Notes under the pieces: generated by a model | Told to the model about the DNA's origin: nothing | Database searches by the model: none | What the model saw: only the letters and a program-made list of their open reading frames with translations | In this document: positions 1 to 64,000 of the stretch, piece after piece | How the letters are laid out: each line of letters begins with the position of its first letter | Numbering within the stretch: position 1 is the first letter of the stretch | DNA from: Podarcis cretensis | Taxonomy: Eukaryota | Length of the DNA: 64,000 nucleotides | Direction: 5' to 3' | NCBI GenBank assembly: GCA_951804945.1 | Contig: OX638156.1 | Coordinates: 39,866,001-39,930,000 of the forward strand | Program-made: the position numbers and the translations under genes

Positions 1-560
1 GCTTTGTCCTGCAGGATTCCATCTTGTCTCCTATGCTGTTTGATATCTATATGAAGCCATTGGGGAAAGCCATCTGGGAATTTGGAAGAGAGTGCTTTCA
101 GTATGCTGTGTTTCTCCTAGTCAGGTGAGGTAGTGGAAGTGCTGAGCTGTTGTCTAGAATTTGCAATTGAGTGTTAATAAGCTGCAGCTCAGTCCCAACA
201 AGATAGAGGTGTTGTGGGTATGTGGGGTTTTTTGGTTCATGGCAGGGTGTGTGTGGATTCAACCTGTTATTGATAGAGTCATAATCCTCTAGAAGAGTAG
301 GGTGCCAGGATGCCTTTGGAGGCAGCCTTTGAAAACTGCCTAGAAGCAACAGTCAGCTCAGAATACAGCTGCTAGGAATTTAATTGGGGAAGATCATTCC
401 AATCATATCTGCAAAGTTTTAGAAGGGGATCACTTGCTACATGTCCACCTCTGAGCCAAATTTAGGATGCTAGTGTTTCGTTTTAAAGCCCCAAGCAGTT
501 TGAACCTAGATATCTCAGAGCACTTTCTCCCATATCAGCTGACTTGTGCTCTGGCTGATG
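1..560 (+). mobile_element. Degenerate L2/CR1-clade LINE reverse-transcriptase remnant
   Basis: Decayed coding motifs resembling PQGSILSPMLFxIYMKPLG...QYA and QLxQNTAAR...LxVxxxxxFxM, with stops and frameshifts. Confidence 0.65.
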
Positions 561-1714
561 TGTTTTGAAAAAGGATTTTGTGTTTTTAAGAAAGTGAGCT
601 TAGCTGAATTATCCAGTAGGATTGCCATTGTTAGCTACATCTTGAGGGGTTTTGTGTGTGTGTTCCTGTCACATCGTCTTGCCTTTAAGTATTTCTGCAG
701 TAAGTAAAAAAGACAGGTGTCACTTTATTTTGGTTGCATAGCTGCAGTTGCTTGTGTCACATGTGCTACTTTGCCATCTGTACAGGACATACATAAGTAG
801 TCAGATGCAGGACATTCTTTTGGCTCAACTAAATATACATACAAGTTTTTCAACCTGATGGTGGGCTTTTGCTGTTAGAGAACATTGTAGAGTTCACTAA
901 CAGCTTCATGTCTGAGTGGGGTTTTGAATATGGGTCTTCAGCACTCCAGTCACCACATTGGCACACTCATTTCTCAACTAGAGAGAAGTGATAAACACTG
1001 TTAAAAGCAGTTTTTGTCCTGGTAAGCCTCTGTTGTTTCTTAGGGTGTATTTCAATGTGGCATGAGGCAGAAGTATCTCATTTGTACTCGCTTGTATCAC
1101 AACATTTCCATGACTTGTCCAAAGCCTGGAGATGTGTATGTTTTTCTTTCCTTCCCTGTCTGTCTCCACCCCCTGGAGGGGGAAAGTAGTGTTGCAAAAT
1201 ACGGGGAGACGTGCATCTTGCAGCTTTGAATGACAGTCACGAGTGCAAGTCATTCATGCTTCTGACGTGCATGATGTCTAAAGCTGCCCCCAAGAGTGTT
1301 CACCTACTTCCCTATTATTTTCTCTTGGTAGCATGTTGTAAGCAAGATGATGACATTCAAAAGCCCTTACAGGGTTGTCTTTTTAAATTGGGGCTGCATG
1401 ACATGTTATAAAATTTTCAGGTACATAGTATCAGTACTGCCTGTTCCCAGAATGCACAGCATAAAGTTTGAGGCAAGCACTATACCAGTATGCTGCAGGA
1501 ATCCAGGCCCCAGGATACATCCATTGCTTACATATGGAGCCAAAAATGTATGTGAACACACATGTGTCACAATTCAGATTGTGTAACAGATAATAAAATT
1601 GGCCCTGAGATGGAAAAGAAGCAGAGAGAATTTCATCCTAGTTCTATATTGTTACATTATAAAACACTCAATGGACACTTTAGCTGGTGTCCACAAATCT
1701 GCTTTGTTCAGCAG

Positions 1715-1830
1715 CACAGGAACACATAAATCTGCCTGGTACTGAGTCAGACCATTGCATTTAGCTCAGTATTCTACTACTGAGAGCAGCTTCCCAACAT
1801 TTTAGACAGGGGAGACTCCTAGCCCTACAT
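1715..1830 (-). mobile_element. Squamate SINE/CR1-tail-type fragment
   Basis: GGAAC..TCTGCC..ACTGAGTCAGACCATTG..TAGCTCAGTATT matches the reverse complement of the tail seen at 62006-62080. Confidence 0.5.
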
Positions 1831-3345
1831 CCCTGCCCCTGAGTTCTTGTTTGTGCTGCAGTTTGGTGGAGGTGAGAAGCAGCAGCAGTTTCTTCCATTT
1901 GTTGATTATGTTATCCAGGCTTTTGTGTAAATGTGAAAACAACTCCCTTCACCTGTGTTAGGTATGGATGGTGAGCACAGAGGCTGGCTCTTAAGCCATA
2001 CCAGTCTACAGCGCCGCTGCCACACACACACCCCCTTTAGTTATAATGTTTTAGAAAGGGAACCAACACAGTAGATTTGTATTTGTATCACTTTTTAGAG
2101 TTGTACTTTCTGCAATCTTGCAAAATAGTCTGCAGTACTGCAAAATGTGTTCTTGCTGTTTGCCTTAACCAGTGGCCCCCAGAAGAAAGGAGCTTTTCTG
2201 TTGGAGTGTGCTCTGGAGTCTCATCAGTTTCAACTTTTAAAATAAGCTTTACTAATAATTTGAGACAAGTAGCCCTTGGCCTAAATAAACTGAATTCTGT
2301 AAGAACCCAGAATCAGAGTGTCATTCTTTCCATAAGAATCGTATTGACAGGCTTAACCATTGCATTTTTTTTTTTTTTACGTATGTGTGTGTGTGTATGC
2401 TAGCTGAATACTTCTTAAAATAAGGAAACTGCACTGGAGAGGCCAGTCGGCATACCTAAACTGTTCAGTTTAAACTTTGTACAAAGAGGGGAAATGATCA
2501 AATCATAAAGGAATGTTGAAGGGAGACTAGATGGAATGGGCAGGGAGGGGGAGCCACTACCACCAGCAGTTCTGCTTAAGTAGAATTAGCTGTTAGCGTT
2601 TTGACAAACTCAGCCATTTATTAAAAGGGGAAACGTATTCTAAAAAGAAGTCGTATATCTGTTTGCCTTATTGAAATACTTATTTAAATTTATTTAAAGC
2701 ATTTTTATCCCCCTCTTCAGCTGAAACAGGCTGCAGAGCAAGTTACAGTTATCAGTGATAATACAGTCTCTGTCCTTGGGTATACAATCTAAAAGGCACA
2801 AAAGGAAAAGGAATTGGTAGGGGTGGGGAAACAAGCTCTTAGTTACAGAGAACTGTAATTTACTGGTCTTTTAGATGGAAGGGGCCGTGGAGGCCCATGT
2901 CTCCCTCTCTTGTAGCCTGACTGAACGGCTGCTTGTGCATGCTACATACTCCAAAAATGAGGCAAGCAAATGTACTTTACTGCAGTTATTGTGTCTAGTG
3001 CATTTAACCACAGAATCCTCAAAATACTGGGTTGTAGCCAACTAAGTTCTCAGAGTAGACCCATTGAAATTAATGGACATGACTAACTTAGGTCATTGTG
3101 TGGGAGGAGTGGCAACTCAGTTAGATCCCTTAATATGCCACACAGGATGGAGCCTTCAGTGTAAGTAACCACTGCTTCATTTTGTGCTTTTATTAATTTT
3201 TAGATTAGATGTAGGGTAATAATGTATTTGTATGAATGTCAATTAGATATTTTCACATGGGAAAATTTAGTTCAAACACTAGAACACACTTGCAAATAAC
3301 TGAATGGAAGAATATCCTTTTGTTTTTGTTTTTTCATTTTCATAG

Positions 3346-6300
3346 GTACTTGGACGATGTTTCTTGACAGTGATGCAGGTTCATTTTCAGTTTTTATCCC
3401 AAGCATTGCAGAAGGTCCAACCAGTGGCTCATTCATGTTTTACGGAAGCTGTAGCTCAGGAAAGAAAGAATTCTAATATGGCTGAGACATCCAGTGCAAG
3501 TCCCACAATTGAGCTAGAAGAAGCTGTGCGGTCATGGAGAGGAGCGGCTGAGGTAAAGATGTAATTGCTGTGTTGCTGGATCTGGTCAACAGTCCAAAAT
3601 TCAGTGTTCTGTCTCCACCTAGGTGCTGCTAGGTAGCTCCCAAGCATAGCCTATTTATTTATATTTCATAAAAAATGTATACTGCTTGATTGTAAGAAAA
3701 AACCTCAAAGCAGCTTTAAAAAAACCTCAAGGGCTTGAAAGTGGTAACATACATTTAGTTCTGGCAAAGTGGCTTTACTTTTCATAGTGGTGGTAACTTG
3801 CAGCTTGTGTGTTGGTAATCTTTTGGTTTCTAAAACTACCAAAAGACTGAAGAATTCTACAGAAAATCAGGCCTTTGGCCACAGAATGATAAGCTAGAGG
3901 TTCCAGCAAGCCACCATGAGGTTGGGAGTACTCCGTAAAGTCAAGTGGTATCTCTAGCTGCATTAGGGAATGCGCATATATTGGTTGAATTTTGTACATT
4001 CTCTTACCTTCATGCATAATTCCCAGCTTACACTCATCTTAACATTTATATGTATTTTTAATGTGTTGGTATCTGTAATTATTTGTTAATTTAATTAAAG
4101 TAATCCACATACACAAAGTTCTCCCTCTCACCTCGACAGTAGTGCTGGCTACCATAATGAGGGTTTGTTAACAAGTTTGTTTAAAAGATTGCAGTCCCCC
4201 TGCTGCATCTCCCCCTGCAATGAAAAATCAGTCATACAAATCTGATGATTAAATTGAGAACTTTAACTAAATTCTGAACCTAAATTAAATAACCCACTTC
4301 CCTTCCTGTTTGCTTTCACCATAGTGACTGTGGGGCTCAAAAGTTTATTTTGCCACTTTTGAGCCACTGCTATTTTGTCTTATCCATTTTTTGTGTCCTC
4401 TTTGAAGGCCACATCACGGCTACGAGAAAGGGGTTGTGATGGCTGTTTGGCTGGAATCGAGGTCCAGCAACTCTTCTGCTCCCAGAGTGTGGCAATTCCT
4501 GAGCACCAGCTAAAAGAATTGAACTTGAAAATAGACAGTGCTTTGCAGGTTAGTTATATCTTTATATCACCATTTGGGTGAGTATGGAATAAAATATGTA
4601 GGGCAGTCTGAGGACTTAAGTAGGGTTGCTGCTGAGCAAGTCCTTTTTAATGAGAGCTTCTGTGCCAACAGCAGAGACTGCTGACATTCTGGAAGCTTTA
4701 GCTGCCCCCTCAGCTAAGGGAGGGTGTGATTGATCATGGGGAAGATGTTATTTTCTCTTTTAGGTTAGCAAGGTTTTGTGATGATATTGGGTGGTGGTTG
4801 TTTTAAATTCAGGTATGTGATGCATTAAACATATATCTATTTACTATCAGGCATATAAAGCTGCATTGGAAAGTTTGGGTCACTGTGAATATGCGATGAA
4901 GGCTGGCTTCCACTTGAACCCAAAATCTATTGAAGCCAGTTTGCAGGTAAACACCCCCCCAATCTTCTTCCAGCAAAGATGTTTACTGTAGATAAAGCTG
5001 AATTGCTTGCATATGGATTTCTCCCTGATACATTGCTTTGGTGTTCTGTCTCTAAAGGGCTGTTGCAGTGATGCTGAAGCCCAGCAGACTGGCCGGAGAC
5101 AGACCCCTTCTCAACCCATTCAGTGTGAGCTCCCCACAGTTCCTGTTCAGATAGGTGCCCACTTCCTAAAAGGAATATCCTTTAATGAGTCGGCGGCAGA
5201 TAACCTGAAGCTCAAAACGGTAAGTACCCCAAATCTGTATCAAACCCAGTAATATTTTCTTTGTTGGTAGCAAGCTCCGTGTTGATAGATATGCAAAGCA
5301 AGCATTTTAAACCTTGTCCCACTTTAGCAAGTTTATTCAGTAAATATTTAGTGTTTTGGTATTTAAAAGATACTGGATTGCAAGCGAAACTGTGTTCCAA
5401 AAGCTAATGGTCACATTCAGCCAATTGTAGCCCTTCTGGCTGAAGGGACTAACAGCCCCGGTGATGCATCTTTTCTGCTTTGTGTCTTGTTTCCTTAAAG
5501 CTTACTGGTAGCATTCTCCAAAAGTTAGAGGCAGTTTTCTTAAATGCTCCTCCTTCCCCTCCACATGCTGGCTTATTTTGTGTACAGTGGTACCTCTGGT
5601 TGTGAACGGGATCCATTCCGGAGGCCCGTTCGCAACATGAATAGAGCGCAACCCGCATTGCTTCTGTGCATGCGCGTGATTTCATTTTGCGTTTCTGTGC
5701 ACGCGTGAGCAGCGAAACCCAGAAGTAGCCCTTTCCAGTACTTCTGGGTCGCTGCTGGATGTAACCTGAAAGAACGTAACCTGAAGCGGACATAACATGA
5801 GGTATGACTGTATACATGTTGATTCTGCTTGTCATGAAGTGCCTCCTCACTTCTCTCTGAAGAGATGAAGAGAGACAGAAGACAGATCCTCACATATGGC
5901 CACAACCGAGAGCAAAGTCTCTCCTTGCAAAGTTCTAAGCTGCTGTAACTATGATGATGATGTTGGCACAGTCTTGTTGCACTGGAGTTACCTGTTCCAG
6001 AGCATCTAGTTCTTTGTCAGGCACATTTTTGCAGTGTATGGAATTGATTGGCCTGGTTTAGTATGGAAAGAAATCGGCCACAGCTCAGTGGCTTGAAAAA
6101 AGGGAACTGTGATTCATGATAGAGGATTTGGGCCACTATTTGGTGCAAGAGATTTCCTGCAAAGATAGGTTTTGAACCTTCAGCATGGTGAATTGTTCCA
6201 TAAAAAGTTAGCGTCAAACAGGATTGTCCTAATTTTTTTTTAAAAAATTACTATCATTTTATCCCTCTTTTCAGACAGTTGTCTTCCAAAATGACATATT

Positions 6301-9300
6301 GGTTTTAAAAACAGCTGGGATATCTTATTGGGCTTACAAAGGCACACTCAATGGAAGGGAAGTGGAGAGATAGTGTAGGAGGGAGGCCAGTTCTTTAAGG
6401 CCAGAAGGAAGTGGGTGAGCTATTTATAATCCAGCTGGGGCCAGGATGACCTTCCCTTGTTCTTCTTCTCTTGAATAGCAGTTGGTGACTCTTGTTCCTT
6501 TGGCCGATGGTTGGGACCAGAGTGTCCTTTCCATTTGCTTCTGCAGTCCCAGGACAATTGGCAGCGGGACCCAAATATTCTGTCTGGCAGGGAGGAAGAC
6601 ACAAACTTTTTCTCCGCACCAGATGAGACCAGGCTACTCTCCCCCTTATAATGATGTCCTTTCTGGGAGTTGCGGAGAAGCAACCTCCCAAGGGCCTAGG
6701 CCAATGGCAGTGGCCAGAGTGTGTTGCCTTCAACTCTGAAATTCTTAAGCAAGCTGGTAGTTGGTTTAAGACTTTATTTGGTTCTCATATGAAGTTTTAA
6801 AAATACACATACATATTTTAACACTGTGAACATCTAAGCCTCCATTCTCCAATATGTGGCATGTACCATGCATATTAGAAAATCCATGCATCCGATGAAG
6901 AGGACAATAATCTATGAAGACCTATTCTATAATTTTTTTAAAAAAAATTAAAAAATTTAGAGAGCCACAGCACTCTTTGAAATAATAGATCTGATAGCCC
7001 CCGCCTCTCTTCTTCAGCAGCCTCCCTTTTATTATCATTCCACATATTCTCATGCTATTTCTAATAAGCCATTGGAACCCCAGCCCTGGTTGCTGTGTGT
7101 TTCCTCCTGAATTCAGGGAATCTACACAGATATAGTATGAAACAGAGATATCACCATTGGAATGAGGGTGCTGGTGACCACTGGAAACAGCAGGCGCAGG
7201 GGGAAGTGTTGGGCTAGAACCATCATAATTTGAACACTGATTTAAGTAATAACTGCAGTCATCAGTATTTATGTAAGGTGTTTATATATGGCTTAATTAC
7301 CAAAGTGCCTGCATGCATGGTGGGGGGAGTGGGGAAAGGGTATCATGACTTGCTTGCTTCCTACATAGCAATCTTGTTTTGTGTTCTTGTTTTTGCAGCA
7401 CACGATGATACAACTAATTAAAGAAGCTGGCTGCCATAATGGAGTGACCCCAAGGGATGACTCTCCTGTGACTGAAGTGCTGAACCAAGTTTGCCCTTCT
7501 ACATGGCGGGGCGCATGTAAGACGGCTGTACAGTTGTTGTTTGGCCAAGCTGGGCTGGTAAGTAGCCATGAGTGCACAAGTGTTGATTTTAGAATACTTA
7601 AAACGTTCTTTACAGCTCCAAGGATATCTCAGGGCAGCTTCCAAAATATTTGCCCAATATAATCTCCTTCAAGCATAATTTAAGAAATAAAATAGTGTGT
7701 TTATCGATTTGGTGCCAAGATTGTTCAGGTAGCCTTTCCTGCCCTCATCCTTGGTCTTCTCTGGTGCTGCCAGGTAGTGAGTCTGCTTTGGTGCTCTGAG
7801 GCAAGGCAGTCGGGTCAAGCACCTGGAGCTCACTCAGCCCATTATGGTGAGGGGGCATGTCTCCTTTGCTGGCAGCAGGTAGTTGCAAGGTGGCAGCTCC
7901 AATTGAGGACCTCTAGAGCCAGGTAATGGTACTGAGCAGTTGGAGCATACTCAGCTCATGGATGGAAACCACCTTCCTTTGCTAGCAGTTTCCAGGCAGA
8001 AGGTCTTCTGAGGCAAGGGAGTCAGGCTGAACAGCTATGTGAGGAGAGTAAAAAGGGGACAGCTGACATGCGGCAAATATAATTTAGTTCTGAAAAATGT
8101 ATGGGTCATCATCTATATGTTGGAACCTGTAGCTGATGGTTGCAGTGTAGAGTGCTTTGTTTTGTATGCCAGTCAGTCACCTGTGTCCTTTTCCAGGATA
8201 CCCCATTCCATATCTCCTCCTTCCCCATCTATTTTCTTCCTCCTAACAGTCAGTATCCCATGGCCACTGAGCACAACCAACTCATGTTGGGCGTTTTTCA
8301 TCCCCATCCCCAATAGGCTTTTGTACCTCTACAAACCTTGGGGTTTGCCCCAGCCTGCTGATTCCTTCCTCTTGTGCATGGATGGTGCAGATTTGGCTCC
8401 ATACAGATCCACACTCAATATTTGTATATAAGATGATGCTATTAATTGACCAGCTTCTCCGTTATCCCTTTTGTTTTGGGGAACTTATATTCCACAGAGT
8501 AAAATATTCCCAACCTGAAGTTCATTGTTTGCATATTTGCCTGTGTGGAATCACACGAATCGCTATCTCCATCTACCTTATTGCACAAGATCCTTGACTC
8601 CAATGAATAAGAGGCATTGCAAGGTTTGGGTAGTTTTTCTTTGTCTGCTCAGTCTCAAAGTAACTCTGGTCACTGTAACCAAGAGCTGAGTTGTTGTAGC
8701 AACTGGAGTGTTAGGTTTAGATTCAGGGGGGAAATGCCACTCAGAGCACCTTGGAGGAAGGTATAACATAAGCAATAAAACAAGTGTTTGAGATTTGAAA
8801 TTGTTGCCTTTGTGTAGAAGAAAATGAGAAGTACCAGTGCTTGGTTGAAAAGAAGGAATAAGTGCAATAGGGCCTTAGTTGTAGTAGCGGGGGTAAGGGG
8901 TGGTTTGCCTCCAGGGGTACCAAGCCAAGAAAGTTAGCTGCTTCACCTGCATAAATCATTGCAGTGTGTTCTTTTGCTGTCTTTTCTGAGAAGAAATCCA
9001 TGTTGATGGGAAGTCGAGGAATTGGCCCCCCCAATAGTGCTGCTGCTTCTATTTTGTGGTTTTGTACTGTGCAACAATTATGATTTATTTTAAACTGGAA
9101 TTTCCCATTTTGAAAACACTGCCTGTGCAGACTCTTAAGAAATCTGCTCTTGCCATCAGTCTTCTCATTCACATTTTTTATATGTGATGTTGGCCCAAGT
9201 CATGTGATAATGTGACTAGAGCAGGGACTTCAATTAGATGGACAGAAACTGCCACAGACTCCTCTTTTTTTGCTGGATAGAAGCAGTGATATCTGCATGT

Positions 9301-12300
9301 TTATGTTCTACTTGCATTGCTTCTAATTTGGTGTACCGATGAGACATTATCTTCCATTGTTTAGATTGTCCTCTAGGTGGGTGTTATGGAGGAAACATCT
9401 GTAAAGCCAGAACAATGGAAGTCGGGAGTCATTTCCCAGGCTGGGCGTGAGAAATGGCTGTACTGTGAGATTAGCTTGTTTAGATAAATGAAACACAAGG
9501 AGTTGGTAACGTGCTTCCTCATCCGTTGAAATGCTGTTGGCATATACTACAACGCCACTTAGAAATCCTGAATATTGAGTGGTATATAACTACCTGAAAA
9601 TATGGAAAATAAATACCACTGATACATACACTCCCACAATTGAACTTTAAGATCTCAAGGCTTCATTGGGTATGGAGGAGAGCCGTTAAATGTATGGGCA
9701 TTGTGCAGGCAGTGTTTCCACTAGATCATAGAATAGGACTTCTGAACTGGGCTTTTCTCTATTGTTCTTTATGAGACCTCAGTCTCCCTGTCCTATACTG
9801 ATAGCAAGGAAGCTGTTCCTTTTTATAACATTCCAAATTTTGCAGCACCTTAACTGTCCAGATAGAATGCAGGATAATCTTATTGTGAAAACTTGTTTTA
9901 TAATCATAGGTAGTAAATTGAGAGGGTAGAACTATAAAATGGTTTACTAGATATCAAGTAGTTGCAGCCTCCCAAAAGGAGGACAAAAGGAAAGGCCCAG
10001 ATCATGTGCAGCTGAAAAATCTTTAGATAAGCCTTCCTCTTTTTAGTTAACAGTGGCCTTTTCAGATGTTACACTGTAGGATTTATCAGAGTAAATGTGA
10101 AACGATTCTTCTACACCCACGCACCCCAATTAAAATTCCCTACACGTGCCCCTCTTGCTTGCCTAGTGGTTGAATGCATTAGACTGATGTCCAGCCCCTG
10201 TAGCAGTGGGGTGGTGCTTTCGCTAGTTTTAGGGAGTGACATCTTACTCTATCGCTTACTGCTTTTTTCTTCTTGAATAGGTCGTTGTGGATACAGCACA
10301 GATTGAAAACAAAGAAGCATATGCACCACAAATCAGTTTAGAAGGTTCCAGAATTGTGGTTCAAGTCCCATCAACATGGTAATTATGACTTACTACTTCG
10401 GAAAACTCGGGCAAGCTTTAAATAAACAAATAAATAGGGACATTAATTTTTGGAATGAAAGTGAGTGTTGTTGACAGGAGATTTGTTATTAAAAATTGTT
10501 TCCTTAGGTGCCTGAAAGAAGATCCTGCAACAATGTCTCTGCTGCAGAGAAGCCTGGATCCAGAGAAGACTTTGGGACTAGTGGATGTGCTTTATACTGC
10601 AGTGTTTGACTTAAATCGTTGGAAGGAGGGAAGGTAGGTATGATTTGTTCTGCACTCTTACCACATAAGGGTTATGCACAGATGATGCCTCATTCAGGAA
10701 CACTCGGTCACATGTGACAAGAAAAGATGGCAATAACAAGTTTCAGCCAAGGCTACCAGGTCTTAATGTTGAAGGCTAAGTAGTGGGAATGTAAAAGGGA
10801 CGCGGGTGGCGCTGTGGGTTAAACCACAGAGCCTAGGACTTGCCGATCAGAAGGTCAGCGGTTCGAATCCCCGTGACGGGGTGAACTCCCGTTGCTCGGT
10901 CCCTACTCCTGCCAACCTAGCAGTTCGAAAGCATGTCAAAGTGCAAGTAGTTAAATAGGTACCACTCTGGCGGGAAGGTAAACGGCGTTTCCGTGCGCTG
11001 CTCTGGTTCGCCAGAAGCGGCTTAGTCATGCTGGCCACATGACCCTGAAACTGTACGCCGGCTCCCTCAGCCAATAAAGCGAGATGAGCGCCGTAACCCC
11101 AGAGTCAGCCATGACTGGACCTAATGGTCAGGGGTCCCTTTACCTTTACTAGTGGGAATGTACTGGTAGTAGTACCTGGGCATGGCTGGGCATCTGCTGA
11201 AGCCCCACTGCCTCAAGAGGACTGAGCTGGGGCAGCTCACAGCCCCAGTGGGTAGATAGGAAGCTGCCATTTTGACATTCACACAATTCCCCAGCGTGAC
11301 ATATTGTTGGGCACTGTGGGAGCAAAAAAAAAAAAAAAGAGAGAGAAGCAGATTGCCACCACTGATAAGGCTGCAAAGGGGAGGCCTTGTGAGATTCAGA
11401 TGGCACCAGGAACTGGATGGCACCCCACCTTACTTGTGGGTACAGAGCAAAGCTGCTGCAAAACTTTGTAATGGTGAAATGCTGCTTCTTGTTAGTATGT
11501 GCTCACAGAAAGCAGCTATAATGTGAGCAGAAAGCCAGAGCAAACCTTCAGATTGCCAAATAAATTATAAGCACCTGGAGGAAAATGAGGTCAGTCCATA
11601 CCTAGATGCGTTTAAGCTCAGATCTTAAGACTTGACCATCAGCATGTAGTGAGTTCAGTGGACTTTGATGCAAGCTCTTTATGTAATTGAGAAATGTGGC
11701 CTGTAAAATAATTGGTGAGACTAGGTACACAACTTGCTTGAAAGGCAGCATCCAATCATAAACTGGAAAGAGGCAATGTTAAACACCATTAATTACTTAC
11801 ATAAAATACTGAAGGTTACACAAAAAATGAAAAATTGGGAGATATTGCTATTTTCAGGATAACCTGATTGCTAGTACTCTAGCAGAATACACTGATCTCC
11901 AACACCATATAGCAACATTCTCACCAGACACACCTTTTTAGATTAACACCTCTCTAGCCTTCAGTCCTAGGCTGAGGCATAGCTCAATACCCAGTGATAC
12001 CAAATGTCCAAGAATACCTTATCCAGACAGTAAAACAGGAAAGTCTGGTGGCCATGTAAGAGGAAACAGCATTTTATTTACCACCAGACTTTACAAACTT
12101 CAGCAACAACAGCAAACGTTTTGCCATTTTTTAAAAAACACAATTGTCTAAAACAGTGGAGCAGGATAATGGGGCAAGCACTGCTTGTCTTGCTCCCTTC
12201 TGCTTCTGTTAAATTCCTTCACCACCATCTTGCCCACAAAGCCAGCTTTGACTAAACATTTGCTTCTCTTTGCCACCTCGTTCTTGATCGCCCATCACCT

Positions 12301-15300
12301 CTCATAATGTTGAATCCAAGGAAGCAACACCCTCTCCCAATAGAAAACTGAGGGAACTCCCCTCTCCAAGCAACAACCTTTGCTGGGAACTAATCAAAAA
12401 CATAATAATCTCACCCCTATGCACAGGGAAGCTGCCTGTATTCCCTGCTGTTGCCTCACCTCCTTTACCTCACGTGACTATAGACTATAGACCCAGCAGG
12501 CTGGGTGGCTCCTGGCATGGGTGGAAGTGGGCACTGAGCATGCTGCATTGTTTAAACAAAACATTTTATCAGTTTACTTGGCTGTGTTGTGCTGTTTTCA
12601 TAGGTAGGTCCATGTTCAGAAGTAGCACTGGGCGATATATCAATATATCGCCCAGGACGGGTATTGGGGGCAGGGGAGATCGCAATGACATCTTCACTCA
12701 GCGGTATATTGCTGGTGAAAGTCACTGTTTTTGAGTCCCTCTGCCTGCAGTGCCCAGTGCACCGAGGAAGAAACAAACTAGCCGGGAGCTGGAGGCAGAG
12801 GGACTCAAGCGGCGGCAGTTTCACCAGCGATATACCACTGGTGAAACTTCCATTGCACTCTGCCCTGGCAGAGGGAGAAACAAGCTGCACTGGTGAGTAG
12901 AAGCGGGATCAGGGCTGCTCAGCTGGGAAGCCTGCCATTTCCAGCTGAGAGAGCCCTGACTCTGCTCCTGTTACCGCCTGACTGCCTTGTCTGGGAGGGT
13001 GTGCTGCGCCTTTCCTCCCAGAAAAACAAACCCCACTCTTCCGGTAGAAGGCAGCCAGGCGGCATAGGGGCTCTTTGATGCTGCTAGCAGGCCCAGCACT
13101 CTCCAGCAACCCCTTTCCACGAGGCATGAATAGGGTGGCTTTGCGCCCTATTCAAGGTAGGTCACCTGCCCCCATGCCACCAAACAACAGTCTGGCCAAG
13201 GAGCCCCAAGGTCCTTGCTGCTATAGCAGGAGTGGCAGGGACACTGGGGCTGCCTCCGCTGGGGGCAGGTGCCCTCCCACCCCCAGCAGAGCGTGGCCAA
13301 GGAACCCCGGGCCCCCTGCTGGTCGTGTGTGAGCGGTGGGGACTCAGGGCTCGCTCAGCTAGGTGCAAGAGCCTTTCCACTCCCCCCCCCAGCTCAGCAG
13401 CAGACCATGGCTAGCTGTATTGGCCACAGCCTGCAAGGTGCTAAGGTGAAAGCTCCTCAGCTCCCATGGTGAGAGGTGCAGCAGTTTCATCCAACACCTT
13501 GCAGGCTGGGGCCAATGCAGCTTTTTACAACATCACGGTTTATCGCCAAACCTTGTTTGGCTGGCGATATACTGCGATTTTGAGAACCCAACATCGCCCA
13601 GCCCTATTCAGAAGCTTAATATTACCCGGACAGATTTATAGTGGTTCATTTCTTGAGGCAACATTTATTTATTTCTTCAAGTATTTATAATCCACACTTG
13701 TATAACAAGGCAGGATACAACATACAAGAGTACAGTAGGGTTAGTAAAAACATAATTAAGATCAATAAATACTTAACACTCTTACATATTATGGTGAAAA
13801 AACTAAGTTATGGGGCAGCTCACACATATCAATAAGAAATAAATATTGGACTGTCTAATCGACAGTTTTGTGAAAGCTTTGATTTTTCCTTAGCTTGGTT
13901 AACCTTTTATACTGGAAGTTGCCACATCTGGTTCACAAAGTTTTTTGAGCCTTCCCTCAGATTTGTTTTTTTTGTTTTGTTTTGTTTTTTAATGACTGCT
14001 GCTATGGGTCCCCCTGCTGTAATGCCATGACACCGAAACTTTGTTGTGGCATCTTCTAAGATCCCAAATTTTCCATTTCAAAAAATAAACATTTTTTTCC
14101 TACATTACCACTTCCATAGGTCCCCTGGTTTGATACTATGGGTAGTATTCTGCTAAGTTTTACTCACAGTAGACCCATGGAAATTAATGAGGTCCATTAT
14201 TTTCAGTACGTCTAAGCTGAGTACAACTTACTTGAATGCCACCCAGTGATGCCCTCAAAGACCCCCACTACCTCTATGTCAATGTTTTTTTAAAAAAGTA
14301 ATTGATGATGATGTTGTTGCTGCTTTTTTAAAATAATAATAATAATGTTTAATGACTGCTTTCATAGGTACCCCACTGTGATGTCAAAAGGTTTTTTGTT
14401 GGGTCCCCCTGCTAAAATTTGTCATTTTAAAAATCATCTTACTGGCCACTCTTGCAGGCCCTGCTGTGATTTTGTAATATCAAAGGTTTTGTGACCTTTT
14501 TCAAAAAGCAGAATGACTCCTTTGTTCACTCCCACTTTGATAAACAGACCTCGGAATGTTGACCATGGGTCAGTGCAACTCCCAACTCAAAAATAGTTAG
14601 GCACCCTTGTTTTATACATTATCATACTTTTCAATACATCCAGATTACACGCCTTAGTCCTAATTACTGTAAAGTTGTTTTGAAATTGGTGAATGTTTCT
14701 TTTTTTGCCTGAAATAGAGGGTTCTTTTTGTTAAACAGAGAGCAGGCTTTGCCGTGTATTCAGATCCAGCTTCAGCGTGAGATCTGTGACTTTGGGGGTC
14801 ACATTGACTTACCATCTGGAAATGGAAGCAAATCAACGGGTGGATTGCAAAGGACTTTTTCGAAGCTGACTTCACGATTTACAAAGAAAACATCCTGTTC
14901 CAGTTCAAGCAGCAGTGGAAGTTACTCCATTCCTAGTACACCTTCCAAAAACCTTTTCATAGCTAACAACTCAGAGGATAAAGCAAAAATGCCCAACAAT
15001 ATGGATGCCCGATTGCAGAGTATTCTGAACATTGGTAACTTCCCCAGGGCTGTTGAGTCGGCCCAGGCAACGGCACAGAGTGGAAGCCATCAGGTTGTTA
15101 ATGGGTTCCTCCTTGACAGGCGTAATGGCAGCAAAGCAGATGACAGCAAGGATGCCAAAGGCATGAATTTACCAACCGACCAAGAAATGCAGGAGGTCAT
15201 AGATTTCCTCTCTGGTTTCAACATGGGCAAGTCCCAGCAGACATCTCCACTGGTGAAAAGAAGAAACTCGGTTGCATCGTCTTCGGCAGCAGCAGAGCAG

Positions 15301-16869
15301 AAGCCAGCCACTGTGCCACAGCAGTCCCAGTCTTCGTCTCACACGCCTTTGCACCATCTTCAGCAAGGGTTGCCGCAGCAACAGCAGCAGCCACAAAAGC
15401 CGCAGCAGCAGCAGCAGCAGCAGCAGCAAATGCATTACTATCAGCACCTGCTGCAGCCCATTGGGTCCCAGCAGCAGCAGCAGCGTCCACCTGGCAAGTG
15501 GCCAACCAATTCCAGCCAGCCGTCAGCCCAGACTGTTGGTCCGGGGTTGTCTCATATGCCTCAGTGGAGCAGTCATGCCTTTCCTGACCTGAGCTCTGAC
15601 CTGTATAGTTTGGGTCTTGTGAACAGTTACATGGACAATGTGATGTCGGAGATGCTGGGGCAGAAGCAGCAAGGACCTAGAAACAACACGTGGCCAAACC
15701 GCGACCAAAGTGATGGAATCTTTGGGATGTTGGGAGAATTTCTACCTTTTGATCCTGCAGGTGTGTGCTTGTTAATTAAATACAACCTTCTACTACCACA
15801 TGCTCATTGAGTAATGTGTTTGAATGTGTTGAATGCTGCCCATCTGTAGACACAAACCATTTGTGTCTTCTGCAGGTGATGGGAAAAATTATAGGATTAC
15901 AAGAACAAAAACAACAGCAGGGGTTACCTTTAAAAAAAGTCTGCCAAATATTGGGTGAGGAAAAATAGTTTTTGAGGGCAGTAATTTTTGAAAATGTCAT
16001 CTTGCTGATAATCTTACTGTTTTATTATTTTTGTAAGTTTTCTACAATCAAGTGGTGTATAAATTTTATGAAATACACAAATATCTTAATTTAGTGGGTG
16101 GGACCCATGTCCAGATCTTCAAATAGTTGACGAGTCACAAGGAATTTCCCTACTGCATCCTACCCTGACCTCCCAGATGTGTTCTGTGGGGTGGCTAAAA
16201 AGGGAAAGTGTGCTCCCTACACCTCCTCTCACTGCCACTTCCTGCCTTCTAGCTCACTTAAGTCTGTGGCAACCAATTCCTGTTCCCAAGGTAGCACAAT
16301 TTAGCCATCCTGCTAGTCAAGTTTTGTTCAACTTAGTAGGATTGAACAGATTTGCCTTGCTGAGGTTTTCCAGAGTATGTTGGGTAGAGGGGGAACATTC
16401 CTTTGGACAAAGTCATCTTAACAGCAGGATTTTTGTGCCTCTTAATTTCTTGGATCTGCTTCCTTCAGACATTCTTTAGTCTGTTCCATCTTTATGATGC
16501 AGAGCAGTCTCTCTTAGCAATAGCAATGCTAAGCATTGCAATAGCAAAGGCTTTCTGAAATTAGTTTCCCCAAAGGTCTGATGGGCTGCCAAGTTCCATA
16601 GTAGTATGATATGTGGAGATGATGGACTTACATGTGAATATACATGGGCAGCTTTTTGGCTCCATGTTGTTGGAGACAATGTTGTTGGAGGCAATGACTG
16701 ACCTGACAGGGGAGCAGAGGTATGGCCTGACTCTTCCTTTGGGTTGTCTCCCTTTCTTGTATTCTTCATTTGTTTGATCCTCCTCTTGATTTAAGCGTAC
16801 TGAATGGATTTCAGTAGTATTGATCTGTCTTCCTATTTGATGTGCATTCTAAAATAGGATCTAAGCTTC

Positions 16870-16912
<43 letters not shown>

Positions 16913-18954
16913 CCAGGCACACAGACAAAGCATTTCTTGGGCTTCCAGTGTGCATGATGTCACCACCACCTCTCTACTCTGCTGGTGGCTACAATGTTAG
17001 GGATTTATGTAGCATATTTTGCCTGCCCCCACATAAATCGCTCCCTGGTGAAGTTCTTAATTTTCAGCGCTTCAACAGGCATTCCCAACCACTGACTAGC
17101 TTCCATTGTGCTTGTATGCATGTGTACACATTCTCATATTCTCTCTGTTTGTCTGTCTGAGGGGTAGATGGCGGATCATTGCAATAGAAATAGCCAAGTG
17201 TGTCAATAGTTGACTGTCAGGTTTCTTTTTTTACTCCCAGTTGGCTCTGATCCAGAGTTTGCTCGTTATGTGGCTGGGGTCAGTCAGGCCATGCAACAAA
17301 AAAGGCAAGCACAGCACTTCCGTCGCCCCAGCAACACACGTAGCAACTGGCCGCATCCTGACGACCCACACAGAACCTGGCCTTTCCCAGAGTATTTCAC
17401 AGAAGGGTAAGGAGCTATCTGTGGCACCCTTGTGTACATCCAGCTTTGCAAGCAGCTGTAAAATATAGTAAAGTAGGGATTTTTGCTGCATCAGTTACAT
17501 ATCTTGTTTAGACATACCTACCCATATGCTTAGAAAGTTGAGGTAATTTTAATCTGTTTTAGTATTCAAACTTTTATATGTTTTAAAGTATAGTTGTGAA
17601 TTTTTCTCAATTTTATTGTTTTAACTTTTTGTAAACCACTTTGAGGGTTTTGGTTTTTTTTACAATCAAGTAGTATATAAATTTTAGTGTGTGTGTGCGT
17701 GACCACTTTGCGTGTGCCCAATTGACATGCAGCTGTCAACACGTGTGCTGCTTTCGTTCCCAGAAGGGGTTGGTGTGGGGGCAGAATGAGCTTACGTGTG
17801 ACTTCTGATGCGCACAATGACCCAGAACGGAACCCCTGTGCAAATAGGGAGTTGCCTGTTTATAATATTTATACTGCAGCTCTTCCAAGTTCAGGATTGC
17901 AGCATGTGGATATTTTCTGCTTTGGTTCTGAGGCCATAATGCAAGGGCAGCCAAGGTATCACTTTTCTGATGTGGTTGGACTCCAGGTCCCATCATTCCT
18001 AGCCATTAACTGTGCAGGCTGGAGCTGATGGGAGCTGCAGTCCACAACATCTGCAGGACACCACCTTGGCTGCCGCTGCAGTAATGCCAGTTTTAAAGGG
18101 TTGTTAAGTGAATATGTACTGGGTCCTTAGAGGGGATATGGATTCCATATGCAGTGCCTGAATAAGCCATGGGATAAATGCTGTAAGATGATGCTGAATT
18201 TGTCAGTTTAGTTTTATTTTAGTGTTAGCGTTCATGGAGATTTTTCTTCTTGCCCTGTGAAGGTTCAGTAACGTTTAAGAGCAACTAGGGTGGTGAGCCT
18301 CCCTGCCACCGCTCACATCTCTACTGTTTGTCTCTTTCTCTTGATTGCTTCCCTGCTCTCATCTCAGGGAGATGGCAAGCAGCTGGTCAGGTACTCAGGG
18401 CGACTCTGCCAGCTCCAGTGATGAGACTTCCTCTGCCAATGGAGACAGTCTGTTTTCCATGTTCTCAGGGCCAGATATTGTTGCTGCAGTCAAGCAAAGA
18501 AGGTGAGTTGAATTATTGACAAAGCAATAGGCAAAATCTTTGGTTTTGCTGGTGGATAAAGATTTTGCCACCTTAACTTGCAAGGGTCAGGCTGTTTCAA
18601 AACTTTCCTGTGCCAAGTGTGAGTCACAAGGTCAAGCTAGGTTTGGAAATAAGAAAGAAATCTGAACTACTCTTGGCTGTCTTGCCACCTGTGTTTTGTT
18701 TCTCCTTTAATGTTGCCTGAGCTTGCAGTTGTTTCAGCCCTTTGAAAGAAGCAAGAAAAGAAACCGGGGCCCAGAGGGTTTGGGGAATATGCTATAATCT
18801 TCCATTTCTGGTTGTGGTTCTGACTACTTTTCCCTTAATTTGTCTTGTCGGATTTATTCCTGCTCATTAGTACGTGCCTGCATTGGTGGAAGCTAGGAAA
18901 GCCACATGGACGTGCTGCATGTGTTACGTCTCTGCTATAGTGACAGGCGTGCTC

Positions 18955-18987
<33 letters not shown>

Positions 18988-21112
18988 GAATAATAATAGA
19001 CATGTGGCAAACAGGTATTTGAAAATCAAATGTGGATTGGCTGTGGCTCCCTCTTGAGCACACCCAGCAGCAAGCACCAGATTTGTGGCTGTGAAATAAC
19101 CATGAAGCTACTAAAAGTGCCCAGTGACAGAAAAGAGGATCCACAATTGAAAGTCCAGTTAATCAGTCCAATGTCACACAGTTTTGACAACAGCATGCCT
19201 GGCGTTGAGTCCATGTTCATAAATACTATTCCTCTGAAAACCAGATGCTGCTGAGGCAGAGCTGCTACTGCCAAGGGAGGTCTGTAGCCTTGCTGTCCTG
19301 CTTGAAGGCTTCCCCAAGGCATAAGCCAAGCTATTCTTAGGGACAAGAACCCTGTGGTCCCTAATGAATAGTGATTGTGACCATCCTACAGCTATTTGAG
19401 CAGGACTGGACAATTAAATATTAAGTATTGCAAAAGTACAAAACCCTGCTTTGCTGCAATATCAGAAGCACTGGTCCACCAATTTTATTGGCTGCAGTAC
19501 GGCCTAGCTGCTGCTGTGCCATAGACTTCTATCTGCCTTGTTGGCTAGGTGTCTGAAAGTTTACTTTAATCCATAAACCTTTAATTGCCATGAAAGTAGC
19601 GGGTTAGATGCAAAGGCCCTTAGTACAAGTGCACTTCAGTTGTAAGACTCCTATTGCCCTCTATTTTGACCACGGAAATACAGCATAAAGTGTTGTCAGA
19701 ATTGAAGAATATTTTCTCATTTAAGACCCTGCCATGACACTAACAGACCATTTTCTCTCATTGGATAAATATTTCCACAGGAAACACAGCAGTGGGGAGC
19801 AAGACCCAAGCACACTTCCTTCCCCACCACTCCTTTCTACAGTGGATGATCATAGTCAGGCAAGTATCAGGCTGAATAGTGCCTCTTTTTGGGTGGCTAA
19901 TGGTGGAGGGGGCCTCTTTGATGGGATTCCAGGTGGCTTTAAAAAAAAAAAAAAAAATCCCTCAGTAACAATGTTCCCTGAACTCAGCCCAGTTTTAAAT
20001 AGTCAATTTCACTATACTTCCAGATTTTATGGCCAGCAAAACTGCACTGCTTCATTTTTTATTATAAACAACTGAATATGCTCCATGGAATTTATTGGAG
20101 ACTTCAAAATGTTTCACTTTTACTTTGATCTTAGGGAGTGTAGAACCATTGGAGATGCATTTCCCCCTCCCCCTTCTCTGAAAGCCAGATAATATATTGG
20201 GCTGCTGGGAGAACTTCCCAGGTGTATGGTATTGCTCTGTGTGGTGATTTATGTAGGAGGGCTTTGACCCCAACAGGCTGCCAAGCAACATGGCTGGGTG
20301 GCTCTTCCTCCTTCCCAAGGGAGTGCTTTTGGAGTGTTGCAGAAATGGCAAAGAGGTGGTACTAACTGCAATAATAGTCCAAGTTCTAACCAGGGTAGGA
20401 GAAAGAACTATGGGAGAGTTTCTTCTTCATTGCTCCCCTCCCATTTGTAAAAGACAAGAATATCGTCTCTTCCTGCTCCTGGATTCTGTGGCTTTAGTGC
20501 TCTCTAGGGACACTGGAGGTGGGGCTATGAGTGGGCCCCTTATGTGTGCTGTTGGTCCAGGATGTAGTGGTTTACATGGGACAAACTGCTCCAGTGGGCA
20601 AGATTTCTGGAGATGCCCCAGGAGTTCAAGTCATCAGTGGGACAGGTTACCTTGCACTCTGATAATGTTCCTGTGTGACTGTCATTCACTCGTGTGGAAG
20701 AAAGTGGTATACTAAGGAACATTTGCAGCAGGGCCAGAAATGGTTCCTGGCCGTGGATGTGCAGGAAGGAAGCTCAGATGTTGTCATTGGTCTCTTGCAG
20801 GACAATAAAACCAAAACCTGGCCTCCGAAAGCTCCTTGGCAGCACACACTGCCCAGTCAAAACATGTCTTTGTACCAGATGAGTAGCCCTGCCAGCCAGT
20901 GGAATGACACCATGCAGATCCTGCAGTCACCCGTTTGGTCCACAGCCAACGATTGCACACCATCAACAGGGATTTCCTCCACTTTTGCCTATGCGCAGCA
21001 GCAGCAGCAGCAATCGCCGCCGCCGCCATCTCAGCACAAACCGATGAATAAGGGCTTTAAACCTTTTCCAGTCAAGCACGAACGCAGGCCATCTTACATG
21101 CATCAGTACTGA
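3346..21112 (+). CDS. GARRE1: Granule-associated Rac and RHOG effector 1 (KIAA0355), 3' portion; N-terminal exons lie upstream of the window
   Basis: Phase-consistent exons: 3346-3552, 4408-4548, 4851-4946, 5058-5219, 7399-7557, 10281-10378, 10508-10633, 14739-15760, 17241-17406, 18368-18502, 19781-19859 (GC donor), 20801-21112 (TGA). The translation (VLGRCFLTVMQVHFQFL...ATSRLRERGCDGCLAGIEVQQLFCSQS...LPTDQEMQEVIDFLSGFNMG...QGPRNNTWPNRDQSDG...DNKTKTWPPKAPWQH...ERRPSYMHQY*) matches KIAA0355/GARRE1 as I recall it. Confidence 0.93.
5585..5810. mobile_element. Tc1/mariner (pogo/Tigger-like) MITE
   Basis: TA|CAGTGGTACCTC ... GAGGTATGACTG|TA terminal inverted repeats with TA duplication; internal TAACCTGAA repeats. 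Confidence 0.85.
10794..11149 (+). mobile_element. Full-length Sauria SINE
   Basis: tRNA-like head GGGACGCGGGTGGCGCTGTGG...GGTTCGAATCC, tail CCCTTTACCTTTAC, perfect 13-bp TSD TAGTGGGAATGTA at 10781-10793 and 11150-11162. Confidence 0.92.
12623..13606. mobile_element. Non-autonomous hAT DNA transposon (984 bp)
   Basis: Imperfect TIRs TAGCACTGGGCGATAT / ACATCGCCCAGCCCTA; perfect 8-bp TSD TTCAGAAG at 12615-12622 and 13607-13614; GC-rich interior with no transposase ORF. Confidence 0.88.
14141..14245. mobile_element. Short palindromic MITE-like repeat (related copies near 3027-3092, 31966-32087, 41280-41392)
   Basis: Shared core CTAAGT..TACTCA.AGTAGACCCAT.GAAATTAATG with an inverted second half. 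Confidence 0.55.
15403..15429 (+). repeat. Coding (CAG)8CAA polyglutamine tract in the GARRE1 large exon
   Basis: Direct reading; further short CAG runs near 15376, 15469 and 20996. Confidence 0.9.
16871..16912. repeat. (AGAT)n microsatellite
   Basis: About 10 perfect AGAT units. Confidence 0.95.
18955..18987. repeat. (TAT)n microsatellite
   Basis: About 11 TAT units. Confidence 0.95.
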
Positions 21113-23250
21113 CGGCTTTTTCTAGCAAGAGATGCCGCAGAGGACCAAAGTCTTTGATGTGACAAACGTTTGCTTTGTTTTACAGTTGTGCGGTGGTGGC
21201 TGTCTCTTCTGGTGGTTCTGTGGAGTGACAGCTTCTAGTGGTGATTCTCTCTCTCTCTGTAGAGTGCTGAGCAAATGGTGCCAAGGTGTTACATGTACAC
21301 ACAACAGCCCTAAACTGTGATGCTTTCAAAGCGTATATGGACTACCCTGCTAACAAACTGCTACATTATTACCACAGAAAACACTGTATTTTATAGCTAT
21401 TTTTTCATATAGATTTATAGTTACCATTTCTTGCTAAAACAAATTTGAGTACATTTTTAAGCAAATCTAGCAGTTTTGCTCAACACTCCTTTTCTTTAGA
21501 TTTCTAATTGACAAGGTAAAAAGTCTTCACTCCGGTGACATCGGCTGCTGTAGCTTTTTTAATGCATCAGTTGTTAACGTGCCACACAAGCTCCTGGTCA
21601 CAACAGTGGTGCACAGACAACTACAAAAAGCTTTTTCCAGTTATTTGCTTCATGCAAAAATAGCTGGAACCACTCCAGCCCAGGCAACTTGTGACATAAC
21701 TTAATGGACACAATCCACCTGTAACCTGAGCTCAAGATCCATAAAGTAGTTTGGGGTGGATTGTGTTCATCTGTGGCTGACACTACATTAGAATACACAA
21801 TTTGATACTTTTACATTTGGCCAAAGGCATTATCCATACAGTGCTCCTTAATGTATGAAAAATAGTTAAGACTACTTGCAAATATTTAAAGTCTTATTTC
21901 AATGCTAGACTTATTGTGTAAAAACATGAGCTGGCTCAGAAGAGAGAGAACTTAAAAACACTATTTTTTTGTAGTGCTAATGATTAAAGTAACTACTTTC
22001 AGTCAATATGTGCCATTAAATAAATGAACCTGTGGAATTAGGAAATAACCTTCCAACCAAAGTGGATCTGGGGGAATGACTGGTGCTTAAATTGAAAAAA
22101 AAGGTAAATATGTATAGTTATCCCATTGTATATTAATTGAGGTGAGAGAAGTCTTTATAAAAACCTATTTAAATTTTCATATTTCATCTTTGAAAGAGTA
22201 ATTATAAACCACAATATTTTCTGGTATAAAGGTTTTTGACAGTATTAATATTATTTTTATATTTTCTTAAGTCATATCATTCTAATACATTGACAAGTAA
22301 AATGGGTTATTAGTTATAAATGCATATAGTTTTTTGATGAAGATAAAAGCACATTTAAGTTCCCATTTTCTACAAACGAAGTACATGTGTATATTAAAGA
22401 TACCAAATTATATATAAATATATATAAATAAAATACACAACACTAAACGTTGGGGTGGGCAGAGTCGAGGAACCCCTCCCCCGCCTTCTGCTTGTGTGGT
22501 GATGGGCCACCTTGGCAGGCCCAGAATGTTACTATTTGTGCTGGTTGAAGATGCCAATGTTGCCTGTATTTATGATATTGTCACCATGTTTCCTCAAAAC
22601 CCACCCTTACCATGTTTACAGAGTTGTTTGCTGTGCATAACTTTAGTCATGTGCTTTGCACAATCAGTGTGGCTTCTGTCTGTAAATTGTTAATGTTTTG
22701 TACCTTCTGCTAAAAATGTTGGTGAATTTAACAAGTGGGGTTTTTTTTTGTTTTGTTTTTTTAGTTTCCTGGAGTACAGCATTGAAAACTTATATTGGAC
22801 CCTACAATCTATTACAGTTGTATGCCACAATGATTTCAGGTCAAAGTACAGATGTTTGTTGCGTTGACGTTCCCTACAGAGCATCTAAACTGCAGTTGCA
22901 AATTTGAGTGGTAAATACAAGCACTGGCAGTTTCTAAAATTGGAGTGAATTGTGGAAATACAGGTGTGTCAGTTTCTGTCTAGTAGGTGCTACATCATCC
23001 TCTGCTTCCAATTATGCTGAACACTGGTAATTTTCCCAAGTTGTTTGCACTTGGCAACCAAATGTTGCCATGTGATGTTTCACACTGCCAAGTGCATGGG
23101 GTTTGGTGCTTAGTTAACTTACCCTTATTGCAGTACTTCTGTGAATAGCTAATGCTTTGGAACTGGAATTGTACATTTTGTATTTTAATTTTAAAGCTCC
23201 TGTAAGTAAAAATAACCTTATTTGCTTTATTAAAGATATACCTTTAATAG
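21113..23250 (+). other. GARRE1: GARRE1 3' UTR (AU-rich) with candidate polyA signals
   Basis: AT-rich stretch with no recognised transposon after the stop codon; AATAAA near 22427 and ATTAAA at 23229-23234. The end point is inferred. Confidence 0.55.
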
Positions 23251-24416
23251 TAGGTTATATCTTGTTAAAATAAGGTTTCTGCTGAAGATAATGAGCACCA
23301 TCAAGCTGCAAGTTAATTTCAGTGGAGCTTTCCTTGCTAGCCCCCAAATTACAACATTCACACAAATAGATACATGCTCTGAGCTGAAATACCCCTAGGT
23401 CTGTCCCACTTTGAGGATAAGGCATGATTGTGGAATTACTGAAAAGATGGCACATTCACTCTAGATGCAGCTGGATCACAGTTGGTATATGAGGGTCTTG
23501 TGTGTGTGGTGGTAGGGAAAGAAAATCCAAAGTCTTATTGGACAGAGGCAGGCCCCTTGCAAGGAACTGTTGAATCCGAGCCTTGCAAAAGCAGGCTCCA
23601 TCCCTTTGTTTCAGTACTAATACCCAACACTTGATCATCTCTGTGTAGTCTTCCTCAGCCTAGTGACTACAGCTTCCAGCATCCCTTCCTATTGGCTGTG
23701 TTGGCTTGGGCCTATGGGACTTGGAGACCCAAACAGCTGGAACACACCAGGCTGCAGAAGGTTGCTCTGGAGCTTAGAAGAGCCTTGCAGCACGGAAACA
23801 AATACCTTGCTCCTAGATGCCTCCAGGGCAGGAACAAGAGTGCTCTCCAGCTCTTTTCCCACTACTGCCAAGACAGCATGATAGAGAACACGGTCTAGAT
23901 TGGGGGGCGGGGGGCGGAATCCCCTCATAAAGACTGTTATATTATCTCACTTTTGATCCCTCATTCTTTTACTTATTTACAAAAATGAGGCTCTTGTGCC
24001 TTGAAACATTGCTGCATTTGTGAAGTTCCCTCTGCTTGACACGCAGCTGATTTCTCCCCTCCCTGTGCCATTAAGGATTAAGTACTTGCTTGAATTTCTC
24101 AAAAGCATGTGGGTTCCAGCCTGCTATCATAGTGTAACTTTGATAACAGTGATTTTCATTCAGATGCCTCTTTCAGTGTTAACTTACCAAGTATGAAGTC
24201 ATAGGCAAGGAGCATATATTCACAATGCCACATGAAACCAAAAGTCCCGTAACTCCTGCTCTGATGTGGGTGTAGAACTGATGTGGGATCATTTGCAGAA
24301 GTCATTGGAAACCTCACTTACACCATTCCAAAATCAATTTTCTTTGTTGAGCTAGCCTTTAGACTTGGTACCCAGGCCAAGCCAGCCTCAGTCCCTAGCA
24401 TCCTCTATGCTTGCAG

Positions 24417-24553
24417 CAGGCATGGCCAAACTTGGCCCTCCAGATGTTTTGGGACTACAACTCCCATCATCCCTAGCTAACAGGACCAGTGGTGAGGGAT
24501 GATGGGAACTGAAGTCCCCAAAAATCTGGAGGGCCAAAGTTTGGCCATGCCTG
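24417..24553. mobile_element. Palindromic hAT-type MITE (more degenerate relatives near 17950-18080, 23630-23780, 24695-24800, 26515-26640, 36935-37040, 42210-42335, 42396-42500)
   Basis: CAGGCATGGCCAAACTT...AAGTTTGGCCATGCCTG near-perfect fold-back with a GGACTACAACTCCCATC core; 8-bp TSD GCTTGCAG / GCTTACAG. Confidence 0.85.
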
Positions 24554-26269
24554 GCTTACAGTCTTAATACTATTGAGTCTAGGGTATTAAACACATGCTA
24601 TGTGGACACATTTTCTGAATGGAAATGTATCTGGATTCCTAACCCAAGCTTTACTACCTAGCAGACATTGTGTATATTGTCTATAGGTCTTGCCCAGCCT
24701 GTCTCATCCAGATGTTTTGGACTAGAACTCTCAACTCCAGCCAGCTCACATGGGCTGGCTGGGACTAATAGGATGGCATTCAGTTGAAAGGCTGCCCCCT
24801 AGGCATTGGTAACTAGTGTGCTTGGTACCAGAACTATAGCTGGTCCCATAATGCAACAGCACAAGTGGTGAGGGACAGGAATATAGATGATTGCAAGAAC
24901 AGCTGTCTATAAATAGTGTGGCAAAGCTTTTTCAGATGTCAGACCTGGAGCAGGAAGAATAAGTGTCTGCTTCAGGAAGGAAATTTTTGACCAGCATTGA
25001 TGAGTATCTAGAACTCCTGTTTGACACTTCACTGCCTCATTCAAGGCTTGATATGGGCACTCTATATCCTCAAAACCTATCCAACCTGTCCCGTGTAGCA
25101 TCTTGTACTGATGTTTCACTTAAGTATGTGGGCATCTATAGCACTTAAGTTCCATACAGTACCATGTAAGCAGTACCTCACCAACTATTCTGTACATTTA
25201 AGTCTTCGCTTCCCACCATCTTTCTGCCCTTGTCCTCCTCCAAATTTAACAGACTTGTGACAAATAGTTTTGGTTTTATTATTAGAAAATTCATGATTCA
25301 AAATTGCAGAATGTTCTTTGATCCCACTGCCTTAACTAGACAGGTACTATTGTCTTCTTGCCTCACTCTGCTTTAGAACAGGTCTGATTGCCCAGCTACA
25401 ATACAGCATTCTGCCTGGGGAACCTCACTGCATTATCAGGTGTAATTGATGTGAATTTAGCAGCAGTTCCAGAAAGTAATGTTTAAAGTTAGAAAGAACA
25501 TTGAAAATGTATGCTTTAAGTTACAATACCTGGATCTGCTCCACTTGCAGGATACCAAATGATACGGAATTGCTGAAGAGTGCATTCATTCTAGATGCAG
25601 CTGTTGTATGGCTGTATCCTACAGCTGTGCTGCAAAGAACTGCACAGCTGCCATGGACAGCCTCCCAGGGACCCGAGGCCAGTGGCAGAGGCTAGAGAAT
25701 GCCTCCCTTCATCTTGGAGAGGATTAACAGGTGCTTTGCCTCTGGCTCGAGTGTGTTGTGTAGTGGCCTTCATTGTAAGTTGGGAGTAAAAACAATTTCT
25801 AACATGAAACCCCTTTGTATCAATATGCTGTCATTTGTTACTGGAAACATAACTTAGAAACTTTTAGTTAATAAGCATGGTTGGGGGACAGCTCCCATTT
25901 TATACTACTCCTGGTCCAGGGGGGCAGGGGTCCATTCCACCAGCAGTGCAAATGTAGTAGGAGAGGCTTTGCACCACCAGCTTCAGTGATAGAAAGAGCT
26001 GCTGTTACTACTTCACATCAACTCACTATGTTCCTTTTACATTGTACAGCCTTAGGTTTTTTTCTTTTTTAAAAGGAGAGAAATCCCCCCACGCCAACAG
26101 TCCTCCTTTACAATTAAGTGTGCTCTGGCAGCAGCTACTTTGCCTAGTCAGGGGAGGATAGCTGGGGCTACAGCAAACAAGGCAAGTAGTTTTAAGCAAT
26201 AATAAACCAAGCAAGCAAACTCTGGGTGTTTCTGATTGTTAGAGCTGTTTTGACAGTGGAATATACTCC

Positions 26270-26420
26270 ATCGGGAGGTTGTGGGCTCTCCTTGGATGTT
26301 TTTAAGCAGAGTTTGGATGACCATCTGTCAGGGATGCTTTAGTTGAGATTCCTGCATTGCAAGGGGTTGGACTTGATGACCCTTGAGGTCCCTTCCAACT
26401 CTACAATTCTATGATTCTAA
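26270..26420 (+). mobile_element. CR1 LINE 3' end
   Basis: GGGTTGGACTTGATGACCCTTGAGGTCCCTTCCAACTCTACAATTCTATGATTCTA is the typical CR1 terminus. Confidence 0.85.
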
Positions 26421-27553
26421 GTGAAAAGCAGCAATGCACCAGCTCCTCTGCATTCCAAAGCAGCTGTGGTGCTCTTTCGTCACTCATTAATAAAGTGTTA
26501 TTACTGAGGCAATCTTACCCAACCTGCAGCCTCTCAGACAGTTTGAACTTCAACTCCCATGAACCCTGGATAGCACAGCTATGTTGACTGGAGCCAATGA
26601 GTTTTAGTCCAAAACATCTGGAGGGCATTTGCTGGGGAAAACAACTCGTGCTAAGCTACAAAACCAGCTATCCTTTTCCTAAGAATCCATGGGGGGGAAA
26701 CTCAGTTCACTGCCTAGAATCTTTCAGTAAGTACTAGCAAGAAACATTTAAAACATTGCTAGAAAGTTAGCAGTCCAGGAGGGAAAGAAAATAATATTTC
26801 ATAAAAGCACACTGAGAACTATGAGATATGGATTGATCTGAAAATATTAAGTGGTTCAAAACAGCCAGTTGAAATATCTTTATTTTTTTCTCTACTGCAT
26901 GTATTTATCAGGATCAATATGGTTTTTACTACAGAAAAGGAATACACATTAAAGTAATCAAAGCTTAGCAGTGCCCTTTACGAGTGATAATGTTTAATTC
27001 CATACAAATAAGAGGCAAAAGGAGGTGTTTTGTCAGTAGGCATGTGACAATTCTGTCTTCCAAGCACTAACGGGTAACTGCATACACCACCACATTGTTA
27101 TAATCTCTTGCTCTTTTCACCATATCCGGAATAAGATTTTAATGTAAAAATGCTAAGTACCCCTTCTTTACCAACCTTCTTCATGGGTCACTGGGCTAGA
27201 ATGTAATGTCACCTGGAGAACTGATGCTCTGAGGCAATGGCAAATGTTGATAATAATACCCATCAACCTTGACCTTTTAAGCAGTGACATTGTAGTTGAA
27301 GGAATATGCAGTGCACTATGTCATTTTTCCTTTTGCACCCAAGGTGGGGGTAAAGCAAATAGAATTTACTAGTTGATGGCAAAGAGGATGAAATGAAGGC
27401 AGGAATGTGTTCTGTTAAGGAAGCATAATTCAGCTGGCTTTCCATCAGGTGCTGGATTTATTCCTCTCCTTTAAAGAGGCGGGGACTAATGGATCTTCCA
27501 GATTCACTCCCCATTTCCTTCAAGGATTCACAAGTGTGCCAAGGAGCACAGTA

Positions 27554-27647
27554 TCAGTCTGCAACAGTCTTCCCTGCATTTGGAGAGGGAGACGCATCTG
27601 CAATAGTAGCTAAATAAATCAGGTTTCTGTGCAGTGTGTGCTGGTGT
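27554..27647 (-). CDS. SS18L2: SS18L2 coding exon 3
   Basis: HQHTLHRNLIYLATIADASPSPNAGKTVAD*, preceded by a polypyrimidine tract and ttacag. Confidence 0.92.
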
Positions 27648-29655
27648 CTGTAACAGAGAAACAGAAGAATGAGATTCCTTAGGGCAACTGAAATAACAGA
27701 ATTGCTCTGGCAGCCAGCATACAAGTGACAGTAGGATTTAGGTCTCTATTTTGCTCACTTTATACTTGAGAAAGCAGGGGGAAGGGAAGAGTTGTTAATT
27801 AATATGAAGCCAATAATATTTTTGAATCCTCTTAGCTACTTTCCCCTGTTCCTGATAGTATTTTATTTTTAAATTGAAGGAAATGTTTTTTTAAAAAATA
27901 TACTAATTAAGTCAATGTTTTGTTGTCATTTAGTCGTGTCCGACTCTTCGTGACCCCATGGACCAGAGCATGCCAGGCACTCCTGTCTTCCACTGCCTCC
28001 CGCAGTTTGGTCAAACTCATGTTGGTAGCTTCGAGAACACTGTCCATGTTTAATGATCACTTAATTCCTGCAAAGGCATAGATGAGTGGGCAATGATGCA
28101 CACTGGAGCACATCATTCTAACTTTACATTCGCACTGATGTCTGAACTAGCAGTGTCTAACCAGGGAAGATCTTGGGGTTGTGGTACACAGCTCTATAAA
28201 ATCATCAAGCTTGTGCAGTGGCAGCAAAAGGGGAAAATGTTAGGGATTATTAGAAAAGAAATTAAAAATAAAACAGCCACTATTACAATGGCCTTTCAGA
28301 AGTCCAGGGCTGCCAAGAAGAAGGGGTCAGTACATCTGTAAGCTATTACCTCCCACATTAAATTCAGCAAAATAAACAAGATTTTCATTAATGCCCTGCA
28401 CAGTCTGGTTGTGTTTGACAGACTAATTGCATTTATTTCAGCAACAATGTGCCTGATTTCAGTTCTCCTTCACCTCCCCTGTAAATTTGCTCAGGACCAA
28501 TGAGATTTATTCAAAACCACGTCTCGCAATGAGACACGCAAGCTCTCTAAACAGTTACTTGATTGTTTGCTTTAATCAAGCAAATACAAAAATGAAGTCC
28601 TGAAAAATGCATAATAGGCGACTCTTAGATTGAATTTACTTACTGCACACATTCTTCAGCTCTTCCTTTATTCTGATATTCCACAATACATCGAATCAGC
28701 TGGTCATTTTCTTCAAGCAGCTGAAAGTCACAACAGCACTGGATCAACTGCATATTACTGAAACTTGTTCAAGAACAACTACTTAACAATTACACTGGAT
28801 AATTGTGAGGATGCTTTATAGACTGTGAACTACCATCTCACGATCAAGGAGGCAGTGTGTGTGGGGGGGGGGGGGGGGTCAGAGGCTTCAAAGGCACCAG
28901 GGAACAATTTTAAGAGCACCATGGTGCCCGCAGGTGTCCTGATGACCCCTGATTTCAGATTATTAAAGTGGTGAGTGAAGAATATCCGGTGTCAACTTCA
29001 GTCGTCAACTTACAGACTTAAAGGGTGAGTTTTCTTTCTGGTAGCGTTAAGGGTTTACTGTTACTGCAAAAGATATAGGATATTCTAGCAGACTATGCTA
29101 TTCATTTGTTTTAGTCATCTTTCTGGCGGTGTACCGCTTTTTATTGCACTTGGTTATGTCCTTTCGCTAAGCGATCATGATCGAGGAGAGTGAAGGAGCC
29201 GAACTGCGCAGCGACAGTGATTCCGCCCATCCCTGAGAATGTACAGAGTGCACTGCCCTTCCTAATGCGCAGGCGGATCAGAGTGGGCGTTCCTTGACCA
29301 GGCTCGCTGACGTCACGCTCTCAGCTTTTAAGCAGCCCGGACCATCTTCACGCAGCCTGCAAGAGGCGAGGAATGAAATGGCAGAGACACTTCCGGTTCT
29401 AACTGATTAACTAACTAACCCAATACAAAGAACCTGGCCAGGAAACCAGAGAGAGAAGGTAGAGCGGCGCTCTGACGCCTCCCGACGTTCTTGCCTTTCC
29501 TATGGCGGCGTACGGGAGTTAAAAAGAGGGCTGCGTGAGCGACGCTCCCCTCCGCTCTCTCTATGGCGCCCGTCCCTTTCGCTCACCCGTTGCAACGTCT
29601 CTTGGTTCACCTCCGCCTTGCCTCGGAGTTTCTCCGGCACGAAAACCACCGACAT
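27554..29655 (-). CDS. SS18L2: SS18-like protein 2 (SSXT/SNH-domain small protein), complete 3-exon gene, 79 aa
   Basis: Exons 29655-29587 (MSVVFVPEKLRGKAEVNQETLQR|gtgagc), 28720-28644 (tttcag|LLEENDQLIRCIVEYQNKGRAEECVQ|gtaagt) and 27647-27554 (ttacag|HQHTLHRNLIYLATIADASPSPNAGKTVAD*). 69+77+94=240 nt in frame with canonical GT-AG sites. Closely resembles human SS18L2 (MSVAFVPDWLRGKAEVNQETIQRLLEENDQLIRCIVEYQNKGR...LHRNLIYLATIADAS). Candidate minus-strand AATAAA at 27457-27462 and 26879-26884. Confidence 0.93.
27921..28045 (-). mobile_element. BovB/RTE LINE 3' fragment in SS18L2 intron 2
   Basis: Reverse complement of ...GTCCATGGGGTCACGAAGAGTCGGACACGACTAAA...(CAA) tail; possible TSD ATGTTT. 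Confidence 0.85.
28160..28300 (+). mobile_element. Old CR1 ORF2 fragment
   Basis: Decayed motifs resembling EKDLGV...CAVAAKxxxMLGIIRKxIxNKTxxI. Confidence 0.55.
28644..28720 (-). CDS. SS18L2: SS18L2 coding exon 2
   Basis: LLEENDQLIRCIVEYQNKGRAEECV(Q), flanked by tttcag and gtaagt. Confidence 0.92.
29587..29655 (-). CDS. SS18L2: SS18L2 coding exon 1
   Basis: ATG at 29655-29653, 23 codons, then a CGG|GTGAGC donor. Confidence 0.92.
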
Positions 29656-29689
29656 GCCAGCGGAGGGAGCGGCAGCGGCTTCTAAGCCT

Positions 29690-30620
29690 CACGCGAAAAG
29701 TGGGCCGCAACGCAAAGGTTGATGGGAGCAAAAGGACAATACTTTGCACCGATTGGCTGCCCCTGTGCGGCCTGGGAAGCTCCCGTACATGAATGCAGAT
29801 CATTAAATGTAGAGTAGTCCATATCCCGGTGTGACTAAGAAGCTTCCGAGTCTTTAAAATTCCGACCAGTTAAACGGGTTAGACTACAGTGAAAGAATTT
29901 ATGTGTGTATATGAGAGGGAAGGTGGAAGACAGGAGTGCCTGGCGTGCTCTGGTCCATGGGGTCACGAAGAGTCGGACACGACTAAACGACTAAACAATA
30001 ACAACATGAGAGGGAAGAGTGTGCCAATCAATTTCTAGCGTGACGGAAGAGGGAGGAAAACTTTACTTTCTCCGCGCTATGCATAATTTTGTGGATTTCC
30101 ATCACGTCAGGCTGCAGCATAGACCGTGCTAATTAAGGGGCCCGCTCGCCACTCTCTTTCCAAATCTACGCTCACTCGCAGCAGAGACGCGGCTTCTCCG
30201 ACTAGCAAAGCTTGCAACCAAAATTCTCAAGTTAACCCGGGAGCTGCAGTTCGCGCGACTCTACATCCTTCCTTCAGTCTATAGTCTACGTATCAGAGGA
30301 ACTCCCTCCCCCCCTCCCCCCCCCCGAAGCCTTCGTAGCAATTGGCCCGTCGGGCCGGTGGAGGCGGGCTCTGAAAACAAATTACGACGGCGGGGCCTCG
30401 GTTGTGTTGGGAAGGCGGGCTTTGGGCTGATTGGCGAGCCGGAAGTCTCGAGGGGCGGATATGATTGGTCAGGGGCACGAAAGGTGGGCGGGGCCAGGTC
30501 GCGGTGAGTTGCCAGGGCTCCGGTTGTCAAGCGGCAGCCAATCAGGGTGGGGGATGGGAGCGGGTGGGGGAGGCGGAGAGCGCTGAGAGCCGTTCAGACG
30601 GAGGAGCGCGCGGGTAGGAG
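29690..30620. promoter_or_regulatory. Bidirectional CpG-island promoter shared by SS18L2 (-) and KATNB1 (+)
   Basis: CpG-rich. CCAAT/ATTGG boxes at about 29752, 30341, 30430, 30464 and 30538; ETS CCGGAAGT at 30439-30446; GC boxes near 30452 and 30486. A probable non-coding KATNB1 first exon ends at the donor CGG|GTAGGA at 30613/30614. Confidence 0.75.
29923..30005 (+). mobile_element. 5'-truncated BovB/RTE insertion in the bidirectional promoter
   Basis: GGAAGACAGGAGTGCCTGGCGTGCTCTGGTCCATGGGGTCACGAAGAGTCGGACACGACTAAACGACTAAACAATAACAAC; perfect 12-bp TSD ATGAGAGGGAAG at 29911-29922 and 30006-30017. Confidence 0.9.
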
Positions 30621-32099
30621 ACAAGCAAGGCCGGCCGAGACGGGCCTCACGTCGGGGTAGGCCGTGGGTAGCCGCAGCAGCCCCCACCCGAAACCTCCCT
30701 GGAGGGGCCGCTGGCCCGGGAAGGCCTTCGGGCTGCCACCCGGGGCCGGGCCGGCCTGTTTACATTCCCTCCTCCGAGCAGGTGCTCGCCTGTCCGGCGG
30801 TGTGTGCCTCGGAGGTCCCGGCCAGGCCTCGACGGAGGAGAGAGGGCTGCTTCTCCTCCGGGCACCGCATGAGGTGGATGGGTGGGATCTTTCTCTCCCC
30901 GGGAAGAGTTGGCTGGCCTAAGAGAAAGGATTTCCTCGGGGCTGAATGGGATCTGCTGCCCACAGCACTTTGCGGGGTGGGGGTGGGAAAGTTCACAAGC
31001 TCGGGTGGCTGCCTCAGATTCGAGTCACTTGCTGGGAGGTGCTGACTGGGAGAGGGACGCTGCCCTCGTGCCCTGCTTTGTGGGGTTCTTGGGGGGGGGG
31101 AGATCTTTCTGGGTCTTAAATAGGCCTTTAGCCTGATCCAGTTAACAGGGCTCTTCTGAGAAGCTGCTGAGATCACCTTGCCTACGTCACCCATAAAAAC
31201 TCCATCCTGCCTAACACCTGCAGGGATGCAGCACACATGTATTTATTTGTTTCATTAAATGCTGCTTGATTATAAAAGCAAAAGCTCGAAGTGTTCTACA
31301 AAAATAATAAAGCATTGCAGTTATTAGTAAACAGAGGCAATATTTTAAAACATTGAAAAGTAAATAAGGTTGGCAATAAGCAAAAACAAAAAATAATGAT
31401 TAAAATATGTGTCAGCATCTTGCATACATGAGTAGGCTTGCTTAAGCAGACATGTTATTGGCAGGTGCCAAAAACAGTACTGTGAAAGTGTGGGCCCTAC
31501 CACACTAAAATATTGATTTCTTACCAATGTGGAATAAGTATTATTTGCCACCTGTAACAGAGGCAGTTCAGCAGTTCTGTACAATGGGGTAGTAATCCTC
31601 AATCTGGAAATTACATGTGCAAGTGGAAATTTGACAGTAAATTGAGGAGTGGAGCATGCAGACAAGAGTTACCTCCCTCCTGGAGGCAGGCTGTGAACAA
31701 AGTCTATTTTTGAAGGCCACCTGTCAGTTTTAGGGATCCTGCTTTCAGGATCAATTCTGTGCCCCACTGTCTGTCTCTGCACTACTCCCAATAGTTGTGC
31801 TAGTTGTATCCCAAAGCAACTGAATAACACCAAGTTGTCAAAGTCTGCTCTAATTTATTGATCATTGATGTAATGACAGAAGTACCTGTTATTGTTATTG
31901 GGAGATACACAGAAAAGTACCGTAGGAGTTCCTGATCACTTACATTCCATGTTAAAAAACATAATTGGGTTGTATCCAGCCAAGTACTACTTGGAATATA
32001 TCCAGTACAATTAACGTACCTAACTTAGTCATGTTCATCAATTTCAGTGGGTATACTTTGAGGAGGACTAATACTGTATGCAGCCCAATTCTGGAAATA

Positions 32100-32290
32100 C
32101 AGTCATACCTTGGAAGTTGAACTTCTTACCAGTCGAATGTTTTGGCTCCCAAATGCTGCAAACCCGGACGTGAGTATTTCGGTTTGCATCCAACGTGGGT
32201 TCCATGGGTTCTGATTGGCTGCAGGAGCTTCTTGGTTTCCAGACGTTTTGGAAGTCAAACGGATTCCGTTCAACTTCCGAGGTACAACTG
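32100..32290. mobile_element. Tc1/mariner MITE
   Basis: TA|CAGTCATACCTTGGAAGTTGAA ... TTCAACTTCCGAGGTACAACTG|TA. Confidence 0.85.
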
Positions 32291-32650
32291 TACCTGTTCT
32301 AAGTTATTGTTATAAAAAAAAGATAAATGAAGAAACCTGCTAAGCTCTATTTTAATGTAGTTTTTCTGCTGTGTTTTCTGAACTGGTTAAAACGAACACT
32401 TTCCTCCTAGGTAACTTTAATGACTGCTTCCTGAGATTTTGCTTGCATTCTGGAAGAAATAGGCCACTGAATAAGCCTAGGAGACATATTTGTATTTTTA
32501 AAATAAAAGCGCCATCGCCTTGACTGCTGCAGGACAGTTCAGAAACTTGAACCTTGTATCTGGGGGGTTGAGCCCCACACATGCTGATGAAAACAGAGCT
32601 TTGGGAGAAAAAAGAAGACTGCTTTCTGTAGCTGTGTGAAAATCACTGCA

Positions 32651-35600
32651 ATGGCAGCTGCAGTTGCCACCAAGACAGCTTGGAAGCTGCGTAAGTGAAG
32701 TCCACTCTTCTGCGTTTATAAACGGGATGTGTTCAGTGCCTGCAATTTTGTCTTCCACTCCTGCTCGACAGCTTGGGTTTCAGTGTTCTTCTGATCACTA
32801 GCATCAGGTACCTGCTCCAGCTGCTTAGCTGAGGACTTAGTGTCTTGTGTGGAATTATATTTAAAAAATCTTACTATGGCCAGAAGGGCTTACATTCAGG
32901 CAAGTGGACATAGAATAATTAGCTTAAAAAGCTACAATACATATCAGATATGTGTACCTGTTCACGTATACCTCATCAGTAAATGCCAGCTTAAATGTAT
33001 TGATTTTTGTGTGGGGCTGTAATAGGAGAGAGATGTGATAAAATGTGCTCATGTCTGCATTTGCTTTTTTTGTATAGAGGAAATCACTGCTCACAGCAGC
33101 AATGTTTCTTCACTTGTGTTGGGCAAAAGCTCAGGTCGGCTCCTTGCAACTGGTGGAGATGATTGTCGAGTTAATATCTGGTCAATTAACAAGCCGAACT
33201 GCATTATGGTAAGGATTGGCTAATTTCTCTTTGCTTGTGGGCAATGTGAGTCAGGGAGCAACCTCTGGTATTAGCTTTAGCCACCCTCCTTTCTATACAG
33301 GATCAAACATGAGATGGGAGGTTTATTTTAATCTGTGCTTTCGGTAATTTGGCTAAATACACCTAAGTGAGCCAAAGTATAGTGTAGTTAAGGCCAAAGT
33401 GCTGAGGGAAGAACAAGTTGCATTGACTGGCACCTCATGGATTGTTCCTCCCTCAGTTTGAGGGACAGAGCATGATGGCACCTTCACCTAGCAGTATATT
33501 GCAGGCACTGCTGCTCAGGATATACAGTGATACCTCGAGTTACAAACACCTCAGGTTACAAATGCTTCACGTTACAAATTCCGCTAACCTGGAAGAGTTA
33601 CCTCGAGTTGAGAACTTTGCCCCAGGATGAGAATGGAAATTGTGTGCCGGCACGCAGCAGCAGCGAGAGGCCCCATTAGCGAAAGCACACCTCTAGTTAA
33701 GAACAGTTTCAGGTTAAGAATGGACTTCCGGAACGAATTAAGTTTGTAACTAGAGGTGCCACTGTACCACCAGATAAAGGCACTATTGCACTCTGGCCCT
33801 CGAAATGGTCCTGGGCGATGTATCAATACATCGCCCAGGCCTAAAGATGACATTCTGGTCTCTTCAAAAACAGGAAGTAGTTGGATCTGACATTAGCAGG
33901 GTTTCAGTCAAGTGTCGTTCCTTTGTTTCTCATGCAGATCTGGAGATATTTTCTCCACCACCACCTTGCCCGCTGTCTTTTGACCTATGAGGAGCTAAGT
34001 TGAGCTATTGAGACTTGTATGAGTGGCTGCCTTGGGAGCTGTGGCTGTAGATCCCAGTATGTGTGTAATCCTTTGACTTGGAAGGGCCAAAAATCTGCAA
34101 TGGTATCCCTTTCCACAGCAATGGCCAGTTTGAAATAGTTTTTCTTTTGAATGATTTTTCTTCCGATCCAACTCCTGCACTTTTTCAAAAGGGCATTTCT
34201 CTCCTCTTCCACCCCTGCCTCTCTTTTTTTTGTACGGTAACTTATTAGTGCTGCAGAATTGAATCTAGAGCGGGCATTTCGACTGTTGCAGTACAGAGCA
34301 TGATGTTCTTTGTACTACTGCATAGTTTGTGGGAAGTTTGTGATGCAGCTTCATTTCATGCTAGCTGATGGAGCTGCAATTCATTATACACATATCTAGG
34401 AGTAAGTTGCTGAACTCAGTGGGATTTACTTTTGTGCAGGTAGACGTTCAGCCATAAACCTGCATTTCTGGGTGATATACTTAGTGCACCATTAAGAAGC
34501 ACTTAATGTGGTGGCCAAGCTCTGTATGGCTCTTGGCCTTTGCTTCAACCCTCCTGCAATGGGGCATGGGATTTCCCACTATTGCAGCAAAGCTCTGTGG
34601 GGGAAGTGCTTCTGAGTGTATATTCTGCTGGATTTTATTAGTCAATTAATGACCAGTTGTTGTAACATGAAGAAGTCTTCACTGGGTGTATAAAGGAGGT
34701 CCAGTTTGGCACCAGGTGACATGTGTGTGAGAAAGAGACACTTGAAGGAGGGCCTCTGGTGAACATAGGAAGGAATCAAATTTCTGCTCTTGCTGGAATA
34801 CTGAACTTCAGTGTCTGTCCATGGCTTTGAACGTGGCTTTCACCTAATCATTTCGCTACTTGTGGTGTGATGAGTGTAAACATCCTAGCTGTCCTTGTTG
34901 TTGCATGCCTTCCTGTGGAGTGGGCCACCTTCAGATGATTCACTGCTGCTTTTTCATTTTGCCCAGAGTCTAACGGGTCACACCACACCCGTGGAGAGTG
35001 TGAAGATTAATACGAATGAAGAGCTGATTGTTGCGGGGTCCCAGTCAGGCTCCATTCGGATCTGGGATCTGGAAGCTGCCAAAAGTAGGTTCAGAGCCAA
35101 CTCTTCTATCACTTTTCAGGTTGTCCAGCAGCCCCTTACTTTGCAAAGAGCAGAGAAAGAGAGAGAGAGCGCAAGCATACAAGGAAGGACGATATGCTCA
35201 ACTTTGAAAACTGCAGGGGCACCTCTTCCTCCACCTAGGTGGGAGAGGTGTTGGTACTGTTCAGATGCCAGCCCTGTGAATAAGAAGAGCTGTTTTGTTT
35301 GCACTCAGATCTTTATAATTTTCCCCAATAATATTTATCCATTTGTGTTATGTTTACAGTGCTTAACCTCAGCAGTCAACAATCTTTCTTCCATTACTTT
35401 CATAGAAAAGCAGGTTTTAATTTGATGTGCTTGGTAGATGCTTCTGATTTCTATTTTAAGAGACTGTACAGGAAATGGTAAAACATTTGTATGATTTTCT
35501 TATTTCATTCTAAACCAGATTATTTTTTTAAAAAAGAATTGTACTGAACCATTGAAATAGCAAATCTGATTTGAACTGAAAAACTGTATCAATCCTGCAT

Positions 35601-38600
35601 CTTCTTAGACCATGCTTGCATCTCAATTCCTTGCCCTCCCTTTCCCGTCCAGTTCTCCGTACATTAATGGGCCACAAAGCGAATATCTGCAGCCTAGACT
35701 TTCATCCTTTTGGAGGCTTTGTAGCTTCAGGATCCATGGACACCAACATTAAGGTAAGACTTTTGAGTCTCCCTCACTCCCTGACATCCTGCATGTGTAT
35801 TTCAGAACAGCAGGATCCCCAAAGCGCTGCATATCAGTGGATGTAAGGAGCTGTTTTGTATTAAGTCTGAGGAGTTGTTCATGCAGCCCAGCAATATTCT
35901 CATGGACCAGAAGCCGCTTTCCAGTGGCGTGGGCAGAGCTCTTCCCAACCCTTTAACTATGAACTGATTGTGCACCCAAGACCTCATTTGTGTGTGTTCT
36001 GCACTTCAGCTGACATCCTGTTTTTGAAATTCAAATAGTTGCATACTCTTAGAAAATGTCCCTCAACCCCAGGACTTTTTTAATTGGAGACCGGTGCTTT
36101 GGAAGATCTTCAAGACACTTCCAAGTTGCCATTGTAAAGCTTTTGTCCATTTCCTTCATGCAGCTTTGGGACGTGAGAAGGAAGGGCTGTGTCTTCAGGT
36201 ACAAGGTAAGAAGGAAAGCATATTATTTTGTCTGCAGGGCACCCCTCAAATCTCCTTCTGCCTCTAGGAGTTCTTCCATGTCCAGTTGCTACAGTGTTTC
36301 AGTTTGGAGAGCTCATTGAGGCAATCCCACCCACAGGTTCTGGGCAGTTTACAAAATTCCCAGCGTCTATTACATAAACAGGGTCTACATTGCCAGCCCT
36401 CAGGCCCCACCCAACCAAAGGAAGGGCCAGTGGGGAGAGGGGTCCATTGGGTACTGCTTCTTGAAGGTGCCCAGAGAGGCTTGATGCCATTAATCTTGCA
36501 AGTTAATATCTTCTCATCCCTTTTGTACTTTGGTACTGACCTTCACAGCCACCTTGCATTATTTTTTAAAATAGGGTGCTCCAGTTAAAAAGCATGCACT
36601 CGCTCACTGAACTATAGCACCCCCTGCACCTCTTCCCAAAGTACAACCTCTTCTCCTCCTGTTTTCTTAGCTCCCTCTGACTCGTTTCCAGGGCAACCCC
36701 TTTTTTGTGCTATCTTCCAAAATTCATGGTTTCTTTCCACTGTTGATGGAGCCCTCAGCTGGTCTCTAACATGCCAGCTGCCCCTCACAGCAATTGAGAA
36801 AGGCTCCCCTCCCTCCTAAAGGAGCCCAAGTACTTGGCAAATCATTAAGCTCTTCCCTATCCAATCTCATTTTCCTTCCTTACTAGAAAGTGATATTTAC
36901 AATGTTTGAAGCTGTATCTTGGCTATGTCTAAATGTAGCTTTCACCAACCTGGTGCCTTCCAGATGTTTTGCATGCTGGCTGGGGCTGATGGGAGTTGCA
37001 GTCCAACACATCTGGAGGGTGCCATGTTGGCAAAGGCAGTCTAAGGGATTGTATTTTTTCTCTTGCAATATAGTAACTTCACAACAAGACAGTTGTTGTG
37101 AGACATGCTCAGCCTTCATGTTTCCTGTGTGTGACCCATTGTTTCATCCTGGGAGTGCCGAGCTCTGCTAGGAATGAACTGGGTCTGTTTTGCCTTTACA
37201 GGGCCATACTCAAGCAGTCCGCTGTCTCCGATTCAGCCCTGATGGCAAATGGCTGGCGTCGTCTGCAGACGATCACACAGTGAAGGTACTGGCCTGATTT
37301 TGCTAGACCCCTTTGGCACTCACCTTCCTTCTTGTGGCAGTTTTGACTGCTTGCCACACCAAGAGGTGCTCTTTTGTGCCAAACAATCAGGTATGGGGTT
37401 GGGCAACCTCAAGGCTTTAAGGTTCTTTCTCTATCTAGTTGTGGGACCTGGCTGCTGGGAAGATCATGTTCGAATTCACAGGACACACGGGGCCAGTCAA
37501 CGTTGTAGAATTCCATCCCAATGAATACCTGTTGGCCTCTGGTAGCTCTGACAGGTAAATTCTTGTTGGGAAATAAGTGGGGGACAATAGCATGTAATGT
37601 GGCTCATCTGCAACTTGCAATTATTTGCTGCAGATACTTACATTTTCATTTGTGGAATTGGAATAATTGTTGGTGATGATTGAAACAGCTTACCTTTTGA
37701 ATTTCCTGTTTAGGGAGGCCCTTCTGGCCTCTTCATTATCCTCTTCTGGAACCTAGAACAAGGTCATACCTACCTGAATCTTTTGGTAGATGTCATCATG
37801 CTAGATTTTGGAGTTTGGTATATGCTGATGGCTCTCAAATCTTCTTTCTCTTCTTCCTTGAACCTTGGTGAGAGTATAGAGTCTCTGAAATGATGCTGGA
37901 TAAATGGGCTGGATGAACTGAAGCAGGTTCAGAGGAGGTGTAGATCAAGGGTCAGCAAACTTTTCCAGCAGGGGGCCGGTCCACTGTCCTTCAGGCCTTG
38001 TGGGGGGCCGGACTATAGGGGGGGGGGGAATGAACGCATTCCTATGCCCCACAAATAACCCAGAGATGCATTTTAAATAATTTTAAATAATTTTACTCAT
38101 GTAAAAACACGCTGATTCCCGGACCATCCGCGGGCCAGATATAGAAGGCGATTGGACAGGATCCTGCCCCCGGGCCTTAGTTTGCCTACCCAAGGTGTAG
38201 ATGAACAGTGGGCCTGTTGAGTTGAGAGTAGGTGTAAAATCTGTCTGAATGGCCTTGCCGCCCCTTCTGAAGGAACAGGTTTGCTGCTCAGGGGTGATAA
38301 TTTGAGCCAGCATTACTGCCACAGCTGTGCCTTTTCCCAGCTGCACCAGATATATTTGCTGCACCATCTTGTGTAAGATAAAAGATTTGGTCTCTATCAT
38401 TACAGGAAAGTGTTTTACATAGCTCACAAACTTGGTTCTATTTGGTTTAGAACACAGCAGCTGGGACTGACCTTAGAGAGTGGTTGTTACAGAGCTGCCC
38501 TGGTTACCAGTTGGTTTCTGGGCACTTCAGAGTGCTGTGTTTTCCTTTTAAATCCCAAAGTGCCCTAGCCTCTGGACACTTTGCTCTTAGGTCCCGCCAT

Positions 38601-41600
38601 GTGATTTTAAGAACGACAGGAGTTTCTGATGAGGTTGCCATCATTATCACAGATCTATTGGCTGGTCATGGCTAGAGCAAGCTTGTGAGTAACTGAGTGC
38701 TCTGTTCCTTGCCTAGAATCCCACTCATCTGCACCTGTTTGTTTTTTGTGCTCCATCCTTATTTTTATTAGGACCACAGACTGTTGCTAGAAACAAAGAC
38801 CAATGAATAATGAAGTGTTGGATTAACTCCTCCTTGCCTTGGGCCTAGGAGATCACATAGGTGTTTGTTTTTTTTTCTGTCTTGCAGAACAGTCAGGTTC
38901 TGGGACTTGGAGAAGTTCCAGGTGGTGAGCTGCATTGAAGAGGAGGCCACTCCTGTCAGGTACATCAGACTGGGGCAGTGATTTGTGTCAAGAGGCATGA
39001 GGGCATGTTCTTGCTTTGTGTGACTTTGCTATGGGGATCCCAGACTCTTAATGCTCTTTCAGTTCCAAGCTCTGGTTTGGCCAAGCGGCTGAAGCGAGGA
39101 AAGCATGCAGTTAAAGGCTAGCAGAGATTGTGACCATCTCCTGACATAGAATATCAGTGGCACACCTTGTTTTGCACCAGTGTCTGGATGACCTGCACAT
39201 TCACTTTCCCCCTCTCCCCTTCAGGTGTGTGCTGTTTAACCCCGATGGCTGCTGCTTGTATGCTGGCTGCCATGATACCCTGAGAGTGTATGGCTGGGAG
39301 CCTGAGCGCTGTTTTGATGTGGTCTTGGTGAATTGGGGCAAGGTGGCTGATTTGTCTATCTGTAACAATCAACTGGTGAGTGACTGAAAGGGCAGGAAGG
39401 GACTTGGGTTTCCTTCTCTGCTAGTGGGTGCAACAAGTGGACATGCCACAAGTTGTGCTTCTGACACTGGCAGTAGCATGGCAGGGCCATTCCTAATGCA
39501 CACTTGGCCCCTGACTCTTGCAAATGGACCCTGAGTCATCTCCTCCTCATGTCTCCTGGTAGTTTTCATTTTGAGTTTGCTTCCCGTTCCCCTCACATGG
39601 TTGCCAAGGTGGATTCTTGTTGACTTCCCAGAGCACTTTGGCTGCAAACCTGATGTAAAGTTGACTTGCACACAACATGACTTCGTTTCTGTTCTTCACA
39701 GATTGGTGTTTCTTTCACACAAAGCACAGTCTCTTCCTTTGTGGTGGACCTCAGCCGAGTCACAAAATGTGGGCCTGGCACCCGTGGGCTGATTCGGGAT
39801 GACAAGCCTCTCACTCAGCCCTTGCCTGCGGGCTCTTCCCTTCGACGCATCTATGACAGGCCAACGACGACATGCAGCAAACCCCAAAGGCAAGGAAGGA
39901 AGACTCCTCCTAGAGGGCGGGAGGTGGCAGCCTGTGTATGCCAAAGGATTTAGAGATGGAAACTGAAAGCAAAGGGATGTTCTCAGTGGTTTCTGTGTGA
40001 TCCCCTCCATTGGTTCTGGGGGGGTTTTCTAAGAAAAACTTGTTTGCCTATTTTTGTGTGCATGGCTTTAAAAGAGGATTAGCCAAATTCGTGAAAAATA
40101 AAGCCATCAATGGCTACTAGCCATGGTGGCAATGTTGTTGGTGGCAGAATGCCTCTGAATACCTGTTGCTGGGAATCCTAAGAGGGGAGAGGGCTGCTCT
40201 TGCTCTCGGGTCCTGCTTGTGGACATCCAGTTGGCCATTCAGGGGAAAATAGGACGCTGGGCTTCAGATATAGCTGAAGGAGCATCTCCACCTCCATCGT
40301 TCAGCCTGGACACTGAGGTTCTCCTCTGAGGGTCTTCTGGCAGTTCCCTTACTGTGAGAAGTGAGGTTACAGGGAACCAGGCAGAGGGCCTTCTTGGTGG
40401 TTGCATCCACCCTGTGGAATGCCCTCCCATCAGATGTCAAGGAGATAAAGAACTACATAACTTTGTGTAGGTGAGGAAGAGAAAGGAGAATGTTAGCCAC
40501 TTTGAGACTCCTTCGGGTAGTGATAAAGCGGGATATCAAATCCAAACTCTTCTTCTTTTAGAAGACACCTGAATGAAAGCAGCTTTTATTGGCTAGTTTT
40601 TAATGTTTGACATTTTTATATGTACTAGAAGCCTCCCAGAATGGCTGGGGAAACCCAGCCAGATGGGCGGGGTATTATTATTATTATTATTATTAGCCCC
40701 CATTGGCTTCAGGGTTGTTCTGGTATTCTTATATCTGTGGTTTAATGACAGAATGAAACACAACTCAGAGAGCGAGAGGCGCAGTCCAAGCAGTGAGGAC
40801 GACAGGGAAGATAAGGAATCCACAGCGGAGATCCAGAACACAGAAGACTACAATGAGATCTTCCAGCCAAAGAATCCCATAAGTGAGTGCTGCTGAAGTA
40901 ATCTGTGTGATGCCACAAAGCAAACCAAGGTGTCTTGCGCTGTTTTCCCCATTTTGTAATATTTGATCTTTGTGTGGCAGTTGTGAACAAGCATGTGACT
41001 CTCCCACAGTTGTTTTAATTTATCGTTGCCTCCAAAGACTTTCAAGAGGCAATCTTAGGTTCACAACTTGCTACTGAATATTGTGTTCTGGCATGGTCAG
41101 TCATTTAGAGGTAGAGTACTAGCATCTAAGTTTGCAACATGTGTTTGTTAAAGTATTTGCACACCATCCTTTGTACAAATACATCTGAGGGCAGTCCACA
41201 GTGAGAATTTACATCTGAATATATAACTAACACTGCCCCCAACCCCACCAGCAAAAAAGCCCCACACCAAAACACTGTGATTTGGAGCCATACTTAACTA
41301 GCTGAACATAAGTCACATTGAAGTCATTATTAACTTGTCCCATTGATTTCAGTGGAACCTAAGTACAACTAGCTTAGTCTGAATTCTACCCAATATTCCC
41401 AGGATGCATTTTTAGCACATGGAATGGTTGTTCCTGTCTCTTGAAAAGAAATGTGGGAAGGAGTGAAGAGGCATAACTGTACCCACTTCTTCCTCAGAGG
41501 GAGAAATATTTATTAATCCCTTTACCTGTAATGCAGAAGTGTTACTGCCATAGTGGAAACAATCTGTAGACTCATGAAGGTGACACCACAGGATCCTCTA

Positions 41601-44600
41601 ATTTCTTGTGTAACTTAAATGGAGTGCAAGGTTAGGCGCTTTATTTTTTGTCTTTTTCAGCTCGAACTCCACCCAACAAGAGTGAACCTTTTCCTGCACC
41701 TCCAGAGGATGGTGAGTTGGAATTTCTTTTTCAAGTATTGAGAAAGAACCAGCGAAGATCTCCATACATCTACTGTATTGCTGGCTTCACATGGACATTT
41801 ACAGTGTCTATGTTGCTGGGGGAAGTTATGAACTATCTTTTTCTCGAGTTCGGATTCTTCAGCTTTGCCTCCAAAGGGCAGCGTGTCGGCCCTTGGGGCA
41901 AAAGAGCCATGGACTGTCTTGGGTGGGAGTGGCAGGAACCTTTGAGCCCAGGGCCATAGAGCCCAGGGTCTTTGACTTCTAGGGCAGAGCTCTCGCCTGC
42001 TGCCGCTATTTGTGCGGTCTTGATAGTAAGAAAACATAGTTTTTCTTCCCTCCAGAGCCCATGGTTGCCAAAGAAGCCTCAAGGCTCAGTCAAGTGGCAG
42101 ATATTCCGACTCCGTTGCCAAGCCAAGAGAATGTAAGTCCATTGGTGTGCCCTCTCCTATTCCTGCTTCCCCCCCCCCCCCGGCTCCAGAAATGATGGTG
42201 CCTCTATCCCAGGATTTCCCAGCCTTGGGTCTCCAGCTCTTTTGGGATTACAACTCCCATCGTCCTTAGCCTGCAGGACCAGTGGTCGGGGATGATGGGA
42301 AATGTAGCTGGAGGCCCAGGTTTGGGAAACCCTGCTCTAGCAGCATGAAAAAGAGGCAGTGGCCTGTCACTGTGTTCTAAGCAAGGAAGTCCAGACCAGC
42401 CATTGCCAACCTCCAGGTGTGTTGGACTACGACTCCCATTATTTGTAAAGGAGTTGTAGTCCAAAACATCTGGAGGGCTCCAGATTGGGAAAGGCTGGGC
42501 TCAGTGGAGGATTTTTTAATTACTATCATTTTTTTTTATTAAAAAAATTACACACCACTTAATTGCCAAAACCTCTAAGTGATTTTGAAAGGCCTTCCCC
42601 AGCAGATCTTGATTCTGGTGGTTGGAATTCCCTGCAAGCTTCTTTCTTACAGCCAAATGTGGTGGAGGTGGGGTGGGGGGTAAGATGAGACCCAGGGATT
42701 TCCTGAGCAGATCCTATCTTGCACCTGATCCTTAACTTCATTTGAAGTGCTCCAGGTGCCTTGGAGCTGACCACTCAGAAGTTGCCAATAGCCTCTAGTG
42801 GGTCTGCTTAGAAAACAAAGGAGGAATGCATCAAGTCCTTTGTTGACATACCATGGAGGATCAGTGGTACTCAGTATGTGGTGCTCAGTATAGCCAGGTG
42901 GTTGCAAATATGGTATCAAAGCTTACAGCCCAGGTTTGTCTGCCCTGACTCCATCTCCACTTCCCACAGCAGCCTGACCCTATTCAGAGGTCGCCAATAG
43001 CATCCTCGACCCCCAAGACCAAGGTTGAGCCATCTGTGATCCCTGCAGCCAGGAATGAGCCTATCGGGCTGAAGGCCTCTGACTTTTTGCCGGTAAGTTT
43101 CTTCCCTGTAGAAGAGGGATTGGGAACGACAAGTGGCTGTCACCTGGGCAGGGAGGAAAGTAGTGATTTGTCTGTCCTGCGCACCCTGCTCTTTGGCTGC
43201 TTCAGAAGTTTTTAGCAGGTGTCAAAAAGGGGACAGTGAAGGTGCCTGCTTTATGTCAATAGGCAGGGAGTTCCAAAGTGTGGGTGCTGCTGCATTAAAG
43301 TAGCAATTTTGTATTGTGACCCTTGTAACAGTGCCAATTCCACAGATCAAAGTGGTCAAAAGGTCACAGATGGGGTAAGGCAATCCCGCAGGTAAACTGG
43401 TCCACAAAAGAAGGGATAATGTTTAGATGAAAGGACATCAGAAACTAGCCTTTAGCAAGAGCATGGATGGTAGTAGATCCCCTCCCTGGCTAAACACTTT
43501 AGATATTTCTCAGCTAGGGTACAAATAATTTAATTGTATGGCTAGTGATTTGGTTGGGTAGTAAATAGTATGATTGAATCAAGACAAAAAGTAGAGCCAG
43601 CCAGCCATTCTGAACAAATCAAAGGTAGTCTTATCAAGGAGACGGTAGAAAAGAATTCGCAGCCCAGCATCCCCATCTTTCCAATTGTAGTGATAGACCT
43701 AATATGTTCTATTCTTTTAACAGTAATGTTTCTGCCTCTAGTTGTGTTAAGTAAAACTGTAATAAACTATACAAAAAGGTATAATTTATGTGTTTGTGTG
43801 TGTAATACATTACAAATTAGACCATCAATGCCAAGTTCCCTTTCCTTTCTGTCCTTGCAGGCTGTGAACAACCAAAACCTGGCAGAGATTGTGGATGAAG
43901 AGGCCATGTCCCAAATCCGGAAGGGACACGAGACCATGTGCGTGGTGCTTACCAGCCGCCACAAGAACTTGGACACCGTGAGGGCCGTGTGGAGCACTGG
44001 AGACATCAAGGCAAGTGGCCTTTTCGTTGCCTTTGTTAAGCAGCACAGTTCCAGGGGCTTTGGGCTTAGTAGGTCCAGATCTCAAACCTCCCACCACTGT
44101 CAGCTTGGATACAAAAAGCTTGAAGTTTCATTGTTATCAGTTGACCAAGGGAGATGCAGATGATGAATGAGCATCTTTTGCTCCAGCTGGGAAGAAGGGC
44201 TGCTTTGGGAGCAGGCCCTGTGCCTTTTAAGAAGGCTCCTGTTCTTCCTGCTGACCTTAGGCAGCCAACACATCCCTTTCTTCTGGCCAAAATATTTGAA
44301 ATTCGGGGTGGGGGTGAGGAATCTGCAGTAGGAATACATTCCACAAGTTGGTTATTATGGTGTAATCAGCAGCATCTCACCTTCCCATGCTGGAAGGAGA
44401 GGGCTTCCACACAGTCTTGCTCTACCTGACAAGGAGGTAGCCCAGAACCATTCTCAGCTGTGGGGTGGGTGGCAGGACTGTGACCTGCAAGGAGACCCTG
44501 TAACTCAAGATGTGGCACAGACTCAGAATAGGCATTCACATTCTCTCTTGTGGATGCCATTCCTACTAGAGGAGGCTGCCTGCTTACTCTCCACTCAGAA

Positions 44601-47600
44601 GGGGCATTTCCATGGCCACATTATCCCTGTCACTTGCATGAGCCTTGAAGTCCCATAAATAATTGTGCTAATTTTGGGTGGTCTGTCAAGTGCCTCAGTG
44701 GCCTTTAGGGGATGCTCCCTCTCAAGAGGTCTGCTGGCTGCCCCCTGGGGGGCCTTGGTGTGTTCTGGCAGCTTCTCAGCCAGTGCTTGTCTTAGCCTGG
44801 AGATGAGCTTTGGGATGAGAAATGGCTCTTACAGCCCCTGAGGCAGGATCTTCCCTGGGTTGAATTCTTCCTAAGAGAGCATCATCATGGCAGGTGACCC
44901 TGTTCCTATTTGCTTGACAAAATATAGCCTGCTGTGTATAAAAAGACTCTTTTGTCCGGTGGAAGGGCTGAAACCTGCATGGCTGATCCCCTCTGCCAAA
45001 GGCTGTGTACAGATGTAGCTGAAAGCCTTGGAAGATGTTCTTCTTTACCACCACTTGGCTTGCCTTCATGATGTCTATCTCTTTTTTATATATATATAAA
45101 TATTTATTAAGGTTTTTCACAACGAATCAAAATCAAAACCAGTACACCAAAAATAACAATCAAAAACAACACAACAAAAACAACAAAAACGAAAAAGAAA
45201 AAATTATTGCTTGCTTACTATCTTTATAACCCTCTTTCCTGACTTCCTCACATCTCCCTTTTCTGTATTCCCCTTTACACAAATCAATTTTAGCAGTTTT
45301 CTACCCTCTTTCCAATCTTATTCAATATTGTACATTTCAACCTATTATGCATTTATTTTCCTTCTCTTTTAAGAAAAAAAATTTTTTTATCGCATGTTCT
45401 TTATAATTTAATTTAATCCTTTGTATCATTTGTTTAATCACAACATAATAGTACTCTGGTCTTACCCCTTCTTTTCCACATCATTTTTGCGTATTTCTTT
45501 TTACCAAGCCCCTAATGCCATATTATTTTTATATCCAACATCATTTTAACATTCAAACATTTTACAATGTTTTTGAAGGTATTCTTTGAACTTCTTCCAA
45601 TCCTCTTCCACCGATTCTTCTCCCCCATGATGTCTATCTCTAGGAGACTTGCCCTCATCCTGATTTGCCTCTCTTGCTTTTTCTCAGACATCTGTGGACT
45701 CCGCAGTGGCCATCAACGACCTCTCCGTTATGGTGGACCTCCTAAACATCGTCAACCAGAAGGCGTGAGTTCCAGTTTGCTTTCCTGCCTGAAGGGAATG
45801 CTTTCTGTCATGTGGCTCAGGATCCTGTTCCCTTCTTGGGTAACCTACAAGTGCCTCTTCACCTCTTGAGTGGAGGTTGTGGCCAACAGTTACCCACAGG
45901 ATCCCAGGCCTTATTTCTTGGCAGCCCCCATGTCCTGCCCCATGAAAACTTGTGGGACTTGGTGGTGCCACCTGGTGCTTACACCTGCTAGCCCTGTGCT
46001 GAGCTTGGAGCCATGGCATAACTCAGATCCCTCATGAGGACTCACTGGGCTGAGAGTCACCCGCTGTCTCATCCTTTGGCTCCTTTCTGCCTTGGGGTGA
46101 GCAAATGAAGCTTCTTTGTCCTGAATGAGGTCCATCTAGCCCGAGACCAGCAGCTGCTCTCTGGCTAAGGTCTCTGGAGTGTTCTGCAGGTCAGAGGGGT
46201 TTGCTGTTGCAGGGCAGGGGTTGGGGTTGGGGTATCTCTCTGGAGCCTGTATTCTCTTTCCAGGTCTCTTTGGAAGCTGGATCTGTGCACAGTCATCTTG
46301 CCTCAGATAGAGAAACTTCTGCAAAGCAAATATGAAAGGTGAGTCTTCTGACAAATGTATGTCCTTGAGTAAGAGTGCCTGATCAATCAAGTGCTTTATT
46401 GACTAGCTGTAGCCAGCAGCTTTTGAGAGTTTTGTCAACTTGCATTTGATGATGGTCCTGATGAAGTGGCAGTAGCTGCTGCACACCTGTGTGTGTTCAT
46501 GTTTTGTGCATTTTTATTATTCTTGGAGGGAGTGGGGTTGTGACTTGCCCAAGCAGAGAGCAGGCCTGGATGTGGGCCAGCAGGGAAGCAGGCCTGCCAG
46601 CTTTGGGCTTATCACAACTTCACTTTGCAGGTGCTGAACAGAAGGGGACCATTGCCCACTTTGCTATCGCCATGGTCCCAGTGCACTTCTATATTGGGCA
46701 GGGTTCCCTCTCTGCCCAAATTTGGTGTCATGTTTGAAGCTTTAAATCATGAGGGGATGTCATCAGCAGAAATAAGCACTGAGAAGGGCTCATCCTAAAG
46801 CAGGCTGCCCCACCATCCAACAAGAGAAGTTTGCAGTTCAAGCAGGAGTTTCCTAAGAAAGTTGGATGTTGAGTTTTTTCCTCTTTTGCTTTACTAACCA
46901 CCAAGCTGTGGTTTTCAGGGAATGATTCCTCTGCCCCAATATTAAAACCACTTCAAAACCTGAGTAGTTGCAGTATCTATGTGTACATCACTTTGTGCTG
47001 ACGCTTATATACAATTGTGTCACCCCCTCCAGGGGTGCGTGTACACACACAAATTCAGCCCTGGTGGTTTTTGTTTTTTTTTAGTGCTTCAGAAATCCCT
47101 GCAGCAGTGTGGTTGCATTTTGAAGAAGGAACTGGGTGAGAAAGAGGTCATGTGAATATCAGTTGTTTTTAACAGCAGCCTGCTGGGCAGATGCAGGGTG
47201 CCCAGCAGAAAAGCCTTCCTGCATCCAGATTTACAAGAAAAGAAACTGGAAGGACAACTGATTTTGCTGTGGCTCTGCCCTTCCTCCTTCACCTGCTTCT
47301 CCACTTGCATTTTAGGTTTAGTTGTGAAAACGTTTGTCCTATTCTGATTCTCCTTGTTCTCTTGTCAGTTACGTCCAGACAGGCTGCACTTCTCTGAAGT
47401 TGATCCTGCAGAGGTTTCTGCCCCTGATCACAGACATCCTTGCTGCGCCGCCATCCGTGGGGGTGGACATTAGCAGAGAAGAGAGGTAGGGTGGCATCCC
47501 TGTTGCTTCCGTTCCTATGTTGCAAATCCTATCAGAACCTTCCCCCGTACCAGTTAAGCCTCCTTGCACATCTGAATCCCACAGCTAGCTCGGTCACACT

Positions 47601-48225
47601 TGCCCCACAGAATCTTGAACAGTTCCAGTTTGTTGCTTTTAGGCTGGAAATATCTGGGCTCCCTCCCACACAACTGCCTTTATCTACTGGGGGGCGGGGG
47701 GGCGTGCAGAAGGGGAAAATCTCATTTGGCTTCTGCCAGTAAAGCCTGTATGCCTTGCTGCTGTGTGTCCCTGCACTGGCTAGCAATCAGCAGGTATCCA
47801 CTGAAAGCTGGACCTTTTTAGTTGTGGTGTGGGTTTTATATTCCCATTGGGCCAAACTGATCACATGCCTTCTCTGTTTTCCAAGAACCTTTTTGTTTGT
47901 TTATCTACCATGCTCTTTACTTTTGTTTAGCTGCTGCTTCAAGAGCATGTTCTGAATTTAACAGTTCGGTATTCTTGTTGAGAAATGCAGAAGAGCAGGG
48001 CATCTAAATAATATTATTTAGTATTGGTGGATGTTGATCAGTCATGGTAGCCCCTCTGTTCCTTCATCCCAGTCTCTCTTTCCCATTGACAGGCTTCACA
48101 AATGCCGCCTGTGCTACAAGCAGCTGAAAAACATCAGCAACATCATCAAGAACAAATCTGGACTCAGTGGCCGCCATGGCAGTGCCTTCCGTGAGCTGCA
48201 CCTCCTGATGGCTGTCCTTGAGTGA
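32651..48225 (+). CDS. KATNB1: Katanin p80 WD40 repeat-containing subunit B1, complete CDS, 658 aa
   Basis: Exons: 32651-32690, 33078-33208, 34967-35084, 35653-35753, 36164-36205, 37202-37285, 37439-37554, 38888-38959, 39225-39375, 39702-39889 (GC donor), 40752-40882, 41661-41711, 42056-42132, 42970-43092, 43861-44010 (GC donor), 45688-45764, 46264-46338, 47369-47485, 48093-48225; total 1977 nt. Translation runs [19 protein letters not shown]...WD40 repeats...con80 domain...[16 protein letters not shown]. Candidate polyA signal ATTAAA at 48826-48831. Confidence 0.96.
33525..33764. mobile_element. Tc1/mariner MITE (same family as 59557-59794, opposite orientation)
   Basis: TA|CAGTGATACCTCGAGTTACAAAC ... 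GTTTGTAACTAGAGGTGCCACTG|TA. Confidence 0.88.
33767..33843 (-). mobile_element. End fragment of the hAT family seen at 12623-13606, inverted
   Basis: Ends ACATCGCCCAGGCCTA; contains the palindrome CCTGGGCGATGTAT-CA-ATACATCGCCCAGG; adjacent sequence resembles 12623-12710. Confidence 0.7.
37946..38194. mobile_element. Non-autonomous hAT (Charlie-like) element
   Basis: TIRs CAAGGGTCAGCAAACT / AGTTTGCCTACCCAAG; perfect 8-bp TSD GTGTAGAT at 37938-37945 and 38195-38202. Confidence 0.88.
40065..40262 (+). mobile_element. CR1-like LINE 3' UTR fragment
   Basis: GGCTTTAAAAGAGGATTAG...CCATCAATGGCTACTAGCCATG...GCCTCTGAATACC.GTTGCTGGG, typical of squamate CR1 tails. Confidence 0.6.
40290..40695 (+). mobile_element. 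L2 LINE 3' end with (TTA)n tail, interrupted by a short nested insertion at about 40464-40557
   Basis: Motif resembling [20 protein letters not shown]...F, resuming as RRHL after the insert; ends GATGGGCGGGGTA(TTA)n. Confidence 0.7.
43222..43300 (-). mobile_element. L2 ORF2 C-terminal fragment
   Basis: The ORF track gives [25 protein letters not shown], a hallmark of the L2 C-terminus; a similar plus-strand fragment lies near 63665-63760. Confidence 0.65.
45083..45625 (-). mobile_element. 5'-truncated L1-clade LINE insertion
   Basis: Perfect 16-bp TSD CATGATGTCTATCTCT at 45067-45082 and 45626-45641; the minus strand encodes an ORF2-like end [25 protein letters not shown], then a 3' UTR, AATAAA and an A/TA-rich tail. 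Confidence 0.85.
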
Positions 48226-51200
48226 TGGGGTGGTGCCCTTCATCCATCCACACATACCGCCTGAGGCTCGTCTTCCCTCCATGGCCTCTCACTCCAGCCA
48301 CTTCGGGTAGTTTTGTTTGGTGTCCATCTCTCCACAGTTCTCCAGGAGGTAAGGGAGGGGGCTGATGGGTTGGGTGCTCCATGTTCAGTGCCTTACAGGC
48401 TACATTGCAAACCGGACTGTCCTGCTGTGGCACAGACCCCCTGCCTTTCTGTGTACATAGCTGCCTTGGGCGGGGGGGCGCGGCAGCAAATGGGAATGCT
48501 GTGTTAGAATCCAACCATGGACAGCATCTCTAGACCCTGGCAACCAACAGTGCTTGGGACCAACTCCCTAGTGATTAGCCCGGTCATGCTTCTTTTCCAT
48601 CCTCACTGTGGTGGGACTTGAGGCAGGAGTGGGTGGGACGGGACCACCTGCCTGTGCAGCTTAGTTTCTTGGGCTGGAGGAGTTGAGCCCCACACTGCTG
48701 CCCCCTCTTGTTTTGTTCCATGGTGGAAAGGCTCGATACTGAGGAATGGCCTGCTCTTTCCCCTTCATCTCTTGTTAATACGCTGCAGTCTGCTGTTCAT
48801 AAACTGATAAGTTATGATGAATTTCATTAAAACGTTTGTAACTTTATTTTGAAAAACAGTAGTTCTGTGTCTTTCCCCTTCCATAGCTCATAATTTTGTT
48901 TAGGTTACAGATTCATATTCTAACTCCCACAAAAGGAAAGTCTTACAATGCTTTACTTTATATATTATGCCCTTTTCTTCTTTAAAATGAAAGTGACCCT
49001 TGGCCCCCAAAGTGACCTAGGAAAAAGCAGAGAGGAAGCAGGTAGCTCCAGCTCTGTTTACCCCAGCAGCCCAGAGACATACCCAGAGGTTTTTCTCCTG
49101 GTTTGTGGAGTCAGGTACAGAGGGGGTGAATGCCCTCTGGTGTTGGATGTCCGCTAATGACAAAGTTAAGTCCAATTTGTAGACTAAATCCACCCCAGAG
49201 GCAAATTTTATCCACTTGTGTCAAAAGGAAAATGTTATAGCTGTTTATGAAAGCAGAAGGGAGGAAACAGCTTTGTTAAAAATGATTTGAATCTGAATTA
49301 AGTAGCATCAGATAGACCACAGATTGACTCAGAACAGATTGGGCTGATGAACAAAGCAACAGATACATATCCAAATTGAATCTTTTGGCTCGTGCACACC
49401 CTTAGTAAATGCCAGTTTACAACTTGCCATTTTAGTCTGATCTCCCTACATGCTACTTCCTTTGTGTGTTTTGTCTATTTAATTTTATAGGCCTGATGGC
49501 ATGTCTGCATTTCATTTAATTCTATAAAGTGCTCGGCCCTAGCACTGTATTGAATTGTTGAGTGGTGTGAGCTTACATTTGGAGTAAGTTTATTATTTGA
49601 AAGTGAGAAAACTAGGGATACTCAAGGAATTTGATGTATATATTCCAGAGTGAATTCACTTGGTACACATCATGGAGACCTAAGGTGTGTTTTTTTTCTT
49701 TTTTTAAAAAAGGCAGACCATAGATCACCTCATAACAATTAAATCTGCAGAGAAATGCATACTTGAGACTTCTAAAAAAATACACATAAAAAAATGAGAG
49801 AAAACAGAAGGAACATAGACAAAAGTGACATGGACTGAAAATAAACAGATATATCCTTAAATACAATAATAAAAACAAATAGGAGCAAATAAGTAATTCT
49901 GTATGTTACAGGGACAATGATCCCTTCTGTGGAGCTCATTAGAGGATTTCTATTAACCTGGAGTATGCGGGAGGAAAGATGAAATTCAGAGAAAATGCCT
50001 TTAGTCCCAGCTATTCTCATAGCTGCTCTGGCCTAGCCAACTACTCATTGTGTGAAGTGAGTACTAGTGTTGCAGGTTAAGCTCTGCCCTAGTCCAGCTG
50101 AATTTTGCTTCCACTATTGCTTTTCTATTACAAGGAAGACCGCTGAGTTGTTCGTTTTATAAAAAGCAGAAACACATGGTGCTTGGAAGCCACATCTCGG
50201 TGCAAAGAGTTTATTAAATTAAAAAAATCAATGCAGAGGGCCAAAAGGATGGGAATGGGTCTAGGACCTCCATTCTCCCTTTAAAAATATAGTAAAATTC
50301 ACCTCATGTCAAATAGGCAGATGAACCATCTCCTGAAGTCCAGTTGCATCCAAGCCCAAATCCATCCATTGCCAGCACGGATGAGGTACAACAGGGGGCT
50401 GGCATGTCACCTTCTCTCAGGATGGGACTGTGTCTGATGGAGAGACCCTTCGCAATTCAAGGGCTGGCAGATGGCACCACCCTTCTTTTTGCTGTGGCTT
50501 CCCTTTCTTTGTGTCTCCCAAATCAGTGTCTATAAGCCTCTGAGGTGGACAGGAAGATGAGTAGTCTCTTTAAAAAGTATTCATGGTTTCTGAAACTCCT
50601 TTTAAAAAAGCATGTTCCTCAAATCAGCTGCTTCACACAGGAATTGGCCTCAGTTTCCCTAAAAAAACAACAAAAAACCCAAGGGAAAATATTAGGGCAC
50701 TTTGCTTTCTACTCCTATACTGCATCCACAGTGAGTGCGAACCATCTCTTTGCTACATGCATAACAGGTCACCCATGAGTGGCAGCTGGCCAGGCTCTAG
50801 CCAAAACCTCTGTGTAGAATGTCATGCTAATTAAGTTTAAAAAATACAAAACTAAAAGAATTTACAAATTGTGTTCTATAATCTAATGGCAAATGATCCT
50901 TCAAGTTATGTTTACTGCATTACTGATTCTTGCACAGGAAGAGTTTCAGAATATGAAGCACTTTCTTAAAGCAACAGAAAAGAGAAGCTGGTCAGGGGTA
51001 GGTCAGAAAGCCACCTCTGGCGACAGATTTGGAGATCTGATTTGAGATCTGAAGCAGAAAAGGAATCTATGAAGGAGCAGGCAGTTATGCTGGCACTTTA
51101 AGTACAGTATACAATTAGATCAAAGAAGAGTTATCATACAATGCCCAGAGGCTCCATCCCTAGAATGCTAGAGGTTTCGTAATACACCTCTATGGTTACA

Positions 51201-51450
51201 AGCAATCAAAACATGCTTTAAAAAGTAGAATAAAGGTGGAAACTTAAGTTCTCAAGGTTCAGTGCCACTTCCCAGATTCTGCAGATGTGAAGATGCCATC
51301 AACTACAAGCCCTGACCCCCAAGAAAGCAGGAGAGGTTGTGCCCATTCCCTGTCTCCCTGGCCAAAGCATAGCCCTTCACCTTGCTAAGCAGCTTAGTCT
51401 CCAGCACCCAGCACCTGTCCACACTCACCTGGAGGCAGACAGAGCTTCTC

Positions 51451-54400
51451 TTAATTCCAGGCTGAAATCAAATGGGACAACAGGTTTGTTTTGCATCCCC
51501 ACACTTATAAATTAAGAGGAAAAGCAGCCGGGCGTGTACTGCATTAATGAACAATTAGCTGCTTGGTGCTGGGTGACACCATCATGTCTTGATGAGTTTA
51601 CTCACAGCATCTGGCTGTCCAGCATGGCTGCTGGAACCTTCGATTTGATCCAACAAGAGCAATTCTAATCCTTGAACTTCCTAGAAAAGTTTATGAACAT
51701 GGAGTGTGCCTGGCAAATGATGGATTTGAGGCTGGAGGCAAAAGGACTATCTCTGTTCTAATTGTAAATGAGGATAGCTGATCTCAAAGCAAAGGTGCAT
51801 GGAGATGAATGTTGTCTAGAGGGCTCCCTACACTCTGTGCTTCTCCTGGAATACACTTGATGTTCTATACACCCATCCCTCCCCTGCCATTGTGACCTGA
51901 TTTGCCCCGGTAAGAGCAGAAAGCCACTACTCATGAACATGAGCAGCCAGAAGATTTTCTAAGCACCCAGCATCCATCCTGGTCCAAATCAATCCCACTC
52001 TCTACTGCCACCCCTACCTACAGTATACACAGAATGGAGGGGTGGCTGGGACAGGAGGGTTGTCTGATCTGCTTCCTTGAGGGACGTTTCAAGGCCTATT
52101 TGTGTGTCTTGACATCATATGGTAAATGAGACATCAGCCTCCTGTTTACTGCACCCTTCCTGATACCTCTATTATGCTGCTTCTTCCTTCCTCCTACCCC
52201 TGGATGATTACACAGCAGCAGTGAGGAGAGGGCTTGCCCTGTTGCAGGCCTCATCTTCAAAATAGTTTTGAAATAGTTAGGCAAATGCACATGCACACAC
52301 ACTCTGAGTGTCCAGAGGCACCAGTTGTGGAATTCTGCTCACCTCTACATGAAAACCCAGAGAGCATCACTGTGTCTCAGAATCTCTGGGAGAGTCAGAG
52401 TGCCCTGAGGAGCAAAAGGAAGAGCCAGCTTCTATGCAAGTCTTACCTGACGTCTGGAGTCTTGCCCGGAGTGAACTCGCTCGCCGAGTCCGAGGAGAAG
52501 ACTGACTTCGGATGCAGGGCTGTGCTGTGACTGATGATGAGTCTGCCTAGAAGAGCCGCCACAGGAGTTTGCAACATTTTATGTTAACTTTGTGGAGGTT
52601 TGTGGCTTTATTTTTATATGAGAATAATTTTAGCAGTACATACAACTAATATCACATTTCCAAAATAGAAGCTGTAAAACACCAAAATTGGAATTTCTAT
52701 AGCAGTAACATACACAGTAACTGATTTGGTGTTAAGCCAATATAACCAGGGCCCACCCAAGACATTTTGGCACCTGAGGTAGACCCCAAATGGCGCCAGG
52801 GAAGATCTACATCAGGAACAAGGGGATAAGGAAGATCAGCATTGGGGTTTGCCCCTGTGGATCCTACTGCCTGATGCGGTTGTCTCACCTTGTCTCATGG
52901 GTGGGCCGGCCCTCAATATGACATACAAAGTCATAAGAGAATACAGCAAACTTATCAAACTAAAAGTATCATATACTACATCATGATACATTTGTTTTGG
53001 CTGATTTCCCCTCATATCTATTTCTGTTTACCTAAGAAATATGAAATCTGAAGTGAAAAAGGCCTTGTAGGTTATTATTTACACTAGATCACCCAACCAG
53101 CACCTGCCTGGTGTCTAGATTATACCAAAAGCGCTTCCCTGTAGGCAAAGTATGAAGCAAGAATAAGCACAAAGATACACTCCTGCATAAGAAAGCAGGA
53201 TGAAACCAATGAGGGCCAGTTACCTCTAAGTGCTCCTGACTGGTCCAGGAGCCCAATTCTGTCCTCCGAGAGCCACAGCCCAGTTCAACAGAGCGAACCC
53301 TCTCAGCAAACTTAAGGGAACAGAGTGTCTCACTTGTATTTTTCTCCACAGGAGAGACCTGACCAGGGAGGGAAAAGGGAACATTCATGATTATCCATAT
53401 TTAAAGCTGAAAGAACCGAGGGAGAAGTAGTGAGCTCCTGCTGATGCCTCCCGCTTATAGATCTATGCTGTTTGTCCCCTTTCCCCAAAGGTGCATGAGA
53501 TGGAAAGCAGGGAGAGAAACAGAAGGAGTCTTGCTGCCCTTTGCAACTTTGGGTTATGCTGGGTTTTTCTTTTTTTCTTAGGCGGGGGTGGGGGATGCTC
53601 CAGGGCTGAGATTACACAGCCAAGCACACAAAACATTTTTTAAATATCCAAACAGTGCAGGCAGGGAACTTACACCAGTTGTTGCATGCACAACTGCACA
53701 TGGCAGTCAAAACAGGAGCGGCCTTTTTGCTAAAGTGTTATTCTGGACAATATGATATGATACGATACACTGTGTGTAGATTGCTAACAAAGAATTTTAT
53801 TTGTGGTGGGGGCTGGAAATAGTTATTTGTTCTATTGTTACTTGATGTATTGCATTTGTCAATCTTTTGCAATAACCGTTACTAACTTTAAAATAACAAG
53901 CATCTGGACTGCTGAATACGTTTTTATTATTCCGTATCCAGATATTATTGAAAATAAATAAAAATATAGCAAAAGGAAACATCCAGGAATGGCATAGCTC
54001 TCAAGGAGAAATAGGCGCATCACACTGCACCAAATACACTGAATATGCAATTCATTATGTGTCACTTGAAAGCCCCCCCCCCCCATTATGGCTCTTATGG
54101 AAGCACCCACCTGGACCATCATGAGGGTCTTGCTGTCACCACTGAGAGAGTCTTGAAGCAGGTAGGTCAGCTTGGAGTTGCGGAATGGCACATGGCCCTG
54201 GCGGGAACGCAGGGCATAGATCACATCTCCCAAAGCTGAGAGCGATTTGTTGATGTACTGGGCCTCACGCAGCCTGCTCCCCTCTGCACCAGACCTCCCC
54301 ACACGCTCAGATCCTGCCAGATCGACCAAATTCAGCTTCCCTAGGAGGAAAGAAGTCAGGCACACTTGAACTACAATCCTGAGCATACTTACTTGCTAAT

Positions 54401-57400
54401 AAATATGTTTAGGACTGAGCTATTAATATTCAAGAAGACTTTGGGTCTTGGCAAACAACAGCCAGAGCCATCGATGATCAAGCACCCTTCTAAGCTCACC
54501 AAGAAACCAAAGAGCTTGACTGTATGTAGAAACTGGTGGTCGAGAACCCAAGGGTTCAGTTACTGGTTTGTCCACAACGGTGGCAAACACAATGCAAAGG
54601 AACTATCCCTGGCTACCAGCCAAAGTGATGCCCAGTAATGTTTCTTACAATTTATTCTGCTCAATTAAACCTGGTGGCTCACTGCATGGACCTCTCCTGG
54701 ACCTTGTCTCAAGTATCAACCGGCCTGAGTTACATTGTCATTTGGCTATCATCTACAAAATTTATTGTCATATCTGCTTCCTATGTGATTCACTTACAAC
54801 CTAGGTTAGGAGACCATGTTTCCTTCATGGTTGACAACAACTAGGAGTAAATTTCTACCAACCTGTGGTTCGTATTCCTGTGCTGTAATCAATTCCCCTC
54901 ACTGTGATAATCAGGAGGGCGTGAGATCGGGAGCTGTGCTCGTTCAAGTAGGTGCTTTCAGTCACTCGGTTGATATGACCAAATTCAAAGACCTAGAATA
55001 AGTGCACAGAGAGAGAGAGAGATGGTCAAGCCACACCTGTCTTCAGCAGCCAGTTCTCACATAGGCCTCCCTCTCTGACCATCATCCCAGGCACTTGGCG
55101 CCCATTCAGAGGGCAGCAGGATGCCTGAGCAGCAGAGAGTGCCTTTGCAGAACTTCCCTGGCACCACATAGTCAGTGGAAGTCCTTAAGATTTGTTACAC
55201 ATGAAAACAGCTGAAAACTCAAAGCCCAAGAAACAGGAAAAAAGATGCAGGCTGCACAGTAAACTCAGCTTCACAGTGCAACGCACACAATACTGCCCAC
55301 ATCACATTTTTATATAATCCTATCCTATAAATCAAAGCAGTTTCTGGTACTTGTGTCATAAAATACTCATTAAAATTCTTCATTTATTCTTCCTGTAAAT
55401 CTCATTTACAGAAGTGAGCTTTTCTGAACATCCCTCGCCTGGACCTAGACTGGGGGGTGGTTGACTTGCTATTTAAAGTGAAGCCGCCTTGCCCGTTTTC
55501 TAACCTGGTTGATGTCTTCTACACAGTGCACAGGGAACTCTGTCAGGCCTGGCACATAGAGCTGTCCACTACCATCTGGGCACAGTTTGATGTCCAACTT
55601 CTCCTGTGGCTCCTTTCCAAGCAGGTCTCTGAAAGAGAGAGGCAAGCAAAATCTTTGTAAGGCTATGTGCTCCAAAAGGACACTTTTCCAGCATAGAAAG
55701 ATGGGTTAGGGGTGCAGTAGGTGAGAGACAGTTGCCGAAGAAACAGTAACAAATAAGATACCTAATATTTGATTGCTAAAAGAAAGCCCCCACATTGGTT
55801 CTCTTGCAGCAGGATCAGGTCCCTTAGCTAAAGAGCTGTTTCTTCCTTCCCAAGTTACAAATTGCAGGAGGACAGCGTTCTTCAACCTAAGAGTGTCCAA
55901 TACCAACACCATTCCAAGTGCTTTGAACAGAGGCAGAGAACAGCTAATGGAGGGAAGGAGGGAAGAACCATGGAACAAGTATTCCTCAGTCAAAGGAAAT
56001 TTTTTAGCTGAACAAATTCTAACAAGTCACAATGAACTGCCTTGGCTAAGAGTGCAGCTACCCAAGAGGAACTAAATTCTGAAAACAGATGAACAGAGTT
56101 GCCACTGCAAGAGCTAATTCTGTCTCGGGGCTCCGTTCTGAAACTTGCTTCAACACCAGAGCTAGTTTCCAGAGCATCTGAGTAGGAATATTAAAACTGC
56201 CTATCGGCACATCCATCAACACCACTGGAGCCAGAAGGTTAGACTTTCATGAAGCATTCCCTTGTTATATGGGGCGGGGTCGCTTCTCCTGCAGAAAGCA
56301 CAAGCTGTTCCACCACTGCCACTGAAATTGTTTACTGGGACATTCAAAACCCTAGGGTTTTGAATCTAGGGACTGAGAAGTCTTTGGCATCCTGCGGTTA
56401 CCTGAGGGCTTCGTTGTAGATCTCAGCCACACTGACAGTGATCTGGTAGTTCCAGTCGGAGGCTTTTGCCTGCACTTCTGAGAAGAGAAGCTGCAGTGCC
56501 CGCTGGTTGATTCCTGGGTTTTCGGGAGTTCCCTGGTGAGGAAAATGGAAGGGACATCATGTTCCTTCAATGAATTAACATTACATAAAAAGAAAGGAAC
56601 ACCAGAAAGAGTGTGTGTGTGTGTGTATGTGTGTGTGTGTGCGCGCACACGCACACACACGCTCATGCCAGGCAGTCCAGCACACCATCACTGACTCACT
56701 CTGCAGTGCAGTCATCAATTTCCCTTCCCTCTATCCATCTCCCTGCCATCCCCAGCAGTGGGGGACACACAGTTTTTCTGTAAAAATGGAAAAACAATAA
56801 AACCTTATAAAGGCTAAAAGGTAGTAATTTGAACTCTATACCACAAATCCTCCTCAGCAAACATGGAAACACTATACAACACAGTCTGCCCCAAACAGCA
56901 GCCAGAAAGCCTAAATAGCAACTGGTGTTTTCAAAAGAATGAAAGGAAATTGGACCACTCCTACCCCTTGAGGCAGAGCAAGTGGGAGCAAAGGATTAAC
57001 CCTGCTCATCCAGTGAAGGAGGAATCAAGACTGGTGAGAAGGTTCCCTCCTTTTCCAGATGACCACAGGTAACCAGATTTATTGACTCCTAGTTTTGACA
57101 CTGCCTTCTAAAAGAAGAGGTAACCCTTTCCTGTTTACTCCACCCCTGTAATGAGTAAGAGCAGGAAGGAGTGGGTTTTTTTGTAACCTAAAACTGCACA
57201 ACGAAGCAGCCTGAAAAACCTTTGGAAGAGCATTGAGCAGCTGCAGGGCCACATTTTAGGGACTTGCCAAATGAATATCCCATGGGGCAAGACCTCCTGG
57301 GTTGGTATGAATAACTGGGGACGTTCATAAGGGAAAAGATGCTCCCCAAGATATGTGGGCCCAAGGATACCTTTAAAAGGTGAGAGCCACCACCTTGAAC

Positions 57401-60400
57401 TGAACTTGGAAACACACTCGCAGACATGTAATATGGGCTTTATATTCAGTCCCCACCCCCCAAATAGATAGGCATTTAGCACTAGCTGAACAACCCCACA
57501 ACAGGGCTATGGAAACTGCAGAATCAGCAAATCGTTTAAAAAGGAACTGAAAAGCAGCTCACCTCCATTGTGTATGTCTTGCCGGCACCTGTCTGGCCAT
57601 AGGCGAAAATGCAAACATTGTAACCATCAATGCAGGATGTGATCAGGGCTTGAACTTCCCGGAAGACCTTTAAAAAACAAAGTTTGCGTAAGGCATTGGC
57701 AGAGTACTTTGCTCTGCTGCCATCAGGCTCATACATATCCATGAGACTACTAAGTCCAAACTAAATGAATCACAACCTCTTTACATATAGAGTAAAGGAG
57801 GAGGATGAGATACTGCAGCAACAGCAACATGTCTAATTTGCCTGCTGGTAAACACATTCCTACCTAGTTAAGTAACCCAACAAATGAGACGTTTCCCTTT
57901 GAGCTACGTTCCTCCTTCTCTCACCCAGCAGACATTCTTGCTAACTTAACAGGAGAACACCGTGACTATACTTACATCTTCCTGTGTTGCTTCAGGAGGG
58001 AAAACCTTGTCAAGTTCAAATGATACCAGCTTCCCTCTATGCATCAGATGCAAGATGGCATCATCATCAGGGTCAAATGTCACCACACTGGCAGCTTCTG
58101 GCCCATCGCCATCCTCTTTACATACTGGCCGAACACGACCAAACACACGGATATTGCCTTAAAGGGAAATTATAGCTTTATAAATCTGAGAACAGCTGGC
58201 TTCTAGGCTCCTAGGCCACCCCACAGAGAATTACAGTGTCTGATGGTTATCTCAACCACTAGGCTATATTCCAAAAGAACCATCTTTCCTAATGGCATTT
58301 AGGGTCAGGCCAAGGTTCCAGAACCTTGTTTTTGGTGAAGCAGAATGTGTGCAAATCCAGACAGCCATCAGCAAAACCACCTGAGCCACAATGAACATCC
58401 CTTGCATAAGAGATAGCAAGATGTTTCCACTGCAAAGGCTCCCCCAACTCTCAAGCTGGGAACCCCAGAAAACACCACCTCAGCTTCCTATCAGATAGCC
58501 TCAGCCGTCAAGTGGCATCTATGCCATGCCCTCAAGGAACCCATACATAGGGACCCACAGACCTTTCAACCGCACAAGTTCATTGTGACATTTCTTCCGG
58601 AGCTGCAGTTCTCTGCGGTATTTCCTCAGGAGCTCCTGATTTGTACTGTTGACCTCTTCAATGGCTTGGCCAATCTTTGAAGAAAGGACAAAAGAGTTAG
58701 GGGGAATATGTCACATTCTGCGAGGTGGAGAATCTTACTCCTCCTCATCTCATCCAGATCTTCCCATCTCAACTGAGCCACTCATAATTAAAAAGGAACT
58801 TTACAACCAACAGGGAAGGTGCAGCACCACACCATTTAGAGGGCGGGAATCAGCCCTGAGATTTGGAAGTAGGACAATCTTGCTGCTGGACTGACCTCAG
58901 CCTTGGCATTCTGTAGGGCTTCTTGGAGAAGAACAGGAAAGTCTTTGACCTGCCGCTTCAGGCTATTGTAATCATTTGTAAGGGTTCGAAGAGCTGGCTG
59001 GAGAGTCAGGAGATTTGTCCTCACTCCTACGGAGATGAATAAATGTACATTAAGGCAATGCTACAGACTCATACATTTTCCCATTTTCATTTGCAAAAAG
59101 CATTTCTCCTCCTTAAACAAAACCACCATTAAGGAAGATGCTGGTTCAAATGATCTCTGAACTGAAAGGCAGCTGCTTCTTCAAAAGCCAAACCAGGCCC
59201 TTGAGAGAAATGTTTGGCCAGCTTGAAGATACTCACCTGCCAGGTTCTCGTGGACAGCTTTCATTTCTACCTGGGCTCGAGCAAATGCTTCTTCAATGGC
59301 TCGATTCTTGTCCTCCTCCATGTTCTGCATCTCCTCCAGCATCTGCTCGTGGGCCCGCTCCAACTCAGACTCATACAACGTAACCTAGGAAACACAGCAA
59401 AGGAACCTGTCAGGGTAAAGAGGCCAGGCTACCACTTTCCCTCCCCTCTAGGGCGAGCAAATCTCTCCAATCAGTTCCTCTCTGTTTCTCATTTTTCCAA
59501 TCTTATGTTCAGTTACCCACATTTCTACAAGGGTTTGCAGTTTTTTTTAAATAATACAGTGGTACCTAGGGTTAAGAACTTAATTCGTTCTGGAGGTCTG
59601 TTCTTAACCTGAAACTGTTCTTAACCTGAAGCACCACTTTAGCTAATGGGGCTCCTGCTGCCGCCACACCGCTGGAGCATGATTTCTGTTCTCCTGAAGC
59701 AAAGTTCTTAACCCGAGGTAATATTTCTGGGTTAGCGGAGTCTATAACCTGAAGCGAATGTAACCTGAAGCGTATGTAACCCGAGGTACCACTGTAATAA
59801 TCTTATGAACATTCACCAGCATTTTAACCTGAATTTCTTCTTATGACACACATTTTTGTGTGCAATTTCCCCTAATAAAATTATATTTGTATGTTATTTT
59901 CAGAGATATATGCATTTGTGTGCAAACATTATCCTAGTATATGAATTTTTGTACACATTACTTGGCTAGAGAACCATACTAAAAATATGAGAATTGCGAG
60001 AATTTCAAAGGACAACTGTTTCAGTTCTTGTATGGTTTCAGGAAGCATGAATGTGGTAGGTTTGCCTTTAAATGCAAACTTAATGGAATTTCTCTCCTAT
60101 CCCTCCTCTAACATCCATCAAAAGAGTGCCTTCTGCTGCCGATAGGAAGGTATTAGGACCCAGGGCCAGGTTGCAAATGATCCTCCCTGGGCACACCAGT
60201 GAGGCTTCAGAGAGAGAACTGGAAAGAGGGCCCTGGAGCAGCAGGTAGAGAGCTCAGAGAGGAGGAAGAGGATACTGCTGCAGAAGTACAGCAAGAGGGG
60301 GACCTAGAAGCTAAAGAATGCATAAGTCTCTTGCAAGGGACCAAAAGCAGAGAAGAAAGCACCAACAAATGAAGAAGCATCCTTAGCGCTTCCTGTTCTT

Positions 60401-63381
60401 TCTACCTGCATCATTTTGAACAAGTTGCCTGAGCTCTGCTTCTCTCTCTTTTTCTACACTCAGAAAGTGCTCACCTGAGCTCTGAGCTGCACTGCTGCTT
60501 TCTGAGAGTTCTGCAGCTGCTGTTCCATCTCTTTCAGCACCTGTCTCTGCATCCCAACTTGGTCTTGCAAGTACTGGTTCCGGGACTGGGCTTCACAGAG
60601 GGCCTGCTTGGTCTTTGAGGACTCGACTTCCACAGTCTTGATTACATACTGGGGGAGGAAAAGCAAGAAACACAGCTACAGAAGTGAGACACGGCCACAG
60701 TTCATTATAGATGACCTTTAGGGTCCTTTCCCGCTCTACAACTCTACTTGAGGGCAGCTTATGAAATTAAGAGATACTCTGGATCTCTGACCGAAGCTCT
60801 TCTGGGGACTGATGAACTCTTCAAGCAGTTTCACTTTGAGGAAACTCATGGACTAAAGCCTTCACAGCAAGCTATTCTGCCTCACCTTAATCTGCTGAGG
60901 CTGGGCTTTGAGGCTGGCTATTGTCTCCTGGCTATCCCTCAGTCTGCGGCTGAGCCGCTCCTCTTCCTCTGCCTTCTCTGCTAGGGAGTCTTTCAGTCGG
61001 AGCTCCACCTCAGCCAGGCGATTGGTTTTCTGCTCCACTTCTAGGTCCAGCTCCGACAGGCGCCCTTTCACCTCTTCTGCTTCTTGCTTTAGTTGGGCCA
61101 GCTTTTCCTGCAACTTCACATTCTCCTGAGTAGTAAACAGGGAGGAATGAATATAGCATATAATAAACATAACTGCAGCTGAGCAGCCTGCAGTCCCACC
61201 CCAGCAGAAAGAAGAAGCAACTCTTTTTACCTGGCTGTGCTCGCAGTTCACGCATTTCACAGGATGCTTCTTCTTGAGCTCCTGCAGTTGTGCCTCGCAC
61301 ATCTTCATCTCTTGTTTCAGACGCACATTTTCTGCAACCAAAAGGTCCCGGTGCTTCTCCAGATCTGTGCCACCCTAAAAAGGGCATGGGAGGCAGGCAG
61401 GGTGTTAGAGGAACCTATGCATTATGAGCAATTTTACTACTTTAACTACTAAGTCACCTACTGGACCTGAGGGAAATCACAAGAAAAGCTTGAAAGTTTT
61501 CCACTGAAAAAATTAACAGTGGAAATTATTTATTTATTTACTTACTTACTTATTTCAAAAAAAGTTTCCACCCAACCAAATCCCAAAGGTATTATGTTCA
61601 AAAACATGCCATTTGTTTGAGCAGAACAAACAGGCAATATATATGAGTGGATCTGTCCTCCTCTAATAAGTTACCAGGTACAGAAGCACTGTCACCTGCG
61701 CCTAATTAATATAAATAAATTCAAAAAACCCTTTTCATTGATAAAGCAAGAGAAGGAATGCTTACTATGAGATCTGAATGGATGTGCAGATAACACCCCA
61801 CATTCACTCTTAGATCTAATTGGCTTTAATTATAAATTTGTTGCCTCTATTTTTTGTTTGGGTGCAGTCAAATTAGTAAGTATCTAGACTATTAGATGCA
61901 GGAACACTATCTTTTGAAGACACCAGGAGACTTCTAGAGGGTCCCAGTCAGAGGAAGGAATATGGCTCAGAGGCAAAGCGCATGCTTTTCTTGCAGAAAG
62001 CCATGGCCAGTCAGTGTGGACAACACTGAGCTAGATAGACCAATGGGCTGTTGTGGCATAAGGCATCTCCCTACGTTCCCAGAAAAATGACTCACCGGCT
62101 ACACTTTGTTTGCAAACTCTCTCAATAAATTTAGCTGAATTGATCTAGCAGTACTGTGTGTAGGTGGGTTAATTGCCATTTTCCTTCACACCCACCAGTG
62201 CTGGGAACACCCTTATAATTTGTACACTTGGCATTTTGCATTGTGTGGACTATTGCTTTTGTTATTCAATTATTAACATATCTGTAGTGTACTTATTACA
62301 TATTCATTTTGTTTCCTGCATGTGTTTTTCAATGCTGGGTGCATTTTGGCTCCTGCTGTTTATGGGCAACTCCTCTTCAGCTCTTTTTTCCTTCAGAAAA
62401 GCAGACACCAGGCAGGGTCGCTAAGTTTATACTTCTCCCACAGGTGTTTCCAAATGGAGTGGCCCTGTGCTTCCCCACCCCCAGAATCAAGAAGAAATTC
62501 TTATCAGGTGGAAATAACTGAACTTGCACAGAAACAAGTCCTGTCTTTATGATGGGGAGCATATCACTACTGGAAATAGGTGTCATCTCCTCAGATGAGA
62601 TGGGCCAATTTAGAGCTCAATTTAACCTCAGCAAGGTTAAGGGAAGGATTTGTTAAACAACAACAACAACAACAACAGTAGCATAAAGCAAGGATTATAA
62701 ACACTAAGGGAAAATCTGCATGATAACAGAATTAACCTTTCCAATGGGAAGGAGGGGGATTTCAGTAAAGTAACTCAAGAGTGGGAGAATCCACAGTCCT
62801 TCCTGCCTAGGCCAAATCAATAAGCAAAGTGTGATGAACTCAGCTGTTTACAGGAGCATGTTGAATTTCCACAAACATCAGCAAACAGGCTGCTTGCAAT
62901 GCTTTTTTGGGGAGACCTCGGGAAAAATGGAGGTCAATGTGGGTCAAATTCACCACATTTAACTTGCAAAACTTGTAACCCTGTGCTAAGCCACCTTCAG
63001 GGTTTTGATTCACATATAATTGCAAAAGCCAAGTTGCTCATTCAGAACAATTTTAGTCACATACATGAGCACCATCCCCTAGTTGGGGTAAAGAAATCCA
63101 AAGCTGTAAACACGTGTACACACGTGTACACACATGTACACACACACACACAAGTATTGCTGCCGTAACATGCATTCCTACTCAGAAAGGAGTTCAACAG
63201 CAGTTACTTCCTCTGTTTATAGTTTAGCCTACATGTAAATGTTTTCATGATACATGTATTATGGAATAAAGTCTTTCGGAGATGTTAGCAGTGCAAAGAT
63301 GATTATGTAGCTCACCAACACGGAATGGAGCCTGTTCATTTCCTGTGCTTGCTCCAGGAGTTGGTCCTTCAGACTTTCTGT
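51451..63381 (-). CDS. KIFC3: Kinesin-14 motor KIFC3 (coiled coil plus C-terminal motor domain), 5'-truncated by the window edge
   Basis: Minus-strand exons: 63381-63316, 61374-61231, 61125-60886, 60648-60475, 59384-59237, 59026-58896, 58674-58563, 58157-57976, 57667-57563, 56532-56402, 55628-55505, 54992-54863, 54340-54111, 53358-53224, 52546-52447, and a probable stop exon 51461-51429 (AWN*). Motifs: [12 protein letters not shown]-loop GQTGAGKT, switch I NEHSSRSH, switch [27 protein letters not shown]. Candidate minus-strand AATAAA at 50210-50215. Confidence 0.94.
52747..52914. mobile_element. hAT-type MITE
   Basis: Ends CAGGGCCCACCC / GTGGGCCGGCCCTC; 8-bp TSD AATATAAC / AATATGAC. Confidence 0.75.
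56610..56661. repeat. Compound (TG)n-(CG)n-(CA)n microsatellite
   Basis: Direct reading; self-complementary arrangement. Confidence 0.9.
59557..59794. mobile_element. Tc1/mariner MITE, apparently nested in an older AT-rich element (about 59449-60104)
   Basis: TA|CAGTGGTACCTAGGGTTA ... TAACCCGAGGTACCACTG|TA; the host element has TAGGG... / ...ATCCCT ends. Confidence 0.85.
60706..60748 (+). mobile_element. CR1 3' terminal fragment
   Basis: TAGATGACCTTTAGGGTCCTTTCCCGCTCTACAACTCTA. Confidence 0.6.
61952..62080 (+). mobile_element. Internally deleted tRNA-derived squamate SINE
   Basis: A-box-like TGGCTCAGAGGCAAAGCGCATGC head; tail CCAGTCAGTGTGGACAACACTGAGCTAGAT.GACCAATGG...ATAAGGCA.CT.CCTA.GTTCC. 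Confidence 0.6.
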
Positions 63382-64000
63382 CTACCAACGCAGAAAGGTA
63401 GCTTTAAATACATATCACTTCCACGTTGGACAGTGAAGTTTCTTAAATTTATAAGACTGACCATTAATAAAACTATACAGGTGGCTTATTTAAAATAATA
63501 GAATAATTAAGAATAAATACAATATTTTTCCATAGCAGAAACAGTACAAAACAGTTTGCAAGTTAGCTTTAAACCACACTAAAAGAGAGAGGGAGGGAAA
63601 GAGAAAGGCTTATTTAAAACCACACTGAAAAAGTGAATGCTAAGGGTCTTTTTTGAAACACAAGTTCAAAAGGCATTTTCAGTGGTGATTCCCCAGTTGT
63701 GGAATGCTTTCCCCAGAGAAACCCTCCTGCAGCCAACACTGTCAGCTCACTGGGTGGAAACATTACTTTTCACTGTTTAAGGATCTTAATTTAATCGTGA
63801 TGTGGAAAAATTCTGGTCTGTTTTGGTGTTTACCTTTTAGTGGGGTAGGGTAAGATTAATCCTTCTTATTCTTGTTCTAAAACTGCAAGTATCCAAATTT
63901 GTGGATGGCATGAACTTATTCAGGATGGTAAAATACTGAGCAGATTGTGAAGTGCTCTTAAAGGCCCATTCTAAAGTTTCTTACTAGGGAATTCAAAAAA

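Follow-up and report, generated by a model that had tools for sequence, protein, structure and literature searches.

The gene order GARRE1(+), SS18L2(-), KATNB1(+), KIFC3(-) in a 64-kb stretch of DNA from the lizard Podarcis cretensis (the window, analysed over its full 64,000 nucleotides) is not a three-chromosome junction, since it is mostly an old vertebrate arrangement with one within-chromosome rearrangement. The site of SS18L2 in this lizard is the old vertebrate position, and it is mammals that moved the gene away. Of its junctions, SS18L2|KATNB1 alone is derived, and it is intrachromosomal. A three-layer account, consisting of an ancestral block, a squamate rearrangement and a mammalian move of SS18L2, very probably explains the order.

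Gene content of the locus

The order and orientation reported in the earlier note are real, as all four genes (4/4) were recovered by tblastn, Pfam and protein matches. The features are as follows.

3349..21112, plus strand: GARRE1 (= KIAA0355) coding exons, beginning near residue 163 and ending at the stop (tblastn of named GARRE1 sequences, homolog search, stop codon)
21113..27553, no strand: convergent 3' UTRs of GARRE1 and SS18L2 and intergenic DNA (polyA-type hexamers on both strands, no coding hits)
27554..27647, minus strand: SS18L2 coding exon 3, including the stop (Pfam SSXT, tblastn)
28644..28720, minus strand: SS18L2 coding exon 2 (Pfam SSXT, E 1.2e-12)
29587..29655, minus strand: SS18L2 coding exon 1 (ATG at 29,655)
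32651..48225, plus strand: KATNB1 coding region (ATG 32,651; stop 48,223-48,225)
53862..58158, minus strand: KIFC3 motor-domain exons (Pfam Kinesin and Microtub_bd; PDB KIFC3)

Named reptile and sheep GARRE1 proteins align by tblastn to 10 exon-sized blocks between 3,349 and 21,109, followed by a TGA stop at 21,110-21,112; residues 1-162 lie upstream, outside the window. The KATNB1 product matches that of Podarcis muralis at 654 of 658 residues. The KIFC3 gene runs past the listed exons on both sides, and the top PDB match of its kinesin frames is human KIFC3 (5wde, E 3.8e-41).

SS18L2 has three coding exons separated by two GT-AG introns, and its 79-aa product is identical (79/79) to SS18L2 of Lacerta agilis/Podarcis. 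The SSXT (SNH) domain (Pfam PF05030) is detected above cut-off in exons 2 and 3, and the short protein ends soon after it. The protein also matches SS18 in PDB 7vrb (E 6.6e-16). Its named vertebrate matches are all SS18L2, the remainder being unnamed-product entries with the same domain.

The interval 21,113-32,650 contains 420 open frames of at least 20 aa, of which 246, including every frame of at least 30 aa, were scanned against Pfam. No match to the GPI or DRC7 families was obtained, in agreement with the earlier reading, in a frame-based scan that short exons could escape (SS18L2 exon 1 itself gives no match). Two frames are SSXT, and two others have weak matches below cut-off. There are no N gaps within the window, and Rfam yielded no matches at the gathering score. 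A repeat search of 20,500-33,000 revealed one weak direct family and five inverted pairs, with no segmental duplication.

SS18L2 in its ancestral block

In the part of Table S1B of Lamb 2021 (PMC8040251) available to us, SS18L2 is located on gar LG23 (2.86 Mb), reedfish 9 (115.8 Mb), Xenopus 4 (19.5 Mb) and chicken 11 (10.89 Mb), and on opossum 6 and human 3. In gar, reedfish and Xenopus its site falls within the CEBPA-WTIP interval; in chicken, WTIP is 0.15 Mb away. In both gar and chicken, SS18L2, SS18L1 and SS18 each have a TAF4-family gene at a distance of about 0.1-0.2 Mb (PMC8040251). The consulted portions of files 4 and 5 of Deakin 2016 (PMC4902969) give the chicken order as LSM14A+, SS18L2+, KIAA0355-, GPI+, WTIP-, UBA2-, PDCD2L-, with SS18L2 at 11.69 Mb adjoining LSM14A and placed tail-to-tail with KIAA0355 (ranks 226 and 227). 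The two genes are also neighbours in Anolis (ranks 4 and 5).

The GARRE1|SS18L2 boundary of the window is thus the same pair in the same orientation as in chicken, where the genes are about 3.4 kb apart compared with 6,442 bp from stop to stop here. GPI is not displaced from GARRE1: it sits at the 5' side of GARRE1 in chicken, Anolis and Pogona, and is predicted there, on the minus strand and upstream of the window, in this lizard. The chicken strands also rule out an arrangement suggested by gene spacing, with SS18L2 ancestrally at the 5' end of GARRE1 and both window junctions derived.

SS18L2 and GARRE1 are apparently on the same contig, as judged from equal size, in 9 of the 10 non-therian species common to both homolog searches, including echidna, and in none of four therians (0/4); equal size denotes a shared chromosome or scaffold, not adjacency, and frog, caecilian, echidna and monitor lizard are known only at that level. 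Lungfish and the gecko Paroedura gave mismatches in the shared-contig comparisons.

Human 16q and 19q together correspond to ancestral mammal chromosome 9 (MAM9) and to GGA11 (Damas 2022 Table 1, PMC9550189, as available to us). All flanks of the locus fall on GGA11, LG23 and MAM9. The suggested joining of three chromosomes is therefore a human-centred artefact, because 16q and 19q were ancestrally a single chromosome to which SS18L2 is native. In the ancestral layer, SS18L2 is a whole-genome-duplication copy (ohnolog) of SS18/SS18L1, native to a CEBPA-TAF4L-LSM14A-GARRE1-GPI-WTIP block on the chromosome represented by chicken 11, gar LG23 and human 16q+19q. As chicken shows, the arrangement of GARRE1 and SS18L2 tail-to-tail, with GPI at the GARRE1 5' side, dates back at least to the sauropsid ancestor.

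Relocation of SS18L2 in mammals

The move of SS18L2 to 3p22 is mammalian and already published: the gene is named as a probable stem-mammal translocation in the available part of Lamb 2021 (PMC8040251). Echidna SS18L2 is apparently on the same chromosome as GARRE1. This indirectly points to a move in the therian, not the mammalian, stem, after the monotremes had split off, with introns retained. A retrogene origin is ruled out, as the lizard gene keeps its two GT-AG introns and it is at these two positions that the named therian SS18L2 isoforms diverge. In mammals SS18L2 has left the block through a DNA-level, intron-retaining move, presumably by copying followed by loss of the original and probably in the therian stem, the timing being indirect; the human lineage later split 16q from 19q.

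The tree built from 41 named SS18L2 proteins is in broad agreement with the species tree. Therian copies are nested among the amniotes (94/89), and the window protein lies within squamates (100/98), with Rhineura (98/81), in an alignment of only 79 columns that leaves out SS18 and SS18L1 and leaves 15 of 38 inner branches open. Of the origins for SS18L2 offered in the earlier note, the ancestral position was the correct one, given its location in gar, reedfish, Xenopus and chicken; a lizard-side relocation or a second paralog is unneeded.

The second paralog, in which the lizard gene is a copy lost in mammals and the 3p22 gene a distinct old copy, is very unlikely. A copy-then-loss move does include a two-copy stage, and the 79-column tree is compatible with a duplication that slightly preceded the separation of monotremes and therians. 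Against this, there is one SS18L2 per species in six of the seven species of Lamb 2021, those with an entry in the available table (PMC8040251), and two different SS18L2 loci were seen in no non-mammalian species among 91 matches, the two Pogona entries having the same C-terminal sequence. The protein of the moved, opossum-type gene is also almost identical to that of echidna, whose gene is on the unmoved chromosome, their end branches being 0.025 and 0.015.

The squamate SS18L2|KATNB1 junction

KATNB1 has other neighbours in chicken. The accessible chicken tables list KIFC3+, KATNB1-, CCDC135- (CCDC135 = DRC7) apart from the SS18L2 block, with KATNB1 at 0.48-0.50 Mb adjoining CCDC135 (PMC4902969). 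The Anolis contig GL343773.1 reads KATNB1-, SS18L2+, KIAA0355-, GPI+, and Pogona scf000233 reads LSM14A+, PDCD2L+, UBA2+, GPI-, KIAA0355+, KATNB1+, KIFC3- (PMC4902969). The Pogona table carries no SS18L2 annotation, and the gene is placed in a 5.5-kb gap of that scaffold by inference. SS18L2 and KATNB1 are on an equal-sized contig in three of four squamates, and both share one Varanus scaffold of 14,945,196 bp with GARRE1. Gecko KATNB1 is on a 206-Mb chromosome.

The evolutionary breakpoint previously proposed for this 11-kb interval thus stands at SS18L2|KATNB1, where the neighbours differ from those of the outgroup, and fails at GARRE1|SS18L2. Likewise, the idea that the order is standard in non-mammals and the rearrangement mammalian holds for the move of SS18L2, but not for its contact with KATNB1, which is squamate-derived.

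An ancestral SS18L2-KATNB1 contact, from which birds and mammals rearranged away, is very improbable, slightly more so than a second paralog. Chicken chromosome 11 has itself been rearranged, and SS18L2|KATNB1 is one of nine order breaks relative to chicken on the single Pogona scaffold, none of them polarised. On the other side, DRC7 adjoins KATNB1 in chicken, as it does in human. The two blocks are also on the same chromosome but 8-45 Mb apart in gar, reedfish, Xenopus and zebra finch, as gauged from DOK4/CNGB1/MMP15, which surround KATNB1 and stand in for it since KATNB1 itself is absent from the table rows (PMC8040251, available part).

An assembly mis-join has a negligible probability: the window has no N gap, the independent Anolis assembly carries the same junction and Pogona the same flanks, and the Varanus scaffold unites SS18L2, GARRE1 and KATNB1. 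Equally negligible is a lizard-lineage transfer of SS18L2 from a SEC22C/NKTR (3p22-type) site creating a three-chromosome junction, which only the human and opossum positions favour and which is already refuted by the outgroups: gar, reedfish, Xenopus and chicken all carry SS18L2 in this block, chicken SS18L2 adjoins KIAA0355, and three paralogous chromosomes share the TAF4/SS18 pairing.

The squamate-derived junction would have arisen by intrachromosomal rearrangements, most likely several inversions, that cut DRC7|KATNB1 and LSM14A|SS18L2, reversed the block running from SS18L2 to PDCD2L and brought KATNB1 and SS18L2 together, head-to-head, on one CpG island. The present order is observed; the inversions, and their timing before the lacertid-iguanian split, are our proposal. 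A single inversion predicts a reciprocal DRC7-GPI or DRC7-CES junction and is ruled out by Anolis, in which DRC7 is followed by PLLP; the path is therefore multi-step. In the same neighbourhood, Anolis has SLC38A7 where KIFC3 is expected, and opossum DOK4 and CNGB1 are 261 Mb apart.

A shared CpG island

Three features mark the region between the divergent genes.

29101..30950, no strand: CpG island (1,850 bp, GC 0.58, CpG o/e 0.86)
29700..30300, no strand: putative squamate breakpoint zone between the divergent promoters (from chicken versus Anolis and Pogona gene order)
29923..29998, minus strand: SINE-like element of 76 nt between both promoters (93% complementary to an inverted partner)

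The island, one of two of at least 400 bp in the window, spans the 5' end of SS18L2 and the presumed promoter and non-coding first exon of KATNB1, so that the genes form a divergent, head-to-head pair on one island. It contains CCAAT, GC-box and ETS-type motifs. The transcription starts are predicted from motifs only to be about 0.7-0.9 kb apart. The presumed non-coding exon 1 of KATNB1 has candidate donors at 30,504 or 30,614, which would pair with a probable acceptor near 32,631. The SINE-like element, presumably a Sauria-SINE, has exactly two copies within the window, the inverted partner being located at 27,918-27,993 in SS18L2 intron 2. The breakpoint zone presumes that each gene kept its own promoter and is not defined at base level.

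Significance and comparison with published systems

The locus is a caution against human-based readings of synteny, as the lizard retains the older SS18L2 position and humans are rearranged. The junction is common to lacertid and iguanian lizards and apparently missing in geckos, and could provide one character for deep squamate relationships. More speculatively, and with rather low expectation, the junction may be a single rare genomic change marking a lacertid+toxicoferan (or wider non-gecko) clade, may have created a new working bidirectional promoter kept by co-regulation, and may point to the KATNB1 neighbourhood as a reused breakage site; a single therian event may account for both the exit of SS18L2 and the reversal of GARRE1 with respect to GPI. 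A literature search yielded no paper on the junction among the matches listed. The consulted part of PMC10509250 holds no gene-level data, and part of the supplement of the Indian cobra genome paper (PMC8075977) has no match to the searched terms.

SS18L2/KATNB1 is an example from nature of unrelated genes, two in number, that have come to share a single CpG island. Head-to-head gene pairs whose common CpG island carries CCAAT, GC-box and ETS-type motifs are a general class, which this divergent pair resembles; it differs in that rearrangement within a lineage apparently created it and that a SINE-like insert separates the promoters.

Tine 2015 (PMC4684624), in the part available, describes GPI micro-synteny with KIAA0355 as the upstream GPI neighbour in most vertebrates given, including Anolis, but indicates no KIAA0355 strand, has no mention of SS18 and misses the head-to-head GARRE1-GPI arrangement of sauropsids. 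The chicken-Pogona and Anolis-Pogona tables of Deakin 2016 (PMC4902969) contain both the window order and the chicken order from which it departs, whereas scf000233 does not occur in the main text as available, and the junction is tabulated but apparently undiscussed. The equivalence of HSA16q/19q, MAM9 and GGA11 in Damas 2022 (PMC9550189) explains GARRE1 and KATNB1 together without an interchromosomal event, although the part consulted is at chromosome scale only and silent on the gene-level junction. Finally, Lamb 2021 (PMC8040251) assigns SS18L2, as an ohnolog, to gar LG23, chicken 11 and Xenopus 4, with opossum and human as the only species in which it is displaced, from a sampling that, in the part available, is without a monotreme or squamate; the echidna added here gives a hint that the move dates to the therian stem.

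Gene content of the window

The window is free of N gaps, and both the gene maps and a Pfam scan agree with the earlier note on which genes are present, on their order and on the absence of GPI and DRC7 (CCDC135). The features are:

from 3,349 to the stop codon at 21,112: GARRE1 (KIAA0355) exons
29,655-29,587, 28,720-28,644 and 27,647-27,554, minus strand: three SS18L2 exons, with GT-AG introns
32,651 to 48,225: KATNB1
53,862-58,158, minus strand: KIFC3 motor exons

The encoded SS18L2 agrees with the Lacerta agilis/Podarcis entry in all 79 residues, and KATNB1 matches that of Podarcis muralis at 654 of 658, which assigns the window to a lacertid lizard. Two KATNB1 exons apparently have GC instead of GT donors (44,011-44,012 and 39,891-39,892; splice points approximate), and a small CpG-rich patch within a GARRE1 intron (10,701-11,150) is probably a young repeat. 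The region 21,113-32,650 contains 420 open frames of at least 20 aa, and the 246 of at least 30 aa were scanned against Pfam. Two of these matched SSXT, two gave weak matches below cut-off, and none matched the GPI or DRC7 families.

The GARRE1-SS18L2 junction

The interval does contain an evolutionary breakpoint, as proposed, but it does not join three ancestral chromosomes. Ancestral mammalian chromosome 9 comprises HSA 16q-19q and corresponds one-to-one to chicken 11 (Damas 2022 Table 1, PMC9550189), where SS18L2 is also located. According to Table S1B of Lamb 2021 (PMC8040251), its columns being assigned from the per-species sheets, SS18L2 is found on gar LG23 at 2.86 Mb, reedfish 9 at 115.8, Xenopus 4 at 19.5 and chicken 11 at 10.89. 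In gar, reedfish and Xenopus it is flanked by CEBPA and WTIP, human 19q13.11 genes that bracket GARRE1, and in chicken it lies 0.15 Mb from WTIP (Lamb 2021). Since a TAF4-family gene is found ∼0.1-0.2 Mb from each of SS18L2, SS18L1 and SS18 in gar and chicken (Lamb 2021), we infer that the SS18L2 position goes back to the early vertebrate genome duplications.

The GARRE1-SS18L2 junction is ancestral. The chicken order is LSM14A+, SS18L2+, KIAA0355-, GPI+, WTIP-, UBA2-, PDCD2L- (ranks 225-232; Deakin 2016, PMC4902969), with GARRE1 and SS18L2 tail-to-tail, as in the window, and GPI beyond the GARRE1 5' end. SS18L2 and GARRE1 lie on contigs of equal size, which denotes a common chromosome or scaffold and not adjacency, in 9 of the 10 non-therian species present in both homolog searches (Varanus, Phrynocephalus, Pithys, echidna, Rhinatrema, Xenopus laevis, Ascaphus, Mixophyes and Rhinophrynus) and in none of four therians (Loxodonta, Apodemus, Pteropus, Colobus). 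The single non-therian miss is lungfish, whose 2,000,000,000-bp contig resembles a split chromosome. The Phrynocephalus locus tags, 006426 and 006429, have two tags between them.

As in chicken, GPI is kept on the GARRE1 5' side in Anolis and Pogona (Deakin 2016). GPI is therefore expected directly upstream of the window. In human, GPI lies past the GARRE1 3' end, an order that requires GARRE1 to have turned round in the mammalian line.

The SS18L2-KATNB1 junction

Only the SS18L2-KATNB1 junction is derived. Chicken KATNB1 (0.48-0.50 Mb) is flanked by KIFC3 and DRC7, and ∼11 Mb separate it from SS18L2 in the chicken assembly used (Deakin 2016). In gar, reedfish, Xenopus and zebra finch, the KATNB1 neighbours DOK4, CNGB1 and MMP15 lie at distances of 8-45 Mb from the SS18L2/WTIP block (Lamb 2021). 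Anolis scaffold GL343773.1 carries KATNB1-, SS18L2+, KIAA0355-, GPI+, the window order seen from the opposite strand, and Pogona scf000233 carries LSM14A+, PDCD2L+, UBA2+, GPI-, KIAA0355+, KATNB1+, KIFC3-, where SS18L2 is unannotated and a 5.5-kb gap stands at its presumed place (Deakin 2016). Contigs of equal size hold SS18L2 and KATNB1 in three of four squamates (Varanus, Pogona and Anolis sagrei, not the gecko Paroedura), and KATNB1 and GARRE1 in two of three (Varanus and Sceloporus, not Gekko japonicus). Because the order recurs in Anolis, its flanks in Pogona and the shared contigs in other lizards, an assembly mis-join is rejected and the junction predates the lacertid-iguanian split.

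Gecko KATNB1 seems to be on a wholly different chromosome, so that geckos may either have lacked the junction from the start or have lost it. It lies on very large contigs (205.9 Mb in Paroedura, 178.2 Mb in Gekko kuhli); as Paroedura SS18L2 is on a 41.5-Mb contig, a separate interchromosomal move in geckos is suggested. The old Anolis assembly has SLC38A7 next after KATNB1 on GL343773.1 and KIFC3 on a small contig of its own, and one GARRE1 model carries a fused IRF2BP-type zinc finger; these oddities reflect either local rearrangement or assembly error. On opossum chromosome 1, DOK4 (448.7 Mb) and CNGB1 (710.2 Mb), which are 0.4 Mb apart in human (Lamb 2021 Table S1B), are so distant that the DRC7-KATNB1-KIFC3 neighbourhood must have broken in the marsupial line.

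Compared with chicken, the SS18L2-to-PDCD2L block is flipped in place beside LSM14A, with its far end against KATNB1, and inversions are the likely agent. A single inversion predicts DRC7 beside GPI or CES; in Anolis, DRC7 is followed by PLLP, and several steps are therefore needed. Order breaks are common here: 9 of 53 neighbour pairs on Pogona scf000233 jump more than 5 chicken ranks (54 of 63 scaffold genes seen), counted without assignment to the chicken or lizard lineage.

The breakpoint probably lies between the SS18L2 and KATNB1 promoters, at ∼29.7-30.3 kb. A distance of 2,996 bp separates the SS18L2 and KATNB1 start codons, and a 1,850-bp CpG island is common to both 5' ends. A 76-nt SINE-like element has only two copies in the window, inverted around SS18L2 exons 1-2, one between the promoters (29,923-29,998) and one in SS18L2 intron 2 (27,918-27,993). 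At 93% complementarity the pair appears too young to have caused the break, and part of the gene lies outside it. Within the island, SS18L2 intron 1 contains a second promoter-like cluster (29,200-29,420; GC box, CRE and motifs of the YY1, ETS and CCAAT types). This cluster matches nothing in Rfam or Pfam and may represent an internal or antisense start.

Relocation of SS18L2 in mammals

SS18L2 is on chromosome 6 in opossum and 3 in human (Lamb 2021 Table S1B), and is one of five ohnologs probably translocated in the stem mammal (Lamb 2021 main text). Our tree covers 41 named proteins over 79 columns, with strong support for 10 of its 38 inner branches; it omits hits that lack a name, further redundant sequences and most incomplete or alternatively spliced forms, and contains no SS18 or SS18L1. 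It agrees broadly with the species phylogeny. Squamates (100/98), birds (96/89) and eutherians (97/93) are each a single group, and therian copies cluster with those of other amniotes (94/89) to the exclusion of amphibians. The proteins of marsupials and echidna are nearly identical despite their different ancestral chromosomes. No second locus was seen among the protein-search matches. Since named therian isoforms (e.g. Crocuta, Trichosurus, Balaenoptera, Rattus) diverge from the usual sequence at both lizard intron points, the moved gene appears to have kept its introns, which argues for a DNA-level move and not retroposition. There is an indirect hint that this move took place in the therian stem. 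The Varanus SS18L2 model reaches 479 aa because it takes in a reverse-transcriptase domain, probably that of an intronic LINE drawn into the gene model.

Relation to known gene orders

No paper on SS18L2 together with KATNB1, or on their junction, was found among those listed in our literature searches. The window gene order was already present in supplementary tables from 2016 (Deakin 2016), and known results account for it. What remains is one ordinary intrachromosomal squamate breakpoint, and a possible phylogenetic marker.

Follow-up and report, generated by a model that had tools for sequence, protein, structure and literature searches.

A three-exon SS18L2 gene between GARRE1 and a KATNB1-type gene in the lizard Podarcis cretensis: a likely BAF-docking hairpin and a probable relocation in therian mammals

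The analysis presented in this study identifies a three-exon gene on the minus strand of the Podarcis cretensis genome as the lizard orthologue of SS18L2, and suggests that its product is a tail-less SNH hairpin, probably one that binds the QLQ domain of SMARCA2/4. As a whole, this reading is given a probability of about 0.85. The gene lies in a window of 64,000 nucleotides (contig OX638156.1 of assembly GCA_951804945.1, positions 39,866,001 to 39,930,000 of the forward strand), and all coordinates given here are counted from the first letter of that window. The gene adds nothing new in itself, since it is an orthologue that was already known and publicly annotated, and the modest leads of this study are its neighbourhood, which points to a relocation of SS18L2 in therian mammals, and a histidine at residue 50 in squamates. 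The function of SS18L2 is still thinly studied, and few of the papers that name the gene treat it at length.

Results

Gene structure and promoter region

The initial annotation had described three short minus-strand exons of 69, 77 and 94 nt with canonical splice sites and an intact ORF, and both the coordinates and the 79-aa translation were reproduced. The joined ORF runs for 240 nt from ATG to TGA. Coding exon 1 (29587..29655, 69 nt from the ATG) encodes residues 1-23 and is followed by intron 1 (28721..29586, 866 nt, GT..AG, phase 0). Exon 2 (28644..28720, 77 nt) encodes the core of SNH helix 1 and the start of helix 2, and is separated by intron 2 (27648..28643, 996 nt, GT..AG, phase 2) from the coding part of exon 3 (27554..27647, 94 nt including the stop), which encodes SNH helix 2 followed by a short tail of low confidence. 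The TGA, at 27554-27556, lies inside the transcribed last exon. Even unjoined, exons 2 and 3 each match the Pfam SSXT family above its curated cut-off, at profile positions 12-36 (E 4.6e-12) and 38-60 (E 2.9e-08), respectively, and exon 1 alone and an overlapping 102-aa frame matched no Pfam family. Because exons 2 and 3 match SSXT at consecutive profile positions, the three-exon arrangement is not the product of chance.

The 5' UTR covers 29656..29722 on the minus strand as far as the spliced contigs extend (X1 to 29717, X15 to 29722), and the 3' UTR at 26864..27553 is likely the extent of one isoform, with a longer form continuing beyond 26450. Three ATGs lie upstream within the window, none of which extends the N-terminus; for the one that is in frame, a stop intervenes where the open frame ends, at 29688. 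The ATG of SS18L2 falls within the only strong CpG island of the window (29151..31050, GC 0.59, CpG o/e 0.82), which contains CCAAT, GC-box and ETS-like motifs. From these features the island is likely a divergent promoter region common to SS18L2 and KATNB1.

An interspersed repeat was seen in intron 2, at about 27916-28046, and the bin 27812-28038 has a very high contig depth. One copy of this repeat (27916-27993) and a second in the CpG island (29923-30003) are 94% identical over 81 nt in opposite orientations, and presumably both resemble the 3' end of a BovB/Sauria SINE.

Splicing and transcript ends

Of 22 sequencing runs that a search listed, none with RNA on record, four were mapped to the window, from four studies and with four organism codes. 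Three are RNA-type (X1, X13 and X15) and one is DNA-type (X19), where the RNA-type status is a guess that is not on record and the contigs give no start sites, strand or level. All three RNA-type runs have the joint 27647/28644, and two of them (X1 and X15) also have 28720/29587; the ends of both joints read CT..AC, which corresponds to GT..AG on the minus strand. In X1 and X15, contigs therefore span coding exon 1, skip intron 1 and show exon 2 joined on both sides, and intron 2 is skipped in X1, X13 and X15. The contigs of X19 match the window nearly letter for letter and read through the SS18L2 introns, and among the 15 of 30 joints listed, neither SS18L2 joint was assigned to this run. X1, X13 and X15 are about 3% divergent from the window within the 3' UTR, so the splicing was seen in close relatives rather than in the source organism. 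In those relatives, the two junctions predicted by the initial annotation were joined exactly, and its statement that the gene keeps its introns and is not a retrocopy agrees with two GT..AG introns that are skipped in RNA-type contigs. The coding part of exon 3 has two listed differences in the relatives' contigs, both of them synonymous third-position changes (for the X1 contig, 30 of its 32 differences from the window were listed).

An AATAAA lies at 26884, and the contigs of X13 and X15 end at 26868 and 26864, 16-20 nt beyond it. The X1 contig continues beyond this end at 26864-26884 and past 26450. The contigs alone thus give a weak hint of what are likely two 3' ends for SS18L2, one with a poly(A) site near 26864-26884 and one longer.

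Protein identity and family

The window product is letter for letter identical to a 79-aa protein (P0003; XP_033013271.1 of Lacerta agilis, XP_028595218.1 and further accessions) whose record names Lacerta agilis and Podarcis (Podarcis muralis) and which is labelled 'SS18-like protein 2' in NCBI/UniRef. The initial annotation had presented the gene as hidden, which does not hold for a protein that is already annotated and whose named orthologues range from fish to human. It had also called the gene invisible to the ORF track. This is correct in that no stop-to-stop frame of at least 80 aa carries it, but trivial, since the same is true of most spliced genes and this one is in the public annotation. 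A processed retrocopy or pseudogene was considered as an identity for the gene and ruled out by the spliced joints and the identical annotated protein.

When the unspliced frame that surrounds exon 3 was used as a protein query, 14 proteins were returned, mostly named SS18-like protein 2. A search with P0003 returned 205 relatives of 43-139 aa, and the best 120 of these were mostly SS18L2 proteins, from fish to mammals. Pfam SSXT (PF05030) covers residues 13-71 of 79 (E 2.9e-31), so that a single SSXT/SNH domain accounts for almost all of its length. A tree built from 52 N-terminal domains over 70 columns, with many forks open, separated the 30 named SS18L2 rows from 22 other relatives with support of 100/99 and placed the window protein in a squamate group (98/97) nested in an amniote group (96/92). 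The Pfam match and the clade support uphold the earlier assignment to a stand-alone SSXT/SNH domain of the SS18L2 family. Conservation also points toward function, as had been inferred: the Lacerta and Podarcis proteins are identical, those of Zootoca and the amphisbaenian Rhineura differ by one residue each, and positions 50 and 53 aside, the SNH domain is 80-99% identical across squamates.

A search of the minus strand downstream of the TGA with five long relatives gave no convincing match to a QPGY tail. One unnamed protein of 241 aa (P0363) has an SS18L2-like N-terminus followed by a Q/P/G/Y-rich tail and is sister to the entire SS18L2 clade (97/94), and its sequence hints that SS18L2 may have arisen from a longer ancestor by loss of the tail.

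Predicted fold

In a sequence search of the PDB, the SS18 portion of 7VRB was the sole significant match (E 6.6e-16, residues 12-69); yeast Snf11 gave no sequence match to lizard SS18L2 in that search. Residues 14-101 of SS18 make up the C-terminal end of the 143-residue 7VRB chain; with the resulting offset of 42, SS18 numbering equals query numbering. In that structure, SS18 helices 19-39 and 44-74 form a four-helix bundle with the QLQ domain of BRG1, and an I32E/L54E/A65E triple mutant of SS18 is reported to lose most of its BRG1 binding (PMC9117659). Lizard SS18L2 has I32, L54 and A65 at the SS18 positions in the 7VRB alignment, and in an alignment of 57 orthologues these residues are retained in 55, 57 and 56 sequences, respectively.

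AlphaFold2 predicted helices at 18-41 and 44-67 with a core pLDDT of about 88-91, a mean of 73 and low-confidence ends. The top Foldseek match of this model was again 7VRB (prob 1.00, TMq 0.68-0.70), at an E of 3.5e-3, which is above 1e-3. VIA-align placed 7VRB at rank 26 among generic helical hairpins (Z 6.3). Taken by itself, the fold match is weak evidence.

Residues 50 and 53 in squamates

Codon 50 (27644-27646, minus strand) encodes His and codon 53 (27635-27637) encodes Thr. Of 18 squamates, 17 carry His at residue 50 and one, Anolis sagrei, carries Leu, whereas the remaining 39 SS18L2 rows all have Tyr; the 22 other relatives have Tyr in 21 cases and Phe in one. Residue 53 is Thr in 16/18 squamates and Ile or Val elsewhere in SS18L2. 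In the predicted model residue 50 is at i-4 from L54 on helix 2, and the two are likely on the same face.

Neighbouring genes and synteny

GARRE1 (KIAA0355) is located downstream of SS18L2 on the plus strand (3346..21112) and is convergent with it, ending 6.4 kb away. Its ten coding segments, with the stop at 21112, were identified from named homologues and by tblastn with Lacerta GARRE1, and its large exon contains a glutamine-rich stretch of CAG-type repeat at 15257-15430. Upstream of SS18L2 and divergent from it is a plus-strand gene (32411..44016, extent as mapped) with Pfam WD40 and Katanin_con80 domains, which we take to be KATNB1 from this domain pair. It has a spliced joint at 32690/33078 in X13 and X15. 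X15 also joins a repeat-like stretch at 32047-32153 to the KATNB1 exon at 32411-32690, and this stretch is possibly an alternative non-coding KATNB1 exon from a transposon fragment. Convergent with the KATNB1-type gene is a C-terminal kinesin on the minus strand (53862-61374) with motor and coiled-coil exons, presumably KIFC3.

The human arrangement is different. On human chromosome 3, SS18L2 overlaps both SEC22C and NKTR (10.1101/2021.03.16.435537); human GARRE1, like GPI, is a chromosome 19 gene (10.1101/2021.01.05.423827).

As a proxy for synteny, the recorded contig of SS18L2 was compared with that of GARRE1 in the same species for equal size, together with the proximity of their accessions. 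The count omits rows with no recorded contig size and leaves out pooled records (Lacerta/Podarcis, Trachemys, Pleurodeles, koala/devil, Pteropus, Camelus, Loxodonta, apes and cattle), although pooled records of Gopherus and Xenopus laevis were counted as exact matches. SS18L2 and GARRE1 were on a contig of the same size in 25 of 26 non-therians, among them squamates, turtles, one bird, amphibians, the two monotremes, the coelacanth and the sterlet, and on contigs of different size in all seven therian single-genome records (five marsupials, Colobus and Perognathus). The single non-therian exception is Acipenser oxyrinchus, for which we assume polyploidy as a possible cause.

The accessions or locus tags of the two genes were at most 3 numbers apart in 8/12 non-therians (Lacerta, Tiliqua, Phrynocephalus, Pithys, Ascaphus, Rhinatrema, Xenopus laevis and the sterlet), and in Lacerta agilis GARRE1 is the next accession number after SS18L2. 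The distance was 18 in Zootoca and 35 in Rhineura. It was about 440 in the platypus and about 615 in the echidna, so that in these two monotremes the records indicate a shared contig rather than adjacency. Finally, mis-spliced mammalian SS18L2 records break after residue 23 (23/24; P0093, P0358 and P0297) or residue 48 (48/49; P0148), which suggests that mammalian SS18L2 likely keeps both introns, at positions that the human and lizard genes probably have in common.

Discussion

The kept I32, L54 and A65, together with the reported interactions of the human protein, suggest that lizard SS18L2 binds the QLQ domain of SMARCA2/4. Human SS18L2 has been reported to interact with SMARCA2, SMARCA4 and subunits of cBAF/ncBAF, and it scored in a tethered-activator screen (10.1101/2021.07.30.454360). 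Knockout of SS18L2 caused G2/M arrest and impaired a breast cancer line, where knockout of SS18 or SS18L1 was without effect (PMC9381743). The model proposed here is that lizard SS18L2, predicted to fold as a two-helix SNH hairpin lacking a tail, would dock on the QLQ domain of SMARCA2/SMARCA4 at the SS18 site and complete a four-helix bundle. By analogy with SS18, SS18L2 would be an alternative BAF subunit, and we infer that it is likely mutually exclusive with SS18 and SS18L1. The QPGY tail is what drives phase separation of SS18 (PMC9117659). A BAF complex with SS18L2 would be without the tyrosine-rich tail that drives SS18 condensates, and since SS18L2 has no QPGY tail, no tail-driven phase separation would be expected. 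The more ambitious combination of claims, that SS18L2 is a tail-less plug defining a condensate-incompetent subtype of BAF and also that squamates have retuned its interface through Y50H, is considered unlikely.

Other explanations of the lizard gene differ in what they make of its unusual features. The short exons, none of which is in a long ORF, could be taken for a pseudogene, a retrocopy or a chance splice of non-coding sequence, and mammalian pseudogene-like copies do exist (for example the degenerate P0371). However, two canonical introns, the intact ORF, the CpG island, spliced joints that are exact in three studies, the synonymous nature of both listed coding differences and near-identity across lizards make this a negligible prospect. 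It could also be proposed that the lizard gene is an old paralogue located at GARRE1/KATNB1 and that mammals kept another copy at SEC22C/NKTR, which would account for the different neighbours in lizard and human. Against this, the mammalian sequences fall within a single amniote SS18L2 clade (96/92), marsupial and monotreme proteins belong to the same 90% cluster, and no second divergent squamate SS18L2 was seen among the matches listed (all 14 of one search and the best 120 of 205 in the other). The 70 columns used for the tree show no difference between the koala and the echidna, whose GARRE1 is on the same contig as SS18L2, and this speaks against an old paralogy. This proposal is already largely refuted and is regarded as very improbable.

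A further alternative accepts that squamate SS18L2 is a real gene but holds that Y50H, with the I/V53T change, has abolished or weakened BAF binding, leaving the protein with another partner or as a weak modulator. The near-uniform His50 of squamates against the Tyr of all other SS18L2 rows favours this view, as does the probable placement of residue 50 one helical turn from the contact residue L54. On the other hand, I32, L54 and A65 themselves are kept, the remainder of the domain is highly conserved across squamates, and a term search of the main text of the 7VRB paper (PMC9117659) did not find Y50 named. Loss or weakening of binding is therefore rated as improbable, and docking on the SMARCA2/4 QLQ domain is preferred. 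As a natural variant, squamate His50 offers a ready test of the SNH-QLQ contact.

The linkage to GARRE1 in 25/26 non-therians versus 0/7 therians suggests that the mammalian position at SEC22C/NKTR is likely derived. On the simplest interpretation, SS18L2 occupies its ancestral position in this window, between GARRE1 and KATNB1, with the KATNB1 side examined in the window alone. It is very probable that an intact, intron-bearing SS18L2 moved in the therian ancestor from the divergent promoter at GARRE1-KATNB1 to the one at SEC22C/NKTR. The relocation was likely at the DNA level on the therian stem, with equal contig sizes and close accessions serving as proxies. A literature search found no paper on the synteny or evolution of SS18L2, with older subscription work on the origins of SS18-like genes being outside its scope. 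The different non-therian neighbourhood could help to show which phenotypes in human CRISPR screens are due to SS18L2 and which to effects on the overlapping SEC22C/NKTR promoters.

Compared with known systems, the window product shows no protein-level difference from the annotated lacertid SS18L2. Human SS18L2 (S18L2_HUMAN, P0294, 77 aa) belongs to the same clade and is likewise without a tail; it is identical to the lizard protein at 61 of 77 positions in an ungapped alignment, but has Tyr50 and Val53 where the lizard has His50 and Thr53, and the last ten residues also differ. SS18 and SS18L1/CREST have the SNH domain in common with lizard SS18L2, but they form a separate tree branch and carry a long QPGY tail, whereas lizard SS18L2 ends at residue 79. 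Yeast Snf11 binds the Snf2 QLQ domain in the same mode as SS18 (7VRC; PMC9117659). As a small QLQ-binding subunit, Snf11 is a precedent for the mode proposed for SS18L2, although it is longer and has a third helix.
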